This document shows positions 1 through 64,000 of a stretch of DNA of 64,000 bases, in pieces. The position numbers were made by a program, and so were the translations under genes. Each line of letters begins with the position of its first letter. Positions within the stretch are counted from its first letter, which is position 1. This DNA comes from Sedimentisphaerales bacterium (GTDB taxonomy: Bacteria > Planctomycetota > Phycisphaerae > Sedimentisphaerales > Anaerobacaceae), in assembly GCA_963708075.1 (NCBI GenBank), contig OY970194.1:6464001-6528000 (forward strand), read 5' to 3'. Below the pieces are notes generated by a model that searched no databases, was not told the origin of the DNA, and worked only from the letters and a program-made list of their open reading frames with translations.

Positions 1-1004
1 ACCGACTCAATCCCACGGAGCATGCCTCGCCAAGCATCCAGAGCACTCACCGGTTCGAAGACAAGGCGGGTTGCCCAATCCTTTGCCTCAGGCATCAAGA
101 GCGGCTCGTAATCACCGCTGCGATCCACGGCCCGCTGGAACAAGCGATTGAGCGCAGCCAAAGCCTCGTCGGGCTTCTTGATGGAGCGGCGCAGGTCAAG
201 ACGCGGCAGGTCCTTGAAACGTGCGCGCAAAGCCTTATAGAAGATGAGCCGGTTGGCCCATACGTAAACAAGGGTCTTGGCCATGTTGTCCGTCGCCTTG
301 ACCCATTCCTCCTGCGGCGTCCGAACATAAGTCCAATCCTGATCCGCCATCCACCGCTGAACGCGGAGGTCAAACGTTTTGTTCCTGTCCGCATGTGCCA
401 GGATGTACGCGCCGGCCAGTTGCCGGGGCCAATCAAGATGACTTTCCAGAGAGTGGATGAAGACATCATCTGGCGGAATCGACCAGTCGTCTCGCCGTCC
501 AGAGAGGATATCGGCAAGATCGTGCAACAAGTCAGGGAGGAAGCTAGTCTTGATGAAGTTGAGATTCTCTTCACGAGCAACGGCCTCGGGACTCGCCAAG
601 TTTCTCGCGAGTCGCCACACCCGGATGCGCCGGTCGATAAGAGGACGATCCCAAAGGCCGCGGTCAAACAGTACAAACTCGTTGACGTTCCAAGTGAAGA
701 AGAACTGGACGTTCTCATTATCTGCCTTGGTGAAGGCATCCTGCATGAGCTTCTCAGCAAATGCGGAGCGTCCTTCGGGTGTTCCCGGCAACTTCACTTC
801 GCCGCAGAGGATCACCTTGCCGCTGTAATCGAAGAATCGGAGGTCTTTGCGTTTGGACCGGCCCGTGCCTGTCCCGAAGCCTTCCACCCGCGCGTCACGA
901 AAGGGACTATAGCCACTTGTATTCTGGCTTACCAAAACACCGACTGCGGTGGCTATTTGCGAACAGAAATCAACCTCATGGATCGTGGATTTCACCGAAG
1001 CCAC
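1..1004 (-). CDS. Probable type IIG restriction-modification enzyme, N-terminal part (runs off the window start)
   Basis: Not in the ORF track; translated by hand. GTG at 1004 with GGAAGG upstream and an open frame to base 1: MASVKSTIHEVDFCSQIA...KRKDLRFFDYSGKVILCGEVKLP...FFFTWNVNEFVLFD...ANRLIFYKAL. A D-x(n)-EVK PD-(D/E)xK-like motif followed by a helical region matches the N-terminus of fused REase-N6-MTases. The MTase motifs would lie outside the window. Confidence 0.65.
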   Translation of the reverse strand, partial: MASVKSTIHEVDFCSQIATAVGVLVSQNTSGYSPFRDARVEGFGTGTGRSKRKDLRFFDYSGKVILCGEVKLPGTPEGRSAFAEKLMQDAFTKADNENVQFFFTWNVNEFVLFDRGLWDRPLIDRRIRVWRLARNLASPEAVAREENLNFIKTSFLPDLLHDLADILSGRRDDWSIPPDDVFIHSLESHLDWPRQLAGAYILAHADRNKTFDLRVQRWMADQDWTYVRTPQEEWVKATDNMAKTLVYVWANRLIFYKALRARFKDLPRLDLRRSIKKPDEALAALNRLFQRAVDRSGDYEPLLMPEAKDWATRLVFEPVSALDAWRGMLRGIES

Positions 1005-1211
1005 TATGGTGCCCTTCCGTGAGACATACGGGACCGCTCTCCTGCACTCCATCGGGCATGACCTACATCGTTTTCCATAACGCCACGGTGAAGTCTTCCC
1101 TCTTCAAAAGTCGCCATGGCCCTGACCAACCAAGTTCTTGAGCCATCAACAGGGACCCATAGTAGTCTCGGCAAGTGCGCTTGGCAAGCCGCAGTTTTGG
1201 ACTGTCAGCTA

Positions 1212-2589
1212 TTAGGTGGTCAATGTTGCCAGGACCCCGTCAATGGCATTCTTCTCTATTCTGACCGTGACAAGGTCATTCGTGGCTGGGGGGTGGGGGG
1301 AGTCGGGGAGCTCGACCATGAAGTATCGTTCGGCACGGCCGGCGGGGTGGGGGGCGGTGGTTTCGATCAGGACTTGGGCGGTTTCGCCTAGGAACTGGGT
1401 GCGGAATTGGGTCTGGAGGGTTTCGTCGAGGGTGCGGAGAGTCTGGGAGCGAGCCTTTTTGAGTTCCGGGGGGACTTTGGGCTGCATTTTGGCGGCGGGG
1501 GTGCCTTGGCGCGCGGAGAAGACGAAGACGTGCATCTTGGCGAAGGCGACTTCCTTGGCCAGGGCGAGCGTTTCGCCGAAATCGGCGTCGGTTTCACCTG
1601 GGAAACCTACGATAATATCGGTCGTTATGGCGGGGCGGTCCAGGCGGGATCGGATCAGGGCGACCTTGTCGCGGAAGTCGTCGGCGGTGTAGGGTCGGGC
1701 CATCCGGTGGAGGACGGCGTTCGAGCCGGACTGCAGGGACAGGTGCAGGTGCGGCATTATATTAGGATGGGTGGCGAAGACGTCCATCAGGCGGGGAGTC
1801 ACGTCCGCGGGGTCGAGCGAGCTTAGGCGAATGCGGGCAAGGTTGGTGATTTGGGCAATCTTGTCCAGCAGGGCGGGCAGGTGCTTGTTCTCTGGGTCCG
1901 GCCAGTTGCGCCGGCGGGCGGTTCGCATAGCCGTAGGCGCCGAGGTGGACGCCTGTCAGGACGATCTCCTTGTGTCCGGCTGCCACCAGGGCCGTCGCTT
2001 CCGCGATGATTTCTTCGGGTTTTTTGAAACGAACGGCGGGTCGCGCCGTCGGTATTATGCAGTAAGAGCAGAACGCGTCACAGCCGTCCTGGATCTTGAG
2101 AAACGCGCGGGTCTGGTCCTGGAAATGCGTCAGCGAGGGCAGGTCGTCGGGCGGCTGTAAGTCGTTTTTGGACTTGACTTTGTCGCTATTTTGTGCTCTA
2201 ATCAAGGGGTCGAAGTACCTGGAGCTTTGTGCATCTGGGGTGGTTGCTTGGGTAGCGACCAGGGAGTGCAGGGTAGCGGTGAGGTCGCACCGGTCCTTGA
2301 CAACATGGACGTTCTCTCCGGCGGCGTGGAGTTCATCGGTTTGGACCGTGGGCAGACAGCCGCAGATCACGACAGCCTCGGGGTGATGTTTTTGGGCCAA
2401 ATGGCTGAAGTGCCGGCTCTTGGCGGATGCGGTGTGCGTCACGCAGCAGGTGTTGACGATGACCAGTTGCGGCTGCTGCGAGGGATCCACCTGCCGAAGG
2501 CCGTGGGATTCGAGAAACTGGCGAATCTGCTGGCTTTCGTAGTGGTTGACCTTGCAGCCGAGAGTTAATATGGCGAAACTCTTGAGCAT
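1212..2589 (-). CDS. mtaB: tRNA t6A37 methylthiotransferase MtaB (apparent +1 frameshift at ~1922)
   Basis: TLGCKVNHYES, NTCCVT and KIQDGCDAFCSYC (radical SAM CxxxCxxC) in ORF 1762..2589; HLHLSLQSGS and TDIIVGFPGET in ORF 1212..1928. Removing one A at 1922-1923 joins them as GAYGYATARRRNW. Confidence 0.9.
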
Positions 2590-2590
2590 A

Positions 2591-2625
2591 TGGTATAATC
2601 TACGCTTGTTGAGAGCCGTTTACAA
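2591..2625. promoter_or_regulatory. Overlapping divergent sigma70-type promoters (mtaB, probably leaderless; pilM)
   Basis: Minus strand TTGTAA-17-TAGATT (2625..2597), 7 nt before the mtaB ATG. Plus strand TGGTATAAT (2591-2599) is an extended -10 facing pilM. Confidence 0.45.
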
Positions 2626-2666
2626 GACGATAGAGAGTACCCACCAGACCGGATGGGAGGTTCATC

Positions 2667-4916
2667 ATGGCAGCAGGATCAGATGCGATTTGGGCGGTTG
2701 ACCTGGGGAATTACTCCCTTAAGGCCCTGCACCTGATGTCAGTCGGGGATGTGGTCCAGGTCATCGGCTTCGATCACATCCCGCACGGCAAGATTATCTC
2801 CAGCGGCGTCAGTGCGGCGGAGCGCGAGGAACTGATCGCGATTACGCTGCGGCAGTTCGTCCAGCGCAACGAGATCGAGTACGATCCGCTGATTGTCTCG
2901 GTGCCCAGCCAGAACAGCTTCGCCCGATTCGTCACGCTGCCGCCCGTGGAGGCCAGGAAAATCCCGGAGATCGTCCAGTTTGAGGCGGCCCAGCAAATCC
3001 CCTTCGATATAACCGAGGTGCAATGGGACTGGCAGCTCATGACCGAGGCGGATAGCCCGGAGAAGCGGGTGGGGATTTTCGCGATCAAGAACGAGGTGGT
3101 CAGCTCGGCGCTGGAGCAGTTCGAGCGAGAGGATCTGCAGGTAAGTTATGTGCAGATGGCGCCGATGGCTTTGTACAACTACCTGGTGTTCGACCGGCCG
3201 GACCTGGTCAATTCGGACAAGCGAGCCACCGTGGTCATCAACATCGGGGCCGACAGCACCGACCTGGTCGTATGCACAGCGTCGAACGTCTGGCAGCGAT
3301 GCATCGTCATGGGCGGCAATGCCTTCACGCAGGCGATTGCCGAGGCCTTCAAGCTCAACTTCGAGAAGGCCGAGAAGCTCAAACGCACCGCTCCCGTGAG
3401 CAAATACGCCCGGCAGATCTTCCAAGCCATGCGGCCGGTCTTTACCGATCTTGCGGGCGAGGTACAGAGGTCCGTCGGGTTTTACACCAGTTCGAATCCG
3501 GACGTGAAGATTGCCCGCGTAGTGGCGATGGGCGGCGGGACGAAACTGCGCGGATTGCTCAAATATCTGTCGCAGACCCTGCAGATTCCCGTGGAAAAGC
3601 CGGACGCCTACAAGCGGCTGGCCATCGCCCCGGGCCTGTCCAGCGCGAAGTTCCACGAGAACGTGGCCGACTTCAGCGTGGTGTACGGGCTGGGCCTTCA
3701 GGGCCTGGGCATGGCCCGCATCGAGAGCAACCTGCTGCCCACGAGCGTCGCTCGCTCGATGGCCTGGGCGGGCAAAACGAAGTTCTTCATCGGTGCGGCG
3801 GTGCTGCTCCTGCTAGTCTCGCTGATGTGTCTGGGACGGGTTGGATGGGACAAGGTCACCTACGCCCGGCAACAAGACACGCGGACGAGAACCAAGAGCA
3901 TAGTCAACCAGGCTCAGGGGATCGTTCAGAGCAAGGACAGCATGGGACAGCAGGAAACGAGCATCCAGGACAAGACGAGAAAGTACTTCCAATTGTTTGA
4001 GTACCGGGAAATCGTGCCGACGCTGCACGAGCTTCTCATCTCCGCGCTGCCGAATGCCAAGAACAATCCGGAGCAGCGGGCGCTCTACGAGGCGTTCGCC
4101 GCCGGCGACGTCGCCAAGGTCATGGCGGTCCCGAGGCTCCAGAGGAAGCAGCTCTTCATCACCCACCTGTCTCTCTATTATTCAGACAACCTGGCAACGG
4201 CCCAGTTCAACAAGACGGCCCTGATGCGCAGAGACCAGATGACCCAGATGCAGGGAGGCGGGGAATCGGAGATGTATGACACGGACATGATGGCGGAGAT
4301 GGAGGCCATCTACGGCAAAGACTACCTGCAACAATCCGGCATGCTGGGCGGGGGCCAGGAGGCGGTCAAGGAAGTCGGCTTCGTGGTGACCATCGCCGGC
4401 TACAGCCCATACGAGCGATTCGAGACCCTGCTGGACCCCATGGGCGTGGAGAGCCAGCCGGCCAAGTGGGGCTTCGTGACACGAATCGAGCACCTCGACA
4501 GATTCCTCGGCCTGGATCCCAACAGCACCCCGTTCGAGTTGTACAGCCGGGAGGCGGACCACTTCCTGCTGGAAAAAGGGGTCGTGGACCCGACGGCGGA
4601 CATGCCGGGCGGCGTTGGCGAGATCCAGTACGTTCAGGACCCGGCCGATCCGCAGATGAAGGCCCAGGCGGGCATGCTCGGCTACGCTGTGAATCGCGGA
4701 AAGCCGATCCTCGTGGACCCCATGACCCGCGAACAGATCGGCGCCGAAACGATCATGGACCAGTACGGCCGTCCGATGGCCGACGCGACGGGAAAGACCA
4801 GGCTCAACGAACGCGATCACTGGTTCAGCCTGCAATTCAAGCTGCTCTGGAAGTCCGGCGCCGCCGAAACGGGCAGCTCGGGCGCCGCACAGACATCCAC
4901 CCCGGGGGCCAAGTAG
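2667..4916 (+). CDS. pilM: Type IV pilus assembly protein PilM with fused TM and periplasmic (PilN-like) extension
   Basis: Actin-like motifs AVDLGNYSLKA, INIGADSTDLVV and AMGGGTKLRGL, followed by the PilN-type ESNLLP motif, a TM helix and a ~350-aa tail. RBS GGGAGG. Confidence 0.85.
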   Translation: MAAGSDAIWAVDLGNYSLKALHLMSVGDVVQVIGFDHIPHGKIISSGVSAAEREELIAITLRQFVQRNEIEYDPLIVSVPSQNSFARFVTLPPVEARKIPEIVQFEAAQQIPFDITEVQWDWQLMTEADSPEKRVGIFAIKNEVVSSALEQFEREDLQVSYVQMAPMALYNYLVFDRPDLVNSDKRATVVINIGADSTDLVVCTASNVWQRCIVMGGNAFTQAIAEAFKLNFEKAEKLKRTAPVSKYARQIFQAMRPVFTDLAGEVQRSVGFYTSSNPDVKIARVVAMGGGTKLRGLLKYLSQTLQIPVEKPDAYKRLAIAPGLSSAKFHENVADFSVVYGLGLQGLGMARIESNLLPTSVARSMAWAGKTKFFIGAAVLLLLVSLMCLGRVGWDKVTYARQQDTRTRTKSIVNQAQGIVQSKDSMGQQETSIQDKTRKYFQLFEYREIVPTLHELLISALPNAKNNPEQRALYEAFAAGDVAKVMAVPRLQRKQLFITHLSLYYSDNLATAQFNKTALMRRDQMTQMQGGGESEMYDTDMMAEMEAIYGKDYLQQSGMLGGGQEAVKEVGFVVTIAGYSPYERFETLLDPMGVESQPAKWGFVTRIEHLDRFLGLDPNSTPFELYSREADHFLLEKGVVDPTADMPGGVGEIQYVQDPADPQMKAQAGMLGYAVNRGKPILVDPMTREQIGAETIMDQYGRPMADATGKTRLNERDHWFSLQFKLLWKSGAAETGSSGAAQTSTPGAK

Positions 4917-4928
4917 GACGAACGAATC

Positions 4929-6320
4929 ATGGCGAATATCAACGTAAAAGATATCCTGAAGAAACTCAGCTTCTTCAAGAACAACCTCTCGCTGCTGGCG
5001 GCTGTCTTGATCGCCGCGGTGGCCCTGCTGCTGTTCATCCCTACACGGATCCTCGGCAGCAAGCTGCGCAAGACGATGGAGCAGGAGAGCGGGGCAACCG
5101 CGCGGACCGTCGCCTCGCTGCCCAGTCAGCTCGAGGACGCGGCCAAGTCTCGACAGATGGAGCCGTACATCAACGCCTATGCCCGCGACGCCAACCAGAT
5201 CGAGAACCTGGTAAAGCAGACCACTCTGCGCGAGCTGCTCAGCTACCGGCTCTTCCCCGACACGAACGAGAGAACGACCCTGCTGTTCGAGGAATTCGCC
5301 CGCCATTACCACAGCGGGGTGGACGCCATGCTCGAGGGCATCCGGGCCGGGGTGTCTCCGACGGACCAGGAGATCAAAGCGGCGTTGCAGCGGGCGCCGC
5401 AGCCGGGCATGGGAGCCTACGGGAACCCCTATGGGGGCGGGTACGGACCGGGCGGCGCCGACCAGACACAGTCCTTCACCGTGACGCCGTCGTCGTCATC
5501 CTTGTCGCCCTACGGTGATTACGGCGGCGGGATGGGTGGGACCTCCCTGATGCTGACCGACACGCAGCGCAAGATTTTCGATACCATTTGCCTGGAAAAG
5601 GCGCAGGCGGCGGGCGCATACGCCAACCCGATCGATGTGGCCGGCTACGTGTACTGGGCCGACTGGAAGTTCGAGAATCGTGACGCCGCCTACAAGGACT
5701 GCTGGTACTGGCAGATGGGATACTGGATGATCGAGGACGTCTTCACGACGATTCGCGAGATGAACAAAGGCTCGAGCAGCATCCTGGATGCGCCGGTCAA
5801 GCGGGTGATGAACGTCAGCTTCGTCCTGGGGCGTACGACGGGCCGGTCTTTCCGACGTGCGGGACGAAGTATGCGTGGGAAGAAGGAGGGAGAGAACCCC
5901 GTGTATGTGACCAATGCCAAGAATGGAATGACGGTCCCCTGCAGCGGGCGACTGACCTGCGAGGAGTTCGACGTCATGCATTTCAACGTCCGCACGATCG
6001 TCGAAGCCAGGAGCGCGCTGCCGTTCATGAAGCAGTTGTGTACGGCCAAGCCGCACAACTTCAGCGGATGGAAGGGCAACGAGCCCGCGCAGAAGTATTT
6101 GCACAATCAGATCACCATCCTGGAGAGCAGCACGGCCCCGGTCGATCCGGAGCGTATCGAGCACCTGGTGTATCGCTACGGGGACGCCCAGGTCGTCGAG
6201 CTGGACCTGATTTGTGAGTACGTCTTGAACAAGGCGGCTTATGAAGGTGTCAAGCCCAAGCAGGTGAAGGACGACATCACCACCGCGATTGAAAGCGCTA
6301 CGAAGGGCAAGAAGAGGTAG
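4929..6320 (+). CDS. Membrane-anchored hypothetical protein in the pilM operon (PilO-like position)
   Basis: 463-aa ORF with an N-terminal TM helix, 12 nt after the pilM stop, typical codon usage. Confidence 0.75.
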   Translation: MANINVKDILKKLSFFKNNLSLLAAVLIAAVALLLFIPTRILGSKLRKTMEQESGATARTVASLPSQLEDAAKSRQMEPYINAYARDANQIENLVKQTTLRELLSYRLFPDTNERTTLLFEEFARHYHSGVDAMLEGIRAGVSPTDQEIKAALQRAPQPGMGAYGNPYGGGYGPGGADQTQSFTVTPSSSSLSPYGDYGGGMGGTSLMLTDTQRKIFDTICLEKAQAAGAYANPIDVAGYVYWADWKFENRDAAYKDCWYWQMGYWMIEDVFTTIREMNKGSSSILDAPVKRVMNVSFVLGRTTGRSFRRAGRSMRGKKEGENPVYVTNAKNGMTVPCSGRLTCEEFDVMHFNVRTIVEARSALPFMKQLCTAKPHNFSGWKGNEPAQKYLHNQITILESSTAPVDPERIEHLVYRYGDAQVVELDLICEYVLNKAAYEGVKPKQVKDDITTAIESATKGKKR

Positions 6321-6358
6321 GATCGTACGGACTGAACAGTTGTGTGGCGGGATGAGTT

Positions 6359-8599
6359 ATGCAGGACCTGATCAAAAAAGTCGGACGTTTCGTCGAGAAC
6401 CACGTCGAGAAGATCGTGCTTGTCGCTGTGGGCGTGGTGTGCGTGGTGCTGTTCTTCAAGTGGGTGATCTTCAGCCCGGCCGTCGTGACGCTGGATGGAA
6501 AGAAGTTCAGCGCCGGCCGGATCGATAAGGAGATCTTCGCGAAGGCCCAGGAGCTCGAACGCAGCATCAACAGCGGCGGCGAAGGTCAAAAGGCCCCGGC
6601 GTACAAGTCCGTGCTCACCAGCCGGATCGATGTGAACAACCCGGTCGTCGCCGGGCTCTTCGAGCACCCGTTGCCGCAGGGGTTCATGGGTCTGTTCCGC
6701 TCGCCCCTCGGGTCGATCACCAGCGGCGGCCCGATCATGCCCCCCGGCCGCACCGTCGCGGGCAGCCTTCGCAGGTTCAAGCTGCCTCCGCGCATCGGAG
6801 AGGTCACGGACGTGGCCGCCGTTCACCTGCGAGCGGCCGCCTGGGTCCCCCTGGAAGAGCTGACCCCGCAGAACGGATACGAGAAGGTGGACGTCGAGGC
6901 CAACGACGTCGATCTGGTGACGGTCGAGGCGAAATTCGACACGGTCCAGTTGTATCGCCAGTTCCGCGCGTATTTCGCCGGCGAGAATGTGGCCAAGGCG
7001 GAGTGGCGCGACCCGTGCCTGGCGGAGCCGGTCTTTGCGGCCGTGCAACTGCAAAGACAGGAGTTGCTCCGCGACGGCGTCTGGTCGGACTGGCAGGAGG
7101 TTCCACGCAGCCGGTCGGAGTCCTACGGAGAGCTCTTCACGGTCAACGAGCGAATCGAGGACCTGCCTCCGGGAGGTCTTGATATCCGGATGATGCAGAT
7201 GCGGTCGCCCATGGTCCGGATGAGCCTGCTGCAGCCGGAAGGCTACCAGATCGCCTCCTCTGAGGAGGACTGGTTCCCGCCGAGCTTCTACGGCAAGTTC
7301 AAGACGCTGCAGCGGAAGGTGGACATGGAGGAGAAGCGGGAGGAAAGAGAGAAAGATCAGGGGACACAGCAGACCCGTGACGGCGGCCGGATTCGCTCCG
7401 GCGGCGTGGGAGGCGCCCAGGGCGGTCAGGCGACCGGCGCCGGGGGACGATATCGCTCCGGTACGGCCGGTGGCGGGGCGGGCGACTCGATGTACGGCGG
7501 CGCCGGCGGCACGCGGGACCGTCGCGGCCGCGGCGGGCAGGCCCAGCAGGACGCCGCGTACGGCCCGGGCGCCGGCGATCAGACCACGCGTAAGAGAGGC
7601 GCCTCGAAAGCGCGGACACGAAACGCCGACGAGGCGGGCATGTACGGCGAGACGATGTATGGGCCGGGCGGGGACATGACGGGCAAGACCACCACCAACG
7701 AGGTGTACTACGACTTTGCTCAGACGCTGATCAACTACCGCACAAAGCTGGACGAGTCGGAGAAGCCCCTGTTGTTCTGGGCGTTCGACGATACCGCGCA
7801 GCCCGGCCACACCTATCAGTATCGCATCCGCCTGGGAGTCTTCAATCCCGTCGCCGGGACCAATCAACTGGCCGAGCAGAGCGCGGATAAGAAGGACCAG
7901 GTCATCCTCTGGAGCGAGTTCTCCGGCATTACTAAGCCGGTGGAAGTCCGCGAGCGGATGTATTTCTTCGCCAAGGACGTGCAGGAGGCGAAGAAGAGCA
8001 CGACCGTCGAGGTCGCCCGCTATATGCTCGGGTACTGGCGCAGCGCCGATTTCGATGTGAAGCCGGGCGAGGCGATCGGCAAGGAGATGGCGCCGCCCAA
8101 GGTGGAAGAAAAGAAGCGTCTGCCTGGACAGGGCCCTCGGATCACGGATCCGGCGTACGCGGCGTATGACACGATGGGCATGGGCATGCCCGGCGCGCCG
8201 GGTTTTGGGCCTGCCGATCCGACCAAGGCCACGACGCCGGAACTGATCGACTACCGCACGGGCAAGGTTCTTCTCGATCTGGTGCAGGTCGGCGACTGGG
8301 GCGAGGCCCCGAACCTGCGTCCCCGCATGTACAATGAAATGCTTTACACGAGTGACGGCCGGAATATCGAGCATATGCCGATCAGCACGACGAACTGGCC
8401 GAAGGATCTGGTGGCCGCGTATCAATATGTCAAGACGGAGCTGCGCAAGGAACCTCAGGCGTTCCGGCAATTCAAGAAAGGCGGCATCCGCGGCCGCATG
8501 CAGCCCGGCATGGGCGGCTATGAAGGCATGGGGGGCATGTACGAGGACATGATGTACATGCAGGGCGGTCCCGGCGGCCCGGGCGGTGCCCGCCGCTAA
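6359..8599 (+). CDS. Membrane-anchored hypothetical protein with Gly/Met-rich segments, third gene of the pilM operon
   Basis: 746-aa ORF; N-terminal HVEKIVL plus TM; C-terminal DDTAQPGHTYQYRIRLGVFNP resembles an FN3-like strand. Confidence 0.75.
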   Translation: MQDLIKKVGRFVENHVEKIVLVAVGVVCVVLFFKWVIFSPAVVTLDGKKFSAGRIDKEIFAKAQELERSINSGGEGQKAPAYKSVLTSRIDVNNPVVAGLFEHPLPQGFMGLFRSPLGSITSGGPIMPPGRTVAGSLRRFKLPPRIGEVTDVAAVHLRAAAWVPLEELTPQNGYEKVDVEANDVDLVTVEAKFDTVQLYRQFRAYFAGENVAKAEWRDPCLAEPVFAAVQLQRQELLRDGVWSDWQEVPRSRSESYGELFTVNERIEDLPPGGLDIRMMQMRSPMVRMSLLQPEGYQIASSEEDWFPPSFYGKFKTLQRKVDMEEKREEREKDQGTQQTRDGGRIRSGGVGGAQGGQATGAGGRYRSGTAGGGAGDSMYGGAGGTRDRRGRGGQAQQDAAYGPGAGDQTTRKRGASKARTRNADEAGMYGETMYGPGGDMTGKTTTNEVYYDFAQTLINYRTKLDESEKPLLFWAFDDTAQPGHTYQYRIRLGVFNPVAGTNQLAEQSADKKDQVILWSEFSGITKPVEVRERMYFFAKDVQEAKKSTTVEVARYMLGYWRSADFDVKPGEAIGKEMAPPKVEEKKRLPGQGPRITDPAYAAYDTMGMGMPGAPGFGPADPTKATTPELIDYRTGKVLLDLVQVGDWGEAPNLRPRMYNEMLYTSDGRNIEHMPISTTNWPKDLVAAYQYVKTELRKEPQAFRQFKKGGIRGRMQPGMGGYEGMGGMYEDMMYMQGGPGGPGGARR

Positions 8600-8635
8600 T
8601 CGAAGCCTCCGCCACGCCTGATAAGCAAACCTGAT

Positions 8636-8676
8636 TGCGGACTGCGGTTTCTCGACCGCAGTCCGCATTTTCTTTT
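8636..8676 (+). terminator. Rho-independent terminator of the pilM operon
   Basis: Perfect 12-bp stem TGCGGACTGCGG / CCGCAGTCCGCA followed by TTTTCTTTT. Confidence 0.8.
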
Positions 8677-8791
8677 CCCTCCGAACCCTCCGGTCTGCAA
8701 CGGCATGCCTACGTCGCGCATGGCCAGTCACATGTTCCTTGTGCCACGCATCATAGGGTCCAGATGTGTCTGTGAAAGGAACTTGGTGGTC

Positions 8792-8925
8792 GGGTGGCAG
8801 CGGCAAGGCCGCAGGCCTTGGCGATGGCTGCATCGCATCCCAAAAATGCCATCGCCAAGCTGCGCTTGACGCTGCCACCCAAGAGTCTCATCCTCGCTCT
8901 GCCACAATCGTGTCGTACACCCCCG
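8792..8925. repeat. Palindromic repeat family A (GGGTGGCAGC...GCTGCCACCC) with a conserved ~45-bp flank
   Basis: Inverted arms at 8792-8880. The arm plus the 8881-8923 flank is a near-exact reverse complement of 63866-63940. Other copies at 36905-36985 and 37566-37628 (partial). Confidence 0.85.
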
Positions 8926-9016
8926 CCTGCCTCCCGTGACAGAATCCCTGGATGAATCTGTCACGAGCGGGTATGATGGCGGGGAAGACAGATTTCATTT
9001 TTACAGGAGGTGTCGA

Positions 9017-10198
9017 ATGGCTTCGAGGCGGTTCACGATGTTTCTGCTGTTGCTTGTGACGATCATTGGCGCCGAGGCGCGGGCGGGGGAGTTCTATGCG
9101 AAGTGGGCGCACGGCCCGAGCGCGGACAAGAGCTTTTTCCCCATCGCTGTATGGCTGCAGAGTCCGGCCAAGGCCCCGCAGTATCGCGAGGCCGGGATCA
9201 ACGTCTATGTCGCGCTCTGGCGAGGTCCCACGGAGGAGCAGTTGCAGACGCTGAAGCAGGCGGGAATGCTGCTCATCTGCGATCAGAACAAGGTGGCGCT
9301 GGCGCACAAGGACGACCCGACGATCGTGGCGTGGATGCACGGGGACGAGCCGGACAACGCCCAGTCGCTGGGAGAGGGCAAGGGCTACGGCCCGCCGGTT
9401 CCGCCGGAGAAGATCGTGGCGAACTACGAGCGCATCCGGGCGGCCGATCCGAGCCGGCCGGTGCTGCTGAACCTGGGGCAGGGCGTGGCCTGGGACGGCT
9501 GGTACGGCCGGGGCGTTCGCACGAATCATCCGGAGGATTACCCGGAGTACGTGAAGGGCTGTGACATCGCCTCGTTCGACATTTACCCGGTGACACACGA
9601 CAAGCCGGATGTGGCGGGGAAACTCTGGTACGTGGCACAGGGCGTCGAGCGGCTGCGGCAGTGGGCGGGGGACCAGAGGCTCGTCTGGAATTGCATCGAG
9701 TGCACGAGGATCAGCCATCCGACGCAGAAGCCCACGCCGCACCAGGTGCGCTGCGAAGTCTGGATGTCCCTCATCCACGGCAGCATGGGCCTGATCTACT
9801 TCGTGCACGAGTGGCAGCCCAAGTTCAACGAGTCGGCGCTGCTGAGCGACCCCGAGATGCTCGCCGGCGTCACGCAGATCAACCATCAGATTCATGAGCT
9901 GGCCCCGGTCCTGAACAGCCCGACTGTGCCCGGCGCGGTCACGGCCGTCCCGGAGGATAGCAATGTCCCCGTGGCGGTGATGGTGAAGCGGTACGAGGGA
10001 GCGACGTATGTCTTTGCGGTCGGCATGCGGGACGGCCGGACACGGGCCAACTTCACGATCCAGGGTCTCAGCGGCGATCAGCAGGTCGAGGTGCTCGGCG
10101 AGTCCCGCAGCCTGACGGCGCATGCCGGAGCCTTTGGCGACAACTTCAACGCCTGGGACGTTCACCTGTACCGCATCGGCCCGGCCGCTGCCCGGTGA
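9017..10198 (+). CDS. Exported hypothetical protein, possibly glycoside-hydrolase-like
   Basis: RBS AGGAGG and ATG at 9017; signal peptide (ARA-GE); WMHGDEPDN and FDIYPV motifs resemble TIM-barrel hydrolases. Confidence 0.7.
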   Translation: MASRRFTMFLLLLVTIIGAEARAGEFYAKWAHGPSADKSFFPIAVWLQSPAKAPQYREAGINVYVALWRGPTEEQLQTLKQAGMLLICDQNKVALAHKDDPTIVAWMHGDEPDNAQSLGEGKGYGPPVPPEKIVANYERIRAADPSRPVLLNLGQGVAWDGWYGRGVRTNHPEDYPEYVKGCDIASFDIYPVTHDKPDVAGKLWYVAQGVERLRQWAGDQRLVWNCIECTRISHPTQKPTPHQVRCEVWMSLIHGSMGLIYFVHEWQPKFNESALLSDPEMLAGVTQINHQIHELAPVLNSPTVPGAVTAVPEDSNVPVAVMVKRYEGATYVFAVGMRDGRTRANFTIQGLSGDQQVEVLGESRSLTAHAGAFGDNFNAWDVHLYRIGPAAAR

Positions 10199-10227
10199 TC
10201 GGGTAAGAAACCGGATGGTTTGGGTGC

Positions 10228-10544
10228 CATGCTTACGCTCGCGTAAGTACGTGTTTAGCGTGAAGCCCGCCGTTCGCCGGGTGGCACCGCCAAACTCGTT
10301 TGACGGTGCTCATTCGACCGAGTCTGGTCAATCGAGACCCCACGGGCAAACAAGTTTGCCCGTGCCACCCAGGACTGGGCGCGTCCAGGCTAAACACGTA
10401 CTCGCGTAAGCATGCCTTGCCCATCGAGTGGAACATGTCTACGCAAGCGTAGACATGGCGCCCGGCTTGTCATTGCGAGCGTAGCGAAGCAATCTCCCAG
10501 GCATGGGATTGAGATTGCTTCGTCGCTGCGTTCCTCGCAATGAC
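10228..10544. repeat. Cluster of four REP-like palindromes between convergent genes
   Basis: Outer inverted repeat (IR) CATGCTTACGC...GTACGTGTTTAGC / GCTAAACACGTAC...GCGTAAGCATG (10228-10414) encloses a family-B element GGGTGGCAC...GTGCCACCC (10279-10370). Then CATGTCTACGCAAGCGTAGACATG (10434-10457) and GTCATTGCGAG...CTCGCAATGAC (10469-10544). Confidence 0.85.
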
Positions 10545-10566
10545 ATTCACCGTGTTGAGAAAGTCT

Positions 10567-12141
10567 CTACACGCCGAGCAGCTTCGCGTACGCCAGAAGG
10601 CGTTCGTCTTTGGTGCCGCCGAGGACCGCCTTGGTAAGCACCTTGCCGAGTTGCACGCCCTCCTGATCGAAGGAGTTGATATTCCAGGTGAGACCCTGGA
10701 ACATGACCTTGTTTTCAAAGTGGGCCAGGAGCGCGCCGAGCGCCTTGGGCGTGAGCATATCGCCGTGGATCAGGCTGGAAGGCCGCTCGCCCTCGAAGTT
10801 CTTGTTGAGGTTCGCGTTTTCTTTCCCGCCGGCAAACGCGACGATTTGTGCAACCAGGTTGGCGTTGAGCTTCGTCCGGCTCGTTGAGCCTTCCACGTCC
10901 ACGTCGAAGCCGGTCTGGATTTTCCTGAAGCCGATGAACTGGAGCGGAACGATGTCGGTACCCTGGTGGAGGAGCTGATAGAAGGAATGCTGGCCGTTGG
11001 TGCCGGGCTCGCCGAAGACGATGGGGCCCGTGGAATACCGAAGCCGCTGGTTATCCACGTTCACCGATTTCCCGTTGCTCTCCATGTCCAACTGCTGCAG
11101 GTGCGCCGGGAAGCGCAGCAGAGCCTGGCTGTAGGGCAGTACGGCGGTGCAGGGGTACATGAGGAAATTCCGTTCCCATACGCCGATGAGGGCATCCATC
11201 ATGGCGGCATTGTCCCTGATGTTCGTTTTGCACGCGAGTGCATCCGCCTTATGGGCGCCGGCCAGGATCTCCGCAAACACGTCGGGGCCGAAGGCCAGGG
11301 AAAGGACGGCGCCGCCCACGGCGCTGGTTGACGAGTAGCGGCCGCCGATGAAGTCGTCGATGAAAAACGCGGCGGCGTATTCACTGGATTTGGCGAGAGG
11401 ACTGGTGGCGCTGGTCACGGCGATCATGTGCCCGTCCGGGTCCATGCCCCTTATGCCTGCGGAAGCCATTTTCGCTCTCACCATGCGTTCATTGGCCAGG
11501 GTCTCCTGCGTTGTGCCGCTCTTGGACACCAGGATGAACAGCGTGGTTTCCAGGTCCAGGTCCGCGAGCACGCCGTTGGCGTCGTCGGGATCGACATTGG
11601 AGATGAACCTCGCCTCCATTTGCAGAAGGCCGCTCTCTCTCGCGTATTGCTCGAGGGCAAGGTACAGTGCCCTTGGCCCGAGGTCCGAGCCGCCGATGCC
11701 GATCTGCACGACGGTTTTGAAGGGCTTTCCCGTGGAACCTTTGATCTTGCCCGCGTGCACGGCGGCGCAGAAATCGGCGATTTTCTTCTGCTGTTCCAGG
11801 TAGAAGGCCCGCAGGTTCTTGCCTTCGTGGAGTACGTCCTTGCCCAGTTGGCCGCGGGTCAGGTGGTGCAGGACCATCCGCTTCTCGCCGGGATTGGCGA
11901 TTGCGCCGTTGTAGAGGCTTTCGTACTTCGCGATGAGCTGTTGCTCGTCGGCGAGTTGCTGCAGGCCGTTCAGGACTTTGTCCGTCACCTTCTTCGCGGC
12001 GTAGTTGTACGTCAGGCCGCCGCCGGCGTCGATGGAGTACGCGGCGATGCGCTGCGGGACCGGCAGCAGTTCCTTCAACGAAATCGTCTCGGTGCTCAGG
12101 CGCTTCAGGGTCGTGTAAGCCCGCGTTGCGTCCAGGTTCAT
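10567..12141 (-). CDS. pgi: Glucose-6-phosphate isomerase
   Basis: IGIGGSDLGP, SKSGTTQET, GGRYSSTS, QQLDMESNGK, GTNGQHSFYQLLHQG and NSFDQEGVQLGK. Start set at ATG 12141 (GGAG upstream). Confidence 0.97.
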   Translation of the reverse strand: MNLDATRAYTTLKRLSTETISLKELLPVPQRIAAYSIDAGGGLTYNYAAKKVTDKVLNGLQQLADEQQLIAKYESLYNGAIANPGEKRMVLHHLTRGQLGKDVLHEGKNLRAFYLEQQKKIADFCAAVHAGKIKGSTGKPFKTVVQIGIGGSDLGPRALYLALEQYARESGLLQMEARFISNVDPDDANGVLADLDLETTLFILVSKSGTTQETLANERMVRAKMASAGIRGMDPDGHMIAVTSATSPLAKSSEYAAAFFIDDFIGGRYSSTSAVGGAVLSLAFGPDVFAEILAGAHKADALACKTNIRDNAAMMDALIGVWERNFLMYPCTAVLPYSQALLRFPAHLQQLDMESNGKSVNVDNQRLRYSTGPIVFGEPGTNGQHSFYQLLHQGTDIVPLQFIGFRKIQTGFDVDVEGSTSRTKLNANLVAQIVAFAGGKENANLNKNFEGERPSSLIHGDMLTPKALGALLAHFENKVMFQGLTWNINSFDQEGVQLGKVLTKAVLGGTKDERLLAYAKLLGV

Positions 12142-12513
12142 AGATTCAGCTCCATAGGTCAATCTCTCCAGGAAAACGTTCTTGGAGCCATTGTGCCCTA
12201 CAGGCGGGAAGAAGTCAAACGGTGACGCTCCATGATGCAGGGCCAACGCAGAATTGCCCGGCATATCACGCGTATGTCATTGCTTCGCTTCGCTCGCAAT
12301 GACATATGGGGCACTGCTACGGACCGACTTTGCGCTTGTCCCGCTTCGCAATGAGCCGCCAGGGTATGTGGTCGCATGCTTTGAACAAAGTGGTTCAGTG
12401 ATGAGTCCGGATGCGCGATGATGGCTGTGGGGTTTTTCAGGGAAGGAGAAAGCAAGGAGTGTTGTGCGTCCTTGCTTTCTCGTAGTTGGCGAATTCGTTA
12501 TTGCGCCGGACCG

Positions 12514-13782
12514 TTAGCGGGAACGGGCGCCGGCGAGACTGCCGCGTCGGCTGCGGCTGAAGCGCGGCCTCTTGGAGGCCTTGCGGGCGCGGAGGACCTG
12601 CCGCTGCGCCTTTGTCCGCTCCGGGCTCTGGGACAGGACGGCGGCGAAATGGGCACAGGTGAAACCCTCGTATTCCTCCAGCTTGATCTTGGTGCCGATG
12701 AACCGCTCGATCCTGGACAGTTGATCTCTCTCGTCGGGCGAGACGAACGTGATGGCGTCGCCTGCGGCGGTAGCTCGTCCGGTGCGGCCGATCCGGTGGA
12801 TGTAATCCTCCGCGTAGTTCGGCACGTCGAAGTTGACGACGTGCGAGATTCCGCGAACGTCGATGCCGCGAGCCGCGATATCGGTGGCGACCATGACCTG
12901 GAACTTGCCGCCCTTGAAGCCGTCGAGGGCGCGTTGCCGCTGCGACTGGCTGCGGCCCGAGTGGATCGCCACGGACTCGATGCCCGCCCGCTCCAGCTTG
13001 CGATGAATCTTATCCGCCCCGTGCTTGGTCCGTGAGAACACCAGCACGCAGCACATCGGCTTGTTCTGGAGCATGTGCACCAGCAGGTCCAGCTTCTGCT
13101 CCCTGGCCACGGCGTGCACGCATTGCGTGATCGTCTCGACCGGGTTGTTCTGCTCGCCGATCTCGATCAGCAGGGGAGATTCCTGGATGCCGGCGGCAAG
13201 TCGCTGGACCTCCGGTGGAATGGTCGCCGAGAAGAGCATGGTCTGGCGGTGCGTCGGCACGGCGGCCACGATCTTCTGCACGTCGGCAATGAAGCCCATG
13301 TCGAACATGCGATCCGCTTCGTCGAGCACGAACACTTCCACCGCCTTGAGGTCGATGGTGTGTCGCCGCATGTGATCCATCAGTCGCCCGGGCGTGGCCA
13401 CAACGACATCGACGCCGTGGCGGAGACTGTCGAGCTGCTTGTTCATGCTCACGCCGCCGTACACGGCCAGCGTCCGCGTGCTCGTGAATTTCCCGTACGT
13501 GTGGATCGACCGCTCGATTTGCACGGCCAGCTCCCGCGTCGGCGTGAGGATCAGTGCTTTGATGACTCGCTTCTTTCCTGTCGGGGCCTTCAACAGCCGG
13601 TTCAGGATGGGCAGCACGAACGCCGCCGTCTTGCCTGTGCCCGTCTTGGCACAGCCGATAATGTCCTGGCCGCTGAGGGCTGCCGGAATCGCCTGGGATT
13701 GAATTTCTGTGGGGGTCGTATAACCACTGGCTTGAATCCCACGCACCAGCGGCTCAGGAAGACCCATTGTCGTGAATGACAT
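12514..13782 (-). CDS. DEAD-box ATP-dependent RNA helicase (RhlE-like)
   Basis: Q motif PTEIQ, AKTGTGKT, PTRELA, ATPGRL, LDEADRM, SAT, ARGIDV, HRIGRTGR and a basic C-terminal tail. Confidence 0.95.
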   Translation of the reverse strand: MSFTTMGLPEPLVRGIQASGYTTPTEIQSQAIPAALSGQDIIGCAKTGTGKTAAFVLPILNRLLKAPTGKKRVIKALILTPTRELAVQIERSIHTYGKFTSTRTLAVYGGVSMNKQLDSLRHGVDVVVATPGRLMDHMRRHTIDLKAVEVFVLDEADRMFDMGFIADVQKIVAAVPTHRQTMLFSATIPPEVQRLAAGIQESPLLIEIGEQNNPVETITQCVHAVAREQKLDLLVHMLQNKPMCCVLVFSRTKHGADKIHRKLERAGIESVAIHSGRSQSQRQRALDGFKGGKFQVMVATDIAARGIDVRGISHVVNFDVPNYAEDYIHRIGRTGRATAAGDAITFVSPDERDQLSRIERFIGTKIKLEEYEGFTCAHFAAVLSQSPERTKAQRQVLRARKASKRPRFSRSRRGSLAGARSR

Positions 13783-14289
13783 CAACTAGAACCCTAACAA
13801 GTACCTATAAAACCACGTCTGAACACAAAGACCAACGAGAGAGCGTGCTGAGAAGCGGCTTTCGAAGATACATGCGGGATCGTGACGTGCCGTCCTGCCG
13901 AAAACTACATCCCATGGGGGTATAGAACGCCTACCTCCTGTGATCCAACTATTTTCATATTACCGCAAATGTACCCTCGGTGTTCCCGGAAATCAAGAAC
14001 ATTCCTGAATTTGTCCGACCTGCTGTCAAGAGGGGGGGCAGACAGATTCCAACGAACCCGCCCATACAGTATCGGCCATACATCGCCGGCGGTACGGCAA
14101 AATCTGCAAAATATGTCAACTAAGGAGAAATACTGAGGCAAATGCCCGGATTGAGGGTTTTCCCTAGTGGCCACATTGTTAAAATGGATATTAGTTAGGT
14201 AGACAGAATCGTTGTGCATGTCAGGATCATTCGAACTGCGGATAGGACTTCCGCTGTACGGGATGGCGACAAAGGAGTGAGGAACGACG

Positions 14290-15688
14290 TTGCGGATATT
14301 ACTGATTCAACCCGAGGTACCCGGAGGGATCGGATTTCGTATGGCGGCTCTGCCGGAGCCTTTGCACCTGGAGATGGCGGCCGCGACGGTTCCGGAGCAC
14401 GATCTTCGCATTCTTGACATGCACCTGGACGGCGATCTTGATGCCGCCCTGCGAGGCTTCGAGCCGGAGATGGTAGCGGTCACCTCGCTGACCCCCGAGG
14501 TCTACGCCGCGCGGGGGGTATTGCAGCAGGTCAAATCCTTCTCCCCGGAGATCTTCACCGTAGTGGGGGGGCACCACGCGACGCTTCTGCCGCAGGATTT
14601 CTTCATCCCCCAGGTGGATGCCATCGCCGTCGGCGAAGCGGAGCTCATGTTCAGGGACCTGGTGCAGGCGGTGTCGGACCGGCAAGGTCTGGACGCGGTC
14701 CCCAATGTGGTGTGGCGGAACAGCGACGGCGGGTTCGTTCCCAACGCCCGCTCGGAGGCCCGTGTCGATCTGGGCCGCGTGCCTCTGCCGCGGCGGGACC
14801 TGACGGAGCCCTATCGAGAACCGGTACTTCTTCCTGTTCGACAGACCCGACACGTCCGTGGCTACGTCGAGAGGCTGTCCCTTCTGCTGCAGCTTCTGCA
14901 GCGTTCACGAGTTTTATCGCGGGTCCGTCAACCAGATGCCGCCTCAACGCGTCCTGGCGGAACTCGCCACGATCCAGACCGAGCACATCACGTTTGTGGA
15001 CGACAATTTCCTCATGAACTGCAAGCGGGAGAACGAGATTGCCGACCTGATCCAATCGGAGGGCATCCACCGAAGGTACTCGATGGAGTGCCGCACGGAT
15101 TCCATTGCGAGACATCCGGAGTTGATCGAGAAGTGGGTAGAGGTCGGGCTGTACGCCGTGCTGCTCGGGCTCGAGGGCGGCTCCGACAAGATGCTCCAGA
15201 GCGTCAACAAGTCCTGCAAGGTCGATACGAACAACGAGGCCATCCGGATTCTCCAAAGCAACGGCGTGATCATCTGGGGCGCCTTCCTGGTCGATCCGGA
15301 CTGGACGGACGATGACTTCCAGCGGCTCCGCGACTACGTGTGCGAAAAGGAGATCACGCACACCCAGTTCACGATTCTCACCCCGCTGCCCGGGACCCGG
15401 CTTTATCAACAACGTCGTGACGAGCTGTTGACGGACGACTACTCCTGCTTCGATACGCTGCACGCGGTCCTGCCTACCCGCCTGCCGCGAGAGACATTCT
15501 ACCGCCGCTTCGCCGATCTGTACCGGCAGTACAACATCGGGCCCTATATCGACCTGGTGCACGCGGGCAAAATGACCCTCGAGAACTGCAAACGCGGCAA
15601 GACGATGCTGGACGCCATGGCGGACTGGGAACTGTACGTCGACAAAGATCCCGTCCTCGGCCGCCGCGAATCCCCATCACCCGTGTGA
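14290..15688 (+). CDS. B12-binding-domain radical SAM protein (apparent +1 frameshift at ~14820)
   Basis: B12-binding N-terminus (VVGGHHAT, GEAE), then TSRGCPFCCSFC, FVDDNF, LGLEGG and ILTPLPGT. Removing one A at 14819-14820 gives YRDRYFFLFDRP. Confidence 0.88.
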
Positions 15689-15742
15689 CCTGGATTCCCG
15701 AGAGCCGTGGCGCGGTACCGATTCCACCCCCCTGGAGGAGTG

Positions 15743-16080
15743 GATGACTGTCCCGAATATCCGTCCCTGATATCCCCGATTTCTTCTGAAATTCTGCCGT
15801 CTCGCATCCGACGACAATAAGGTAGGATGCCGTTGTAGCTGCTCGAACCGTCGCGGCGTGAAACCCAAGCCCGTAGGGTGCGTTCTTAACGCACGCGTTC
15901 AATCGTCCTCTTCTCCAACCGCGAACCACGCCAACCACGCCAAAACTGCACCGGACATGTCATTCCGCGAAGGCGGGAATCCATCCTCCATCGGTCCATA
16001 ATAGGTGACTGTCCCCCACACTCTCTCCGGACGAGATAATTCGTTAATTAAAGATGCGGCCCCGTTCCCCCCTTTAATTC
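15743..16080. repeat. Intergenic cluster of TG(A/T)CCCC-type motifs and REPs
   Basis: GATGACTGTCCCGAATATCC (15743), GTAGGGTGCGTTCTTAACGCAC (15873), GTCATTCCGCGAAGGCGGGAATCC (15959), AATAGGTGACTGTCCCCC (16000) and AAAGATGCGGCCCC (16050). Confidence 0.65.
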
Positions 16081-16097
16081 TCCTCCTTGGTCTTCTC

Positions 16098-18625
16098 CTA
16101 TTCGTACTGCAGGGCCATTTTCGGGTCGACTCTGAGCGCCCGGCGGGCAGGGATATACGTGGCCAGCAGTGAAGTCGCTGTGAGCACAACCACGGTAACA
16201 ACGATACTCAGGAGATCGATGCTACTGATGCCCTCGACCGCGCTGCGGATTACCCGCGTCATGGCGACCGCCAGCAGCATGCCGACCAGCAGACCTGCGA
16301 ACGTCGATATCGCGCCCTGGCGCAGCACCAGGATCAGAATGTCCCACCGCGTCGCGCCCAACGCCATACGAATGCCAATCTCCGGAATCCGCGAAGTAAC
16401 CATATGGCCCTTGATCGCATAGAGGCCGAGGCCGGCCAGGGACAGGGCCATGGCCCCGAACATCACGGCAAGTCGGGCCACAACTCTCGTGAACAATACC
16501 GTGGGATCATTGCGATGTCGATCCGCCAGAGACGCAACCGCGACGACCGGCAAACGAGGATCGAGCTTGCGAATCCGTGCGCCGATGCTGCGCACGAGGT
16601 CAGCCTCGGCTCCCGGTGCCATACTTCTGGCTTGCAGATGGATGGATGTGGGCACGTTCTGAGCTTTGATTGGCTCATAGACGTGGGGTTGGTCTTCCCC
16701 ATTGCCCCAAGCGCTCTGTAGATTCGGTACGATTCCGACCACTCGGCGGGGCGGTGGTAACCAGTCAAAACCATACTGGATGAGACAGCCAAGGGCACTG
16801 CCATCCGGCCGGAGTTTGCGGGCCAGAAGCTCATCGATGATCACGACTTCCTCTGCATCAGGAACACTGTCGAGACGATCAAAGGGCCGGCCCTGCAAGA
16901 GCCGAATTCCCATCGCCTTGAAGTAATCGCCGTTCACCTCGTACTGGTGAAGTTCCTTCGTCAATAGGCTGCCGGACGCATCGTCTGCGCGGCCCGGCAC
17001 ATACTCGACGACTCTTGCGCAACTCCAGGGCCACCACCCCAGGTCCACAGGAGATTTACGAGACAGGCCAACCGCCTGAATCTCGGGGAGATCCTTCAAC
17101 CGCTCGGCCAACGTCTCGCAGGCTTGCCTTGCTTGAACAATGCTGTAACCTCCCGCGAATGGTTCCACACTGACGATCACCTTACCGTCCAGGCCAAAAC
17201 CTGGTTCGGCCCGGGCGGCCCTCAGCGCGGTTCGAGCCAATAGGGTCGCGGTCATGACGAGCGCGACAGACAGGGCCATTTGACAGAGCACCGACAGGCC
17301 GCGTGGCAAGATCCATCGCCTTCTTCGCGCAGCTTGAAGTACACCGCGGCCGGATTCCTTCAGGTCACCACAGAGATTGCGCCCGATAGGCGCAGGGCCG
17401 GTTTCAGGCCGAAGAGCACGGTGGCAATCACGCAGAAACCTAAGGTGGCCCCCAGGACGCGCACGTCCAGCGCGATTCCAGAGGCAATGGCCTCCCCCAA
17501 CTGCATGGGAAGCTGGCCCATCGCCGCCCACAGCTTGAGAATCCTGATGCCCCAGAGGGCCACGACCACAGCCAGGATCCCTCCGAATGTGGCCAAGAGA
17601 AGCGATTCGATCAGCAACTGCCGCATGATCCTCAGACGCCCGCCCCCGATGGCCGCACGGATGGCGATTTCCCGTTGGCGTCCCTCTCCTTGAACGACAA
17701 TCATATTCGCCAGGTTCAGGCAGGCAATGAGCAGCACGACCCCGGAGGTTCCCATCAAACCCAGGCTGATACGATCCAACACGGGCCTGTCATTGTCGAC
17801 AGCATCGGCGTTGAGTCTGGGCAACGGGCGGAGGCGAAACATGGCCCCCTCTTTATACCGGCTGGGATAAATCTGCTTCAGGCGTGGGAGCATAGATTGC
17901 AGCCGTGCTTGCGCCTCCGATAGTCCCAAGCCAGGTTTGAGTCGTCCCACTAAGACTGATGGCGGATAGTGCCATCGTTCATCCGGCTTCTCCGGCTTCT
18001 CTATATAGCATTTGTCCACAAGACCGTACGTGCCCAGAGGTAACCAGAGGTCGGGGGCGACGACGGCTGTCCCTGTGAACGTCTTTGGTACAACGCCAAT
18101 GATTCTACAGAGCGTACGATTGAGACGCACATATTGGCCCACGATCTCGGGCTCAGCCCCGAAACGCTGCCAGGTTCGGTAGCTCAGGACCACCACCGGC
18201 TCGCTGCCGGCCACTTCCTCCTCCGGCAAGAAAGTCCGCCCATAGAGGGGTGCTACCCCCAGGACGGCGAAGTAGTTGGCCGTGACGTACAGCGGATCCA
18301 CATGCCTTACAATGCCGTCTCTTACCAGGGTACAGGTTCTTGTGCCGTAATTGTGGGCGATGAGATCACTGAACACCGGATTATTGTCACGCAGGTCGAC
18401 ATAGCCCGCATATAGGACGAGATTGAACTTTTCAAACTCGCAGCGCACCAATCGGTCGGGGTCTTTGACGGGCAGCGGTCGAAAGAGCAGCGTATTGACC
18501 ACGCTGAACATAGTCGTGTTGGCTCCGATGCCGATCGCCAGCGTGACCAGGGCGATGGCCGTAAAGCCGGGTTTCTTGCACAGCATGCGAAAGCCATATC
18601 GAATATCTTGCCAGAGCGTTCCCAT
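16098..18625 (-). CDS. ABC transporter permease, duplicated MacB/FtsX (ADOP) type (apparent -1 frameshift at ~17383)
   Basis: WQDIRYGFRML..PGFT..LAIGIGANT; LLIACLNLAN..REIAIRAAIG; second FtsX part EIGIRMALGA..PARRALRVDP..AL. Adding one base at 17382-17384 joins the two ORFs as ALRLSxRNLCGDLKE. Confidence 0.88.
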
Positions 18626-18875
18626 CAGGCCACCTCATAACCGCTCAACGGACCGTCCGCCCTGCTCACGGCTGCATCTCACTCGCGCTGCCGGGCGTCC
18701 GGTTGTCCTGCCGGCCCGGCACGAAGCCTGCTGCTTCGCCTACTATGACGCGTCACGCGGCCCGGCGTTAACCGTGAAAGCAGGGTTTTTCCTGCGAATT
18801 TTCCCTCCGCGGATGCCGCCAATGGCATGGACAGAGAAAAGGCCGTTCCGCATGGGCGGTCCGGCCTGGGGGGGA

Positions 18876-19004
18876 TTCGGGGGACACAATACTCAATTCG
18901 GGACCGAAATAAGTAAGGCGTCCCCGAAATTATCCCTTCCTTGTTTCCTCGACAGGGACTATCCCCGCTATCCCTAGCCATAATGGGTGGCTGTCGCCAT
19001 TATT
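18876..19004. repeat. GGGGACAC / G(T/C)GTCCCC inverted repeat plus a GGTGGCTGTC motif
   Basis: TTCGGGGGACACAATACTCAATTCGG..CCGAAATAAGTAAGGCGTCCCCGAA (18876-18929); TAATGGGTGGCTGTCGCCATTATT (18981-19004) abuts the next stop codon. Confidence 0.7.
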
Positions 19005-19005
19005 C

Positions 19006-20742
19006 TTATTTTTCCGGCGACATACTGGCCTGATTCGTTCCGCCATAGGCGCCGAGATTGATGCGGCCGCCGTTGGGCATTGGCTCCTGCCCGACGGATG
19101 TGCTCGGGTCGCCCGCGTCAATGCAGGGGCTGGTCGTGGTGTCCTGGATCCATGTCTCTGAGATCGGGTCCCATCGGCCCGCCTGCGACATCAGGTGGTA
19201 GTCGCCGTCTGTCCAGATGGTCGCAGGATCCGCAAGCCACCACGCCGTGCTCGAGTCGGCAGGAGCGGCCCAGTAGCCGGGCAGAGCGAAACCGGGGTCA
19301 GCACTGGAATTGCCTGTGCCCGGCCATCCCCCTGCCACCGCTGTATAGGAAACAATGAATTGGTCCGAGTCGGTCGCCTGGATCTGCGATGGCTCATTCC
19401 CCCATACAATACAGTTGGACAACGTTGCACCACTGCCCGAGAGAATGATGCCGGCCCCCAGCTCGCCGGCCCAATTGTCCGCGATTGTGCAGTTGATGAA
19501 TGCCGCGTTGCTGCGCTTGCAATAGACTCCGCCTGCGCCGCTGGTGTCCGCACTACGATTGCCGACAATGAGACAGTTGGCGATGGTGGGACTGCTGTCC
19601 ACACACATGATGCCTCCGAACCGTCCCCTGCCACCGGTAATCACCAGGCCACACAGAACGGTGTCCCGATTTTCCCACCCCGTGCAGTTGACGACGACCC
19701 CTCTGCCTTGGGCATCGATCACAGGCCAACCTGCAGTACCGAGATCGCCTGCATTCAGACCGTTCACCTCGATGGCCTTGCCCAGAAAGTCGATCGCCTC
19801 ATGGTAGGTCCCCGGCCGGACCATAATCTTGGCTCCTCTCTTTGCTACATCGATGGCCTCTTGAACGCAGTCGAAGGGGTGTTCGATTTTGCCATTCTCC
19901 TGGGGATCGCTAACGTTGGGATCGCCCGGAAGAGGATCCTCGGGGCCATCATCGTCGACATAGAGCGTGTCCAGAGTGCTCTCAAAATAGGCATGGACGC
20001 CGTAATCGCTTCGCATCGTAATCAGATCTGGATTCGAATCGAAAAATATGCTTCCCCGCCAGCCGACAAACTTGTATCCGGGGGCCGCCTTAGCTTCGAG
20101 CAGAACCTCCGTTTGGTCCGCATACTGGAAAGTCCCCTCACCCGGGGAGAGGACAATGCCGCCGGCCAGGGCAGAGATCGTCAGTGTTCGGATGGGTTCA
20201 GGCGAACCGGGCGGCAATCCCGGGGTTCCACTGACATAGAATTCCAGATAGTCAACGATATAGCCATCAGTACCGTCTCCAATGAGGCTGAAGACAGCTT
20301 CACCATCGTAGAGATAGTCTTTGTATGGCGTCAGATCGATTGTCGCTCCACGAACCACGTGCCTGGTCGTCTGCTCCCAGGGGTACACATCAGGGAATCG
20401 GAAGGCCGTCCTGACCCCATCGATCCACAGATACCCAGGCCGGCTTTCCGGCCAGTCGACATACTGTACAAACAGGGAACACGATCCGATGTCTGAAAAC
20501 GTAGGATACGTGAATCGGAAGGTCCGCTGCGCCCAGGCCCAGACAATGCCTTGGTCTGTGCCATCCCCATCCGGCACGCCCCAGTCGGATCGTACCACCA
20601 CGTCCCCCGGCACAACGGGAGTCGCCCCGTTGAATCCGTCGTCGTCGCCAATCCTGTACGTGTACGAGGCCGCCCGACAAGGCTGCACCGCAACCCCAAG
20701 GGATACCGCAAAGAACAAGCAGACAATCGTTACATTCCTCAT
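19006..20742 (-). CDS. Exported protein with an InlB-B-repeat-like domain and right-handed parallel beta-helix
   Basis: RBS AAGGAGG and ATG at 20742; signal peptide; PGYKFVGWRG; IQEAID-like VQEAIDVA..VRPGTYHE; SSPTIANCLIVGN repeats; C-terminal DYHLMSQAGRW..SPCIDAGDP..GRINLGAYGGT. Confidence 0.8.
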   Translation of the reverse strand: MRNVTIVCLFFAVSLGVAVQPCRAASYTYRIGDDDGFNGATPVVPGDVVVRSDWGVPDGDGTDQGIVWAWAQRTFRFTYPTFSDIGSCSLFVQYVDWPESRPGYLWIDGVRTAFRFPDVYPWEQTTRHVVRGATIDLTPYKDYLYDGEAVFSLIGDGTDGYIVDYLEFYVSGTPGLPPGSPEPIRTLTISALAGGIVLSPGEGTFQYADQTEVLLEAKAAPGYKFVGWRGSIFFDSNPDLITMRSDYGVHAYFESTLDTLYVDDDGPEDPLPGDPNVSDPQENGKIEHPFDCVQEAIDVAKRGAKIMVRPGTYHEAIDFLGKAIEVNGLNAGDLGTAGWPVIDAQGRGVVVNCTGWENRDTVLCGLVITGGRGRFGGIMCVDSSPTIANCLIVGNRSADTSGAGGVYCKRSNAAFINCTIADNWAGELGAGIILSGSGATLSNCIVWGNEPSQIQATDSDQFIVSYTAVAGGWPGTGNSSADPGFALPGYWAAPADSSTAWWLADPATIWTDGDYHLMSQAGRWDPISETWIQDTTTSPCIDAGDPSTSVGQEPMPNGGRINLGAYGGTNQASMSPEK

Positions 20743-20842
20743 GATGCCCTCCTTTTTCAAAACCGCAATTATCTCTGCGCGGCCGCACGTGCTCCGCTCT
20801 GTGGTGTGTCCCATCCAGTGGGCATGCCGCCAACCGTCCCCC

Positions 20843-20871
20843 ATTGTAGGCTTGCCGAGTGACAATTGCAA
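20843..20871 (-). promoter_or_regulatory. Sigma70-type promoter for the beta-helix gene
   Basis: TTGCAA-17-TACAAT on the minus strand. Confidence 0.55.
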
Positions 20872-20942
20872 CAAAAACCGCAGGCAATTTTCCGCCCCCG
20901 GCCTGTGGTAATTCCGGGGCTCGGGCGGTGCGTATGGGACTG

Positions 20943-21182
20943 CTATTGCGGCAAAGGGGCGGCGTCGATGGTCAGGGCAGAGTTGGGATCGACGAGGCCG
21001 GCCTCGATCAGCGAGACCGATGCGGCGTCGGAATCCGGGCTGTTGCTGTCGGAAACCAGCAGCAAGGCCTGGCTGTTTTCGAGCTTCAGGACCTCCGCCG
21101 ATGCCGTTGGGGACAGGCACAGGAGCAGGGACAGGACTGACAGGGGGACGAGGTACTTCAGGACTTTCGTGCTTCTCATCAT
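20943..21182 (-). CDS. Small exported hypothetical protein (79 aa)
   Basis: AAGG RBS; MMRSTK followed by a hydrophobic stretch and an ASA cleavage site; acidic mature part containing DPN. Confidence 0.55.
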   Translation of the reverse strand: MMRSTKVLKYLVPLSVLSLLLCLSPTASAEVLKLENSQALLLVSDSNSPDSDAASVSLIEAGLVDPNSALTIDAAPLPQ

Positions 21183-21344
21183 ATACCTTTGCTTACCGGC
21201 CGATCCGTCAGCGCACACTAACTCCAGTGCTCTCTCAACTTATCCTTTGCCGGCATCCAGGTGCCATACAGGGGCATCTCCTCCATGAGCCTCCGGGCAT
21301 CGATTCTATAACCTCCCGCCGTGCGAGTCAAACATTTCAGTTTT

Positions 21345-21700
21345 GTAGGGTGTGCATCGCACACCGATCCTCTTTCGAACTGCAAAAGACGCGAACCACC
21401 GAGAAGATCACCTCACGCAGGGACGCCGAGACGCAGAGGATGGAAGGAAGAAACGTAGAAAAGTGAGGCCTCCGCAATCCGCAATCCGCAATTCAAACGC
21501 CCCTCGCCCCGCCCCGACCACAACCGATCCACAAGGCAATGAATAATGAAGACACGCCCCCAAACCCTTAATTGTTAATTTGAGGGCTGACCCTCTTATT
21601 GCCCCACGGTGGGATCCGCCCACCGATTCCAATTCTTTACCACGAAGGACGCGAAGACCACACGAAGGATTCCGCAGAAGTGGCGTACCCCTTTAGTTCT
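21345..21700. repeat. Mosaic of REP, 9-mer and 7-mer modules
   Basis: GTAGGGTGTGCATCGCACACC; CGCAGGGACGCCGAGACGCAGAG; (CCGCAAT)x3-TCAAACGCCCC at 21472-21512, which is an inverted near-copy of 35217-35265; GGCTGACCCT; CCACGAAGGACGCGAAGACCACACGAAG. Confidence 0.65.
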
Positions 21701-21748
21701 CTAAATGAGGATTTACACCGACCGTCTAGTGCTGGTATATTGCCCACC

Positions 21749-24559
21749 ATGCCACTGTCATGGAATGAGATTCGTCAGCGTGCCATCGTCTTTAGCAAAG
21801 AGTGGACGGACGTTACGCGCGAAGCCAGCGAACGTCAAACGTTCTGGAACCACTTCTTCTACGTCTTCGGCGTCCGCCGACGCACGGTCGCCACCTTTGA
21901 GGAACCGGTCAAAAAACTCTCGGGCGATTGGGGCTTCATCGACCTGTTCTGGCCGGGCAAGCTGCTTGTAGAGCACAAGTCTCGCGGCGGGGACTTGGGC
22001 AAGGCTCATGCGCAAGGTATGGACTACATCCGTGGACTCAAAGATAGCGGGCGCGACCGCGAGATTCCGCGTTGGCTGATCGTCTCGGATTTCGCACGCA
22101 TCGCCGTCCATGATCTTGAGCCAGAACAAGACCCTAACGCGCCCCTGTTCAAGCGTCTGCCCCCGAGTGTCGAATTCCCGCTGGCCGATTTCCACAAATA
22201 CATTCGTCATTTCGCATTCATTCCCGGCTACACTTATCATAAGCTCAACGCCGAAGATCCCGCCAATCTAGAAGCGACGCAGCTCATGTGCGACCTGCAC
22301 GATGCCTTGGAAGCAGGCGGCTATACTGGGCATGCACTCAAGCGATTTCTTGTTCGGATACTCTTCTGCCTCTTTGCGGAGGACAACGGCATCTTTCCCC
22401 CTAACGCCTTTGAGTTGTTTATCCGTGAGCGTACGGCGGAGGATGGCTCGAATCTTGGCGTCAGCATTGAACATTTCTTCCGCGTCCTGAACACTGAGAT
22501 CCCGCGACGCCAGCACAACCTCGACGAGGACCTTAGCCAATTGCCGTATGTCAACGGTGACCTGTTCGCTGAGCATCTCGACTTCGCCGAATTCAACAGT
22601 GACATGCGCAACCGGCTGCTTGCGTGCTGCGGTTTCCACTGGGAAGCTATCTCGCCTGCGGTCTTTGGTTCGCTCTTCCAAGCGGTCATGGACAGCAAGG
22701 AACGCCGACAGATCGGCGCGCATTACACAGCCGAGAAGAACATTCTCAAACTCATCCGCTCCCTGTTCCTCGACGAACTCCGTGCTGAGTTTGAGAACAT
22801 CAAGGCCGACCGCTCCACGCGCCGTATCAGGCGTCTGGAAGACTTCCACGAGAAACTCGTTAAGCTCCGTTTCTTTGATCCAGCTTGTGGCTGCGGCAAT
22901 TTCCTCGTCCTAACGTATCGCGAACTCCGCAGACTGGAACTCGAAGTCCTTGTTGAGCTTCAGGGCCCGCAGCGACATTTGTCGCTTGACGACGTTTACC
23001 GGCTCTCCAAGCTGGACGTCCACCAGTTCTACGGCATTGAGATTGAAGAATTCCCGGCGCGCATCGGCGAGGTCGCGCTGTGGTTGACCGACCATCAGGC
23101 CAATGCCGCGATTTCGGAGGCATTCGATCAGTCTTATGACCGCTTGCCATTACGTTCATCCCCGCACATACACGTTGGCAACGCCCTCCGTATGGACTGG
23201 CGAGAAGTGATTCCGCAAGAACAATGCTCCTATATCCTCGGTAATCCACCATTTGTAGGAAAGCACTTGCTGACGGACGAGCAAGATGCGGACATGGAGC
23301 TTGTCTGGGGTGATACTGCGGGTACGGGAGTGCTCGACTACGTGACGGCGTGGTACCGGCACGCCGCTGAATACATCCAGGGCACGCGAATCCGGGTGGG
23401 CTTTGTCTCCACGAATTCAGTCTCGCAAGGCGAGCAAGTTGGGGCACTCTGGCAACCGCTTTTTCGGGAATACGGCCTGAAAATCCAGTTCGCTCACCGC
23501 ACATTTGCATGGGAGAGTGAAGCGCGGGGCAAGGCGCATGTCCATGTGGTCATCATTGGTTTTGGCGCGTTTGACACTAGCGGCAAACGCATCTATGATT
23601 ACGGAGAGGACCCTGAGAAGGCTATGGTGAGCACGGCAGGCAACATCAGCCCCTACCTTATCGAGGGGCCAGATGTCGTCATTACGTCGCGCAGTAACCC
23701 TATCTGCCAAGTGCCGGAGTGCACATATGGCAACAAACCGACTGATGGTGGCCACCTCATCATTGAAGAGGAGGAGCGGAGAGGGTTCCTGGAAGAAAAC
23801 CCAGAAGCTGAGAAGTTCATCCGTCCGCTCTTATGCGCCGACGAATACCTTCACTCAGTTCCGCGTTGGTGTCTGTGGCTTGTCGATGCGTCGCCATCAA
23901 AGACTCGGTCCATAGCGGGAATCAAGAAGCGTGTCGAGGCAGTTCGGGCCTTTCGCCTTGCCAGCAAGAAGAAAGCGACGCGTGAAATGGCAGACCAGCC
24001 CACAGTATTCGCGGAAATCAGACAGCCGACATTTCGCTTTGTTGTCGTCCCACAGCACACATCGCAGCTACGACGCTATATTCCATTCGGCTACTTCCCT
24101 CCAGACTACATTGTCCACAACAGTTGCTCCGCGATACCAGACGCCACGCTCTATCATTTTGGTGTCTTGTCATCTGAGATGCACATGGCTTGGGTCAGAA
24201 CAGTCTGCGGTCGCATCAAGTCTGATTATCGGTATTCAACGAATCTCGTCTATAACAACTATCCTTGGCCGCGGACACCGACGGACAAGCAGCGAGCGGC
24301 GGTGGAAGCGGCCGCGCAGGGGGTTTTGGATGTGAGGGCCAAGTACCCGGCCTCGACCTTGGCCGACCTTTACGACCCTTTGACGATGCCGGGCCCGCTA
24401 CTCAAAGCCCATCAATCGCTCGACCGCGCTGTAGATCGCTGCTATCGGAAAGAACGTTTCGAAAGTGACCTCCAGCGTGTCGAATACCTCTTCGCCCTCT
24501 ACGAGAAGATTACAGCCCCCTTACTGCCGACGGCTAAGTCGAAGAGGAAACGCCGGTAA
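21749..24559 (+). CDS. MmeI-family (type IIL/IIG) fused restriction endonuclease-N6 DNA methyltransferase
   Basis: MPLSWNEIRQRA..FW..F..FG; catalytic motif IDLFWPGKLLVEHKS; AHYT; motif I FFDPACGCGNFL; motif IV GNPPF; FVSTNSVSQGEQ; GRIKSDYRYS..VYNNYPWP; LADLYDP. Confidence 0.92.
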   Translation: MPLSWNEIRQRAIVFSKEWTDVTREASERQTFWNHFFYVFGVRRRTVATFEEPVKKLSGDWGFIDLFWPGKLLVEHKSRGGDLGKAHAQGMDYIRGLKDSGRDREIPRWLIVSDFARIAVHDLEPEQDPNAPLFKRLPPSVEFPLADFHKYIRHFAFIPGYTYHKLNAEDPANLEATQLMCDLHDALEAGGYTGHALKRFLVRILFCLFAEDNGIFPPNAFELFIRERTAEDGSNLGVSIEHFFRVLNTEIPRRQHNLDEDLSQLPYVNGDLFAEHLDFAEFNSDMRNRLLACCGFHWEAISPAVFGSLFQAVMDSKERRQIGAHYTAEKNILKLIRSLFLDELRAEFENIKADRSTRRIRRLEDFHEKLVKLRFFDPACGCGNFLVLTYRELRRLELEVLVELQGPQRHLSLDDVYRLSKLDVHQFYGIEIEEFPARIGEVALWLTDHQANAAISEAFDQSYDRLPLRSSPHIHVGNALRMDWREVIPQEQCSYILGNPPFVGKHLLTDEQDADMELVWGDTAGTGVLDYVTAWYRHAAEYIQGTRIRVGFVSTNSVSQGEQVGALWQPLFREYGLKIQFAHRTFAWESEARGKAHVHVVIIGFGAFDTSGKRIYDYGEDPEKAMVSTAGNISPYLIEGPDVVITSRSNPICQVPECTYGNKPTDGGHLIIEEEERRGFLEENPEAEKFIRPLLCADEYLHSVPRWCLWLVDASPSKTRSIAGIKKRVEAVRAFRLASKKKATREMADQPTVFAEIRQPTFRFVVVPQHTSQLRRYIPFGYFPPDYIVHNSCSAIPDATLYHFGVLSSEMHMAWVRTVCGRIKSDYRYSTNLVYNNYPWPRTPTDKQRAAVEAAAQGVLDVRAKYPASTLADLYDPLTMPGPLLKAHQSLDRAVDRCYRKERFESDLQRVEYLFALYEKITAPLLPTAKSKRKRR

Positions 24560-24660
24560 CAGTGGGACAACGAACACGGTTACAGCGGGGACAGCTACCT
24601 ACTAACGGCTCGAATAACTGGGGATGGCCACGGATTGGTTAAGATGGAGAAGACAGCGAA

Positions 24661-25383
24661 ATGGAAAAGGCACAGTCCAAGGGTGAGCACTTCACAAACA
24701 CCGTCACCCTCCTCGCGGCGCTCATAAGTCTGATCATAAGCATCATAGGCACACTTGGGGGCATGACTCCTGGAGTCCAGAGGGTCGTGCTGCCTTCAAC
24801 CATTATCATAACAGTGTGTTGCGTCTTCGCGGTGTTCGGACAAACAGGTGTTACGACGGTGAGGACGGTGGCAAAGGCCATCAGGCACCGTCGCCTCGTT
24901 CCCAGGTACTTCGACCGGTTCAGAGTGTTCGTCGACAGACTCCAGCCACTGTGTGATCGATGCCATTGTGATAGCATTCCATCTGTCCTGCGCAATTTTC
25001 CGCCGCTGCTGAGCGGCACTTTCGCGGATTTGCCAATCCAGAGCCATCTCGCGGACCTCGCAGGGACCCTGAGCTTTATGGCAAGCACGTCGCCACGAAC
25101 AAAAAGAAATCTCGTGTTATCGGTGAAGTGGTTTGATTCGGTTCTGCTCATGTATGATCGACAGTGTATCTCTGAACCCGCGAAGCAGATTCGCCTCTCC
25201 CTGGATCGGGGAATCGATGCGCAGAAGAAGCCACAGTGTGACCACGTAATGCGAGAATACCAGAAGGTCAAGCTTGGCTACGTCATGTTCCGAGAACAAT
25301 ATGCGGAGTTCGCGAGGGACATCAACAAGGCATTTGGTGAACCCATTGCACGAGAATACTACGACAAACCAGACGAGCTTTGA
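24661..25383 (+). CDS. Hypothetical membrane protein (two N-terminal TM helices), lower GC
   Basis: 240-aa ORF, GGAG upstream, atypical codon usage, bounded by GGGGACAGC (24587) and CCGGTGACAC (25404) motifs. Confidence 0.7.
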   Translation: MEKAQSKGEHFTNTVTLLAALISLIISIIGTLGGMTPGVQRVVLPSTIIITVCCVFAVFGQTGVTTVRTVAKAIRHRRLVPRYFDRFRVFVDRLQPLCDRCHCDSIPSVLRNFPPLLSGTFADLPIQSHLADLAGTLSFMASTSPRTKRNLVLSVKWFDSVLLMYDRQCISEPAKQIRLSLDRGIDAQKKPQCDHVMREYQKVKLGYVMFREQYAEFARDINKAFGEPIAREYYDKPDEL

Positions 25384-25458
25384 AAATCAAGAGGGCGGGA
25401 ATTCCGGTGACACATTACTTTATTCGAGGCCACGATATGGGGCTCCAGAGCTTTACAT

Positions 25459-26264
25459 AGGAGATCGGTGGGCATAGCCCATCGTAGCGGCTCTGGCCGA
25501 AGCCGTGTCCCGCCCTTCATCAGCGTTTATCAGCGTTCATCGGCGGTTGCATTTCCTCTGCGTCCCAGCGTCTCAGCGCGAGACGATCAGTTATTGTCAG
25601 TTCTCATTTATCAGTTCCCAGTCTGAAATCGGTGTATATCTGCGGCGGAAGGAGGGTTGATGGTTGCTGGTTGATATCTGTTGTGGGTTTCTCCGTGGTC
25701 TGCGTGTCTCCGTGGTGAGGAAAGACAGTTCTCGGTTGGCGGTTCCCAGTTGAGAATCTGCGAAAATCGGCGAAATCTGCGGATGATGATCAGTAGTCGG
25801 TAGCCGGTAGTCGGTTGTCAGTTGAAAGACTGGATTCCTGCCATCGATCAGGTCGGGGGGGGACCTTTCGCAGGAATGACAGAGTCGGTATCGGCATCAG
25901 TCGGCGGTTCCGGGGCTCGGGCTTCGCGGTTGAGAGCCGTCAAATGAATCTGGATTCCCGATCGGGTCGGGAATGACATGCGAGGGGCCTTTTTCGCGTA
26001 GTTCGCGGTTGATGATCAGTGGGCAGTGGAACAGGGATCAGGGGGATTGTGCGAAACAAAGCCAATTGATGGGGGTCGGGACCTGTGGGACGAGGGACGG
26101 GGTGAGGTGGTTCCCGCGTCGCCCGCCCCTGCGGCCTTGCCCCGGCGTCCTGCGCGAAACAAAGCCAATTGATGGGGGTCGGGACCTGTGGGACGGGGAT
26201 CGGGGTCGTGCGAAACAAAGCCAATTGGTCCTGGCGGACAGGTGGTGTGCGGTGCACACCCTAC
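25459..26264. repeat. Mosaic repeat block left of the kinase, including three GCGAAACAAAGCCAATT repeats
   Basis: 25772-25929 is the reverse complement of 28712-28861; 25466-25540 matches 29030-29097 and 32800-32875 (inverted). GCGAAACAAAGCCAATT at 26051, 26154 and 26210. Confidence 0.85.
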
Positions 26265-26957
26265 GAGACTCCCCACCGTTGTTGTGTCGTGCAGGATCAT
26301 TCTCCCACATGAGGGGGGTATTTGCAAGTGTCGGGCCGGAGGCGCGATCAGCCTCCTGGCGGCTCGGGAGGGATGAGCCGATGATCTGTTGACCGCTCAG
26401 GCGGTCGAGACGATCGATCAGGCCCGTCAGATCCCGCAATACTACGAGAGCGAGGGGCGTGGTCGGCTTTCGGTGGCGGATCCGAGCCTCGGTGTAGGAC
26501 GGGCGTCCTCGCTCGTTCCCCTTTGTCGTGCGTCTTGGCACGGCGGTTTGAGCGATTGCCCGTACTCCCCAGGGGCGAACGGGGACGTTCGCCCTACGAA
26601 GAGCGGCGTGGACTGCCACCATATTCCGGCCGCTCAATGCCGGGGTGGACGGGGAGCCGGCGGGTCTCGTGGAGCCTTCCCATCTTTGGATGGCATTCGA
26701 ATCCGATAAGTGGCAGGTCCGAGAACCGAACGTGCCATGAGGCCGTACAAAACGCTAAACCGGTGCTGAGAATTGGTCGATGCCATGAGCAGTGGCGCTG
26801 TCTCAATGGTAAAATGAGCAAAAAAATCGTTTGACTTCGGAATTGATGAATCGATAATGACCACCCGGTGGTGCTATTATCGGGTGTGACTGCTGGAGCC
26901 GAGTGGCCCGGCCCGGCAGCGAAAGGATGCAGCTCGGGGTCCCCCCGGCGGTAATTC

Positions 26958-28187
26958 ATGACGACGGAAACCAGTTACGATTCTCTGTTTGGCAAGTTGG
27001 CGGTAGACCAGGGGCTCTGCACGGACGAGGAGCTTCGCCGCGCGATCAAGGAGCTCAAGGAGCGCCGCAAGGTCGATCCCCTGATGCTCCAGGATTTGAT
27101 GGTCGAGTTGGGGTACGTCACCACAAGCCAGGCGGAGCGACTCAAGACCAGTATCAAAGAGAGCAAGGTCGCCGCCCAGCAGATTCCCGGCTACAAAATC
27201 ATCGGCAAGGTCGGGGCCGGCGCCATGGCCGTCGTGTACAAGGCCAAGCAGATCAGCCTCAACCGCACCGTCGCGATCAAAGTCCTGCCCCGGCGATTCA
27301 GCGAGAACCCCGAGTACGTGCAGCGCTTCTACAAGGAAGGCCAGGCCGCCGGCAAGCTCAACCACCCGAACATCGTGCAAGCCATCGACGTTGGCGAAGC
27401 AGGCGGGTATCATTACTTCGTGATGGAATTCGTTCAGGGCAAGACCATCGCCGACGACATCAACACCGGCAGGGTCTTTCCCGAGCAGGAGGCCATCGAG
27501 ATCATCATCCAGGTCTGCCACGCGTTGCAGCACGCCCACGCGCACGGCCTGGTCCACCGCGACGTCAAGCCCAAGAACATCATGATCAATGAGCAGGGCG
27601 TCGTGAAGCTGGCCGACATGGGTCTGGCCCGCGAGACGACCGACATCGAGGCCGCCCAGAGCGAGGAGGGCAAGGCCTACGGCACGCCATACTACATCGC
27701 CCCCGAGCAGATCCGCGGCAAAATCGACATCGACGGCCGGGCCGACATCTACGGCCTCGGCGCCACCTTCTACAACATGGTCACCGGCCGCGTCCCCTTC
27801 ACAGGCGACGACTCCGCCGAGATCATGAAAAAGCACCTCAAGGAAAAGCTCGTCCCCCCCGACCACATCAACACCTCCCTCTCCGCTGGCGTCTCCGAAG
27901 TCATCGAGATCATGATGGCCAAGCACCGCGAGGACCGCTACAAAAACGTCGAGGAAGTCCTCCTGGACCTCGAAGCCCTCCGCGAGGGCCACGCCCCCCT
28001 CCAGGCCCACAAACGCTTCGACGTCTCCATGCTCGAACAACTGGAGCAGGGCGACGTGGTCGAGCCGGAAGAAGTCGGCGATGTCAACGAAGTGATCACT
28101 CGTTACCGCCTCACCGTCATCGTCCTCGCCGCCGTCACCGCGATCTCCGTCCTGGCCGTGATCGTGCTCTTAGCCCTCCGCCGCTGA
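26958..28187 (+). CDS. Hanks-type Ser/Thr protein kinase with C-terminal TM anchor
   Basis: GAGAMAVVY, VAIKVL, HPNIV, HRDVKPKN, DMGLA (DFG variant), GTPYYIAPE and DIYGLG. Confidence 0.95.
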   Translation: MTTETSYDSLFGKLAVDQGLCTDEELRRAIKELKERRKVDPLMLQDLMVELGYVTTSQAERLKTSIKESKVAAQQIPGYKIIGKVGAGAMAVVYKAKQISLNRTVAIKVLPRRFSENPEYVQRFYKEGQAAGKLNHPNIVQAIDVGEAGGYHYFVMEFVQGKTIADDINTGRVFPEQEAIEIIIQVCHALQHAHAHGLVHRDVKPKNIMINEQGVVKLADMGLARETTDIEAAQSEEGKAYGTPYYIAPEQIRGKIDIDGRADIYGLGATFYNMVTGRVPFTGDDSAEIMKKHLKEKLVPPDHINTSLSAGVSEVIEIMMAKHREDRYKNVEEVLLDLEALREGHAPLQAHKRFDVSMLEQLEQGDVVEPEEVGDVNEVITRYRLTVIVLAAVTAISVLAVIVLLALRR

Positions 28188-28282
28188 TCCCCACGTCGCC
28201 AAACCTGTACCGCGAAGGCTCATTCAACACGGATTGCACAGATTCACACGGATTTCCAACGAATAACCAGCAACTCCCTTCC

Positions 28283-29130
28283 AACCGCGAGTCACGCGAA
28301 AAAGGCCCCGTGCATGTCATTCCTGCGAAAGCAGGAATCCAGGTCTTTTCCGATCCAGCCGCAGAGAACACCGAGCCCCCGGAGAAGGGACGCGACCCGG
28401 GCTACCCCCGCAATCGTAAATCAGAAATCGTAAATCACAAATGCAGAGGCCCCCGACCCCTGTCCCACTGACAACTGCTCATCCCCGGTCCGGCAGGACA
28501 AATTGGCTTTGTTTCGCACGAGTACCCTCGCGCCCTTCGCTCCGCATTCCGCATTCCGCACTCCGCATTCCCAAAGCCACCCAACTCTCCCAGGATTGGC
28601 TTTGTTTTGCAGAATCCGCCCCCGCCCTCGACCCCGCCATGTCATTCCCGACCCCCGATCCAACGTCGTAGGGTGGGTTCTCAACCCACGCGTTCAATGC
28701 TTGCTTGCCGCCCGCGAAGCCCGAGCCCCGGCACCGCCGACTGATGCCGATACCCACTCTGTCATTCCTGCGAAAGGCCCCCCTCGACCTGATCGAGGGC
28801 AGGAATCCAGTCTTTCAACTGACAACCGACTACCGACTACTGATCATCATCCGCAGATTTCCGACCGAGAACTGCCAACTGCCCACTGACAACTACTTCG
28901 GCCACAGAGAAAACGAAACCGCAGACGCCGTCCTGAGCGGGGCCGAAGGATAAACGCCGATGAACGTGCATTTTGAACTGGGAACTGGCCACTGAGAACC
29001 GTCAACTGTTTATCAACCGCAGACAAACCCAGATGAACGCCGATGAAGGGCCGGCACATGGCCACGGCGAGAGCCGCTACGATGGGCTATGCCCACCAAT
29101 GCCTATCATAGACGTCCGCGGAATTCCCCC
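28283..29130. repeat. Mosaic repeat block right of the kinase (inverted relative to the left block)
   Basis: AATTGGCTTTGTTTCGCAC at ~28502 and a variant at ~28594; heptamer runs AATCGTA and TCCGCAT; a GTAG REP at 28668; the 150-bp inverted copy at 28712-28861. Confidence 0.85.
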
Positions 29131-29310
29131 ATAAGCTTTTACCTGACAACCATTAATCCTTATCTCGCAATGACTTACGGCTTCGCCATTCGAACTGAAG
29201 ATCTGTATGCGCCGGTTCAGGTATAATCAGCGTGATGACGATGACCGTGCTTTGAGGGCAGTACGTGAGCATGCCCAGGGATTGGGTTGCACGTTAGGAG
29301 ACGCGGAATC

Positions 29311-29676
29311 ATGGGAGCGACAATTCGACAACAACAAGGTGACGTGTACGTGATGCGGATTACGGGGTTGCTGAGAAAATCCGAGTTGGATGCTCTGCAG
29401 GCCTCGGCGGCCAAGATGCTGGACTACGATCCCCTGTTACGCGTCAGACTGTTGATTCTCCTGGAGACGTTCGAAGGATGGGAACGCAACCCCGACTGGG
29501 GCGACATGAGCTTCTACGCCGACTATGGCGACAAGATTACCAGGATTGCCATCGTTGGCGACCCAAAATGGCAAACGGAGTTCGAGATGTTCACAGGAGC
29601 AGGATTTCGCCCGGCGCCCGTCAGATTCTTCCCTTCGGACCAACTCCAACAGGCTCGCACATGGTTGGCTGAATAG
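29311..29676 (+). CDS. STAS/SEC14 (SpoIIAA-like) domain protein
   Basis: RBS AGGAG; ITGLL..LLI.LE.FEGW..ITRIAIVGDPKW..VRFF....QARTWL pattern. Confidence 0.85.
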   Translation: MGATIRQQQGDVYVMRITGLLRKSELDALQASAAKMLDYDPLLRVRLLILLETFEGWERNPDWGDMSFYADYGDKITRIAIVGDPKWQTEFEMFTGAGFRPAPVRFFPSDQLQQARTWLAE

Positions 29677-30021
29677 GTAGGCGGCGGGAATCCAGATTCC
29701 TTGAACCACGGAGGACACGGGGACCACAGAGAAAACGAAACCGCAGATGAACGCTGATATTCAAACCGCGAAATACACGAGCCGCAACACGTTCTGTACT
29801 CTGCGTCCCTGCGTCTCTGCGCGAGACCTAATTCTTGTGGTTTCAGTAGCTTACGTGTCACCCTCTCGAAGAATCTGCGCAAGAAAACAAGATCCCAACA
29901 AGTAGTAGTACGAAGACTTCACTGTTCTGATCCCCCCTTAAAGATTAGAATAGGAGCTGACCCTCGCCGTCCTCTTGAATATGATTGAACAGGTTAATGC
30001 GGCGACAGCAGGAGCAGGTCT

Positions 30022-30435
30022 ATGACAGTGAAGACATTCTTAGAGATCGAGCAAATGGAAGGTCACCACTACGATAAGGAGAATGCGGATTTCTCATCTC
30101 TTACCGCTTGGTATGATCGGGCACGAGAAAAGCAGTTCTCTGAGTTCTCTGTCGAGGATTGGTGCAAATGCGTGAGGCAGGAATTGTACCTTAAGTACCT
30201 GATTGAGTGGCCCATTGCCGAACTGAGGAAGGACCCACTCGCTGGCGAAATGTACGATGGAGAGTTGGCAAATGCCTTCACATCTGTGAGCCAGGAGTTT
30301 TGGGTGTGCCAGGAACAGGCGAAAGAAGAGGTCAAAGCGATCTTCCGCTCCGCATATGATCAATATCCAGATAATGTGCAGCGGAACATTGACGACGTGT
30401 TACGTAGATGGGGGCAACCGGGGGGCAACTCTTGA
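30022..30435 (+). CDS. Orphan CdiI-like (contact-dependent inhibition) immunity protein
   Basis: KQFSEFSVEDWCKCVRQELYLKYLI....ELRKDPLAGEMYDGELA resembles the CdiI_3-type pattern. RBS AGGAG. Lower GC. Confidence 0.65.
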   Translation: MTVKTFLEIEQMEGHHYDKENADFSSLTAWYDRAREKQFSEFSVEDWCKCVRQELYLKYLIEWPIAELRKDPLAGEMYDGELANAFTSVSQEFWVCQEQAKEEVKAIFRSAYDQYPDNVQRNIDDVLRRWGQPGGNS

Positions 30436-30485
30436 CACTTGACAGACAGGTCCGCCTGGCTTGCATCCGCTTTGTCAAGTGTCAA

Positions 30486-32298
30486 CGGGCTGTTGCCGGA
30501 ATAGGCTTGCTTTTCAGGAGTATGTGAGTATACTTTAGGAGTCCTGATGAATTGGTGGTAAGGAAGGGACTCCTTATGATGGGCAGACAGTCACAGCCGT
30601 CGGGCAAACTCTTCTACTACGATTTCTCTCTGGAGCAGCGGATTCCACAGGACCATCTGCTTCGCAAGATCCGGGCGATGGTGGATTTCGAGTTCACCTA
30701 CGGCTTGGTCCAGAGGCGCTACGGCGTCAAGGGCAACGTCTCGGTGCCGCCGCCGGTGATCCTCAAGCTGATGCTGCTGTTGTTCCTCTACGATGTGGCC
30801 TCGGAGCGGGAGTTGATGCGGACCCTGCCGTACCGTTTGGACTGGCTGTGGTTCCTGGGCTATGACCTCGATAGCGAGGTGCCCGACCATAGCGTGCTGA
30901 GCAAGGCCCGCCGCCGCTGGGGCAGCGAGGTGTTCGAGACGGCTTTCGCCAGGGGAGTCGCTCAGTGTGTCCAGGCCGGTCTGGTCAACGGACGCAAGAT
31001 ACACATGGATGGCAGCCTGGTGGACGCCAACGCCTCCAACAACTCCGTCTGCAAGGGCCCGGAACTCTGGATCGAGCGTCTGCGACAGGCGCTTCGAGGC
31101 GAGATGACGAAACTGCAGGAACCTGAACCTTCCCCGCCTAAGCCCGCCGCCGACGGCTCTATGGCCACGAGTGAAGCCTGTGCATCGGTCCCGAAGGCGA
31201 TTGCCTCGCCAGCTGCCGCGACTGCCACGGCGGCCTCCAACGAAGGGGAGGGCCCCTGCGGCCAGACGCCTGCTCCTGTGCCTGCCACCCAGTCGCCCCC
31301 GAGCGGGACCAAGAAGTACTATAAGCCCAAGAACCGCTCCATGGTCAGCACGAGCGATCCGGATGCCGCCATCGTTCGCAAAGGGCCCCATGGCCCCCGG
31401 GCGCGGTACAAGAATCATCGGGTGGTGGATGATCTGTGTGGCGTCATCACGGCGGTGGCCACCACGGCCGGGGATGTGGAAGAGAACGCCAAGTTGATGG
31501 ACCTGGCGGATCAGCACGAGCAGAACACCGGCTGCACGACAGAGACGGTGGTGGCCGACATGCAGTACGGCACGGTGGAGAACTTCCGGGCTTGTCGGCA
31601 GCGTGGGATCAACAGCCACATGGCGGACCTGACGTTGTCGCAGGCGAACAAACCCTGTATGCAGGGCATCTTCGGCATCGAGCAGTTTCTCTACGATTCC
31701 ACGAGCGACACCTACCGCTGTCCGGCAGGCCAGACGCTCACACGTCGCAAGCACAAGAAGCAGCGTCAGGCCTATGAATACGCCTGTGCCGCCGCGGTCT
31801 GCCAGGAGTGCTCGATGCGCCAGCAATGCACCCGCGCCAAGGGGACCGCCCGGACGATCAAGCGGCACTATGACCAGGACGCGATCGACGCCGCCCGGGC
31901 GCAATCGCACAGCCGGGCGGCCACACGCGACCGCCGGCGTCGTAAATGGCGGATGGAGGGCAGCTTCGGGGATGCGGCGACGCACCATGGGTTCAAGCGG
32001 GCCCGGTGGCGTCGGCTCTGGCGTCAGCGGATTCAGGATCTGCTGATTGCGACGGTGCAGAACTTGCGAACCCTTCTGCGCCATACGGGTCGGCGCACTC
32101 GTGGGGCCTGCTCGCAGGCTCCAGGCCACAGCGCCCCGGCCCCACACACGCTCGGGACCATTCTGGACACGCCGGCAGGACTTCTCCGGACCTTCCTGAA
32201 GCCTCTACAGTCGATTCATCGCCGCGGAGCGACCCCTGTGCCTTCCGGCCCCTGCTACCCATGACCGCTCCCTCACGGCTGCTTCCGGCAACAGCCCG
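30486..32298 (+). mobile_element. Complete IS1182-family insertion sequence (1813 bp)
   Basis: 16-bp terminal IRs CGGGCTGTTGCCGGAA (30486-30501) / TTCCGGCAACAGCCCG (32283-32298); 4-bp target duplication TCAA at 30482-30485 and 32299-32302. Confidence 0.92.
30576..32264 (+). CDS. IS1182-family DDE transposase
   Basis: IPQDHLLRKI, SERELM, PDHSVLSKARRR, MDGSLVDANAS, STSDPDA, VADMQYG, YRCPAGQ and MEGSFG..K.AR.R. Confidence 0.93.
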   Translation: MMGRQSQPSGKLFYYDFSLEQRIPQDHLLRKIRAMVDFEFTYGLVQRRYGVKGNVSVPPPVILKLMLLLFLYDVASERELMRTLPYRLDWLWFLGYDLDSEVPDHSVLSKARRRWGSEVFETAFARGVAQCVQAGLVNGRKIHMDGSLVDANASNNSVCKGPELWIERLRQALRGEMTKLQEPEPSPPKPAADGSMATSEACASVPKAIASPAAATATAASNEGEGPCGQTPAPVPATQSPPSGTKKYYKPKNRSMVSTSDPDAAIVRKGPHGPRARYKNHRVVDDLCGVITAVATTAGDVEENAKLMDLADQHEQNTGCTTETVVADMQYGTVENFRACRQRGINSHMADLTLSQANKPCMQGIFGIEQFLYDSTSDTYRCPAGQTLTRRKHKKQRQAYEYACAAAVCQECSMRQQCTRAKGTARTIKRHYDQDAIDAARAQSHSRAATRDRRRRKWRMEGSFGDAATHHGFKRARWRRLWRQRIQDLLIATVQNLRTLLRHTGRRTRGACSQAPGHSAPAPHTLGTILDTPAGLLRTFLKPLQSIHRRGATPVPSGPCYP

Positions 32299-32444
32299 TC
32301 AAGAGTTGACCCTGTAATCCGCCTTTCTTCTTGCCTTGCTCGGTGTGGCGCGTTATCACCACGGCGGTGGCTGAAGGAGAATCGGATGACCATGACGAAT
32401 CCCAATGACATCTTTAAACAATATCTTGAGGAGAGAACCGTTAC

Positions 32445-32670
32445 TAAGTAGGTAGCCACAATCCATCACATGAATTCCTTCAGCCAGAATTTGCCGGACA
32501 GGATGCCTGCCTTGCGGCGTGCCGTGCCGGGGGACAGGCCCAGGAACCAGCGTTCGGCCTTCCTTGCCTCTTTATCCAGGGACTGGAACTGGCGGTTGGC
32601 GACAATCAGGCGTTTGATCTCTCTCCAGAGATGATCCTGCGGATTCAGCTCGGGACACTGCTTGGGAAAC
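32445..32670 (-). pseudogene. IS630-family transposase C-terminal remnant
   Basis: PKQCPELNPQDHLWREIK..ANRQF..RKAGILSGKFWL matches the P.YSPELNPIE..W motif. The fragment is truncated at the GGGGACAG inverted repeat at 32672. Confidence 0.7.
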
Positions 32671-32671
32671 A

Positions 32672-32980
32672 GGGGACAGTCACCTATTATTGCCGACACG
32701 AAATAGGTGGCTGTCCCTAGTATCTTCAATGCCGTCAAGCGAATAATTCCTTATTCAAGACGTGACCCCCCGTTTTTCCTAAACCGCAGATGATCGCTGA
32801 TAAACGCCGATGGATGAAGGCCGGGACACGGCTTCGGCGAGAGCCGCTACGGTGGGCTATGCCCACCGATCTCCTGTCCCTCTGGAAGACGCGACCGGAC
32901 GTCCGCTGATAATTATATAATCAAAGATGTGACCCCGTCCCCTAACTAGGGTCCGTCCCTAGCGTCCTAGCGTCCCCGCG
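32672..32980. repeat. GGGGACAGTCACCTATT / AATAGGTGGCTGTCCC inverted repeat plus related motifs
   Basis: IR at 32672-32718; AAGACGTGACCCCC (32757); GGTGGGCTATGCCCACC REP (32851); AAAGATGTGACCCCGTCCCC (32923). Confidence 0.75.
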
Positions 32981-33028
32981 CCCGTGGTGAAACGCAGCCC
33001 TGAAGATGAAATGGTTCTGACGATCCGG

Positions 33029-33943
33029 TTATATTGCTCTGCGTCTGCGCAGCCAGCCGACAAGACCAATGCCAATGCTGCTCAGCACAATCCCAGCGGG
33101 GGCTGGGACAGACTCATTCCACTCGTAGATGAACCCATAGTTGTCACCATCCCAAGTATTGTTGTAGTAACCGACGATGGTGTTGCCGCTGATGCCTGTC
33201 GCATGAGTACCATAGCTGCCGGGGTAATCCAGAGTAGTCCAGGTCTTCCCGTCATAGAGATAACTAAGAAATCTCCCCGACACGGGGTCGGTATACCAAC
33301 CAATCATGTTGTCGCCCTCGATGTCCATAAGCCCACCGCCACCCCACGGGCTGTCCACGACGGTCCAAGTCGTTCCGTCATAGATAAAGCTGTGGTCCTC
33401 GTACATACCCACTTCGTAATTCCCGGCCACTCTCGTCCCATCGATTGCGCGTAACTCACTCCAAGTGCTTCCAGGATAATCTAAGGTGGTCCATGTCGTC
33501 CCATCGTAAAAGAGCCCATGACGGTGGAAGGGGTCGTCCTCATATAGACCCACCATCCTATTGCCTTCAATGTCGTGCAGTTGCATGGCATTGGCGAACG
33601 GTGTCCAAGTCGTTCCGTCGTAACGAACACCGATACCCACATCGAGGTATCCGACAATGTTCTGGCCGTCAACGCCCTCCAGTATAGTACCGACAAGGCC
33701 AGCCAACTCGGGAACATCGAGCGTGCTCCAAGTCGTCCTGTCATAGAGGAATCCGTGTGATGCCCAGCCGTTGGAGGGATCGAAGTAACACCCGACAATG
33801 TTGTTCCCCTGAATGCCCAAGGCATAGGTATTGGTACTCCCTGGGTACATGATGGTGGTCCAGTCGCCAAGCGCATGACCCGAGAGGCACATTGTGACCA
33901 AAGTGACAATTACAACGGTGAACCGATCAGCCTTCATTTTCAT
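33029..33943 (-). CDS. PEP-CTERM-like (VPAP variant) surface protein with YDGTTWTTLDYPG repeats
   Basis: Signal peptide; ~5-6 GI.G..IVG.Y...HGFLYDG.TWTTLD repeats; C-terminus VPAPAGIVLSSIGIGLVGWLRRRRAI; RBS GGAGG. Confidence 0.85.
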   Translation of the reverse strand: MKMKADRFTVVIVTLVTMCLSGHALGDWTTIMYPGSTNTYALGIQGNNIVGCYFDPSNGWASHGFLYDRTTWSTLDVPELAGLVGTILEGVDGQNIVGYLDVGIGVRYDGTTWTPFANAMQLHDIEGNRMVGLYEDDPFHRHGLFYDGTTWTTLDYPGSTWSELRAIDGTRVAGNYEVGMYEDHSFIYDGTTWTVVDSPWGGGGLMDIEGDNMIGWYTDPVSGRFLSYLYDGKTWTTLDYPGSYGTHATGISGNTIVGYYNNTWDGDNYGFIYEWNESVPAPAGIVLSSIGIGLVGWLRRRRAI

Positions 33944-34334
33944 GTTTCTTCCTCCATGTCACGTGCACAGAGAGACATCCGTAGACCTCAACTGTGCGCC
34001 ATTGAAGCCCTTCTCTATGGCGTCCCAACAGTGTAACCCATCCTCCGTGACATGAGGCCGGACCTCCTAATCCGACCAGCAGATGAAGCCGATTCTACCA
34101 ACGCACGGCAGCGCATATCTATTCGTGGAAATACCTATTTCTGCACCCAGCCCCTCGGTTTCTGAGGGCAGAATATGCACGAACCCGCAAGGTGTAGGTA
34201 TTTCTTGCCCCCCAGCCAGGCTTGTCGCGGCAAATAGAGCCTCGACTGCCGCTCCCTCAATTCCTCACCACCAGCCGCCCCTCAATCTCAACCGCGCCGA
34301 GGTTTTCGGGTCTGCCGACCCCGCCGTCCGACGC

Positions 34335-35114
34335 CTATGCTCTTGCCGGTCCCGGAGGGACCCCAGCCCGCCGCGCATGAAGCCGTTGCCTGAGTCGTTT
34401 CCACTTGGCCGACACTGCTGGTTCGGCCACGATGCCGATGAACTCGCACAGGAGTCCCGGGATGAATTGGCATAGGAGCCCCAGGATGAACGCCAAGGCC
34501 AGTCTCCCCCAGGAGTTCTTCTGCTGGAGGTCCCAAACGGCCCGCAGTTGGGGCCTCTTGACGTTCAAGGCATCCTCGATCTCTCTCTTCTCCTGTTCGA
34601 GCGTCTCGATCTGCTTGGTCAGCCGCTCCACGAGGATTTGCTGCTGGCGAATGTGCTCATCTGTCTCCGCGATGGACCGCCGAGCCTCGGCCAGCGCTCG
34701 TGATACATCCACGGCGGATGGGCTTCGGTTCGGGGTCGCAAGCAGGAATACCAGCAGCAGGAGAAGTACGAGGGATATAACAGCAAGGAAGATGGTGTGG
34801 CTTATCGGGGGGATGTCTGATCTGCCGCCGCCCTGGGTAGAGCGCCGAGGCGACCGTGCAGAGTCAGAGTCGTCATCTCCATCACCTCCACCTTCGTCGC
34901 CTCCCCCTTCGCCGCCTCCACCGCCATCCCCGCCACTCTCGCCGCTGGCGCTATTCTCGCCTGTTGTCCCGCCATCCATATCCGGAGTAACCGTCTTGAC
35001 CCTTTGCCGAGTGTAGTTTCTGTGGAATCCTATGAAGGCGAGAGGGTTCACAATATGCTTCCAACGCACCCGCACCGTCGCAAAAGCCCGAAGGTCCAAT
35101 ACCCTGATGTTCAT
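34335..35114 (-). CDS. Hypothetical membrane protein (Gly/Asp-rich linker, TM, coiled coil, TM)
   Basis: Strong RBS AAAGGAGGT; 259-aa ORF with two hydrophobic segments flanking a heptad-rich region. Confidence 0.7.
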   Translation of the reverse strand: MNIRVLDLRAFATVRVRWKHIVNPLAFIGFHRNYTRQRVKTVTPDMDGGTTGENSASGESGGDGGGGGEGGGDEGGGDGDDDSDSARSPRRSTQGGGRSDIPPISHTIFLAVISLVLLLLLVFLLATPNRSPSAVDVSRALAEARRSIAETDEHIRQQQILVERLTKQIETLEQEKREIEDALNVKRPQLRAVWDLQQKNSWGRLALAFILGLLCQFIPGLLCEFIGIVAEPAVSAKWKRLRQRLHARRAGVPPGPARA

Positions 35115-35216
35115 GTTAGTACCTCCTTTCTCACATGCCGGACTTCGCCATTTTATGGCTAACCATTGTACCGCGTGAGTATCGCCCTGTCAATGTGATG
35201 CTTGCAGGGGGGGGGT

Positions 35217-35945
35217 GGGGCGAGGGGGCGTTTGAATTGCGGATTTCGGATTGCGGAATGCGGGGCGAGAGACGCGGCGTTTCGAATGCGGAGTACGGCC
35301 TGCAAACTGAGGGTTATGCATGGCCGCCGATTCCATATGCACACGCCACCCATCCGCTATGTGGTATTACCACCTACCGCCGTCCTCTAGCGCCGTGCTC
35401 GTCACACGCTAGGTTGCACCACAACCTAGCGCAGGCAACAAAAGCGTCCTCCGCATGACGCCTCATGTTCCTTCCTCCCTTCTTCCCCTCCTGCGTTCTT
35501 CCTCCATGTCATTCTCTGCGTCCCAGCGGCCCAATGGATTGATTATCGATGATTGATGATTGATGATTGGATCTGCGGAAATCTGCGATATCTGCGGATG
35601 GTGATCAGTAGTCGGTAGGCAGTAGTCGGTTGTCAGTAGTCGGTAGCCGGTTGTCGGTTGAAGGCCTGGATTCCCATCGGGTCGGGAATGACATGAAAGG
35701 GAGATTGCCGCGCTTCGCTCGCAATGACATGAATAAGGAAGTTCTCGCGTGGTTCGTGACCTTCGTGGTGAAGAACAGGGATCGGTGGCAGTCGTGGGCG
35801 GGTTTGAAACCCGCCCCTACGAGGCGCGACCGTGTCCCGGCCTTCATCGCCATTCATCTGCGGTTGCATTTTCTCCGTGGTCTCCGTGACCTCCGTGGTG
35901 AGAGACTCTGGATTCCCGCCTTCGCGGGAATGACATGAAGGGAAT
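35217..35945. repeat. Mosaic repeat block downstream of the HNH-AP2 gene
   Basis: 35585-35695 matches 25772-25840 plus 25950-25980; heptamer runs GATTGAT and CAGTAGT/CGGTAG; GGGCGGGTTTGAAACCCGCCCCTAC REP; TGGATTCCCGCCTTCGCGGGAATGAC. Confidence 0.8.
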
Positions 35946-35979
35946 CCGTGTCGAGGTGCGGGCGAATGAGGATTCGCCC

Positions 35980-36834
35980 TTACCTTGTCTTCCTTCTCTT
36001 CTCTCGCCTTTTCGCTTTGTTTTGGGCTTGCCATGCTTTGGCTTTGGCTTTGCATCGGGCTTGCAGGTCCTTCGTGCTGCGTTTCTCGACTTCGGCGCGG
36101 GCTTGGACGGCTTCGGGACTGTTGTAGAGGGCTTCGCGCTTCTCCTCGGGCCACTCGTCGGGGAAGTTCAGGTAGGCGTATTGGCCGTGCAGCATGATCG
36201 CCATGCGGTCGCGGGCGCGGGCGGCCTCGATCTCCTCGGCGAACAGGCCGATGTGCACGCGGACCCAGCGGTATCCGACGTCGGCGCTCCATTTGTTGCC
36301 TTTGCGGGACACGCCGCGGTATTGGGATGTTCCCTTGCGGGCGCGGGCGTTGAACGCGTTGTGGCGCGGGTCGCAGTTGCGCAGGTTGCTCCGGCGGTTG
36401 TCGGCGCCGTTGTGGTTGCTGTGGTCGACGACCTCGCCCTTTCGCGGCTCCATGATCTCGCGATGCATGAAAATGACTTTGCCGTTTTCCTTGCGGAAGG
36501 CGTAGACCGTGTTGTCGGAGACCATGGCGAGCCAGTTGTGCTTGCTGAGCCATTCGTAGTCGGCGGCGTCGACGATGGCGAAGTGGCCGCGGGTGAGCGG
36601 GATGAAGCGGATGTCGCCGGTCTGCGGCTCGGGGACGGGGAGGCGGTAGGAGGGGTCGTGGCGGGGGGCGAAATTCCGGCAGGTGCCGCCGGGGGACACC
36701 GCCCGCAGCCGGCCCGGGGCCTCCGGGGTGTTGACGCACATCAGCGTGTTCGGCCAGCCGAAGGTCACCTGCCGCATCCAGAACGCCGGATCGCACACGC
36801 CGTACGCACATTGGGAACAGAGTCGCTTCTTCAT
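35980..36834 (-). CDS. Free-standing HNH endonuclease with AP2-like DNA-binding domain and Cys-rich N-terminus
   Basis: IPLTRGHFAIVDAADY; MHREIM..VVDHSNHNGADNRRSNLR....HNAFN (HNH_3); SQYRGVS..W.A....HIGLF..EIEAARARD..A..LHG.YA.LNFP (AP2); RBS GGAGGT. Confidence 0.88.
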   Translation of the reverse strand: MKKRLCSQCAYGVCDPAFWMRQVTFGWPNTLMCVNTPEAPGRLRAVSPGGTCRNFAPRHDPSYRLPVPEPQTGDIRFIPLTRGHFAIVDAADYEWLSKHNWLAMVSDNTVYAFRKENGKVIFMHREIMEPRKGEVVDHSNHNGADNRRSNLRNCDPRHNAFNARARKGTSQYRGVSRKGNKWSADVGYRWVRVHIGLFAEEIEAARARDRMAIMLHGQYAYLNFPDEWPEEKREALYNSPEAVQARAEVEKRSTKDLQARCKAKAKAWQAQNKAKRREKRRKTR

Positions 36835-36855
36835 ATGACCTCCATCTCTCGCCGT

Positions 36856-37112
36856 CGGGTGGCACGGGCAAACTCGTTGGGTTCGTCCCAAGTTGTTGAG
36901 TTTTGGGTGGCAGCGTCAAGCGCAGCTTGGCGATGGTCTTGCCCATTCGCCATCGCCAAGGCCTTCGGCCTTGACGCTGCCACCCGACTGCGCAGCTTGC
37001 ACAGGCTCGATCTCAAGGATTTGGGACGAACCCAACTCGTTTGACGGTGCTCGTTCGATGTAGCCTGCCCAGTCGAAACCCCACGGGCCAACGAGTTTGC
37101 CCGTGCCACCCG
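36856..37112. repeat. Three nested inverted repeats in the HNH-AP2 5' region
   Basis: 25-bp perfect IR (36856-36880 / 37088-37112), inner 16-bp IR GTTGGGTTCGTCCCAA (36876-36891 / 37021-37036), and innermost family-A element at 36905-36985. Confidence 0.9.
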
Positions 37113-37208
37113 TGGCTATGCTTGTTCAGGCGACACCTGCTGTCGCCCGCCTGTTCGCCGCCGGGCACACGCCCAGGGTCAACGCGCCGTTTCTCCGGCG
37201 GTGGTTGT

Positions 37209-37237
37209 ATAATAAACCATCTAACAAACTCTGGCAA
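37209..37237 (-). promoter_or_regulatory. Sigma70-type promoter facing the nested palindromes and HNH-AP2 gene
   Basis: TTGCCA-17-TATTAT on the minus strand. Confidence 0.5.
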
Positions 37238-37681
37238 CCAAAAAATGTCTAACATGGCAGTGCACAACTGCTTGTGACGGCAGGGGATAGGAACATTCAG
37301 CAAAGAAACCCGCTTTTTTCCAGTTGTGGAGGCGCGGAATCTTGCGATCCTGCAAGAATGCCCTTGCAGCCACTATGCCGTGGTGCATCCTCAAGCTCCG
37401 GCTGGCAGGGGCAAGCGGAGCCGTTCATGGGCCTTGGCGCACCCGAAGAGGATGAAACTGGCATGCTCTTCGTAGGTCGTGCGTCCTCGCACGACTCTGG
37501 GCGAGCGGGGACGCTCGCCCTACGCGGAGATCTGTCCGGCGTATTTTCAGAGGAGTCTTCGGAGCTTGCCGATGGTGTTGACGCACATCCCACGAGCCAT
37601 CGGCAAGCTGCGCTTGCCGCTGCCACCCATCATAAGTCTGGAATCCGAGACAGCGTACACCCATCGTGACAGGCGTGCTTC

Positions 37682-39811
37682 TTACCTTCGTATCTTCCTG
37701 CCTTGTGTTGCCGTGATAGCGCCGGGGCGGGTGTTTTGGGCGGTGCGCGTCGTGGCCGGCGGGGTGGTCATGGCCACGCGGATGCCGGGGTAGTCACAGC
37801 GCAGGTGTGCGGCGAAACGATGGCGGTGCGTGGTCCGGCAGTACTCCGGCGGGAAGCACCAGGCGCCGCCGCGCAGGACCCGCAGGACGCCGGGCTTGGG
37901 ACCCTCGTGCTCGTCATCGTCCCTGTAGGGGTAGGGCAGGAACGCGGAACTGGTCCATTCCCAGGCGTTGCCCGCCATGTCGTACAGGCCGAGCGCGTTC
38001 GGCGGGAACCGGCCGACGGGGGAGGTACAGTCCCATTTGTCCGAGTCCGCCACGCCGCGCACGTTGGCCAGTGCGTGACTGATCGTCCCGGTCTGGGTCG
38101 GGTATTCGGATGTCATCCCGGCACGGGCCGCGTATTCCCATTCCGCCTCCGTGGGCAGGCGAAGGCCGGCCCACCGGCAGTAGTCGTCGGCCTCACGCCA
38201 CGTCACGCCCACGACGGGCTGGTTTGGATCGCTGTAGTTCGGATCGTCCGCGTGATAGGGCCGGATCGCGCCCTCGGCTTTCCGGAACTTGCCGTACTGC
38301 TCGTTCGTTACCTCGAACTTGCCCAGCCAGAAGCCGCCGACAGTGACCTTGTGGGCGGGCCGCTCGTCGCTTTGACCCCCATCGCTGCCCATCGTGAACT
38401 CGCCTCCGGGTATCCAGATGAGCGCGGAGCCATCGGCTGGATTGACGTACTCGTCCCCCGGCCGCGGCTCTCCCAGCTTCGGCGTCCACTGGCGCCGCTG
38501 AAGCGGCACAAGGTGGGGCGTAGCGGAGGGGGCCGCCCCGTCGGGTTCGGATGATTTCGGGCTCTTGTTCGCTTGTGTTGTTGCCGCCGCCACAGGAATG
38601 GATGGGGGTTCTTCGTGCTCGGTGAGTATGACCGATACGGACGCCTCGTCGGAGACTTTTGTGGCGAACCACTGCGGCTCCTGGATCCAACCCTGGCGGT
38701 ACAGCGTACCGCTTCCTGTGTGGCCGTCCAGCGAGCCCCTGAACACGACCTTGTCCTCGCCCTTGGCGCTGTCGATTCTGATGCTGCGGCCCCAGAGGTA
38801 GAACGCATCACTGGTGGTGCTGTCGTTGCAGAGGTACCTGGCGGCGGTGATGTCGCCCTTGCGGCCGATGGAGATCGTGCCGTTGAGGGAGGGGCAGGCC
38901 GGCACATCGAGTTCCCACGTGCCGGACAGGTCCGCCGGCTGTCGCTTCGCCGTCCACGGTTGTATGCCGGGAGAGGAATCACCGAGTTGCTCCTGAGTGC
39001 CGCGAATCTCGTCGCCCTCGGCAAGGCCCTCAAATCGCAGCTTCATCTGCCGGCCCTGGATCTCTCCGTCGAGCGTCAGGGCCACGCGCCTGCCGGAGAT
39101 CGACGCCTCGACGCGTTGGGTCACGCCCAGGTCGGGGAAGTGCGCTGCGCCGGCGATGGTCTGAAACTCCTGGCCCATATGCAGGACCGTTCGGATTTCG
39201 CCCTGCGAGGTGGTCGTTGTCCATTCCCAGATCCCGCTCACGCGCGCGGGGATGATCCACAGGTACACGACTCCGCCGCGGGCGCGCAAGTGGCGGGCCG
39301 CGCGGTCGGCCCCCCAGTCGTCCATGTGAAATGCGTGGGACACGACGCGCGTGCCGGGCCGCAGCTCGCGAAAGAGCTTGGGCCGGACCATGAGATTCAC
39401 CTCGTTGAGCAGGTACATCGTGACAACATTCGCGTCGTGGATGGGCACCTTCATGATGTCGCCGATCTTGAACTGGACGAGGTGGCTCACGCCGGCGTAC
39501 GATGCGTTGTCGATGGATTCGCGGATGCGCTGGCCATCCAGGTCCACGCCGAGGCCGCGGGCGCCGAATTCCTTCGCGGCGGCGATGACGATTCGGCCGT
39601 CGCCGCACCCGAGGTCCACGACGTAATCGTTGCTCGTTACCTCCGCGAGCCTGAGCATGACATCGACGACCTGTGCGTGTGTCGGCTCGTAAGGCACATC
39701 AAGATCCGACGGCCGGACTTCATCACCGGCAAGGGGGGCGGCGCACAGACCGATTATCAGAGAGATCAAGACAGGCCGGCCAACGCACACCTGTGTCCGC
39801 CCCGTGTTCAT
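37682..39811 (-). CDS. Exported SAM-dependent methyltransferase fused to an FGE/SUMF1-type domain
   Basis: RBS AGGAGG; signal peptide; DVPYEPT..DLGCGDGRI..LRPGTRVVSH; then WIPGGEFTMGS, EVTNEQY, RLPTEAEWEYAAR, GLYDMAGNAWEW and RVLRGG. Confidence 0.88.
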   Translation of the reverse strand: MNTGRTQVCVGRPVLISLIIGLCAAPLAGDEVRPSDLDVPYEPTHAQVVDVMLRLAEVTSNDYVVDLGCGDGRIVIAAAKEFGARGLGVDLDGQRIRESIDNASYAGVSHLVQFKIGDIMKVPIHDANVVTMYLLNEVNLMVRPKLFRELRPGTRVVSHAFHMDDWGADRAARHLRARGGVVYLWIIPARVSGIWEWTTTTSQGEIRTVLHMGQEFQTIAGAAHFPDLGVTQRVEASISGRRVALTLDGEIQGRQMKLRFEGLAEGDEIRGTQEQLGDSSPGIQPWTAKRQPADLSGTWELDVPACPSLNGTISIGRKGDITAARYLCNDSTTSDAFYLWGRSIRIDSAKGEDKVVFRGSLDGHTGSGTLYRQGWIQEPQWFATKVSDEASVSVILTEHEEPPSIPVAAATTQANKSPKSSEPDGAAPSATPHLVPLQRRQWTPKLGEPRPGDEYVNPADGSALIWIPGGEFTMGSDGGQSDERPAHKVTVGGFWLGKFEVTNEQYGKFRKAEGAIRPYHADDPNYSDPNQPVVGVTWREADDYCRWAGLRLPTEAEWEYAARAGMTSEYPTQTGTISHALANVRGVADSDKWDCTSPVGRFPPNALGLYDMAGNAWEWTSSAFLPYPYRDDDEHEGPKPGVLRVLRGGAWCFPPEYCRTTHRHRFAAHLRCDYPGIRVAMTTPPATTRTAQNTRPGAITATQGRKIRR

Positions 39812-40119
39812 GACAAACCTCCTGTCGATGCCGATGATAGACATGCAAAGACTCTCCCATTCGAAACTGCGCATGTAGATCCATCACTCTTTCGCGTCCG
39901 TCGAATCCAGTTCCTATCTTCCTCTCTGTGGGCGCATCCCGCTCGTCAGGTTTGTGCCTAAACCCCAATTGGCAATTGCCCGTCAGGACGTAAGGAAGCT
40001 GCGAGAGGACCGGCTGAATCGCTGCGGGATTTCCGGGATCGTTAGTGCGGGGGGATCGATGAGGGGGACTTAAGAGTCTGCGCGGATACTCACTTAATGC
40101 GTTGATGCCTGTGCTGGTG

Positions 40120-43100
40120 CTACTCAGCGCCCTGTTCACGGTATAGTGAGTCGAGAGACTTCAGTGGCTCCACTGTCTCCGACAGTCTTGGGGATACATC
40201 GTTGGGGTCGCGTATCAAGCTCGCCGTGACGAAGACCACGAGTACTCGTTTGGAGTTGTCCTCGTTCTTGAAGCCTATATGCGGCCCGAGCCACGAGAAG
40301 AAATCTGTTATGGAAGCACGCTGCGCGCTTGCCTCTGATCTGATCACGTCCGTCATTGCCAAGGCTACAGTACCGCCATCGTGGACCAGAATCCTATTGC
40401 TCGGTCGATCCAGTCTTACGGTCGGATGGTTGGCACCTCGAACGAGTGGCGTACCGCGCGTGACGCCATAGGCAAGCTCAAGGCTGACCTCGTTTTTGTC
40501 GCCGACAGACGGAATCACCAACACGTCAAAGGACCCGTCTTTGTCTACCAGGCCCACAGGATTGGTGCTACAGGTGGTCCAGGTGATGACTGGGAACTTC
40601 GATTCGTCGCCTTCTCTCCCCCTTATTTGCGGGTCCGCTACCATATCCAGCCGATTAGCCTGCTCAAGTCGGTCCAACTCTGCCATGAGTAGATCCGAGG
40701 GCACTCGGTCCGATAGACGACCTGCCCGCAGGTTGAGATCCAAGAGAATGTCGTCTTGGCGAATGTGATCTCTACTTCCGGGAGTCCATTCGATGCCGAG
40801 GTTCTGCAGATCGCGGGGTTCCATCGCGACGATGCGCGTGTCCAGCAGGACGAGGCGCTTGCGTGTGTCGTCTGTCTGTGGACTGCCGGATGCGCTCGAA
40901 TCACTCTGTGTTTTTGATTCGGGGGATGTCTTCTGTCGAGTGACTTCGTAATGGTCCGCCTTTTTCTTGACGACGTAGGGCGTGCCCGCCGTGACCATGC
41001 GGAGGGCGGTCTCCAGGGGCACGGCGTTCAACTCAACATCGATTTCTCCCGTGACATCTTCATCGACAGCAATGGATACTTCCGCGGCTGCCGCGAGATC
41101 CATCAACGCCAGTTGACGACTGACGCCACTGAATAAATTGCTGATCGGGCGGTAGACGAGATAGGTGCCTTGCGGCCAGGGGGATGTATTCGACTCTTCC
41201 TCGAAAGTACGCCGGCCCCTCGAAGCGACGAGATAGTAGTCTGGCGTCTTCCTGATGACGTAGGGTTTGCCGGCCAGGACCATCTCCAGAGCCGTCTCCA
41301 GCGAGACATCCTTCATGTCCGCATATACCGATCCGGTCACCGTCTCGTCGGTGATGATCGGCACGCCGGCCATGGTGGCAACATCCTGAAGGACCAGGCG
41401 CAACTGGTCGCCCTGCCATACGTTGGTGATCCGAGGCCGTTCCTGTCGGGCAATTGTGCTCTCCCCGATCTTCTTGAACACGTACGGCGTGCCTGCCAGA
41501 ATCCGGCGAAGCGACTCCTCGACGGAAACGCCGGCGAGTTCGGCCGTAATAGCCTGGGGCTTGACCGTCTCATCAACCGCAATCCTCACCCCCCCGCGTC
41601 TGGATATCTCCGCCAGCACTTCTCGCAGGTCCACGTTGGCGAATGTTGCGGTGATCGGGTCGCCAAAGATGCGGGTAGTGACTTCCCCGGATGATTCTCT
41701 GAATCCTCCCATTCCGCCCATCCCGGGGGCGATCTCATTCGCACCGGTGTCGTCGATAGGGCCCTCCAGGATGGTCGGCATCGCCATGATGTATACGGAC
41801 TCCTCGTCCTTGCCCGGCGCCGGCATATTCCACTCGGTCGTCCCGGCAAGAGTGATGCACTGGCCGCTATATACGGTGGCGGCTGCCTGAACGATTCTCC
41901 GCCGCACAACCGGCACGTCCGCGCCGGCGGAAGGCCGAAGGACGTCGGTCGTCCCGACCACGATCTCCAGGGTGACAGCATTGTGGTCACCAATGTGCGG
42001 GGTCAGGTCTATTTTGACCCCGGCCTCGATTCTCTCCAGCTTCCCGGGCTCTGAGGAGCCGTCGGCAGGCGGTGCGGCACGAATGTACTCGTCATGACCG
42101 ATTCTAACCTGGCACTCCGTTCCGTCTCGTGCCACGACCCGCGGGCTGGACAGGACCTCCACGTCCTTAAACAACGGAAGGAGGGCGTCCATCGTCTCGC
42201 CCGGCAGTGATTCCTGGACGACATGATCGCGGAGGACCTCGCCGACGGTCAGGTGAAAGCGAGGCCCGAACTCGCCGGCTCGTCCCTCAGGCCGGACCCG
42301 CTTGCCGAGGATCTCCTCTATCTTCAGCACGGTCTCGCGGTCCAGCTCGCTGCTGTCGACCGCCTTGACGACCTTGATGCCCACTTGAACATAGGCCTTG
42401 TCTGCCTCTGCGTCATTGGGGTCAGACGCGGACAGTTCAGCGACCTCGGCGGGTGCTGTTATCCCAGGCCCGTTGATCGTCGGCCGTACGAGCAGGATGT
42501 GCAGACGCTTACCGGCGGTTCTCGTCCTCCTGCTGCGGCGTGCCCCTCACGAAGACTGCTGAGTATTCATTGTTTCGAGCAATGAGCATCCATGCCATTT
42601 TTGTCGCAATCATTCGTTCGTTGGGGTCGGCGGGGTCGTCGACCAGATGGGTGAGAGCCAGTTTCGCATCAATCACTACCGCGTTCGGATCGTTCGGTAG
42701 AGAGACTGTGGTTTCCAGTCTCATGGAGCCGAGTCCATCCTCTTCCGAGGCTGCTTGAGGCACAGGAGCATTCGCGTCTTGTGCCTCGCCGATCATGATA
42801 GCCCCGGGTTGCCCCGGGAGCAGCAGAATTGTCGGATTGCTCACTATGCGAGCGTAACCGCGGGACACGAGGAGGTCCACGAATTCCTTGTCCTTGTCGC
42901 GTGCGAGCATGACCCCGGAGAGGGCATCCGCCAGAGGCCGCTGGAGTTGCTCAAGGCTTGGCTGGGGCAGGGGCCCGATGACGCGGCCGGAATTTCCTGC
43001 CGGCCTGCGCAACAGCAGGGTTCTCGCTTCCGCCGCCGTCTGCGGGTCGAGCGTACGGTCGGCGGAAACCTCGACGAGAGTGTAGCTGACCATGACCGGT

Positions 43101-44275
43101 GTGCGTGCCGGATCATTCGGCTCTACTTCGGCCTGCACAGCATCCGCCAACGCAGCGAGATCGTCGGCCGCGGGACCAGGCGGACGGGCATCTGCCCTCG
43201 CCAGGGCGAGAGCCGCAGGGATTGCGACGCCGGCGACGAGCAGCAGGGTGATCAGGCCGGGCAGCCAGGCGAAGCGTCTGTCATCGGCTGTGGGTCGGCC
43301 GAGCAGGCGGGCGATGCGGTCAAGCAGGCTGCCGCCGGTGGCGGCGATGGCCAGCTCGGCCTGGCTGTGGCGGATTTCCTCCAGGCAGGTCAGCGCCCGG
43401 GCATATCGCACGGAGTCGCCGCAGACGCACACGGCCATGTCGTCACAGCAGTTCTCCCGCTCGATGCGAATGCGGTGAGAGACCCACCAGACGGCCGGAT
43501 GGTAAAAGCCGAGGATCTCCACGACCGTCTGCAGCACGTTCACGAGGTAGTCGTATCGGCGGATGTGCGCCAGCTCGTGGGCGAGAATTGCCTCCAGTTG
43601 CTCGGGGCTCAGGCCGGTCAAGGCGCTGGCGGGCAGCAGGATCACCGGGCGCAGCCAGCCGACGACCGTCGGGACCTCGACGAGGGCCGACTCAAGCAAT
43701 GTCACGGCCCGGTGAACGCCGAGCCGGCCGGCGATCTGCGCGAGTCGCCGCTGCAACGCATCGCCAACTCGGTGGACCATGCGGCGTTTCAGCCGCTGCA
43801 ATTGCATCCACCCGCCGAGATGCCACGCGGACAGGCCGAACACGCCGACCAGCCAGCCCAGCACGGCATACGGCAGGGCGGGTTCAAGCGCCGACGTGAT
43901 TCGCTCGTTCCAGGGGACGGGAATAGCCACGTCCACAATTTCCAGCGGCACATCAGAGAGCGTGAATGGCTCATCGGGCATCTGGGCGACGGTCGCAGGC
44001 GCTGCAGTGGTCACTAATGGCTCGGGCTCAGGGCCCGCCTCCGCGGCAGGCCCCCGAACCTCGATAAACTGCATCGTTGCGATGGGCAGCACGACCATCA
44101 GTGTCAGGGCTGCACAGGCGGTCAGGTATCGCACGTTTGCGCTGCTTCTTCGCAGCAGCCGCAGGAAGCCCGCCAGGAGCATTGCCACGACCGTCGCTTG
44201 CCAAAGGAAATGCACCAGCATCCAGCCCAGCCGCTCCACCGTCGCTTGGGAAAGCAGGTTCTCCAGCCACAACAT
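40120..44275 (-). CDS. BlaR1-type M56 peptidase fused to secretin-like and STN domains (apparent +1 frameshift at ~42519)
   Basis: HFLWQ, PVILLP, HELAHIRRYD and ERENCCD in ORF 42509..44275. Removing one A reads ETAGKRLHILLVRPT..DPNDAE..VQVGIKVV into ORF 40120..42384, which has three STN-like repeats and secretin-like segments (GVKIDLTPHI, LQNLGIEW, LVVFVTASLI). Confidence 0.82.
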
Positions 44276-44658
44276 TATTGTCCCTCCAAATCATCGAGCA
44301 TTTGTCGGATTCGCTTCAATTCCTTCGGCGAGACCTTCTTGGCGGACAGGGCTCGCAGGACGAGCTTCTCCGCCGAGCCGGCAAAGACCCGGTCGAGCAG
44401 GTCGCCGATCAGTTGCTTCTGCGTGCGTTCCTCCGAGACAGTCGGTCGGTAGATGTGCTTGTGTCCGCCGGTCTCGCGCACCAGCAGGCCCTTGTCCACC
44501 ATGATCTGCATCAGTTTCAGCGTCGTGGTGTAGCCTGTCTCTTCCTCCTGCTTCAGGGCTTCGTGCACGTCCCGGACGGTGCTGGGACCCTTGTCCCACA
44601 GCACGCCCAGGATCGCCAGCTCCCGATCCGTCGGACCCGATGTCTTCTTTCGCGCCAT
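44275..44658 (-). CDS. BlaI/MecI/CopY family transcriptional repressor
   Basis: PTDRELAILGVLWDKGPSTVRDV..YTTTLKLMQIM.DKGL..FAGSAEKLV; translationally coupled to the M56 gene. Confidence 0.93.
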   Translation of the reverse strand: MARKKTSGPTDRELAILGVLWDKGPSTVRDVHEALKQEEETGYTTTLKLMQIMVDKGLLVRETGGHKHIYRPTVSEERTQKQLIGDLLDRVFAGSAEKLVLRALSAKKVSPKELKRIRQMLDDLEGQ

Positions 44659-44702
44659 GACTTTTCTCCTTAATCTCTCCCCGCCTTTTCCATATCGGCA
44701 GG

Positions 44703-44743
44703 TTACGAATGAATTCGTAATAAATCAACGAAAAAATTCGTAG
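44703..44743. promoter_or_regulatory. Tandem palindromic operators, probably bound by BlaI #1
   Basis: TTACGAA-TGAA-TTCGTAA (44703-44720) and AACGAA-AAAA-TTCGTA (44727-44742), 45-85 nt upstream of the repressor. Confidence 0.7.
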
Positions 44744-44984
44744 TAGCATAAAAATTTCTCGCGGGCAAGGGAAGAACTTCTGACGGGAGAGCCGGCAAGT
44801 ACCACTGGAATGTCATTCCCGTGCAGGCGGGAATCCAGGAACCTGTCGAATGGTCCTCGCTTGGCGAGTCGGGTGACAATCCTGCTCATACTGTTGCAGG
44901 CTCTTGCCGGGAAGAGAGCCTTCGCGATGCACTGCGAGGGCCTCTGCTTCAGTGGGTCTCTCCTGCCTGGCGGGCATTTGCGAA

Positions 44985-47501
44985 TCAGAGGTCTTCTCTC
45001 TCCTCCGTCACAAACCAGACCTCCGCCGGCTGCTTCTCGACTCTGAATTGAAGGCCGGTCTGTCTTGCGAGGTTGTTCAGCAGCGCGGGCAGGTACGTCT
45101 CCTTGTCGATGACTCGTTCCGGGTAGGTGTCCATGAGAGCATCGCAAGACAGGTACCGGATCTTCCCGGTCGGTACCGGATCGGTTCTGTCGTCGATGGC
45201 GATGTTGATACCGTCCGCAAGTTGACGAAGCAGGTCAGCCAGAGAATCCGCTTCGCCTGTGTCCCCGTCCTCGGACAGAGGTGTGTCTCTGGTGATGCGC
45301 AGACAGAACTGATTCGGATCCTCGTCAGGCAAGGGCGTTGGAGTGTAGCGACCCGTCACGACGATGGTGTCTCGCTCGACCGTGCGTTTCTCAAAGCGGA
45401 TCGACCGGCATATCTCTGTGCGGAGGATCTCCTCCAGGGCCCGGAGTTTCTCTTCGACGGAACACCCGTCGCGGATGATCCAGTCGCCCTTCGGAAAAGG
45501 CACACCCCGGAGCTCGTTGGGGACGACGAAATCGTAGTCGGGGATGCCTAGCACCCAGTTCAAAACGCTTCGGGCTCTGGGCAGATTCACGCCCCCGTAC
45601 CAGGCGCCTCGCTTGAGTTGACCGTCCCAGCGAAACCCGCCGCAGATGTACCAGGCATCGACGAGAAGCACGTTGAGCCCACCCTGGCCAAGGCACATGT
45701 CGACCATATAGTCCTGATGCTCGGGCATGAAGGGCGGCTTGACAAGTTTCACCACTTCGCCTTCATCAAGGCGGTATGTCTTGTCGAAGGGTTTCCGCCA
45801 CTCCGTGCGTTGTGGCCAGTCATCGGCGATTGGCCTGACCGGGTCCTGCGGCTCCAGTACCGCCGTGCCCACGTCGATTGTATCCTTGCCTGTCTCCGAC
45901 GCGGCCAACGGGACAGTCTTCATCACGTAGTCGGGGGCGAGAAATCGCAGTCGATACGCATGGTCACGTGGCAGCGCACTAAGCCTGAACTTACCTTCGC
46001 CATTTGCATACCCCGCGGAGATGGGGGTCTGAGGTTGGGGCGGGTCGTCGAGGAATACAATGACGAGAGACTGGGGGATCGGTTGACCGTTGGAATCGAG
46101 CAGGCGCCCCTGAAGTGTGAGACCAGGCTCGAGCCTGACTACGGCAAGGGACGCGGGATCTTGGACTTCCACCATGGCGGCCAAATTCTTATGTCTTTCC
46201 TGCACGACGAGGCAAGCGTTGGTTCCTTCAGCCACCCACGTCGGCGACCAGGGCACTTCGAAGTACCCCTGCCCGTTCGGCTCAACTGCATAACAGGTCA
46301 TGGGCAGGGCGGTCACGTGCACGGGACTGTGACTGAGAGGGTCATTATTCGGGTCCAGCACCTGGCCTCGTATCGTGACGCCCAAGGCGAGCTGCTCGAC
46401 GCACGCGCCGTGGCCGATAGTGCTCTTGACGAATTCCATCGCCTGCACAAACCTCGTCTGAGCGAAGGCGAGGCCGACGGTGATGCAGGCGGTCAGGCCA
46501 ATGGTAGCAAGCGTCCAACGTGGGCCGCTGCAGGGGTTGCTGCATTCGTCCCGGACGATGCGGCGGATGCGGCCGGCGAGTCGCGTCCTGGTGGTCACCA
46601 CGGCGGGGATCAATGCCGCCTGGCCCAGAGCGGTCAGACCCAATAGCGTGCGTGCATAACGCGTGCCCACCTGGCCGGAGGCGATCACCCAATCGTCGCA
46701 GACCTCTTCGCTCAGGTCCGCCAGCCGCCAGCGAACCAGCCAGGAGAATGGCTGCCAGGGCAGCAGGCAGATCATCAGCTCGGCAAGCAGCGCGCTGACG
46801 TGATCGTGCCGCTTCCAATGGGCCAGTTCATGACACAGGACGCTCGACCAATCGAGGCGTGCGTCGCCGCGGGAGCCGCTCGGCACGAGCAGAACCGGCC
46901 GTCGGCCCCAGCACCAGATGACCGGGCTGCGCGCGTGGCCGCTGGCACGCACGATCACATTGTCTTGGACTCCCAGCTTGGCCTTTGCACTGTCGAGGGC
47001 CTCCACGATTGGAGCGCTCTGTGCCGGCGCAGAGCGTCTGACGAGACTCAGACCCAGGAGCAGCCGAGCCAGTAATCGCAGCAGCAGAGTCGAGGTTGCC
47101 CCGAGCCACAGCAGTGGCAGGGCGGTTTGCCACTGGAACCTGGGCGTCACAGGTGCAACCGTCCTTGACAGCGTCACGCCAGCGCCGGCTGGCTCAGCGG
47201 CCGTGTCGCTCACCGGGGCTGGAGCGGTCGTTGCAGGGTCAGTCTCTACGAAGAACGGCTGAGCTTCGCGGATGGAGATTGTTCGCTCCGCCACGAACAG
47301 TCCCCATTGATTCTGTCGCACCGCGTGGCTCAGTGCGGGGATCAGGATCGCCGCGAGCAGCGACAGCAGCAGCAGTTGATGCGCGCGGACCGGCCGGCGC
47401 CGCAAGAGAATACTGCCTGCAAGTCCCGCCGCCAGGCAAGCTGTGCTCTGCCAGGCCAGCGGCCAGAGCCACGGATGTTGTGTGAAGACTTCGCTGATCA
47501 T
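44985..47501 (-). CDS. BlaR1-type M56 peptidase with carboxypeptidase-regulatory-like C-terminal domains
   Basis: HELAHWKRHD, SEEVCDDWV, YARTLL; then IRGQVLDPN and LQGRLLDSNGQPI beta-sandwich starts. Confidence 0.85.
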   Translation of the reverse strand: MISEVFTQHPWLWPLAWQSTACLAAGLAGSILLRRRPVRAHQLLLLSLLAAILIPALSHAVRQNQWGLFVAERTISIREAQPFFVETDPATTAPAPVSDTAAEPAGAGVTLSRTVAPVTPRFQWQTALPLLWLGATSTLLLRLLARLLLGLSLVRRSAPAQSAPIVEALDSAKAKLGVQDNVIVRASGHARSPVIWCWGRRPVLLVPSGSRGDARLDWSSVLCHELAHWKRHDHVSALLAELMICLLPWQPFSWLVRWRLADLSEEVCDDWVIASGQVGTRYARTLLGLTALGQAALIPAVVTTRTRLAGRIRRIVRDECSNPCSGPRWTLATIGLTACITVGLAFAQTRFVQAMEFVKSTIGHGACVEQLALGVTIRGQVLDPNNDPLSHSPVHVTALPMTCYAVEPNGQGYFEVPWSPTWVAEGTNACLVVQERHKNLAAMVEVQDPASLAVVRLEPGLTLQGRLLDSNGQPIPQSLVIVFLDDPPQPQTPISAGYANGEGKFRLSALPRDHAYRLRFLAPDYVMKTVPLAASETGKDTIDVGTAVLEPQDPVRPIADDWPQRTEWRKPFDKTYRLDEGEVVKLVKPPFMPEHQDYMVDMCLGQGGLNVLLVDAWYICGGFRWDGQLKRGAWYGGVNLPRARSVLNWVLGIPDYDFVVPNELRGVPFPKGDWIIRDGCSVEEKLRALEEILRTEICRSIRFEKRTVERDTIVVTGRYTPTPLPDEDPNQFCLRITRDTPLSEDGDTGEADSLADLLRQLADGINIAIDDRTDPVPTGKIRYLSCDALMDTYPERVIDKETYLPALLNNLARQTGLQFRVEKQPAEVWFVTEEREDL

Positions 47502-47902
47502 TGTTTGCCCTCCTCTTTTGTTTCCCGCTCTTTCTGTTCGATCAGGTGTTTCAATTCGCCGAGTTCGTCGGCGCTCAAATTGCCCTCGCGGATCAGATGC
47601 TGGAACAAGGCGATCGCGTTGCCGGCGAAGATGCTATTGAGGAACTGCCGGACCGAGCCGGCGCCGGCCTGGTCGCGCGTCTGTGTGGGCAGGTACACGT
47701 AGCTCTTGCCCTCGGCCCGATGCCGGAGCCAGCCGGCCTTTTCCAGCTTCTGCATAGCCGAGAGAACCGTCGTATAGGCAAGCTGTTTCTTCTGGGCGAG
47801 CCGATCCCGGACTTGGTGCACGTTGGCCTCGCCCAGTTTCCACACGGCTTCCAGAACTGCCCGCTGAAGCTCCCCCAGATCGTCCAATGGTTTGCGTGTC
47901 AT
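47498..47902 (-). CDS. BlaI/MecI/CopY family transcriptional repressor
   Basis: LGELQRAVLEAVWKLGEANVHQV..LAYTTVLSAMQKLEKAGW..GKSYVY; 4-bp overlap with the M56 gene. Confidence 0.93.
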   Translation of the reverse strand: MTRKPLDDLGELQRAVLEAVWKLGEANVHQVRDRLAQKKQLAYTTVLSAMQKLEKAGWLRHRAEGKSYVYLPTQTRDQAGAGSVRQFLNSIFAGNAIALFQHLIREGNLSADELGELKHLIEQKERETKEEGKQ

Positions 47903-47955
47903 AGGCTTATCTCCATGCGAAGAAGGACACCAACCGTTGCTACTCCAGTACACAG

Positions 47956-47972
47956 TACTACGCATCGTAGTA
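47956..47972. promoter_or_regulatory. Palindromic operator, probably bound by BlaI #2
   Basis: TACTACG-CAT-CGTAGTA, ~55 nt upstream of the repressor. Confidence 0.65.
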
Positions 47973-48153
47973 GATTGCAAGCGAAAAATGTGAAAATAGG
48001 CAAGAATTTCTATGGAACGCATGGGGCGGTAGCACCATGCCGTGTGAGAATAAAGAAACGAGCCCGGCATCGCGTGATTGCCAGGCCCGTCGTAAGTCTT
48101 GGAGCTTGTAGGGGCGGGTTTCAAACCCGCCCGTACGGACGCCCGATGCGTCT

Positions 48154-50190
48154 TTACTCTTCCTCTTCCTCCTTCTTCTTGCCGTACTGGGCGACGATCT
48201 GCTGCTGGACGTTCGGGGGTACAGGCTCGTAGTGGCTGAGGGTCATGGTGTAGCTGCCCCGGCCGCCGGTGACGCTTTTGAGCTGGCTGGTGTACTGGGC
48301 CACTTCGGCCAGAGGGACCTGGGCTTTGACGATGATGTAGTTGCCCGGCAGCATGTCCTGCCCGACGACGCGGCCTCGCTTGGAGGACAGGTCGCCGGCG
48401 ATATCGCCCACGTTTTCAGCGGGGATCGTGATTTCGATGTTGACGATGGGCTCGAGCAGGACCGGCTTGGCCTTTTTCACCGCGTCGATGAATGCGCCCT
48501 TGCCCGCTGTGCGAAAGGCCACTTCCTTCGAGTCTACGGGGTGATACTTGCCGTCGGTGACGGAAACCTTAACGTCCTGCATCGGGAAGCCCGCGATGGG
48601 GCCGCTCTGCATGACGTCATTGACGCCCTTGAAAACGGCCGGCTCGTACTGGCCCGGGATCGTGCCGCCGTAAATGTCCCAACTGAACTGCAGCGGCGGG
48701 TCGCTGCCGCGATCGGCGGGTTCGACATTCAAGTACACCTCGCCGAATTGGCCGGCGCCGCCGGTCTGCTTCTTGTGACGATAGTGCCCTTCGGCCTTGC
48801 CCGTGATCGTTTCTTTGTACGGGATCTTGGGCTCCTTTGTGTTCACGGACAGCTTGAAGCGGTTCTGCATCTTCTCGATCATGACGCGAAGGTGCAGATC
48901 ACCGAGCCCCTGGGCCACCAGCTCCTTGGTCTGCATGTCGCGGGTGGTCCGGAAGCACGGGTCTTCCTCGCGCAGCCGGTCCAAGGCGCCACCGATTTTC
49001 TGCTCGTCGCCGCGGGAGGCCGGCTCCATGGCCAGGGCGAACATCGGCTCCGGGAACGCGGGCATATCGAACTTGCCCGACACCCGGCCGTCCGAGACGA
49101 GGTCTGCGATTCTCAGCTCCTCGACCTTGGCGAGCGTGACGATATCGCCCGCGACGCCAGTGTCGATTTCTTTGATCTCGCCACCCTGGGATTTGAGGAT
49201 ATGCCCCGGCCGCACGCCCTTCTTCTCGTCGTTGCGAATGAGGTTCGTATCGGACTTGAGCGTGCCGCTGAAAACGCGGATGCTCGAGTATTTCATGTTG
49301 GATCGCGGATCGAACGCCACGCGGAAGACGATTCCCGCCAGCGGCCCGGCAGGATCGGGTTTCAACTCGGATGCGTTCTCGTCGCCGACCAGCTTCACCG
49401 GCCCGGCCTGGAGCGGGGAAGGCGTGTACTTCGTGATGAAGTCCAGCAGCTCTTTCACGCCCATCTCATGCTTGGCGTCGGTGAAAACGATGGGCACGAG
49501 CGTTCCCGCAGCGAGGGCTTTGACGAACCCGGAGGCAATCTGCCCGGCGGGGATCTCTTCGCCGCCAAGGTATCGCTCCATCAGGGCGTCGTCCGCCTCG
49601 ATGACGCTCTCGATCAGTTGCGTATGAGCCTCGGCCACGTCCATCACAGGGGAGCTACCGCTGCTGTTGACGATGCAGTCGATGACGGAACTCTTGTCCG
49701 CCGAGAGCAGATTGGCACAGCGGCACTGCGAGCCGAAGGTCTCCTGAATCATGTGAATCAGCTCGGGCAGCTCGAGGTTCTCGGCATCGACCTTGTTGAT
49801 AACGATCACGCGGGGCTTCTTCTGCTCCCCGGCGAGCTGGAACATCTTTCGGGTATTGGTCTCGATGCCGGCGGCGGCCCCGATAACGATGATCGCCGTC
49901 TCGGCGGCCGGGATCGCCGCAATCGCCGGACCGACGAAATCGGGGTATCCCGGCGCATCGATAATATTGATCAGTTTGCCGTCGTACTGGGCGAACATGA
50001 CCGACGCCAGGATGGAGTGCTGATGCTCCTTTTCCTCGTCGTAGTAGTCGCTGACGGTGCTCTTCTCGTCAACGCTTCCCAGCCGGTTGATCGCCCCGGT
50101 GAGGTGCAGGATCGCCTCGGCCAGCGAGGTCTTGCCGCTGCCGCCATGTCCTAACAGAACCACGTTCCGAATGTCGCCCGTTGCCGTCAC
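48154..50190 (-). CDS. Elongation factor G paralog (EF-G2-like)
   Basis: GHGGSGKT, DAPG, NKVD, EDP, GLGDLHL, HKKQTGGAGQFGEV, DGKYHPVDS and LLEPI. The RGITI motif is replaced by HQHSI and the gene is outside the str operon. GTG start with GGAGG. Confidence 0.93.
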   Translation of the reverse strand: MTATGDIRNVVLLGHGGSGKTSLAEAILHLTGAINRLGSVDEKSTVSDYYDEEKEHQHSILASVMFAQYDGKLINIIDAPGYPDFVGPAIAAIPAAETAIIVIGAAAGIETNTRKMFQLAGEQKKPRVIVINKVDAENLELPELIHMIQETFGSQCRCANLLSADKSSVIDCIVNSSGSSPVMDVAEAHTQLIESVIEADDALMERYLGGEEIPAGQIASGFVKALAAGTLVPIVFTDAKHEMGVKELLDFITKYTPSPLQAGPVKLVGDENASELKPDPAGPLAGIVFRVAFDPRSNMKYSSIRVFSGTLKSDTNLIRNDEKKGVRPGHILKSQGGEIKEIDTGVAGDIVTLAKVEELRIADLVSDGRVSGKFDMPAFPEPMFALAMEPASRGDEQKIGGALDRLREEDPCFRTTRDMQTKELVAQGLGDLHLRVMIEKMQNRFKLSVNTKEPKIPYKETITGKAEGHYRHKKQTGGAGQFGEVYLNVEPADRGSDPPLQFSWDIYGGTIPGQYEPAVFKGVNDVMQSGPIAGFPMQDVKVSVTDGKYHPVDSKEVAFRTAGKGAFIDAVKKAKPVLLEPIVNIEITIPAENVGDIAGDLSSKRGRVVGQDMLPGNYIIVKAQVPLAEVAQYTSQLKSVTGGRGSYTMTLSHYEPVPPNVQQQIVAQYGKKKEEEEE

Positions 50191-50290
50191 TTTTTGACCT
50201 CCAACGACGTTTCCAGAATTACACTTACCTTTGAAAACTGCCAATACTACTACGTTTCCAGGGGATACTCAAGGGCCTTTTTCTGCGAAT

Positions 50291-51092
50291 AATTGGCTTT
50301 GTTTCGCACAACGGCGCCTGCCTGTAGGGGCGGGTTTGAAACCCGCCCGTAAAGCCAAGGCGTTCTTCCGGAGAGTGTGAAGTGTGAAGTTTGAAGTGTG
50401 AAGCTGGGTAGTTCCATGGCTGGCCCCTCCTGCCTGACGCCTGCAACTTCAAACTTGCAACTCCCGACAAATTGGCTTTGTTTCGCACAACCCATTCTCC
50501 ATCCGCCTGCGGGCTCTCGGAATTGGCTTTGTTTCGAATGGCCGGGGCTACGTCATTCAGTAGCATAGGCTGCGCCCACCGCTCGTCCGGCAGGACCAAT
50601 TGGCTTTGTTTCGCACGACCGATCCTCCTGCGAGCCGGCATGCTCTCGAAATTGGCTTTGTTTCACACAGTCCGTCGTCTGACTCCCTGCTGCCTGTCTC
50701 CCGGCAATTGGCTTTGTTTCGCACGGTCGGGCACACGGAAACCTGCACGTCTCGTAGGCGGCTGTGCCCACCGGCGGCCCCATCGCCGCAGAATTGGCTT
50801 TGTTTTCGCAGACGCGCCCTCACCATCTTGCTCCCATAACCTTTTCCCAGAACAGGACTTAGCGCCTATCCCGCCCTCCACGAATTGGCTTTGTTTCGTA
50901 CGGCATGGCCTTCGCTTGACACTTCACACTTCCAACTTGAAACCTCTTTCCGATTGGCTTTGTTCCACACACCTGCATACGCCTGTCATCACACAGCCCG
51001 GCTACGCATCCTCCCGTCTTTCAATCCGCAGTCCGCAATCAACAATCCGCAATCTCCAGGGCTCCCAGCCCCGCGATTGGCTTTGTTTCACA
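50291..51092 (-). repeat. Array of 10 direct repeats (A/G)ATTGGCTTTGTT(T/C)(C/T) with variable spacers
   Basis: Copies start at 50291, 50470, 50521, 50598, 50650, 50706, 50792, 50883, 50952 and 51075. Confidence 0.9.
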
Positions 51093-51416
51093 GAATCGAT
51101 CCTTCCGCCAAGCCTGTTTCTTCTCCGCCGGTAGAATCCGCCGGAACTCGGGGGAACCTGCCGACGGGGCGTCGGCAAGCGAGTTTTTCGCATTGAGGCC
51201 ACCCGCATGATAGATCGCACGCACCGCTGGTCACCTGTGCCCTGGAAAAGGACGCCAGCCCGAACCATGCTGGAGGCCATGAAGCGGCAAACTCCCATCG
51301 CGAAGCGACGGAACCAACAGTCCCGTCTCACGAACATAGGACACAAGCCATCCGCCGGACCTTGCGGGGAACAAGTTCGGCTCGCTTGTCACAACTCGCT
51401 ATTCAATTATTCAGGA

Positions 51417-51445
51417 ATTGTACAAACGACCATATTTTCTGTCAA
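51417..51445 (-). promoter_or_regulatory. Near-consensus sigma70 promoter facing the repeat array and EF-G paralog
   Basis: TTGACA-17-TACAAT on the minus strand (51445..51417). Confidence 0.75.
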
Positions 51446-51954
51446 GCGAAATCCGGAAGAATGCCGAGAAGTTTCCCGGCCGGAACCGAGATCGACGTCC
51501 CGGAAGAAACCTGTAGCCCAGCCGCCCTCGGCTGGGGGACTCCTCTTGCCCTTCCGGCCTGTCCGAAGAGGGTGAAAAGTGGCCCGGGCCCGCTCGTAGG
51601 GTGGGTCCTTGACCCACGCGGTTGTCTTCCCGGAATTCTCGCTTGTCCGCTTGACGTGCGCGACCGGACAAGCTACAATTGCGGGTGGCATTTGGAGAGA
51701 ATCGCGTGGTGGCAGTACAGGAGACGGACAATCTTAGGGACTCGCCCGGTGCGGACGCGGCAGTGGTCGGTTCACGCGTGGCGGGGGGGGGGGAATGACA
51801 TCCACAAGCAGCCTGAAGTTGTTGGATCCCCCGCGCGAGGCGCTGCGGTCACGTTATGGTCGCCGGCGTGTAGTATCAGGACGACAGAAGAAATAGGTAT
51901 GACGTCCCCCGAATTCGGACATCATGTGTTGCATCTAAATTCTGAGCTGATTAC

Positions 51955-52623
51955 ATGAGCAAGTGTAAAGGAATAAATCGAAAAGGAAAAGGCTGTGGAA
52001 GTGATCGCATGCCTGGGTCTGAATACTGCGAGGCGCATCAGGACCAAGCGCCAAAGCGCGGAAGGACAGATAACCACAACACTATACAAGAAGAAAAGGC
52101 ACAGGTTCCGACCAAAGTCGGCAGAGTATCGCGTGTTATAAAGTTAGCATGTAGTCTAATTGGCCTCTTATCTGTCCTACTCAATTTCTGGCTAGGTTAT
52201 TATTTCATATTACCTAGGGTAACAGCGTCCATAGAAATGCCCAGCAACAGTAATTTCCCATTTGAATCGCACATAAGTATTGCGAATAACGGCAACTTTG
52301 CAATCACGAATGTTGTCTGCTCCTTGGAGGACAGCAAATTGAGTGCAAGTGTTAGTACTCCCCTTACAATGTATACACATGACCGCGAGGGCAAATTGGC
52401 TGGCAAGCGGGTTGTGCGATTTCCTGAGATAAAGGCAGGACATTCTGAACCATTGGAGCTTGCAAAGATGTTAGGCCTTGTAGGGAGTAGAGCTGACTCC
52501 GCATCCTTTTCACTGAAGATCAGTTATAAGCCTGCGTTTCTGTCTATAAAGACTCAGGTCTTTAGATTCAAGCTCTTCAAGACCGTAGATGGAAATTATA
52601 ATTGGCTTGAGTCAACAATCTAG
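51955..52623 (+). CDS. Low-GC hypothetical membrane protein with an N-terminal CCCH zinc-finger-like motif
   Basis: CKGINRKGKGC...GSEYCEAH, one TM helix and a beta-rich C-terminus; markedly AT-rich; bracketed by GACGTCCCCCGAATTC and GGGGTCAACTCTTGAC. Confidence 0.75.
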   Translation: MSKCKGINRKGKGCGSDRMPGSEYCEAHQDQAPKRGRTDNHNTIQEEKAQVPTKVGRVSRVIKLACSLIGLLSVLLNFWLGYYFILPRVTASIEMPSNSNFPFESHISIANNGNFAITNVVCSLEDSKLSASVSTPLTMYTHDREGKLAGKRVVRFPEIKAGHSEPLELAKMLGLVGSRADSASFSLKISYKPAFLSIKTQVFRFKLFKTVDGNYNWLESTI

Positions 52624-52651
52624 TGCTCTTTCCAGTAGGGGAGAGCAAGAT

Positions 52652-52970
52652 CAGGGGTCAACTCTTGACACTTGACAGCCCGCGTGGAATCGCGGGGCAT
52701 TCGAGGTCAACTCTCAGTGCTTGACCATCGGCATAGACGCGGGTGGGGTCTGAGTCACGGCCAGACCGATACGAGTGGAGTACGCGGATGCGGTGGACCC
52801 TCGAATCGAGAGGTTGTGGTGGAAAGCCACAACGGAATGAAATCCGAAACAAGCACGAATGCCTGAAGCCCGAAATTTGAAACGGGCATGTCGGCCTGCG
52901 GCCGCGTTTCCGTCATTCAGATTTGGGTCGTTAGGGTTTGTTTCGGATTTCGCGCTTCGTGCTTTCTGCC
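52652..52970. repeat. GGGGTCAACTCTTGACACTTGACA motif and a heptamer-type inverted repeat
   Basis: 52652-52677 matches 30421-30444, with a degenerate copy at 52704. GAAATCCGAAACAA (52840) / TTGTTTCGGATTTC (52938) form an IR. Confidence 0.75.
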
Positions 52971-53200
52971 GTCGCGTTCCTTGCTTCAGATTTCTCCGGC
53001 GATTACCTGACGGGCGGGACAATTCTCGAATAATTTTTGCCGGGGGACATCGTATTTGGCGGGGGGGATTTTATGGGGCGATTGATGCAGGTGCGGACGG
53101 GCGGCGGGGGAGGGGACTACAGGTTGTGGGTTGAGGCGGGGGCGGGGTTGTCTATTGGGGGTTGGGTTATGGGGCATTGGGGGCGGCGGCGTCGCGACAT

Positions 53201-53228
53201 TAAAGTGGCGACTGTTTTCTGCCGATAT
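53201..53228 (+). promoter_or_regulatory. Sigma28 (FliA)-like promoter
   Basis: TAAA-16-GCCGATAT versus the consensus TAAA-15-GCCGATAA, 45 nt before the small ORF. Confidence 0.5.
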
Positions 53229-53273
53229 GGCGGCAAGTCTGGGGTGAAGATTTAGAGTCACTAGGAAGGACGC

Positions 53274-53429
53274 ATGAGCATGGATAAGAAGGAACTGATC
53301 GACCGGATCTGCGAAATCAACAAGAGCGCCAAGCCCGAATTCCTTGCCAAGTTTTCCGAGCAGGAGTTGAACGCCTATCTGGAGCATTTGGCGGGGGCGG
53401 ATCTGGCCACGGCGAGCGTTTCCGGCTGA
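53274..53429 (+). CDS. Small helical protein (51 aa), below the ORF-track cutoff
   Basis: RBS AGGAAGGA; MSMDKKELIDRICEINKSAKPEFLAKFSEQELNAYLEHLAGADLATASVSG; typical codon usage. Confidence 0.7.
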   Translation: MSMDKKELIDRICEINKSAKPEFLAKFSEQELNAYLEHLAGADLATASVSG

Positions 53430-53583
53430 CAACCACTCGCCGCGGTCGCGCTGTCCCATGCCCGGCGGCGCAACCTGTCACGACGTCTGTCTTCGGCGCA
53501 GGCGATCCGTTGAAGTCGCGGCATGCACGACGACAGGCACTCACCTCGGAGGGGGGCCCGCCAGGGGAGAGCACGTCACAAGG

Positions 53584-54813
53584 TCACTCTTCGCCCAGGG
53601 AAGTGCCCGACAAACCCTCCACTCGCTCCTTCGTCCTGTCTCTGCCCTTCTTGCCGTTCTTGCCATTTGGCGAAGGCGAAGGTGAGCCCGGTGCGGGCTC
53701 GGGGGCGGGGGCCTGCGGCGACGCAGCCGCCTCGGAGGAACCGGATGAGCCGAATGGCACCACGTCCAGCGCCTCTTCTCGCGAGGCCGGCGTGGGGACC
53801 TGCACGACGTCGTTGCTTTTGAACTGCAGCAGCAGCGGCGTCAGGCTGCCCGGCACCGCGAAGGCGAGATCCATCTTCACGGCGTCGCCGGTGGTGCTTT
53901 CTGCCGTGATGATTTCGCCGAGTGGCTTTCGCTCCAGTCGGCCCTTGCCACCTATGTATCCGAGGGGATAGACGGCCTGGCCTGCCCCGGTCAGCAGCGA
54001 CTTGCCGGCGTTCCTTGCTCCGCAGACCAGCCGAAGCTGCGAGAGCGTGAACTTGCCGGCGTCCCTCAAGCCGCGAGACGCCAACTCGACGCGAACGAGC
54101 ATCAGGTTCTCTCCCCCTGAAATCGAGATCGGTTTGCCCTCGGCGTCCCGCAGGCTGTCCGGCGCCTGTCGGACCCCGCCCTTAGGCACGTCGATTGTCG
54201 TCATGCTCGTCATGAGCGGGACCTTCTCGTTGATCTTGTGACGGTTCAGGTAGAGCTGATCCACATAGCCGGCGTGCAGAACGGCAAAACTCTTCGGCTC
54301 GCCGATCGCGCTGAAACTGCCCCCGCTGACGGTGGCGAACAAGCTCGTGACAAAACCGTCCGGGCTGAGGACCGGTTTGCTCGGCCGGGACGGGTTCGGA
54401 TTGCGTGTGTCGAATCGCGGGTACGGGTACTGGCTGGGCAGGGGGGCCATGGACGCCGCCACGAGCACGTAGCCCGTGATCAGGTAGCCGAGAACCACGC
54501 CGCACACCGGACGGCCGATCTGCTCGGGCAGCTTGCCGAGATCGGTCTTGCCCTTGATGAGCTGCATCGCCCCCGTCTGAAGAAGTGCGAACGCCAGGAT
54601 GAGCAGCAGCGCGAAACAGATCAGCGGCGCCCACACGGCAATGCCCGGCGAATACTTGATCAGCAGGCGGGACAGGATCTCGAAGAAGCCGAACGCGACA
54701 AAGCCCGCGATGACCGCGTTGAAGACCATCGTGATGCCGTGCACCAGCGTTCCCTTGAGAAAGAGGAAGACGGCGCATCCGGCCATAATGGCGAGCATGA
54801 CTAAAGGAACCAT
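53584..54813 (-). CDS. CvpA-like membrane protein with a large soluble C-terminal domain
   Basis: Four N-terminal TM helices (AGFVAFGFFE, EQIGRPVCGVVLG); GGAG RBS; downstream of the pilT/PilB-like genes. Confidence 0.7.
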   Translation of the reverse strand: MVPLVMLAIMAGCAVFLFLKGTLVHGITMVFNAVIAGFVAFGFFEILSRLLIKYSPGIAVWAPLICFALLLILAFALLQTGAMQLIKGKTDLGKLPEQIGRPVCGVVLGYLITGYVLVAASMAPLPSQYPYPRFDTRNPNPSRPSKPVLSPDGFVTSLFATVSGGSFSAIGEPKSFAVLHAGYVDQLYLNRHKINEKVPLMTSMTTIDVPKGGVRQAPDSLRDAEGKPISISGGENLMLVRVELASRGLRDAGKFTLSQLRLVCGARNAGKSLLTGAGQAVYPLGYIGGKGRLERKPLGEIITAESTTGDAVKMDLAFAVPGSLTPLLLQFKSNDVVQVPTPASREEALDVVPFGSSGSSEAAASPQAPAPEPAPGSPSPSPNGKNGKKGRDRTKERVEGLSGTSLGEE

Positions 54814-54941
54814 TGCATTTCTCTCCGAAATATATCCTTTTCCCGAAATCCTCAGCAGGGGAAGGTGTGCGATGCACACCCTACGCATATTGCGCGCCAC
54901 GTTGGGGCCTGTAGGGTGTGCAATGCACGCCGTTCATCTTC

Positions 54942-56594
54942 TTACTGGGACGCCTCAGCGGCCTCTTTCTTGCCTGCGGCCAGCACGCGGAGCATCTCGT
55001 TGATGGCGGTGGTGCCGGCGATGACCTTTCGCAGCGACTGCTCCTGCAGGTAGAGCATCTTGGCCCGGCGGAATTGCATGCCCAGCTCCGGCAGTTGCTT
55101 GACCTGCCGGACGGCCTTGCGCAGCTCGTCGGTCAGGACGATCATCTCGAAGACCCCGGTCCGCCCGACAAATCCGGTGCCCTGGCAGTTCTGGCACATC
55201 GAGGGCTTGCCCCGCTTGTCGAAGATCTCTTTGCCGGGGCGGTACAGGACTTTGGCCTTCTCCGCGGGCAGATTGAATTTCTTAAGCAGCTCGGCGTTCG
55301 GGGCGTATCCCTGCTTGCACTCGTCGCAGAGCTTGCGAAGCATCCGCTGGTTGCTGATCCCGACGAGCGTCTCCGCCACCAGCTTCCTGTCGCCGACCAT
55401 CTTGAGCCACTTGCCCAGCGCCTGCAGGACGCTGTCGGCGTTCATCACGATGTAGACGATCTTGCCGTCCTTGGCGGCGGCGCTGGCAACCTTGGCGGTC
55501 TCGTCATCCTCGCACTCGCCGATGCCGACGATGTCCGGCCCCATGCGAACGATGGTCTGCAATCTCTTGGCGTAGGTGGTGGTGCCCGTGTCGGTGAGCG
55601 AGTACACGACCTGCGTGACGTTGAGCAGCTTGGACGAGGGCACCTTCTCGATGGTGTTGATGTTGTTCATGAACGCGTCGTGGTTTCGCACGAGGGCGTA
55701 CATGGTGGTGGTGATGCCGCTTTTCTTGGGCCCGGTGATGAGGAACAGGCCCTTGCCTTCCTGCCGCAACCGCTCGAGCGGCTCCACTTGATCCGGGCCC
55801 ATGCCGAGGTCGGGCAACCGCATCGACTCGCTCTTGGTGACATGTTTGAGCCGGACCTGCTCGCCGGCCGTCGAGCCCGCCGTCTGAATCTCCCAGTCGG
55901 TGTTCTCCTTGCTCTGACGCGTGCGGAACTTGCCCTTCTGGGGCTTGCGCTTCTCCTTCACGTCGAGTGCGGCCAGCTCTTTCATGAAATGGATGAGAAA
56001 GTCCATTTGCTCGCGCTGGATCGCCGGCTGCTTGGCCGGCGCGCCGTCGATGCTGTACGTCACCTCGTAGCTCTCGCTCTTGGGGGCGAACATGATCGTG
56101 TCGGCCCGGCGCCACTTGGCGTCGCTGAGGACCTCATACGCCGTCCGGTAGCCGAAGAACGTGGGCGTCCGGGGCTCGGGCAGCGGGACCTCGTTGTTGT
56201 TGGTCGTGATGAACATGAAGCCCTGCATCGCCTCGAGCTTGTCCGACGTGCTGAAGAGGCTCTTGGCGTGCTCGACCGTGAGTACGCGATCGAAGTCCAG
56301 GACGCGCGCGTTGCGATGCTTGACGTAGGCCAGGGCGGTTGCGCCCCCGATGACGATGAAGGCCAGTAATCCGACGGGGAAGATGGGGATCAGCCACCAG
56401 AGCAGGATGCCGGCGGCGCCCGTCCCCAGCAGCAGTCCCATCCACGGTCCGATTTTGGTTTCTACGGCCTTGGCGTCCTTGTACGCCCAGCCGATCAGCA
56501 GGAGCCACAGGAGATACATGACGAGAAACACGACCAGCTTCACGGCCGAGATGTAGCCGCCATACTCGATGGCCATCAACAGGAAGTCCGGCAT
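54942..56594 (-). CDS. PilB/GspE-like protein with N-terminal TM helices and degenerate ATPase motifs
   Basis: LAALDVKEKRKPQKGKF, ISNQRMLRKLCDEC..CQNCQGTGFVGRTGVFE and GTTAINEMLRV; Walker A reads GPKKSGITT. Confidence 0.85.
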   Translation of the reverse strand: MPDFLLMAIEYGGYISAVKLVVFLVMYLLWLLLIGWAYKDAKAVETKIGPWMGLLLGTGAAGILLWWLIPIFPVGLLAFIVIGGATALAYVKHRNARVLDFDRVLTVEHAKSLFSTSDKLEAMQGFMFITTNNNEVPLPEPRTPTFFGYRTAYEVLSDAKWRRADTIMFAPKSESYEVTYSIDGAPAKQPAIQREQMDFLIHFMKELAALDVKEKRKPQKGKFRTRQSKENTDWEIQTAGSTAGEQVRLKHVTKSESMRLPDLGMGPDQVEPLERLRQEGKGLFLITGPKKSGITTTMYALVRNHDAFMNNINTIEKVPSSKLLNVTQVVYSLTDTGTTTYAKRLQTIVRMGPDIVGIGECEDDETAKVASAAAKDGKIVYIVMNADSVLQALGKWLKMVGDRKLVAETLVGISNQRMLRKLCDECKQGYAPNAELLKKFNLPAEKAKVLYRPGKEIFDKRGKPSMCQNCQGTGFVGRTGVFEMIVLTDELRKAVRQVKQLPELGMQFRRAKMLYLQEQSLRKVIAGTTAINEMLRVLAAGKKEAAEASQ

Positions 56595-56656
56595 TTACTG
56601 CTCCGTTATCAAAGCTATGCTATTGTGACGCACGGCGGGCACGCTCTCGACAGGCA

Positions 56657-57790
56657 TCAGAGGATTCCTTCGGCGGTGGTGCGAATGCCCTTGAGCGCCA
56701 TCTTGAGTTCGTCCGAGTTCGGGGCGTGCTTGTAAGCGTCTTTCGGATCGATCCACCCCTCCTGGACGAGCCTGCAGAGGTTCTCGGTGAGGTCCAGCAT
56801 GCCATCGCGTTGCGAGCCGCGGATGACGCTGGGCAGGTCGGCCTCGCGGCCCTCGGAGATGAGCTTTCGCACGCCGGGGCTGGCCAGCAGAACCTCCACC
56901 GCCGGAATGCGGTCGATCTCGTCCCTGATCGAGGGCAGCAGGGCCTGACTGATGATGGCGCGGATAGAGATCGCCAGGGCTTGGCGGACCAGCTCGCGCT
57001 CGTTCTGGGGAAACAGGTCGAGCAGGCGGTGGACGGCCTGGGAGGCATTGGACGAGTGCATGGTCCCCATGACCATGTGCCCGGTCTCCGCCGCCCGCAT
57101 GCCGGCTGTTACAGTCTTGGAATCGCGCATCTCCCCGACGAACACGACGTCCGGGTCCTGGCGCATCAGGAACGTCAGGGCGTCCTCGAAGGTGGGCACG
57201 TCGATCCCGATCTCTCGTTGCGAGACGATCGCCTTGTTGTCCTTGAACAGATACTCGATGGGGTCTTCAATGGTCACGATATGGCAGGATCGGGTCCGGG
57301 TGATGTAGTCCAGCATGGACGCGATGGTCGTCGTCTTGCCGCAGCCCGTGGGGCCGACGACGAGCACCAGGCCCTGGCGGGACTCGGCGATCTTTTCCAC
57401 GATAAGTGGCAGGTGCAGGCTCTCGAACGACGGGACGTAGGTACTGACCCGCCGGGCCACGAGACTGACGACGCCCCGCTGGCGGAAGACGTTGATTCGA
57501 AAGCGGTTCTCCCCGCCGACCTCGTGGGCAAAATCCAGAGTCCCATTTTTCTGGAAGAACTCCCTCTGGGCCGGGCTCATGATTTCGAAGACCAGCTCTT
57601 CCATTCGCTCAGCGGTCAGAACCTCACCCGTGGTGTTTTTCAATTCGCCGTACAGCCGCAGCTTGGGCGGTTGGCCGACCTTCAAATGAATGTCATTTGC
57701 CTGCGTCTTGATCGCGACCCTGAAGTACTTGTCCAACTGGGGCTCGCCCTCAAGGGCCTTGCGGGCATCGAGAGGTTGTTCAGGGGTCAT
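56657..57790 (-). CDS. pilT: Type IV pilus retraction ATPase PilT/PilU family
   Basis: DIHLKVGQPP, RFRINVFRQRG, GPTGCGKTTT, TIEDPIE, RQDPDVVFVGEMRD and AAETGHMVMGTMH. Confidence 0.9.
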   Translation of the reverse strand: MTPEQPLDARKALEGEPQLDKYFRVAIKTQANDIHLKVGQPPKLRLYGELKNTTGEVLTAERMEELVFEIMSPAQREFFQKNGTLDFAHEVGGENRFRINVFRQRGVVSLVARRVSTYVPSFESLHLPLIVEKIAESRQGLVLVVGPTGCGKTTTIASMLDYITRTRSCHIVTIEDPIEYLFKDNKAIVSQREIGIDVPTFEDALTFLMRQDPDVVFVGEMRDSKTVTAGMRAAETGHMVMGTMHSSNASQAVHRLLDLFPQNERELVRQALAISIRAIISQALLPSIRDEIDRIPAVEVLLASPGVRKLISEGREADLPSVIRGSQRDGMLDLTENLCRLVQEGWIDPKDAYKHAPNSDELKMALKGIRTTAEGIL

Positions 57791-58146
57791 ACTCCCACCA
57801 ACTCCAAAAACGAAAAGATCAGCCCTGCATGCCGGCATGCCTTTCGCCGGCTCGTTTGTGACCGACCATTCAGCGGTAAGATTTGCAGAAACAAACCTTT
57901 ATATCACCATGATACCGGCGTGTCGGGCTATTGTCAAGCTCGATACTTTGTCCGGCGGCGGGAATCTCCGCCTGTCTTAACACCGCGCCATGCGGATCTC
58001 TGTGTCCCTTCGCCGACAAGGTAATGCCCTATAATATTCCTTGCCGCCGAGCCTTTCAACTCTTTTGCTTTAGTTTCGACGTTCACCTATAATAGTCCCT
58101 GATTGAGCCCTGTGCGTTACACGTGATCCATTCCGCACAGCGAATC

Positions 58147-58926
58147 ATGGGGAAATCTATGTCTATGGCACACGGCCTGTTTTATAACCTGGGCAGGAAA
58201 CTGGGGCCGAAGGTCCGCAAGGTCCGGTGGATGTGGGAGTCCCTGGCCGGCACGGAGGCGGACGCCATCCGGCTGGAGCATGGGGTAGGGCTGGACCTGG
58301 CGCACGAAGCCGAGCTCCAGCTTACGATGGATCCGGACTCGAAGGCGGCCGAAACGCTGCAGGAGATTGGCGGCCGGCTTTCTGCTTGTGTGGCAAACCG
58401 GCTCAGGTTGTTCCGATTCGACGCCTTCCAAGGGGGGCAACCCAATGCGTTCGCTCTGCCCGGGGGGTTCATCTTTGTCGGCCGGCCCATCCTCGAGCTA
58501 TGCCGGTGGGACAAGGATCAGATTGCCTTTGTCCTGGCCCATGAGATGGCCCACGTCATCCGCCGTCATGCCATCGAGCGCATCGTGACCAACTCGGCGG
58601 TCTCCATGGCGGCTCGCGCAGCTCCAGTCAGCGGAGCCCTCGGTCCCTGGCTGCGCAATGTTGGCCTGCGCTTCCTCGAAACCGCCTATTCGCGCGACCA
58701 GGAGCTGGAGGCCGATAAACTGGGCGTGCGGCTCGTAATGGCCGCGGGCTACAAGCCCGATGCCTCCGCCGAGCTGTTTTCACGCCTGGCGGAGCTGAGC
58801 AAGTCGTCTGATCCTGCGGCCCTGGGGGAGTATTTCTCCACGCATCCGAGCGCGGAGGTCCGCATCCGGAGCATCCGCCGGTACCTGCAACACCGCCCGG
58901 ATGGGCCTGCGGAGCGAAGAGCGTAG
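58147..58926 (+). CDS. M48-family zinc metallopeptidase
   Basis: PNAFALPGGFIFV, AFVLAHEMAHV, YSRDQELEAD and FSTHP. The exact start is uncertain (58147, 58159 or 58165). Confidence 0.9.
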   Translation: MGKSMSMAHGLFYNLGRKLGPKVRKVRWMWESLAGTEADAIRLEHGVGLDLAHEAELQLTMDPDSKAAETLQEIGGRLSACVANRLRLFRFDAFQGGQPNAFALPGGFIFVGRPILELCRWDKDQIAFVLAHEMAHVIRRHAIERIVTNSAVSMAARAAPVSGALGPWLRNVGLRFLETAYSRDQELEADKLGVRLVMAAGYKPDASAELFSRLAELSKSSDPAALGEYFSTHPSAEVRIRSIRRYLQHRPDGPAERRA

Positions 58927-58928
58927 CG

Positions 58929-59015
58929 ATGGACTTAGTGGACTGTGTGGACGGAGTGGACGAGGTGGACGCTTCGCCGGCTTCGCGCCGTCCACTGCGT
59001 CCGCATCGTCCATAA
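58929..59015. repeat. 9-bp tandem repeat hairpin after the M48 gene
   Basis: (A/G)TGGAC-nnn x5, then inverted GTCCA(C/T)-like copies around GCTTCGCCGGCTTCGC. Confidence 0.7.
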
Positions 59016-59272
59016 CGGACACGTCGTCCATTTGCGGCGACGCAGTGCGATCCCGTGTCCCTTGCCTGTCTGATGCTCGATGGCCGCACAATTTCCTCGA
59101 TTTAGAGCCTGCCATCTGCTATACTAAGGATGGGTGTAGCTTGCGAGGAGGACCGGAAATCGGCAGGGGGCCCAGTCCGGGTCTCCGGCGCTCTGCATCG
59201 CTCCTCGGCATGGATGGAGGGCCGGGAAGGACCGACCCGTCAACATAGGACAACCTGGAGTTGCAGACCGCG

Positions 59273-62200
59273 ATGAAAAGAGCAAGGCCGTCGTCTGTTG
59301 TCACCATCTTCTTATATGCATGCCTTACGTCCCTGGCCATTTCGCCCCCGGTCCTGAGTGATGAGCCGGTCGCAGAGCAGCCGCTGCTTCGCATCAATGA
59401 GGTCATGGCCTCCAACGCCACGAGCCTGGCCGACCCACAGGGACAGTTCGACGACTGGCTCGAAATCTACAACGCCGGGGACGTGGCCGTGGACCTGGCA
59501 GGCATGTGGCTGACCGATGACCCGGCCGAGCCGACCCAGTGGAAGTTCCCCGCCAAGGCCGCGGTCGTGGCTCCCAAGGGTTATCTGGTTGTCTGGGCCG
59601 ATGGGGATGTCGGTGACACCGGTCTTCATGCGTCCTTCCGGCTGAGTGCCCCCGGAGAGCAGGTGTGTCTCTTCGCGGCGGACGGCCGGACCCTGATCGA
59701 CAGCCTCACCTTTGGCGAGCAGACGGCGGACATCTCTTACGGCCGATTCCCGGATGCGAACGATGCGCTGCTGTTCTTCTCAGAACCGACGCCCGGCAAG
59801 GCGAACAAGGAGGCTTACCTGGGCGAGGTGGCCCCGCTGGCGTTCAGCCACGAGCACGGCTTCTACACCGCCCCCTTCGATCTGACGATCACAACAGATA
59901 CAGCGGATGCACAGATCATGTACACGACCGACGGGAGAGATCCGGACGACATGAGCTACCGGTTCCGGCCCGGTCGCCCGTACACGGGGCCGCTGCGAAT
60001 CAGCAAAACCACGTGCCTCCGCGTCGCAGCCATCAAGCCGGGCTGGAAATCGACCCGGCTCTGTACCCAGACTTACGTCTTCGACACCCGCGCACAAGTG
60101 ATGTCTCTGCCCATGGTCTCCCTCGTCGGTGATGCGGCCAAGACCTTCTACGAACCGAGCGGTGTCATGGCCATCGTCGGCGGTGCGTACAGCGGCGGCG
60201 TCTGGACGTCTGCTGGCGTCGGCAGCTATAACAACATGCTGAATCGCGAGTTGGAATGTCCGGTTTCCGCCGAGTGGATTCTCCCCGATAACAGCGAAGG
60301 CTTTCAGATGAACTGCGGGCTGCGCGTGCACGGCAGCGACTACACGCGTCCTCGCTACGTGCGCCAGAATGGCTATTGGTCGACGTATACGGGCAAGATC
60401 GGCCTGCGCCTGTACTTCCGGGGTGAATATGACGAAAAGCGGCTCGAGTACCCGCTGTTCCCGTCGTCCAATGCCCAGGAGTACGCCACAGTTCTCCTCC
60501 GCGCCGGGCACAATGACCCGTACAATCCGTTCGTCAAGGACGAGCTGCTTCGCCGATTGAACAGGGATATGGGGCAGGTCTCCTGCGCCGGCACGTTCGC
60601 CAACCTCTTCATCAACGGCGAATACAAGGGTTACTACAATCCCACGGAACAGGTCACCGAGGAGTCCTGCCAGCAATGGTTCGACAGCGACCAGCCGTGG
60701 GATGTGATGACCATGAGCGGCGTCCGCGACGGCGACTCCATCTCGTGGAATGAAATGCTCAACTACGCCCGCAATCACAACCTGGCGGACCCCGTCTTCT
60801 ATGCCGAGATGTGCAAGAGACTGGATGTGGTGTGTTTCATCGATTACCTGATCATCCGCTTGTGGCCGAATGACTGGGACTGGCCTCAGAACAACTGGTC
60901 GGCCGCCTGCGAGCGATCTCCGACAGGGCAGTGGAAGTTCTTCCTCTGGGACGCCGAGGGCACCTTCGAGCGCAACCAGGAAGTACTCGACAGATTCGGC
61001 GAGTTGAACAGCCAGGGGAGTGCGAACAGCGTGGTCTATCGTGCGCTGAAGGCGAACAAAGACTTCCGCATGCTCTTCGCGGATCGTCTCTACAGGCATT
61101 TCTACAACGGCGGCGCGCTGACAGTAGGGAACGTCCAGCGGCGATTCTACGAAATGCGGGATCAACTGCGTGGCGTCATCCCCTCCATGGACACGTACAT
61201 TCCCGCCACCTGGGTGCCCGCGCGCAGCCGATCTTCATCAACGCCTGCACGCGCGAGGGCGTGTACACCTTCGACGGCCCGCAATTTACGGTCAATAGCG
61301 TCCCTCAGCATGGAGGCCACATTGCCGCCACCGACTCCGTGGGGATGCTGCCCGGCCGGCAGGGTACGATCTATTACACGCTGGACGGCTCGGAACCCTC
61401 GCAGACCACGCCGCCGCAGCCTGTCGGCACGACCCTTGTCACCGCGGGTGCGCCGAAACGCGTACTTGTCCCCTCAAGGACGAACATCGGCGACTGGCGG
61501 GGGGCCAGACCCTTCGACGACTCGGCCTGGATCGCCTCCTCCGGCGGCATCGGCTACGAGCGCGGCATAGGCTACCAGGGCTACATCGGCACAGACGTCG
61601 GCGCGCAGATGTACACGATCAACTCCTCCTGCTACATCCGCATCCCTTTCACGTTCAACGGGGACAAGAGCACGCTCACACTGATGACGCTCAAGATGCG
61701 GTATGACGATGGTTTCGTCGCGCACCTCAACGGCATGGAAGTGGCGAGGAAGAACTTCGAGGGCAATCCCGCCTGGAGTTCCGCCGCTGTGACGGATCGG
61801 CCTGATGCGGACGCTCTCGCCTTCGAGGCGATCGACATCTCACAGCACATCGGCCTGTTGCAGCCGGGCGCCAATATGCTTGCCATCCACGGGCTCAATA
61901 TCTCACCGGCTGATTCGGATTTCCTCATCGCCGCGGAGCTGTTCGTCAGTTCCAGCGCCACCGGCGACACACCCGCCGGCCCGTCGACGCTCACGAGTCC
62001 GATTCGCCTGACGCGCAGCACGCTGGTCAAGGCCCGGGTCCGTGCCGGCGCGACCTGGAGCGCGCTGGCGGAGACCACGTTTGCGGTCGGGCCGGTGGCC
62101 GAGAGCCTCCGGATCAGCGAGATCATGTATAATCCCGCCGATCCCAATACTGAGTACATCGAGCTGACGAACATCGGCGGCGAGACAATCGACTTGAGCC

Positions 62201-63591
62201 TGGTCCGATTCACCGACGGCGTCAGCTTCGAGTTCCCCGCCTATGAGCTCGCTCCCGGCGGCCGCTGCCTGGTCGTCCAGGATGCGGCTGCGTTTGCAGC
62301 CAGGTACGGCGAGGGCCTGCCATGTGTGGGGCGGTACGAGGGGAGTCTCAACAATGCCGGCGAACGCATCGGGTTGCAGGACGCCGCCGGGATGTTCGTC
62401 CAGGCCTTCGAATACCGTGATGACTGGTATGACATGACCGACGGCGGGGGCTACTCCCTGACCGTGGGCGATCCTGCCGCGGCTGATCCGAATGCTCTGG
62501 CCGATGCGAGCGCGTGGCGGCCGAGCGCCCGCCCTGGCGGATCACCCGGGACTGACGACGGCGCCGGCGTCGTGGAGCCGGGCGGCGTCATAATCAATGA
62601 GTTGCTGGCCAATGCCTCGCGCGGGAGCTCCGACTGGATCGAGCTGTATAACCCGACCGACCGGCCGGTGGACGTCGGCGGCTGGTATCTCAGTGACAAC
62701 GCCGACAATCCCGCCAGGTATGAGATCGCCTCCGGCACGGTCGTCGAGCCGAACGGCTACCTGGTTCTCACAGAGGACGGGCAGTTTGGCAACGCCGCCG
62801 ATCCGGGTTGTCACACGCCGTTTGCCCTCAGTCAGAACGGCGAGACGCTGTATGTGTATTCGGCCTCGCAGGGGGCCTTGACCGGCTACAGCGACAAGGT
62901 GGAGTTCGGCGCTTCCGAGCCCGGCGTCGCATTCGGCCGTTATCTCCTGAGCACAGGTGTTTCGGACTTCCCGGCTCTGCTCGAACCCACTCCCGGCGAG
63001 GCCAATGCCGGCCCGCAGGTCGGGCCCATCGTGATCAGCGAGATCATGTATCATCCTGATAATCCTGGTGAGGCCGAGTACGTCGAGCTGTTCAACGCCG
63101 GTGACACGGACGTGACGCTGTATGACGTTACTGCCGCCTCGCCGTGGCGATTTGCGGGTGACGTGGCTAATCCCGGCATCGAGGTGCTCTTCCCGAGCGA
63201 CCCGCCGATCACCCTTGCGCCGGGCGGATATCTGCTCCTTGTCGCGGACCGGCTGGCTTGTGAGGCGCGGTATGCCATCGCGGCGGATGTTCCTGTTCTG
63301 GAATGGGGCTCGGGCAAGCTCAATGACGCGGGCGATACAATCACACTCAGCCGGCCGGGCCAGACGGATGATGAGGGGACTCGCCACTGGATCTGTGTGG
63401 ACCGCGTCTCCTTCAGTGACGGCGCCCATCCGGAGAGCTTCCCGAGCGGGGTCGATCTGTGGCCTGTCGAAGCCGGCGGCCAAGGCTCGTCCTTGACGCG
63501 CATCTCTTCCGGCCGTTACGGCAACGACCCGAATAATTGGCAAGGGGCGCTCCCATCCCCCGGCACTGCCAAACGCCGCGCCGGTCGGTGA
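59273..63591 (+). CDS. Large exported lamin-tail / FN3-associated / CotH-kinase-domain protein (apparent -1 frameshift at ~61224)
   Basis: Signal peptide; four INE/ISE..DW.E.YN lamin-tail domains; YTTDG/YTLDGSEP; CotH features LFINGEYKGYY, DWPQNNW and FFLWDAE. Adding one base joins the ORFs as WVPARQPIFINAC. Confidence 0.85.
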
Positions 63592-63865
63592 CATCTCTCC
63601 TGGTCTTGCCGGACATGTAGCAGAGGCATGAGTCCGGGCGATTCACCTCCGCCTGAAATGATCGGTACTGATCTCTCACATCTTCAGGAACAGGTCTCAA
63701 GGTGGCCGCGAGCGAACCCACCTGAGATCCGCTTGTCGGCAAAAACGGCCGTGAAGCGGAGGTCACGTCACCACGGAGCCCGTCAACGCTCTCGCTCACA
63801 CGGCGAATGGCACGATATGAACCGCCCCTGACGCTGTCAACAGGAAAATCCCTTGCCGCAAGTGC

Positions 63866-63997
63866 GGGGTGTACGACAAGATTGTGGCAGAGCGAGGATG
63901 AGACTCTTGGGTGGCAGCGTCAAGCGCAGCTTGGCGATGGCCTGCCTCGGACGCAGCATAACCATCGCCAAGGCCTTCGGCCTTGACGCTGCCACCC
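63866..63997. repeat. Palindromic repeat family A with conserved flank
   Basis: GGGTGGCAGCGTCAAGCGCAGCTTGGCGATGG..CCATCGCCAAGGCCTTCGGCCTTGACGCTGCCACCC; the flank matches 8881-8923 inverted. Confidence 0.85.
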
Positions 63998-64000
63998 GGA

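Follow-up and report, generated by a model that had tools for sequence, protein, structure and literature searches.

The array upstream of the EF-G paralog

The window, i.e., the whole 64,000-nt stretch of DNA that was analyzed, contains an array of ten copies of a short repeat beside an EF-G paralog. The copies (50291-51088) all share one orientation, with start-to-start periods of 179, 51, 77, 52, 56, 86, 91, 69, and 123 nt. Two smaller clusters lie at 26054-26226 (3 copies) and 28501-28607 (2 copies). A first-pass annotation had described the array, its periods, and both clusters, and this description was borne out: there were 15 repeat matches in the whole window compared to 0.34 expected by chance. 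The features are as follows.

50291..51088, minus strand: array A42 of 43 in the genome, with 10 direct repeats (GTGCGAAACAAAGCCAAT, on the element's strand) and 9 modular spacers
50792..50896, minus strand: conserved 91-bp unit (repeat, ~22 nt, A/T-tract pseudo-palindrome, ~30 nt, repeat)
50836..50861, no strand assigned: pseudo-palindrome within the 91-bp unit; candidate IHF-type bending site
50319..50357, no strand assigned: REP-like hairpin captured in the first spacer of the window array; also common outside arrays
51391..51472, minus strand: left end of the element, carrying the element's promoter (TTGACA 51445, TACAAT 51417); shows homology to what lies upstream of intact congener genes and to left ends in other arrays
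51089..51390, minus strand: stretch from promoter to array, the gene's place in intact copies; gene remnant not detected
50244..50272, minus strand: native promoter of the EF-G paralog, TTGAGT-17-TAGTAT, outside the element; recognized by eye and by conservation in congeners, below the threshold of the scan
48154..50190, minus strand: EF-G paralog, the neighbor at the insertion site
26054..26226, plus strand: short array A40, 3 repeats of the same family; left end not detected
28501..28607, minus strand: short array A41, 2 repeats of the same family; left end not detected

The minus-strand promoter TTGACA-17-TACAAT is present at 51445-51417, as the annotation had noted, and 11 of its 12 letters agree with the consensus. 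It had been placed upstream of the EF-G paralog but does not serve that gene: it belongs to the element, and the EF-G paralog has a conserved promoter of its own at 50272-50244. The 91-bp unit has the same layout as an 89-92 bp two-repeat unit found behind intact genes elsewhere. Its pseudo-palindrome (50836..50861) is a candidate IHF-type bending site, by comparison with the IHF consensus. The first spacer, which holds the REP-like hairpin, has 87 matches outside arrays.

Contigs from public sequencing runs agree with parts of the array, showing that it is not an assembly artefact. A match to 50490-50896 came from run X1, which may be the source sample, and one to 50186-50312 from run X3 of another study, both with 0 differences. 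Joints between repeats were also seen in such contigs, but their sides were shorter than 30 nt or came from other arrays, and they were left out of the evidence.

Several neighboring features were recorded in passing. Two tandem BlaI/BlaR1-type pairs (penicillinase repressor and M56 peptidase; 42509-48124) lie directly downstream of the EF-G paralog. At 51594-51851, a divergent promoter (51651-51679, plus strand) sits inside a hairpin and is followed by a non-coding stretch that has no Rfam match and differs from a run X2 contig by 28 differences and 5 gaps in ~258 nt. At 51955-52623 is a low-GC ORF of 222 aa without a Pfam match. The two short arrays are surrounded (21599-32264) by an MmeI-type restriction-modification gene, a kinase, a CdiI-like immunity gene, and a DUF772/DDE transposase.

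A repeat family tied to a small gene

Scanning the genome for the repeat, a check that the annotation had proposed, yielded 218 exact copies of a 13-nt core in 7.5 Mb and 43 arrays of 2-13 repeats, each in a single orientation and mostly intergenic; one mixed cluster, judged spurious, is left out of this count. The repeat (15-19 bp) has a conserved core of about 17-18 nt and is non-palindromic, and its periods range from 32 to 375 nt across arrays. The 252 spacers form 141 clusters, and 176 of them match a spacer of another array. The spacers of the window array had been called unique, which did not hold: seven of the nine partly match spacers of other arrays and three belong to full-length module classes. 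Module classes come back in different orders, with tandem duplication of one- and two-unit blocks. Many modules contain REP-like hairpins or heptamer runs that are also present outside arrays, and 110 of the 252 spacers have matches there. The search of spacers against phage and plasmid collections, likewise proposed by the annotation, gave no match. Neither helical phasing of the periods (p = 0.055) nor a replichore bias of the arrays (17 leading, 25 lagging; p = 0.28) was significant. The genome also carries three IHF/HU genes and 13 Y1 genes; a helper role of the latter for the arrays is possible. Indirect evidence places the host among the planctomycetes: one homolog at 96% identity bears the label Planctomycetaceae, and most of the nearest Atlas cluster is Planctomycetota.

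Translation of the sequence upstream of the arrays revealed a small unannotated protein of ~185 aa that begins ANRRNAAKSTGPRT and carries the motif STGPxTxEGK...NAxKHG. All nine genomic copies of the gene (55-82% identity to the query copy; one frameshifted) are immediately followed by an array, always in the same polarity. An intact element comprises, in order, a pseudo-palindrome, promoter, heptamer run, Shine-Dalgarno sequence, the ~185-aa helical gene, and a variable tail that runs through at least one repeat copy. A frameshifted gene-bearing element at G000:C1:4778158-4780454 has its array split by a ~1.3 kb insertion (arrays A30 and A31).

Gene-less arrays retain the 5' end of the element (palindrome, promoter, heptamer run, and Shine-Dalgarno sequence), and several also keep the first codons of the gene. 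A left end was detected at E < 0.01 in 32 of the 43 arrays, i.e., in 9 gene-bearing arrays, 13 gene-less ones found with profiles from the gene-bearing copies, 7 type-II training arrays, and 3 further type-II matches. The type-I profile also matched weakly at ~35 non-array places, over its heptamer/Shine-Dalgarno part. A leave-one-out profile built from seven other arrays recovered 51391-51472 of the window at E = 1.4e-6, and all three of its non-training matches at E < 0.01 adjoin arrays. In congeners, this profile also matched the sequence preceding intact genes (best 2e-8). We detected no gene remnant in the ~300-nt stretch between promoter and array of the window. Since the window promoter coincides with the left end of the gene-bearing element, the window array appears to be a gene-deleted copy; judged by this homology, the promoter is that of the lost gene.

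The link between gene and repeat extends well beyond this genome. In other genomes, the repeat motif stands behind the gene at 25 of 28 loci (two of the misses are cut by contig ends), and it does so in 51 of 59 scorable metagenome loci (79 in all, 20 too short to score), compared with 6 in a reversed control and 4 of 56 upstream. In Alphaproteobacteria, the class to which a Roseovarius genome belongs, 13 of 21 loci have the motif behind the gene, six of them on the opposite strand; these loci are not independent, and half come from one genome. As a peptide, the motif occurs in 194 of 220 homolog tails (0.5 after shuffling). In ~18 of the 79 metagenome loci, two direct copies are spaced 89-92 bp apart, usually on either side of an A/T pseudo-palindrome; the palindrome profile from our own genome scored at least 4 bits on 5 of 17 such units compared with 1 of 340 shuffles. 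Lossy searches recovered the gene from 16 of 18 congeners, 10 of 201 genomes across the phylum, and 9 of 301 genomes of Roseovarius's class. A scan of genome contigs gave 3 weak loci only.

Distant single-copy homologs lacking the STGP motif occur in family f41 (L054-L062) of the same phylum. The site AACATAA-N6-TTATCRGAC lies close behind the gene in 9 of 9 loci, and the 5 genomes tested each hold a single exact copy. The conserved sequence resembles a dif site, and these homologs are possibly a domesticated branch at the terminus. In our genome, a weak dif-like candidate at G000:C1:1494133, near the GC-skew terminus (1.46 Mb), does not adjoin an element.

Insertion, spread, and the encoded protein

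We compared insertion sites across the genus. A search of relatives, which the annotation had also recommended, detected the motif in 24 of 24 genus genomes at 4-656 copies (control 0). The window element was inserted just upstream of the native EF-G promoter, with its last repeat abutting the promoter region. No array motif was observed upstream of the EF-G paralog in any of 23 congeners, 19 of which have at least 1 kb of upstream sequence and 4 of which have 145-901 nt. Two further array sites are empty in 21 of 22 and 19 of 19 congeners, with a single degenerate copy in one congener. Syntenic elements in two species pairs share their flanks and differ in cargo. At the EF-G junction, a CCAA(A)TT-like run is present in a few congeners and is only suggestive as a junction signature. 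An exact search of metagenome contigs for a conspecific strain gave 0 matches, and no carriage by plasmids or phages was found beyond 3 weak plasmid matches.

The protein matched no family in Pfam, NCBIfam, or PHROG, yet its relatives fall into 23,420 clusters at 50% identity. Its predicted structure is all-helical with a long hairpin (pLDDT 87). Foldseek searches of PDB and BFVD returned no match at E <= 0.001, the best VIA match reached Z 8.8, the fold searches as a whole gave only generic hairpins and barely probed the N-terminus, and no solved relative was found by sequence. The N-terminal ~50 residues align with phage small terminases (hhalign probability 97.8 over 49 columns), within residues 11-64 only. 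This N-terminal motif was detected in phage proteins whose genes immediately precede a large terminase (3 of 3 tested) and in proteins matching PHROG small-terminase profiles (3 of 3 tested); among 36 family members, there were no PHROG terminase matches. A four-copy model scored 0.76 (best of 3 controls, 0.00) against a mark that 20 of 30 solved pairs and 1 of 23 single chains reached in a calibration on two copies and other alignments. Its runs share at least 60% of contacts, pLDDT is 73 or higher, and every subunit makes contact through two distinct faces, the pattern of an arc or ring. The protein is modeled as a side-by-side oligomer. No catalytic signature stands out in it, and no conserved or catalytic partner was found among 71 neighbors.

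Taken together, we lean towards interpreting the window array as a copy of a dispersed mobile element, non-autonomous and with its gene deleted; the repeats would be the protein's binding sites, and their pairing would drive shuffling and spread. On comparative grounds, we consider it highly likely that family identity, the gene-repeat link, deletion derivatives, lineage-specific insertion, repeat-plus-spacer shuffling, and DNA-level constraint on the repeats (see below) hold. We are evenly divided as to whether the protein oligomerizes through its helical hairpin and binds the repeats by its small-terminase-like N-terminus. The annotation had suggested a protein-binding or recombination array that gathers modules; the modules are indeed shuffled and recurring, whereas binding and recombination are predicted.

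In the proposed mechanism, the oligomer would bind the repeats through its small-terminase-like N-terminus and two sites would meet through a bend of the IHF/HU type in the ~90-bp unit. Lambda cosB has an IHF site between two of three TerS sites (PMC4856287) and P1 pac lies inside pacA, with repeats and an IHF site (PMC10028697). Paired repeats may promote duplication, exchange, and insertion of units, with cutting or joining activity supplied in trans, much as T4 gp16 and pac promote amplifications; pac-dependent amplification has been described at the 3' end of gene 16 in T4 (PMC10893049). Intact copies would serve gene-less copies such as that of the window in trans, and the REP-like hairpins and heptamer runs would be passengers.

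A wider interpretation is put forward tentatively. This huge unannotated family may constitute a small-terminase-derived, transposase-free mobile element whose oligomer recognizes repeats in its own 3' end, then follows one of two routes: synapsis of the repeats, which shuffles and spreads cassettes, or delivery of chromosomal DNA to the packaging motor of a visiting phage, making dozens of loci transduction start points; one branch would have been domesticated beside a dif-like site. A large family of "hypothetical proteins" is tied to a specific DNA motif and a mobile lifestyle, and a single protein with a single oligonucleotide would suffice to test the tie directly. If the mechanism is true, the element spreads with no recognizable transposase or integrase, and a terminase-type module has found a new role outside phages. 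The element also accounts for cas-less repeat arrays of one class in planctomycete genomes and for the spurious ORFs there that encode NKAN, TKPI, and KQSQ peptides.

Alternative explanations and known systems

We weighed four alternatives. In the first, a stand-alone small terminase with pac-like repeats redirects the large terminase of an infecting phage to the chromosome; transduction then spreads the element with its flanks, and cut ends recombining at other repeats produce the mosaics. This agrees with the N-terminal homology, the modeled side-by-side oligomer, the two-site unit with its central palindrome, and the lack of common sequence past the last repeat of gene-less arrays (0 sharing pairs among 33). 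Sites inside the gene are also known from P1, T4, and P22 (PMC9611059). We nevertheless regard it as unlikely: no large terminase was found among the 71 neighbors or, with four profiles, in the genome, the homology ends near residue 64, and the motif is rare at phage terminase-type loci (2 of 30; control 0). Moreover, packaging alone leaves insertion at new loci with a defined left end unexplained.

The second alternative is a host-adopted DNA-organizing or regulatory system, in which protein on the repeats bridges or bends the chromosome or tunes adjacent promoters and copy gains are secondary. Arrays at the loci examined stop ~20-30 bp upstream of the neighbor's promoter, palindrome units are under-dispersed, with 20 in 19 arrays (p 0.005-0.03), and family f41 pairs a single-copy homolog with a single-copy dif-like site. 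All three would suit such a role, but inheritance of one unit per founder element also gives under-dispersion. The range from 4 to 656 copies within one genus, the lack of array sites common to different species, and the sparse occurrence of the gene across the phylum render this explanation improbable.

In the third, the repeats encode peptide motifs in a disordered tail, and the gene-less arrays are dead pseudogenes. In eight intact copies the array does lie within the ORF, with 1 in-frame stop compared to 36 and 53 off-frame in 1470 codons, and in other genomes 19 of 23 ORFs continue past the last repeat; this test left out 7 of 30 loci (two of our own, one without the motif, two cut short, one second copy, and one near-end). 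The open frame through the array disfavors a pure DNA-site model. The annotation had named repeats kept in one frame inside a conserved protein as evidence against its reading; the location inside the ORF holds, but the single frame does not. In 220 tails (36 of 256 proteins were dropped, as the anchor was missing), the motif appears in two reading frames with nearly equal frequency, 181 compared to 173, and 14 times in the third. Of 91 forward motif copies in metagenome loci, 28 lie after the stop, and some copies in distant loci and congeners are inverted or on the opposite strand. Arrays with stops in all frames, the window array among them (3, 6, and 5), still have near-identical repeats. 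Across gene-less arrays, repeats are 97.6% identical to the consensus compared with 59-65% identity between homologous spacers, though the former figure is biased because repeats were picked at no more than 2 mismatches. The use of two frames in intact copies indicates constraint on the DNA, and together with the copies after the stop or on the opposite strand it argues against a simple decayed peptide repeat. These frame and strand data point away from the third explanation, to which we give little credence, and support the annotation's view that constraint on the repeat acts on nucleic acid.

The fourth, a CRISPR-like processed RNA array transcribed from the 51445 promoter, would explain why a strong promoter is directed into the array with fixed polarity relative to it, but is hardly credible given a promoter that belongs to a lost gene, a short non-palindromic repeat with variable periods, spacers that are recurring host modules, and an Rfam search with no credible match (a single chance-level one, E 0.76).

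The annotation had also judged that the array is not CRISPR, and we concur. CRISPR repeats are about 23-50 nt long with near-constant spacers, compared with the core of about 17-18 nt and periods of 32-375 nt here; spacers recur between arrays and lack phage or plasmid matches, and no Cas1 was found in the genome (92.8% complete).

The gene-deleted mobile element that we favor departs in a defining property from each of NIME arrays, Ssn/NTS, CRISPR, MITEs, and REP/BIME mosaics. MITEs are non-autonomous internal-deletion derivatives of a gene-bearing element, and the gene-less arrays are likewise internal-deletion derivatives that keep the left end of their parent. Unlike MITEs, they showed no terminal inverted repeats or target duplication on inspection of the end alignment of nine gene-bearing copies, and the gene matches no transposase family. 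REP/BIME mosaics, built on a palindromic REP unit with REP-like hairpins and an IHF-like site, are served by RAYT. The arrays are also mosaics that hold REP-like hairpins and an IHF-like site, but their constant unit is not REP, and the hairpins are spacer cargo that also occurs outside arrays.

Neisseria NIME arrays are intergenic, combine dRS3 repeats with RS elements such that a constant short repeat alternates with recurring ~50-150 bp spacer families, vary between genomes, and gather other repeats; a site-specific recombinase has been proposed (PMC1797815). A constant repeat alternates with recurring spacer families here too. The consensus is unrelated to dRS3, described there as a 20-bp inverted repeat (ATTCCC-N8-GGGAAT), and is non-palindromic and polar. 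The arrays trace back to the 3' end of one particular gene that has a promoter of its own, and they are not syntenic between species. Ssn nucleases are GIY-YIG nucleases linked to hairpin NTS/SRM repeats (PMC11893778). Both systems tie a small gene to its own repeat, with very different repeat copy numbers between related species. The protein here has no GIY-YIG or other nuclease domain (no Pfam/NCBIfam match, all-helical model), the repeat is not a hairpin, and the array lies in the 3' end and tail of the gene.

Small terminases with their packaging sites (lambda cosB, P1 pac, T4 gp16 pac) may resemble the element in several respects: the N-terminal ~50 residues align with those of one group, a helical hairpin and an oligomer are predicted for the protein here, and there are repeated sites in or near the gene and a palindrome between two sites, with T4 as a precedent for site-dependent amplification. 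The element differs in being chromosomal, dispersed, and multicopy, with no large terminase, portal, or other phage gene nearby. The homology covers residues 11-64 only, and the shared module may differ from the lambda winged helix. Our literature search, mostly of papers outside subscription, returned no description of this element; it is real, widespread, and apparently undescribed.

Two other arrangements were observed among the gene's homologs. In many congeners (L027, L029, L031-L033, L035, L044, and L046-L048), the gene is followed by an inverted and then a direct repeat copy that enclose variable REP-like cargo. At L038 (G024), a homolog is flanked on either side by ~60-nt direct repeats, like attL/attR.
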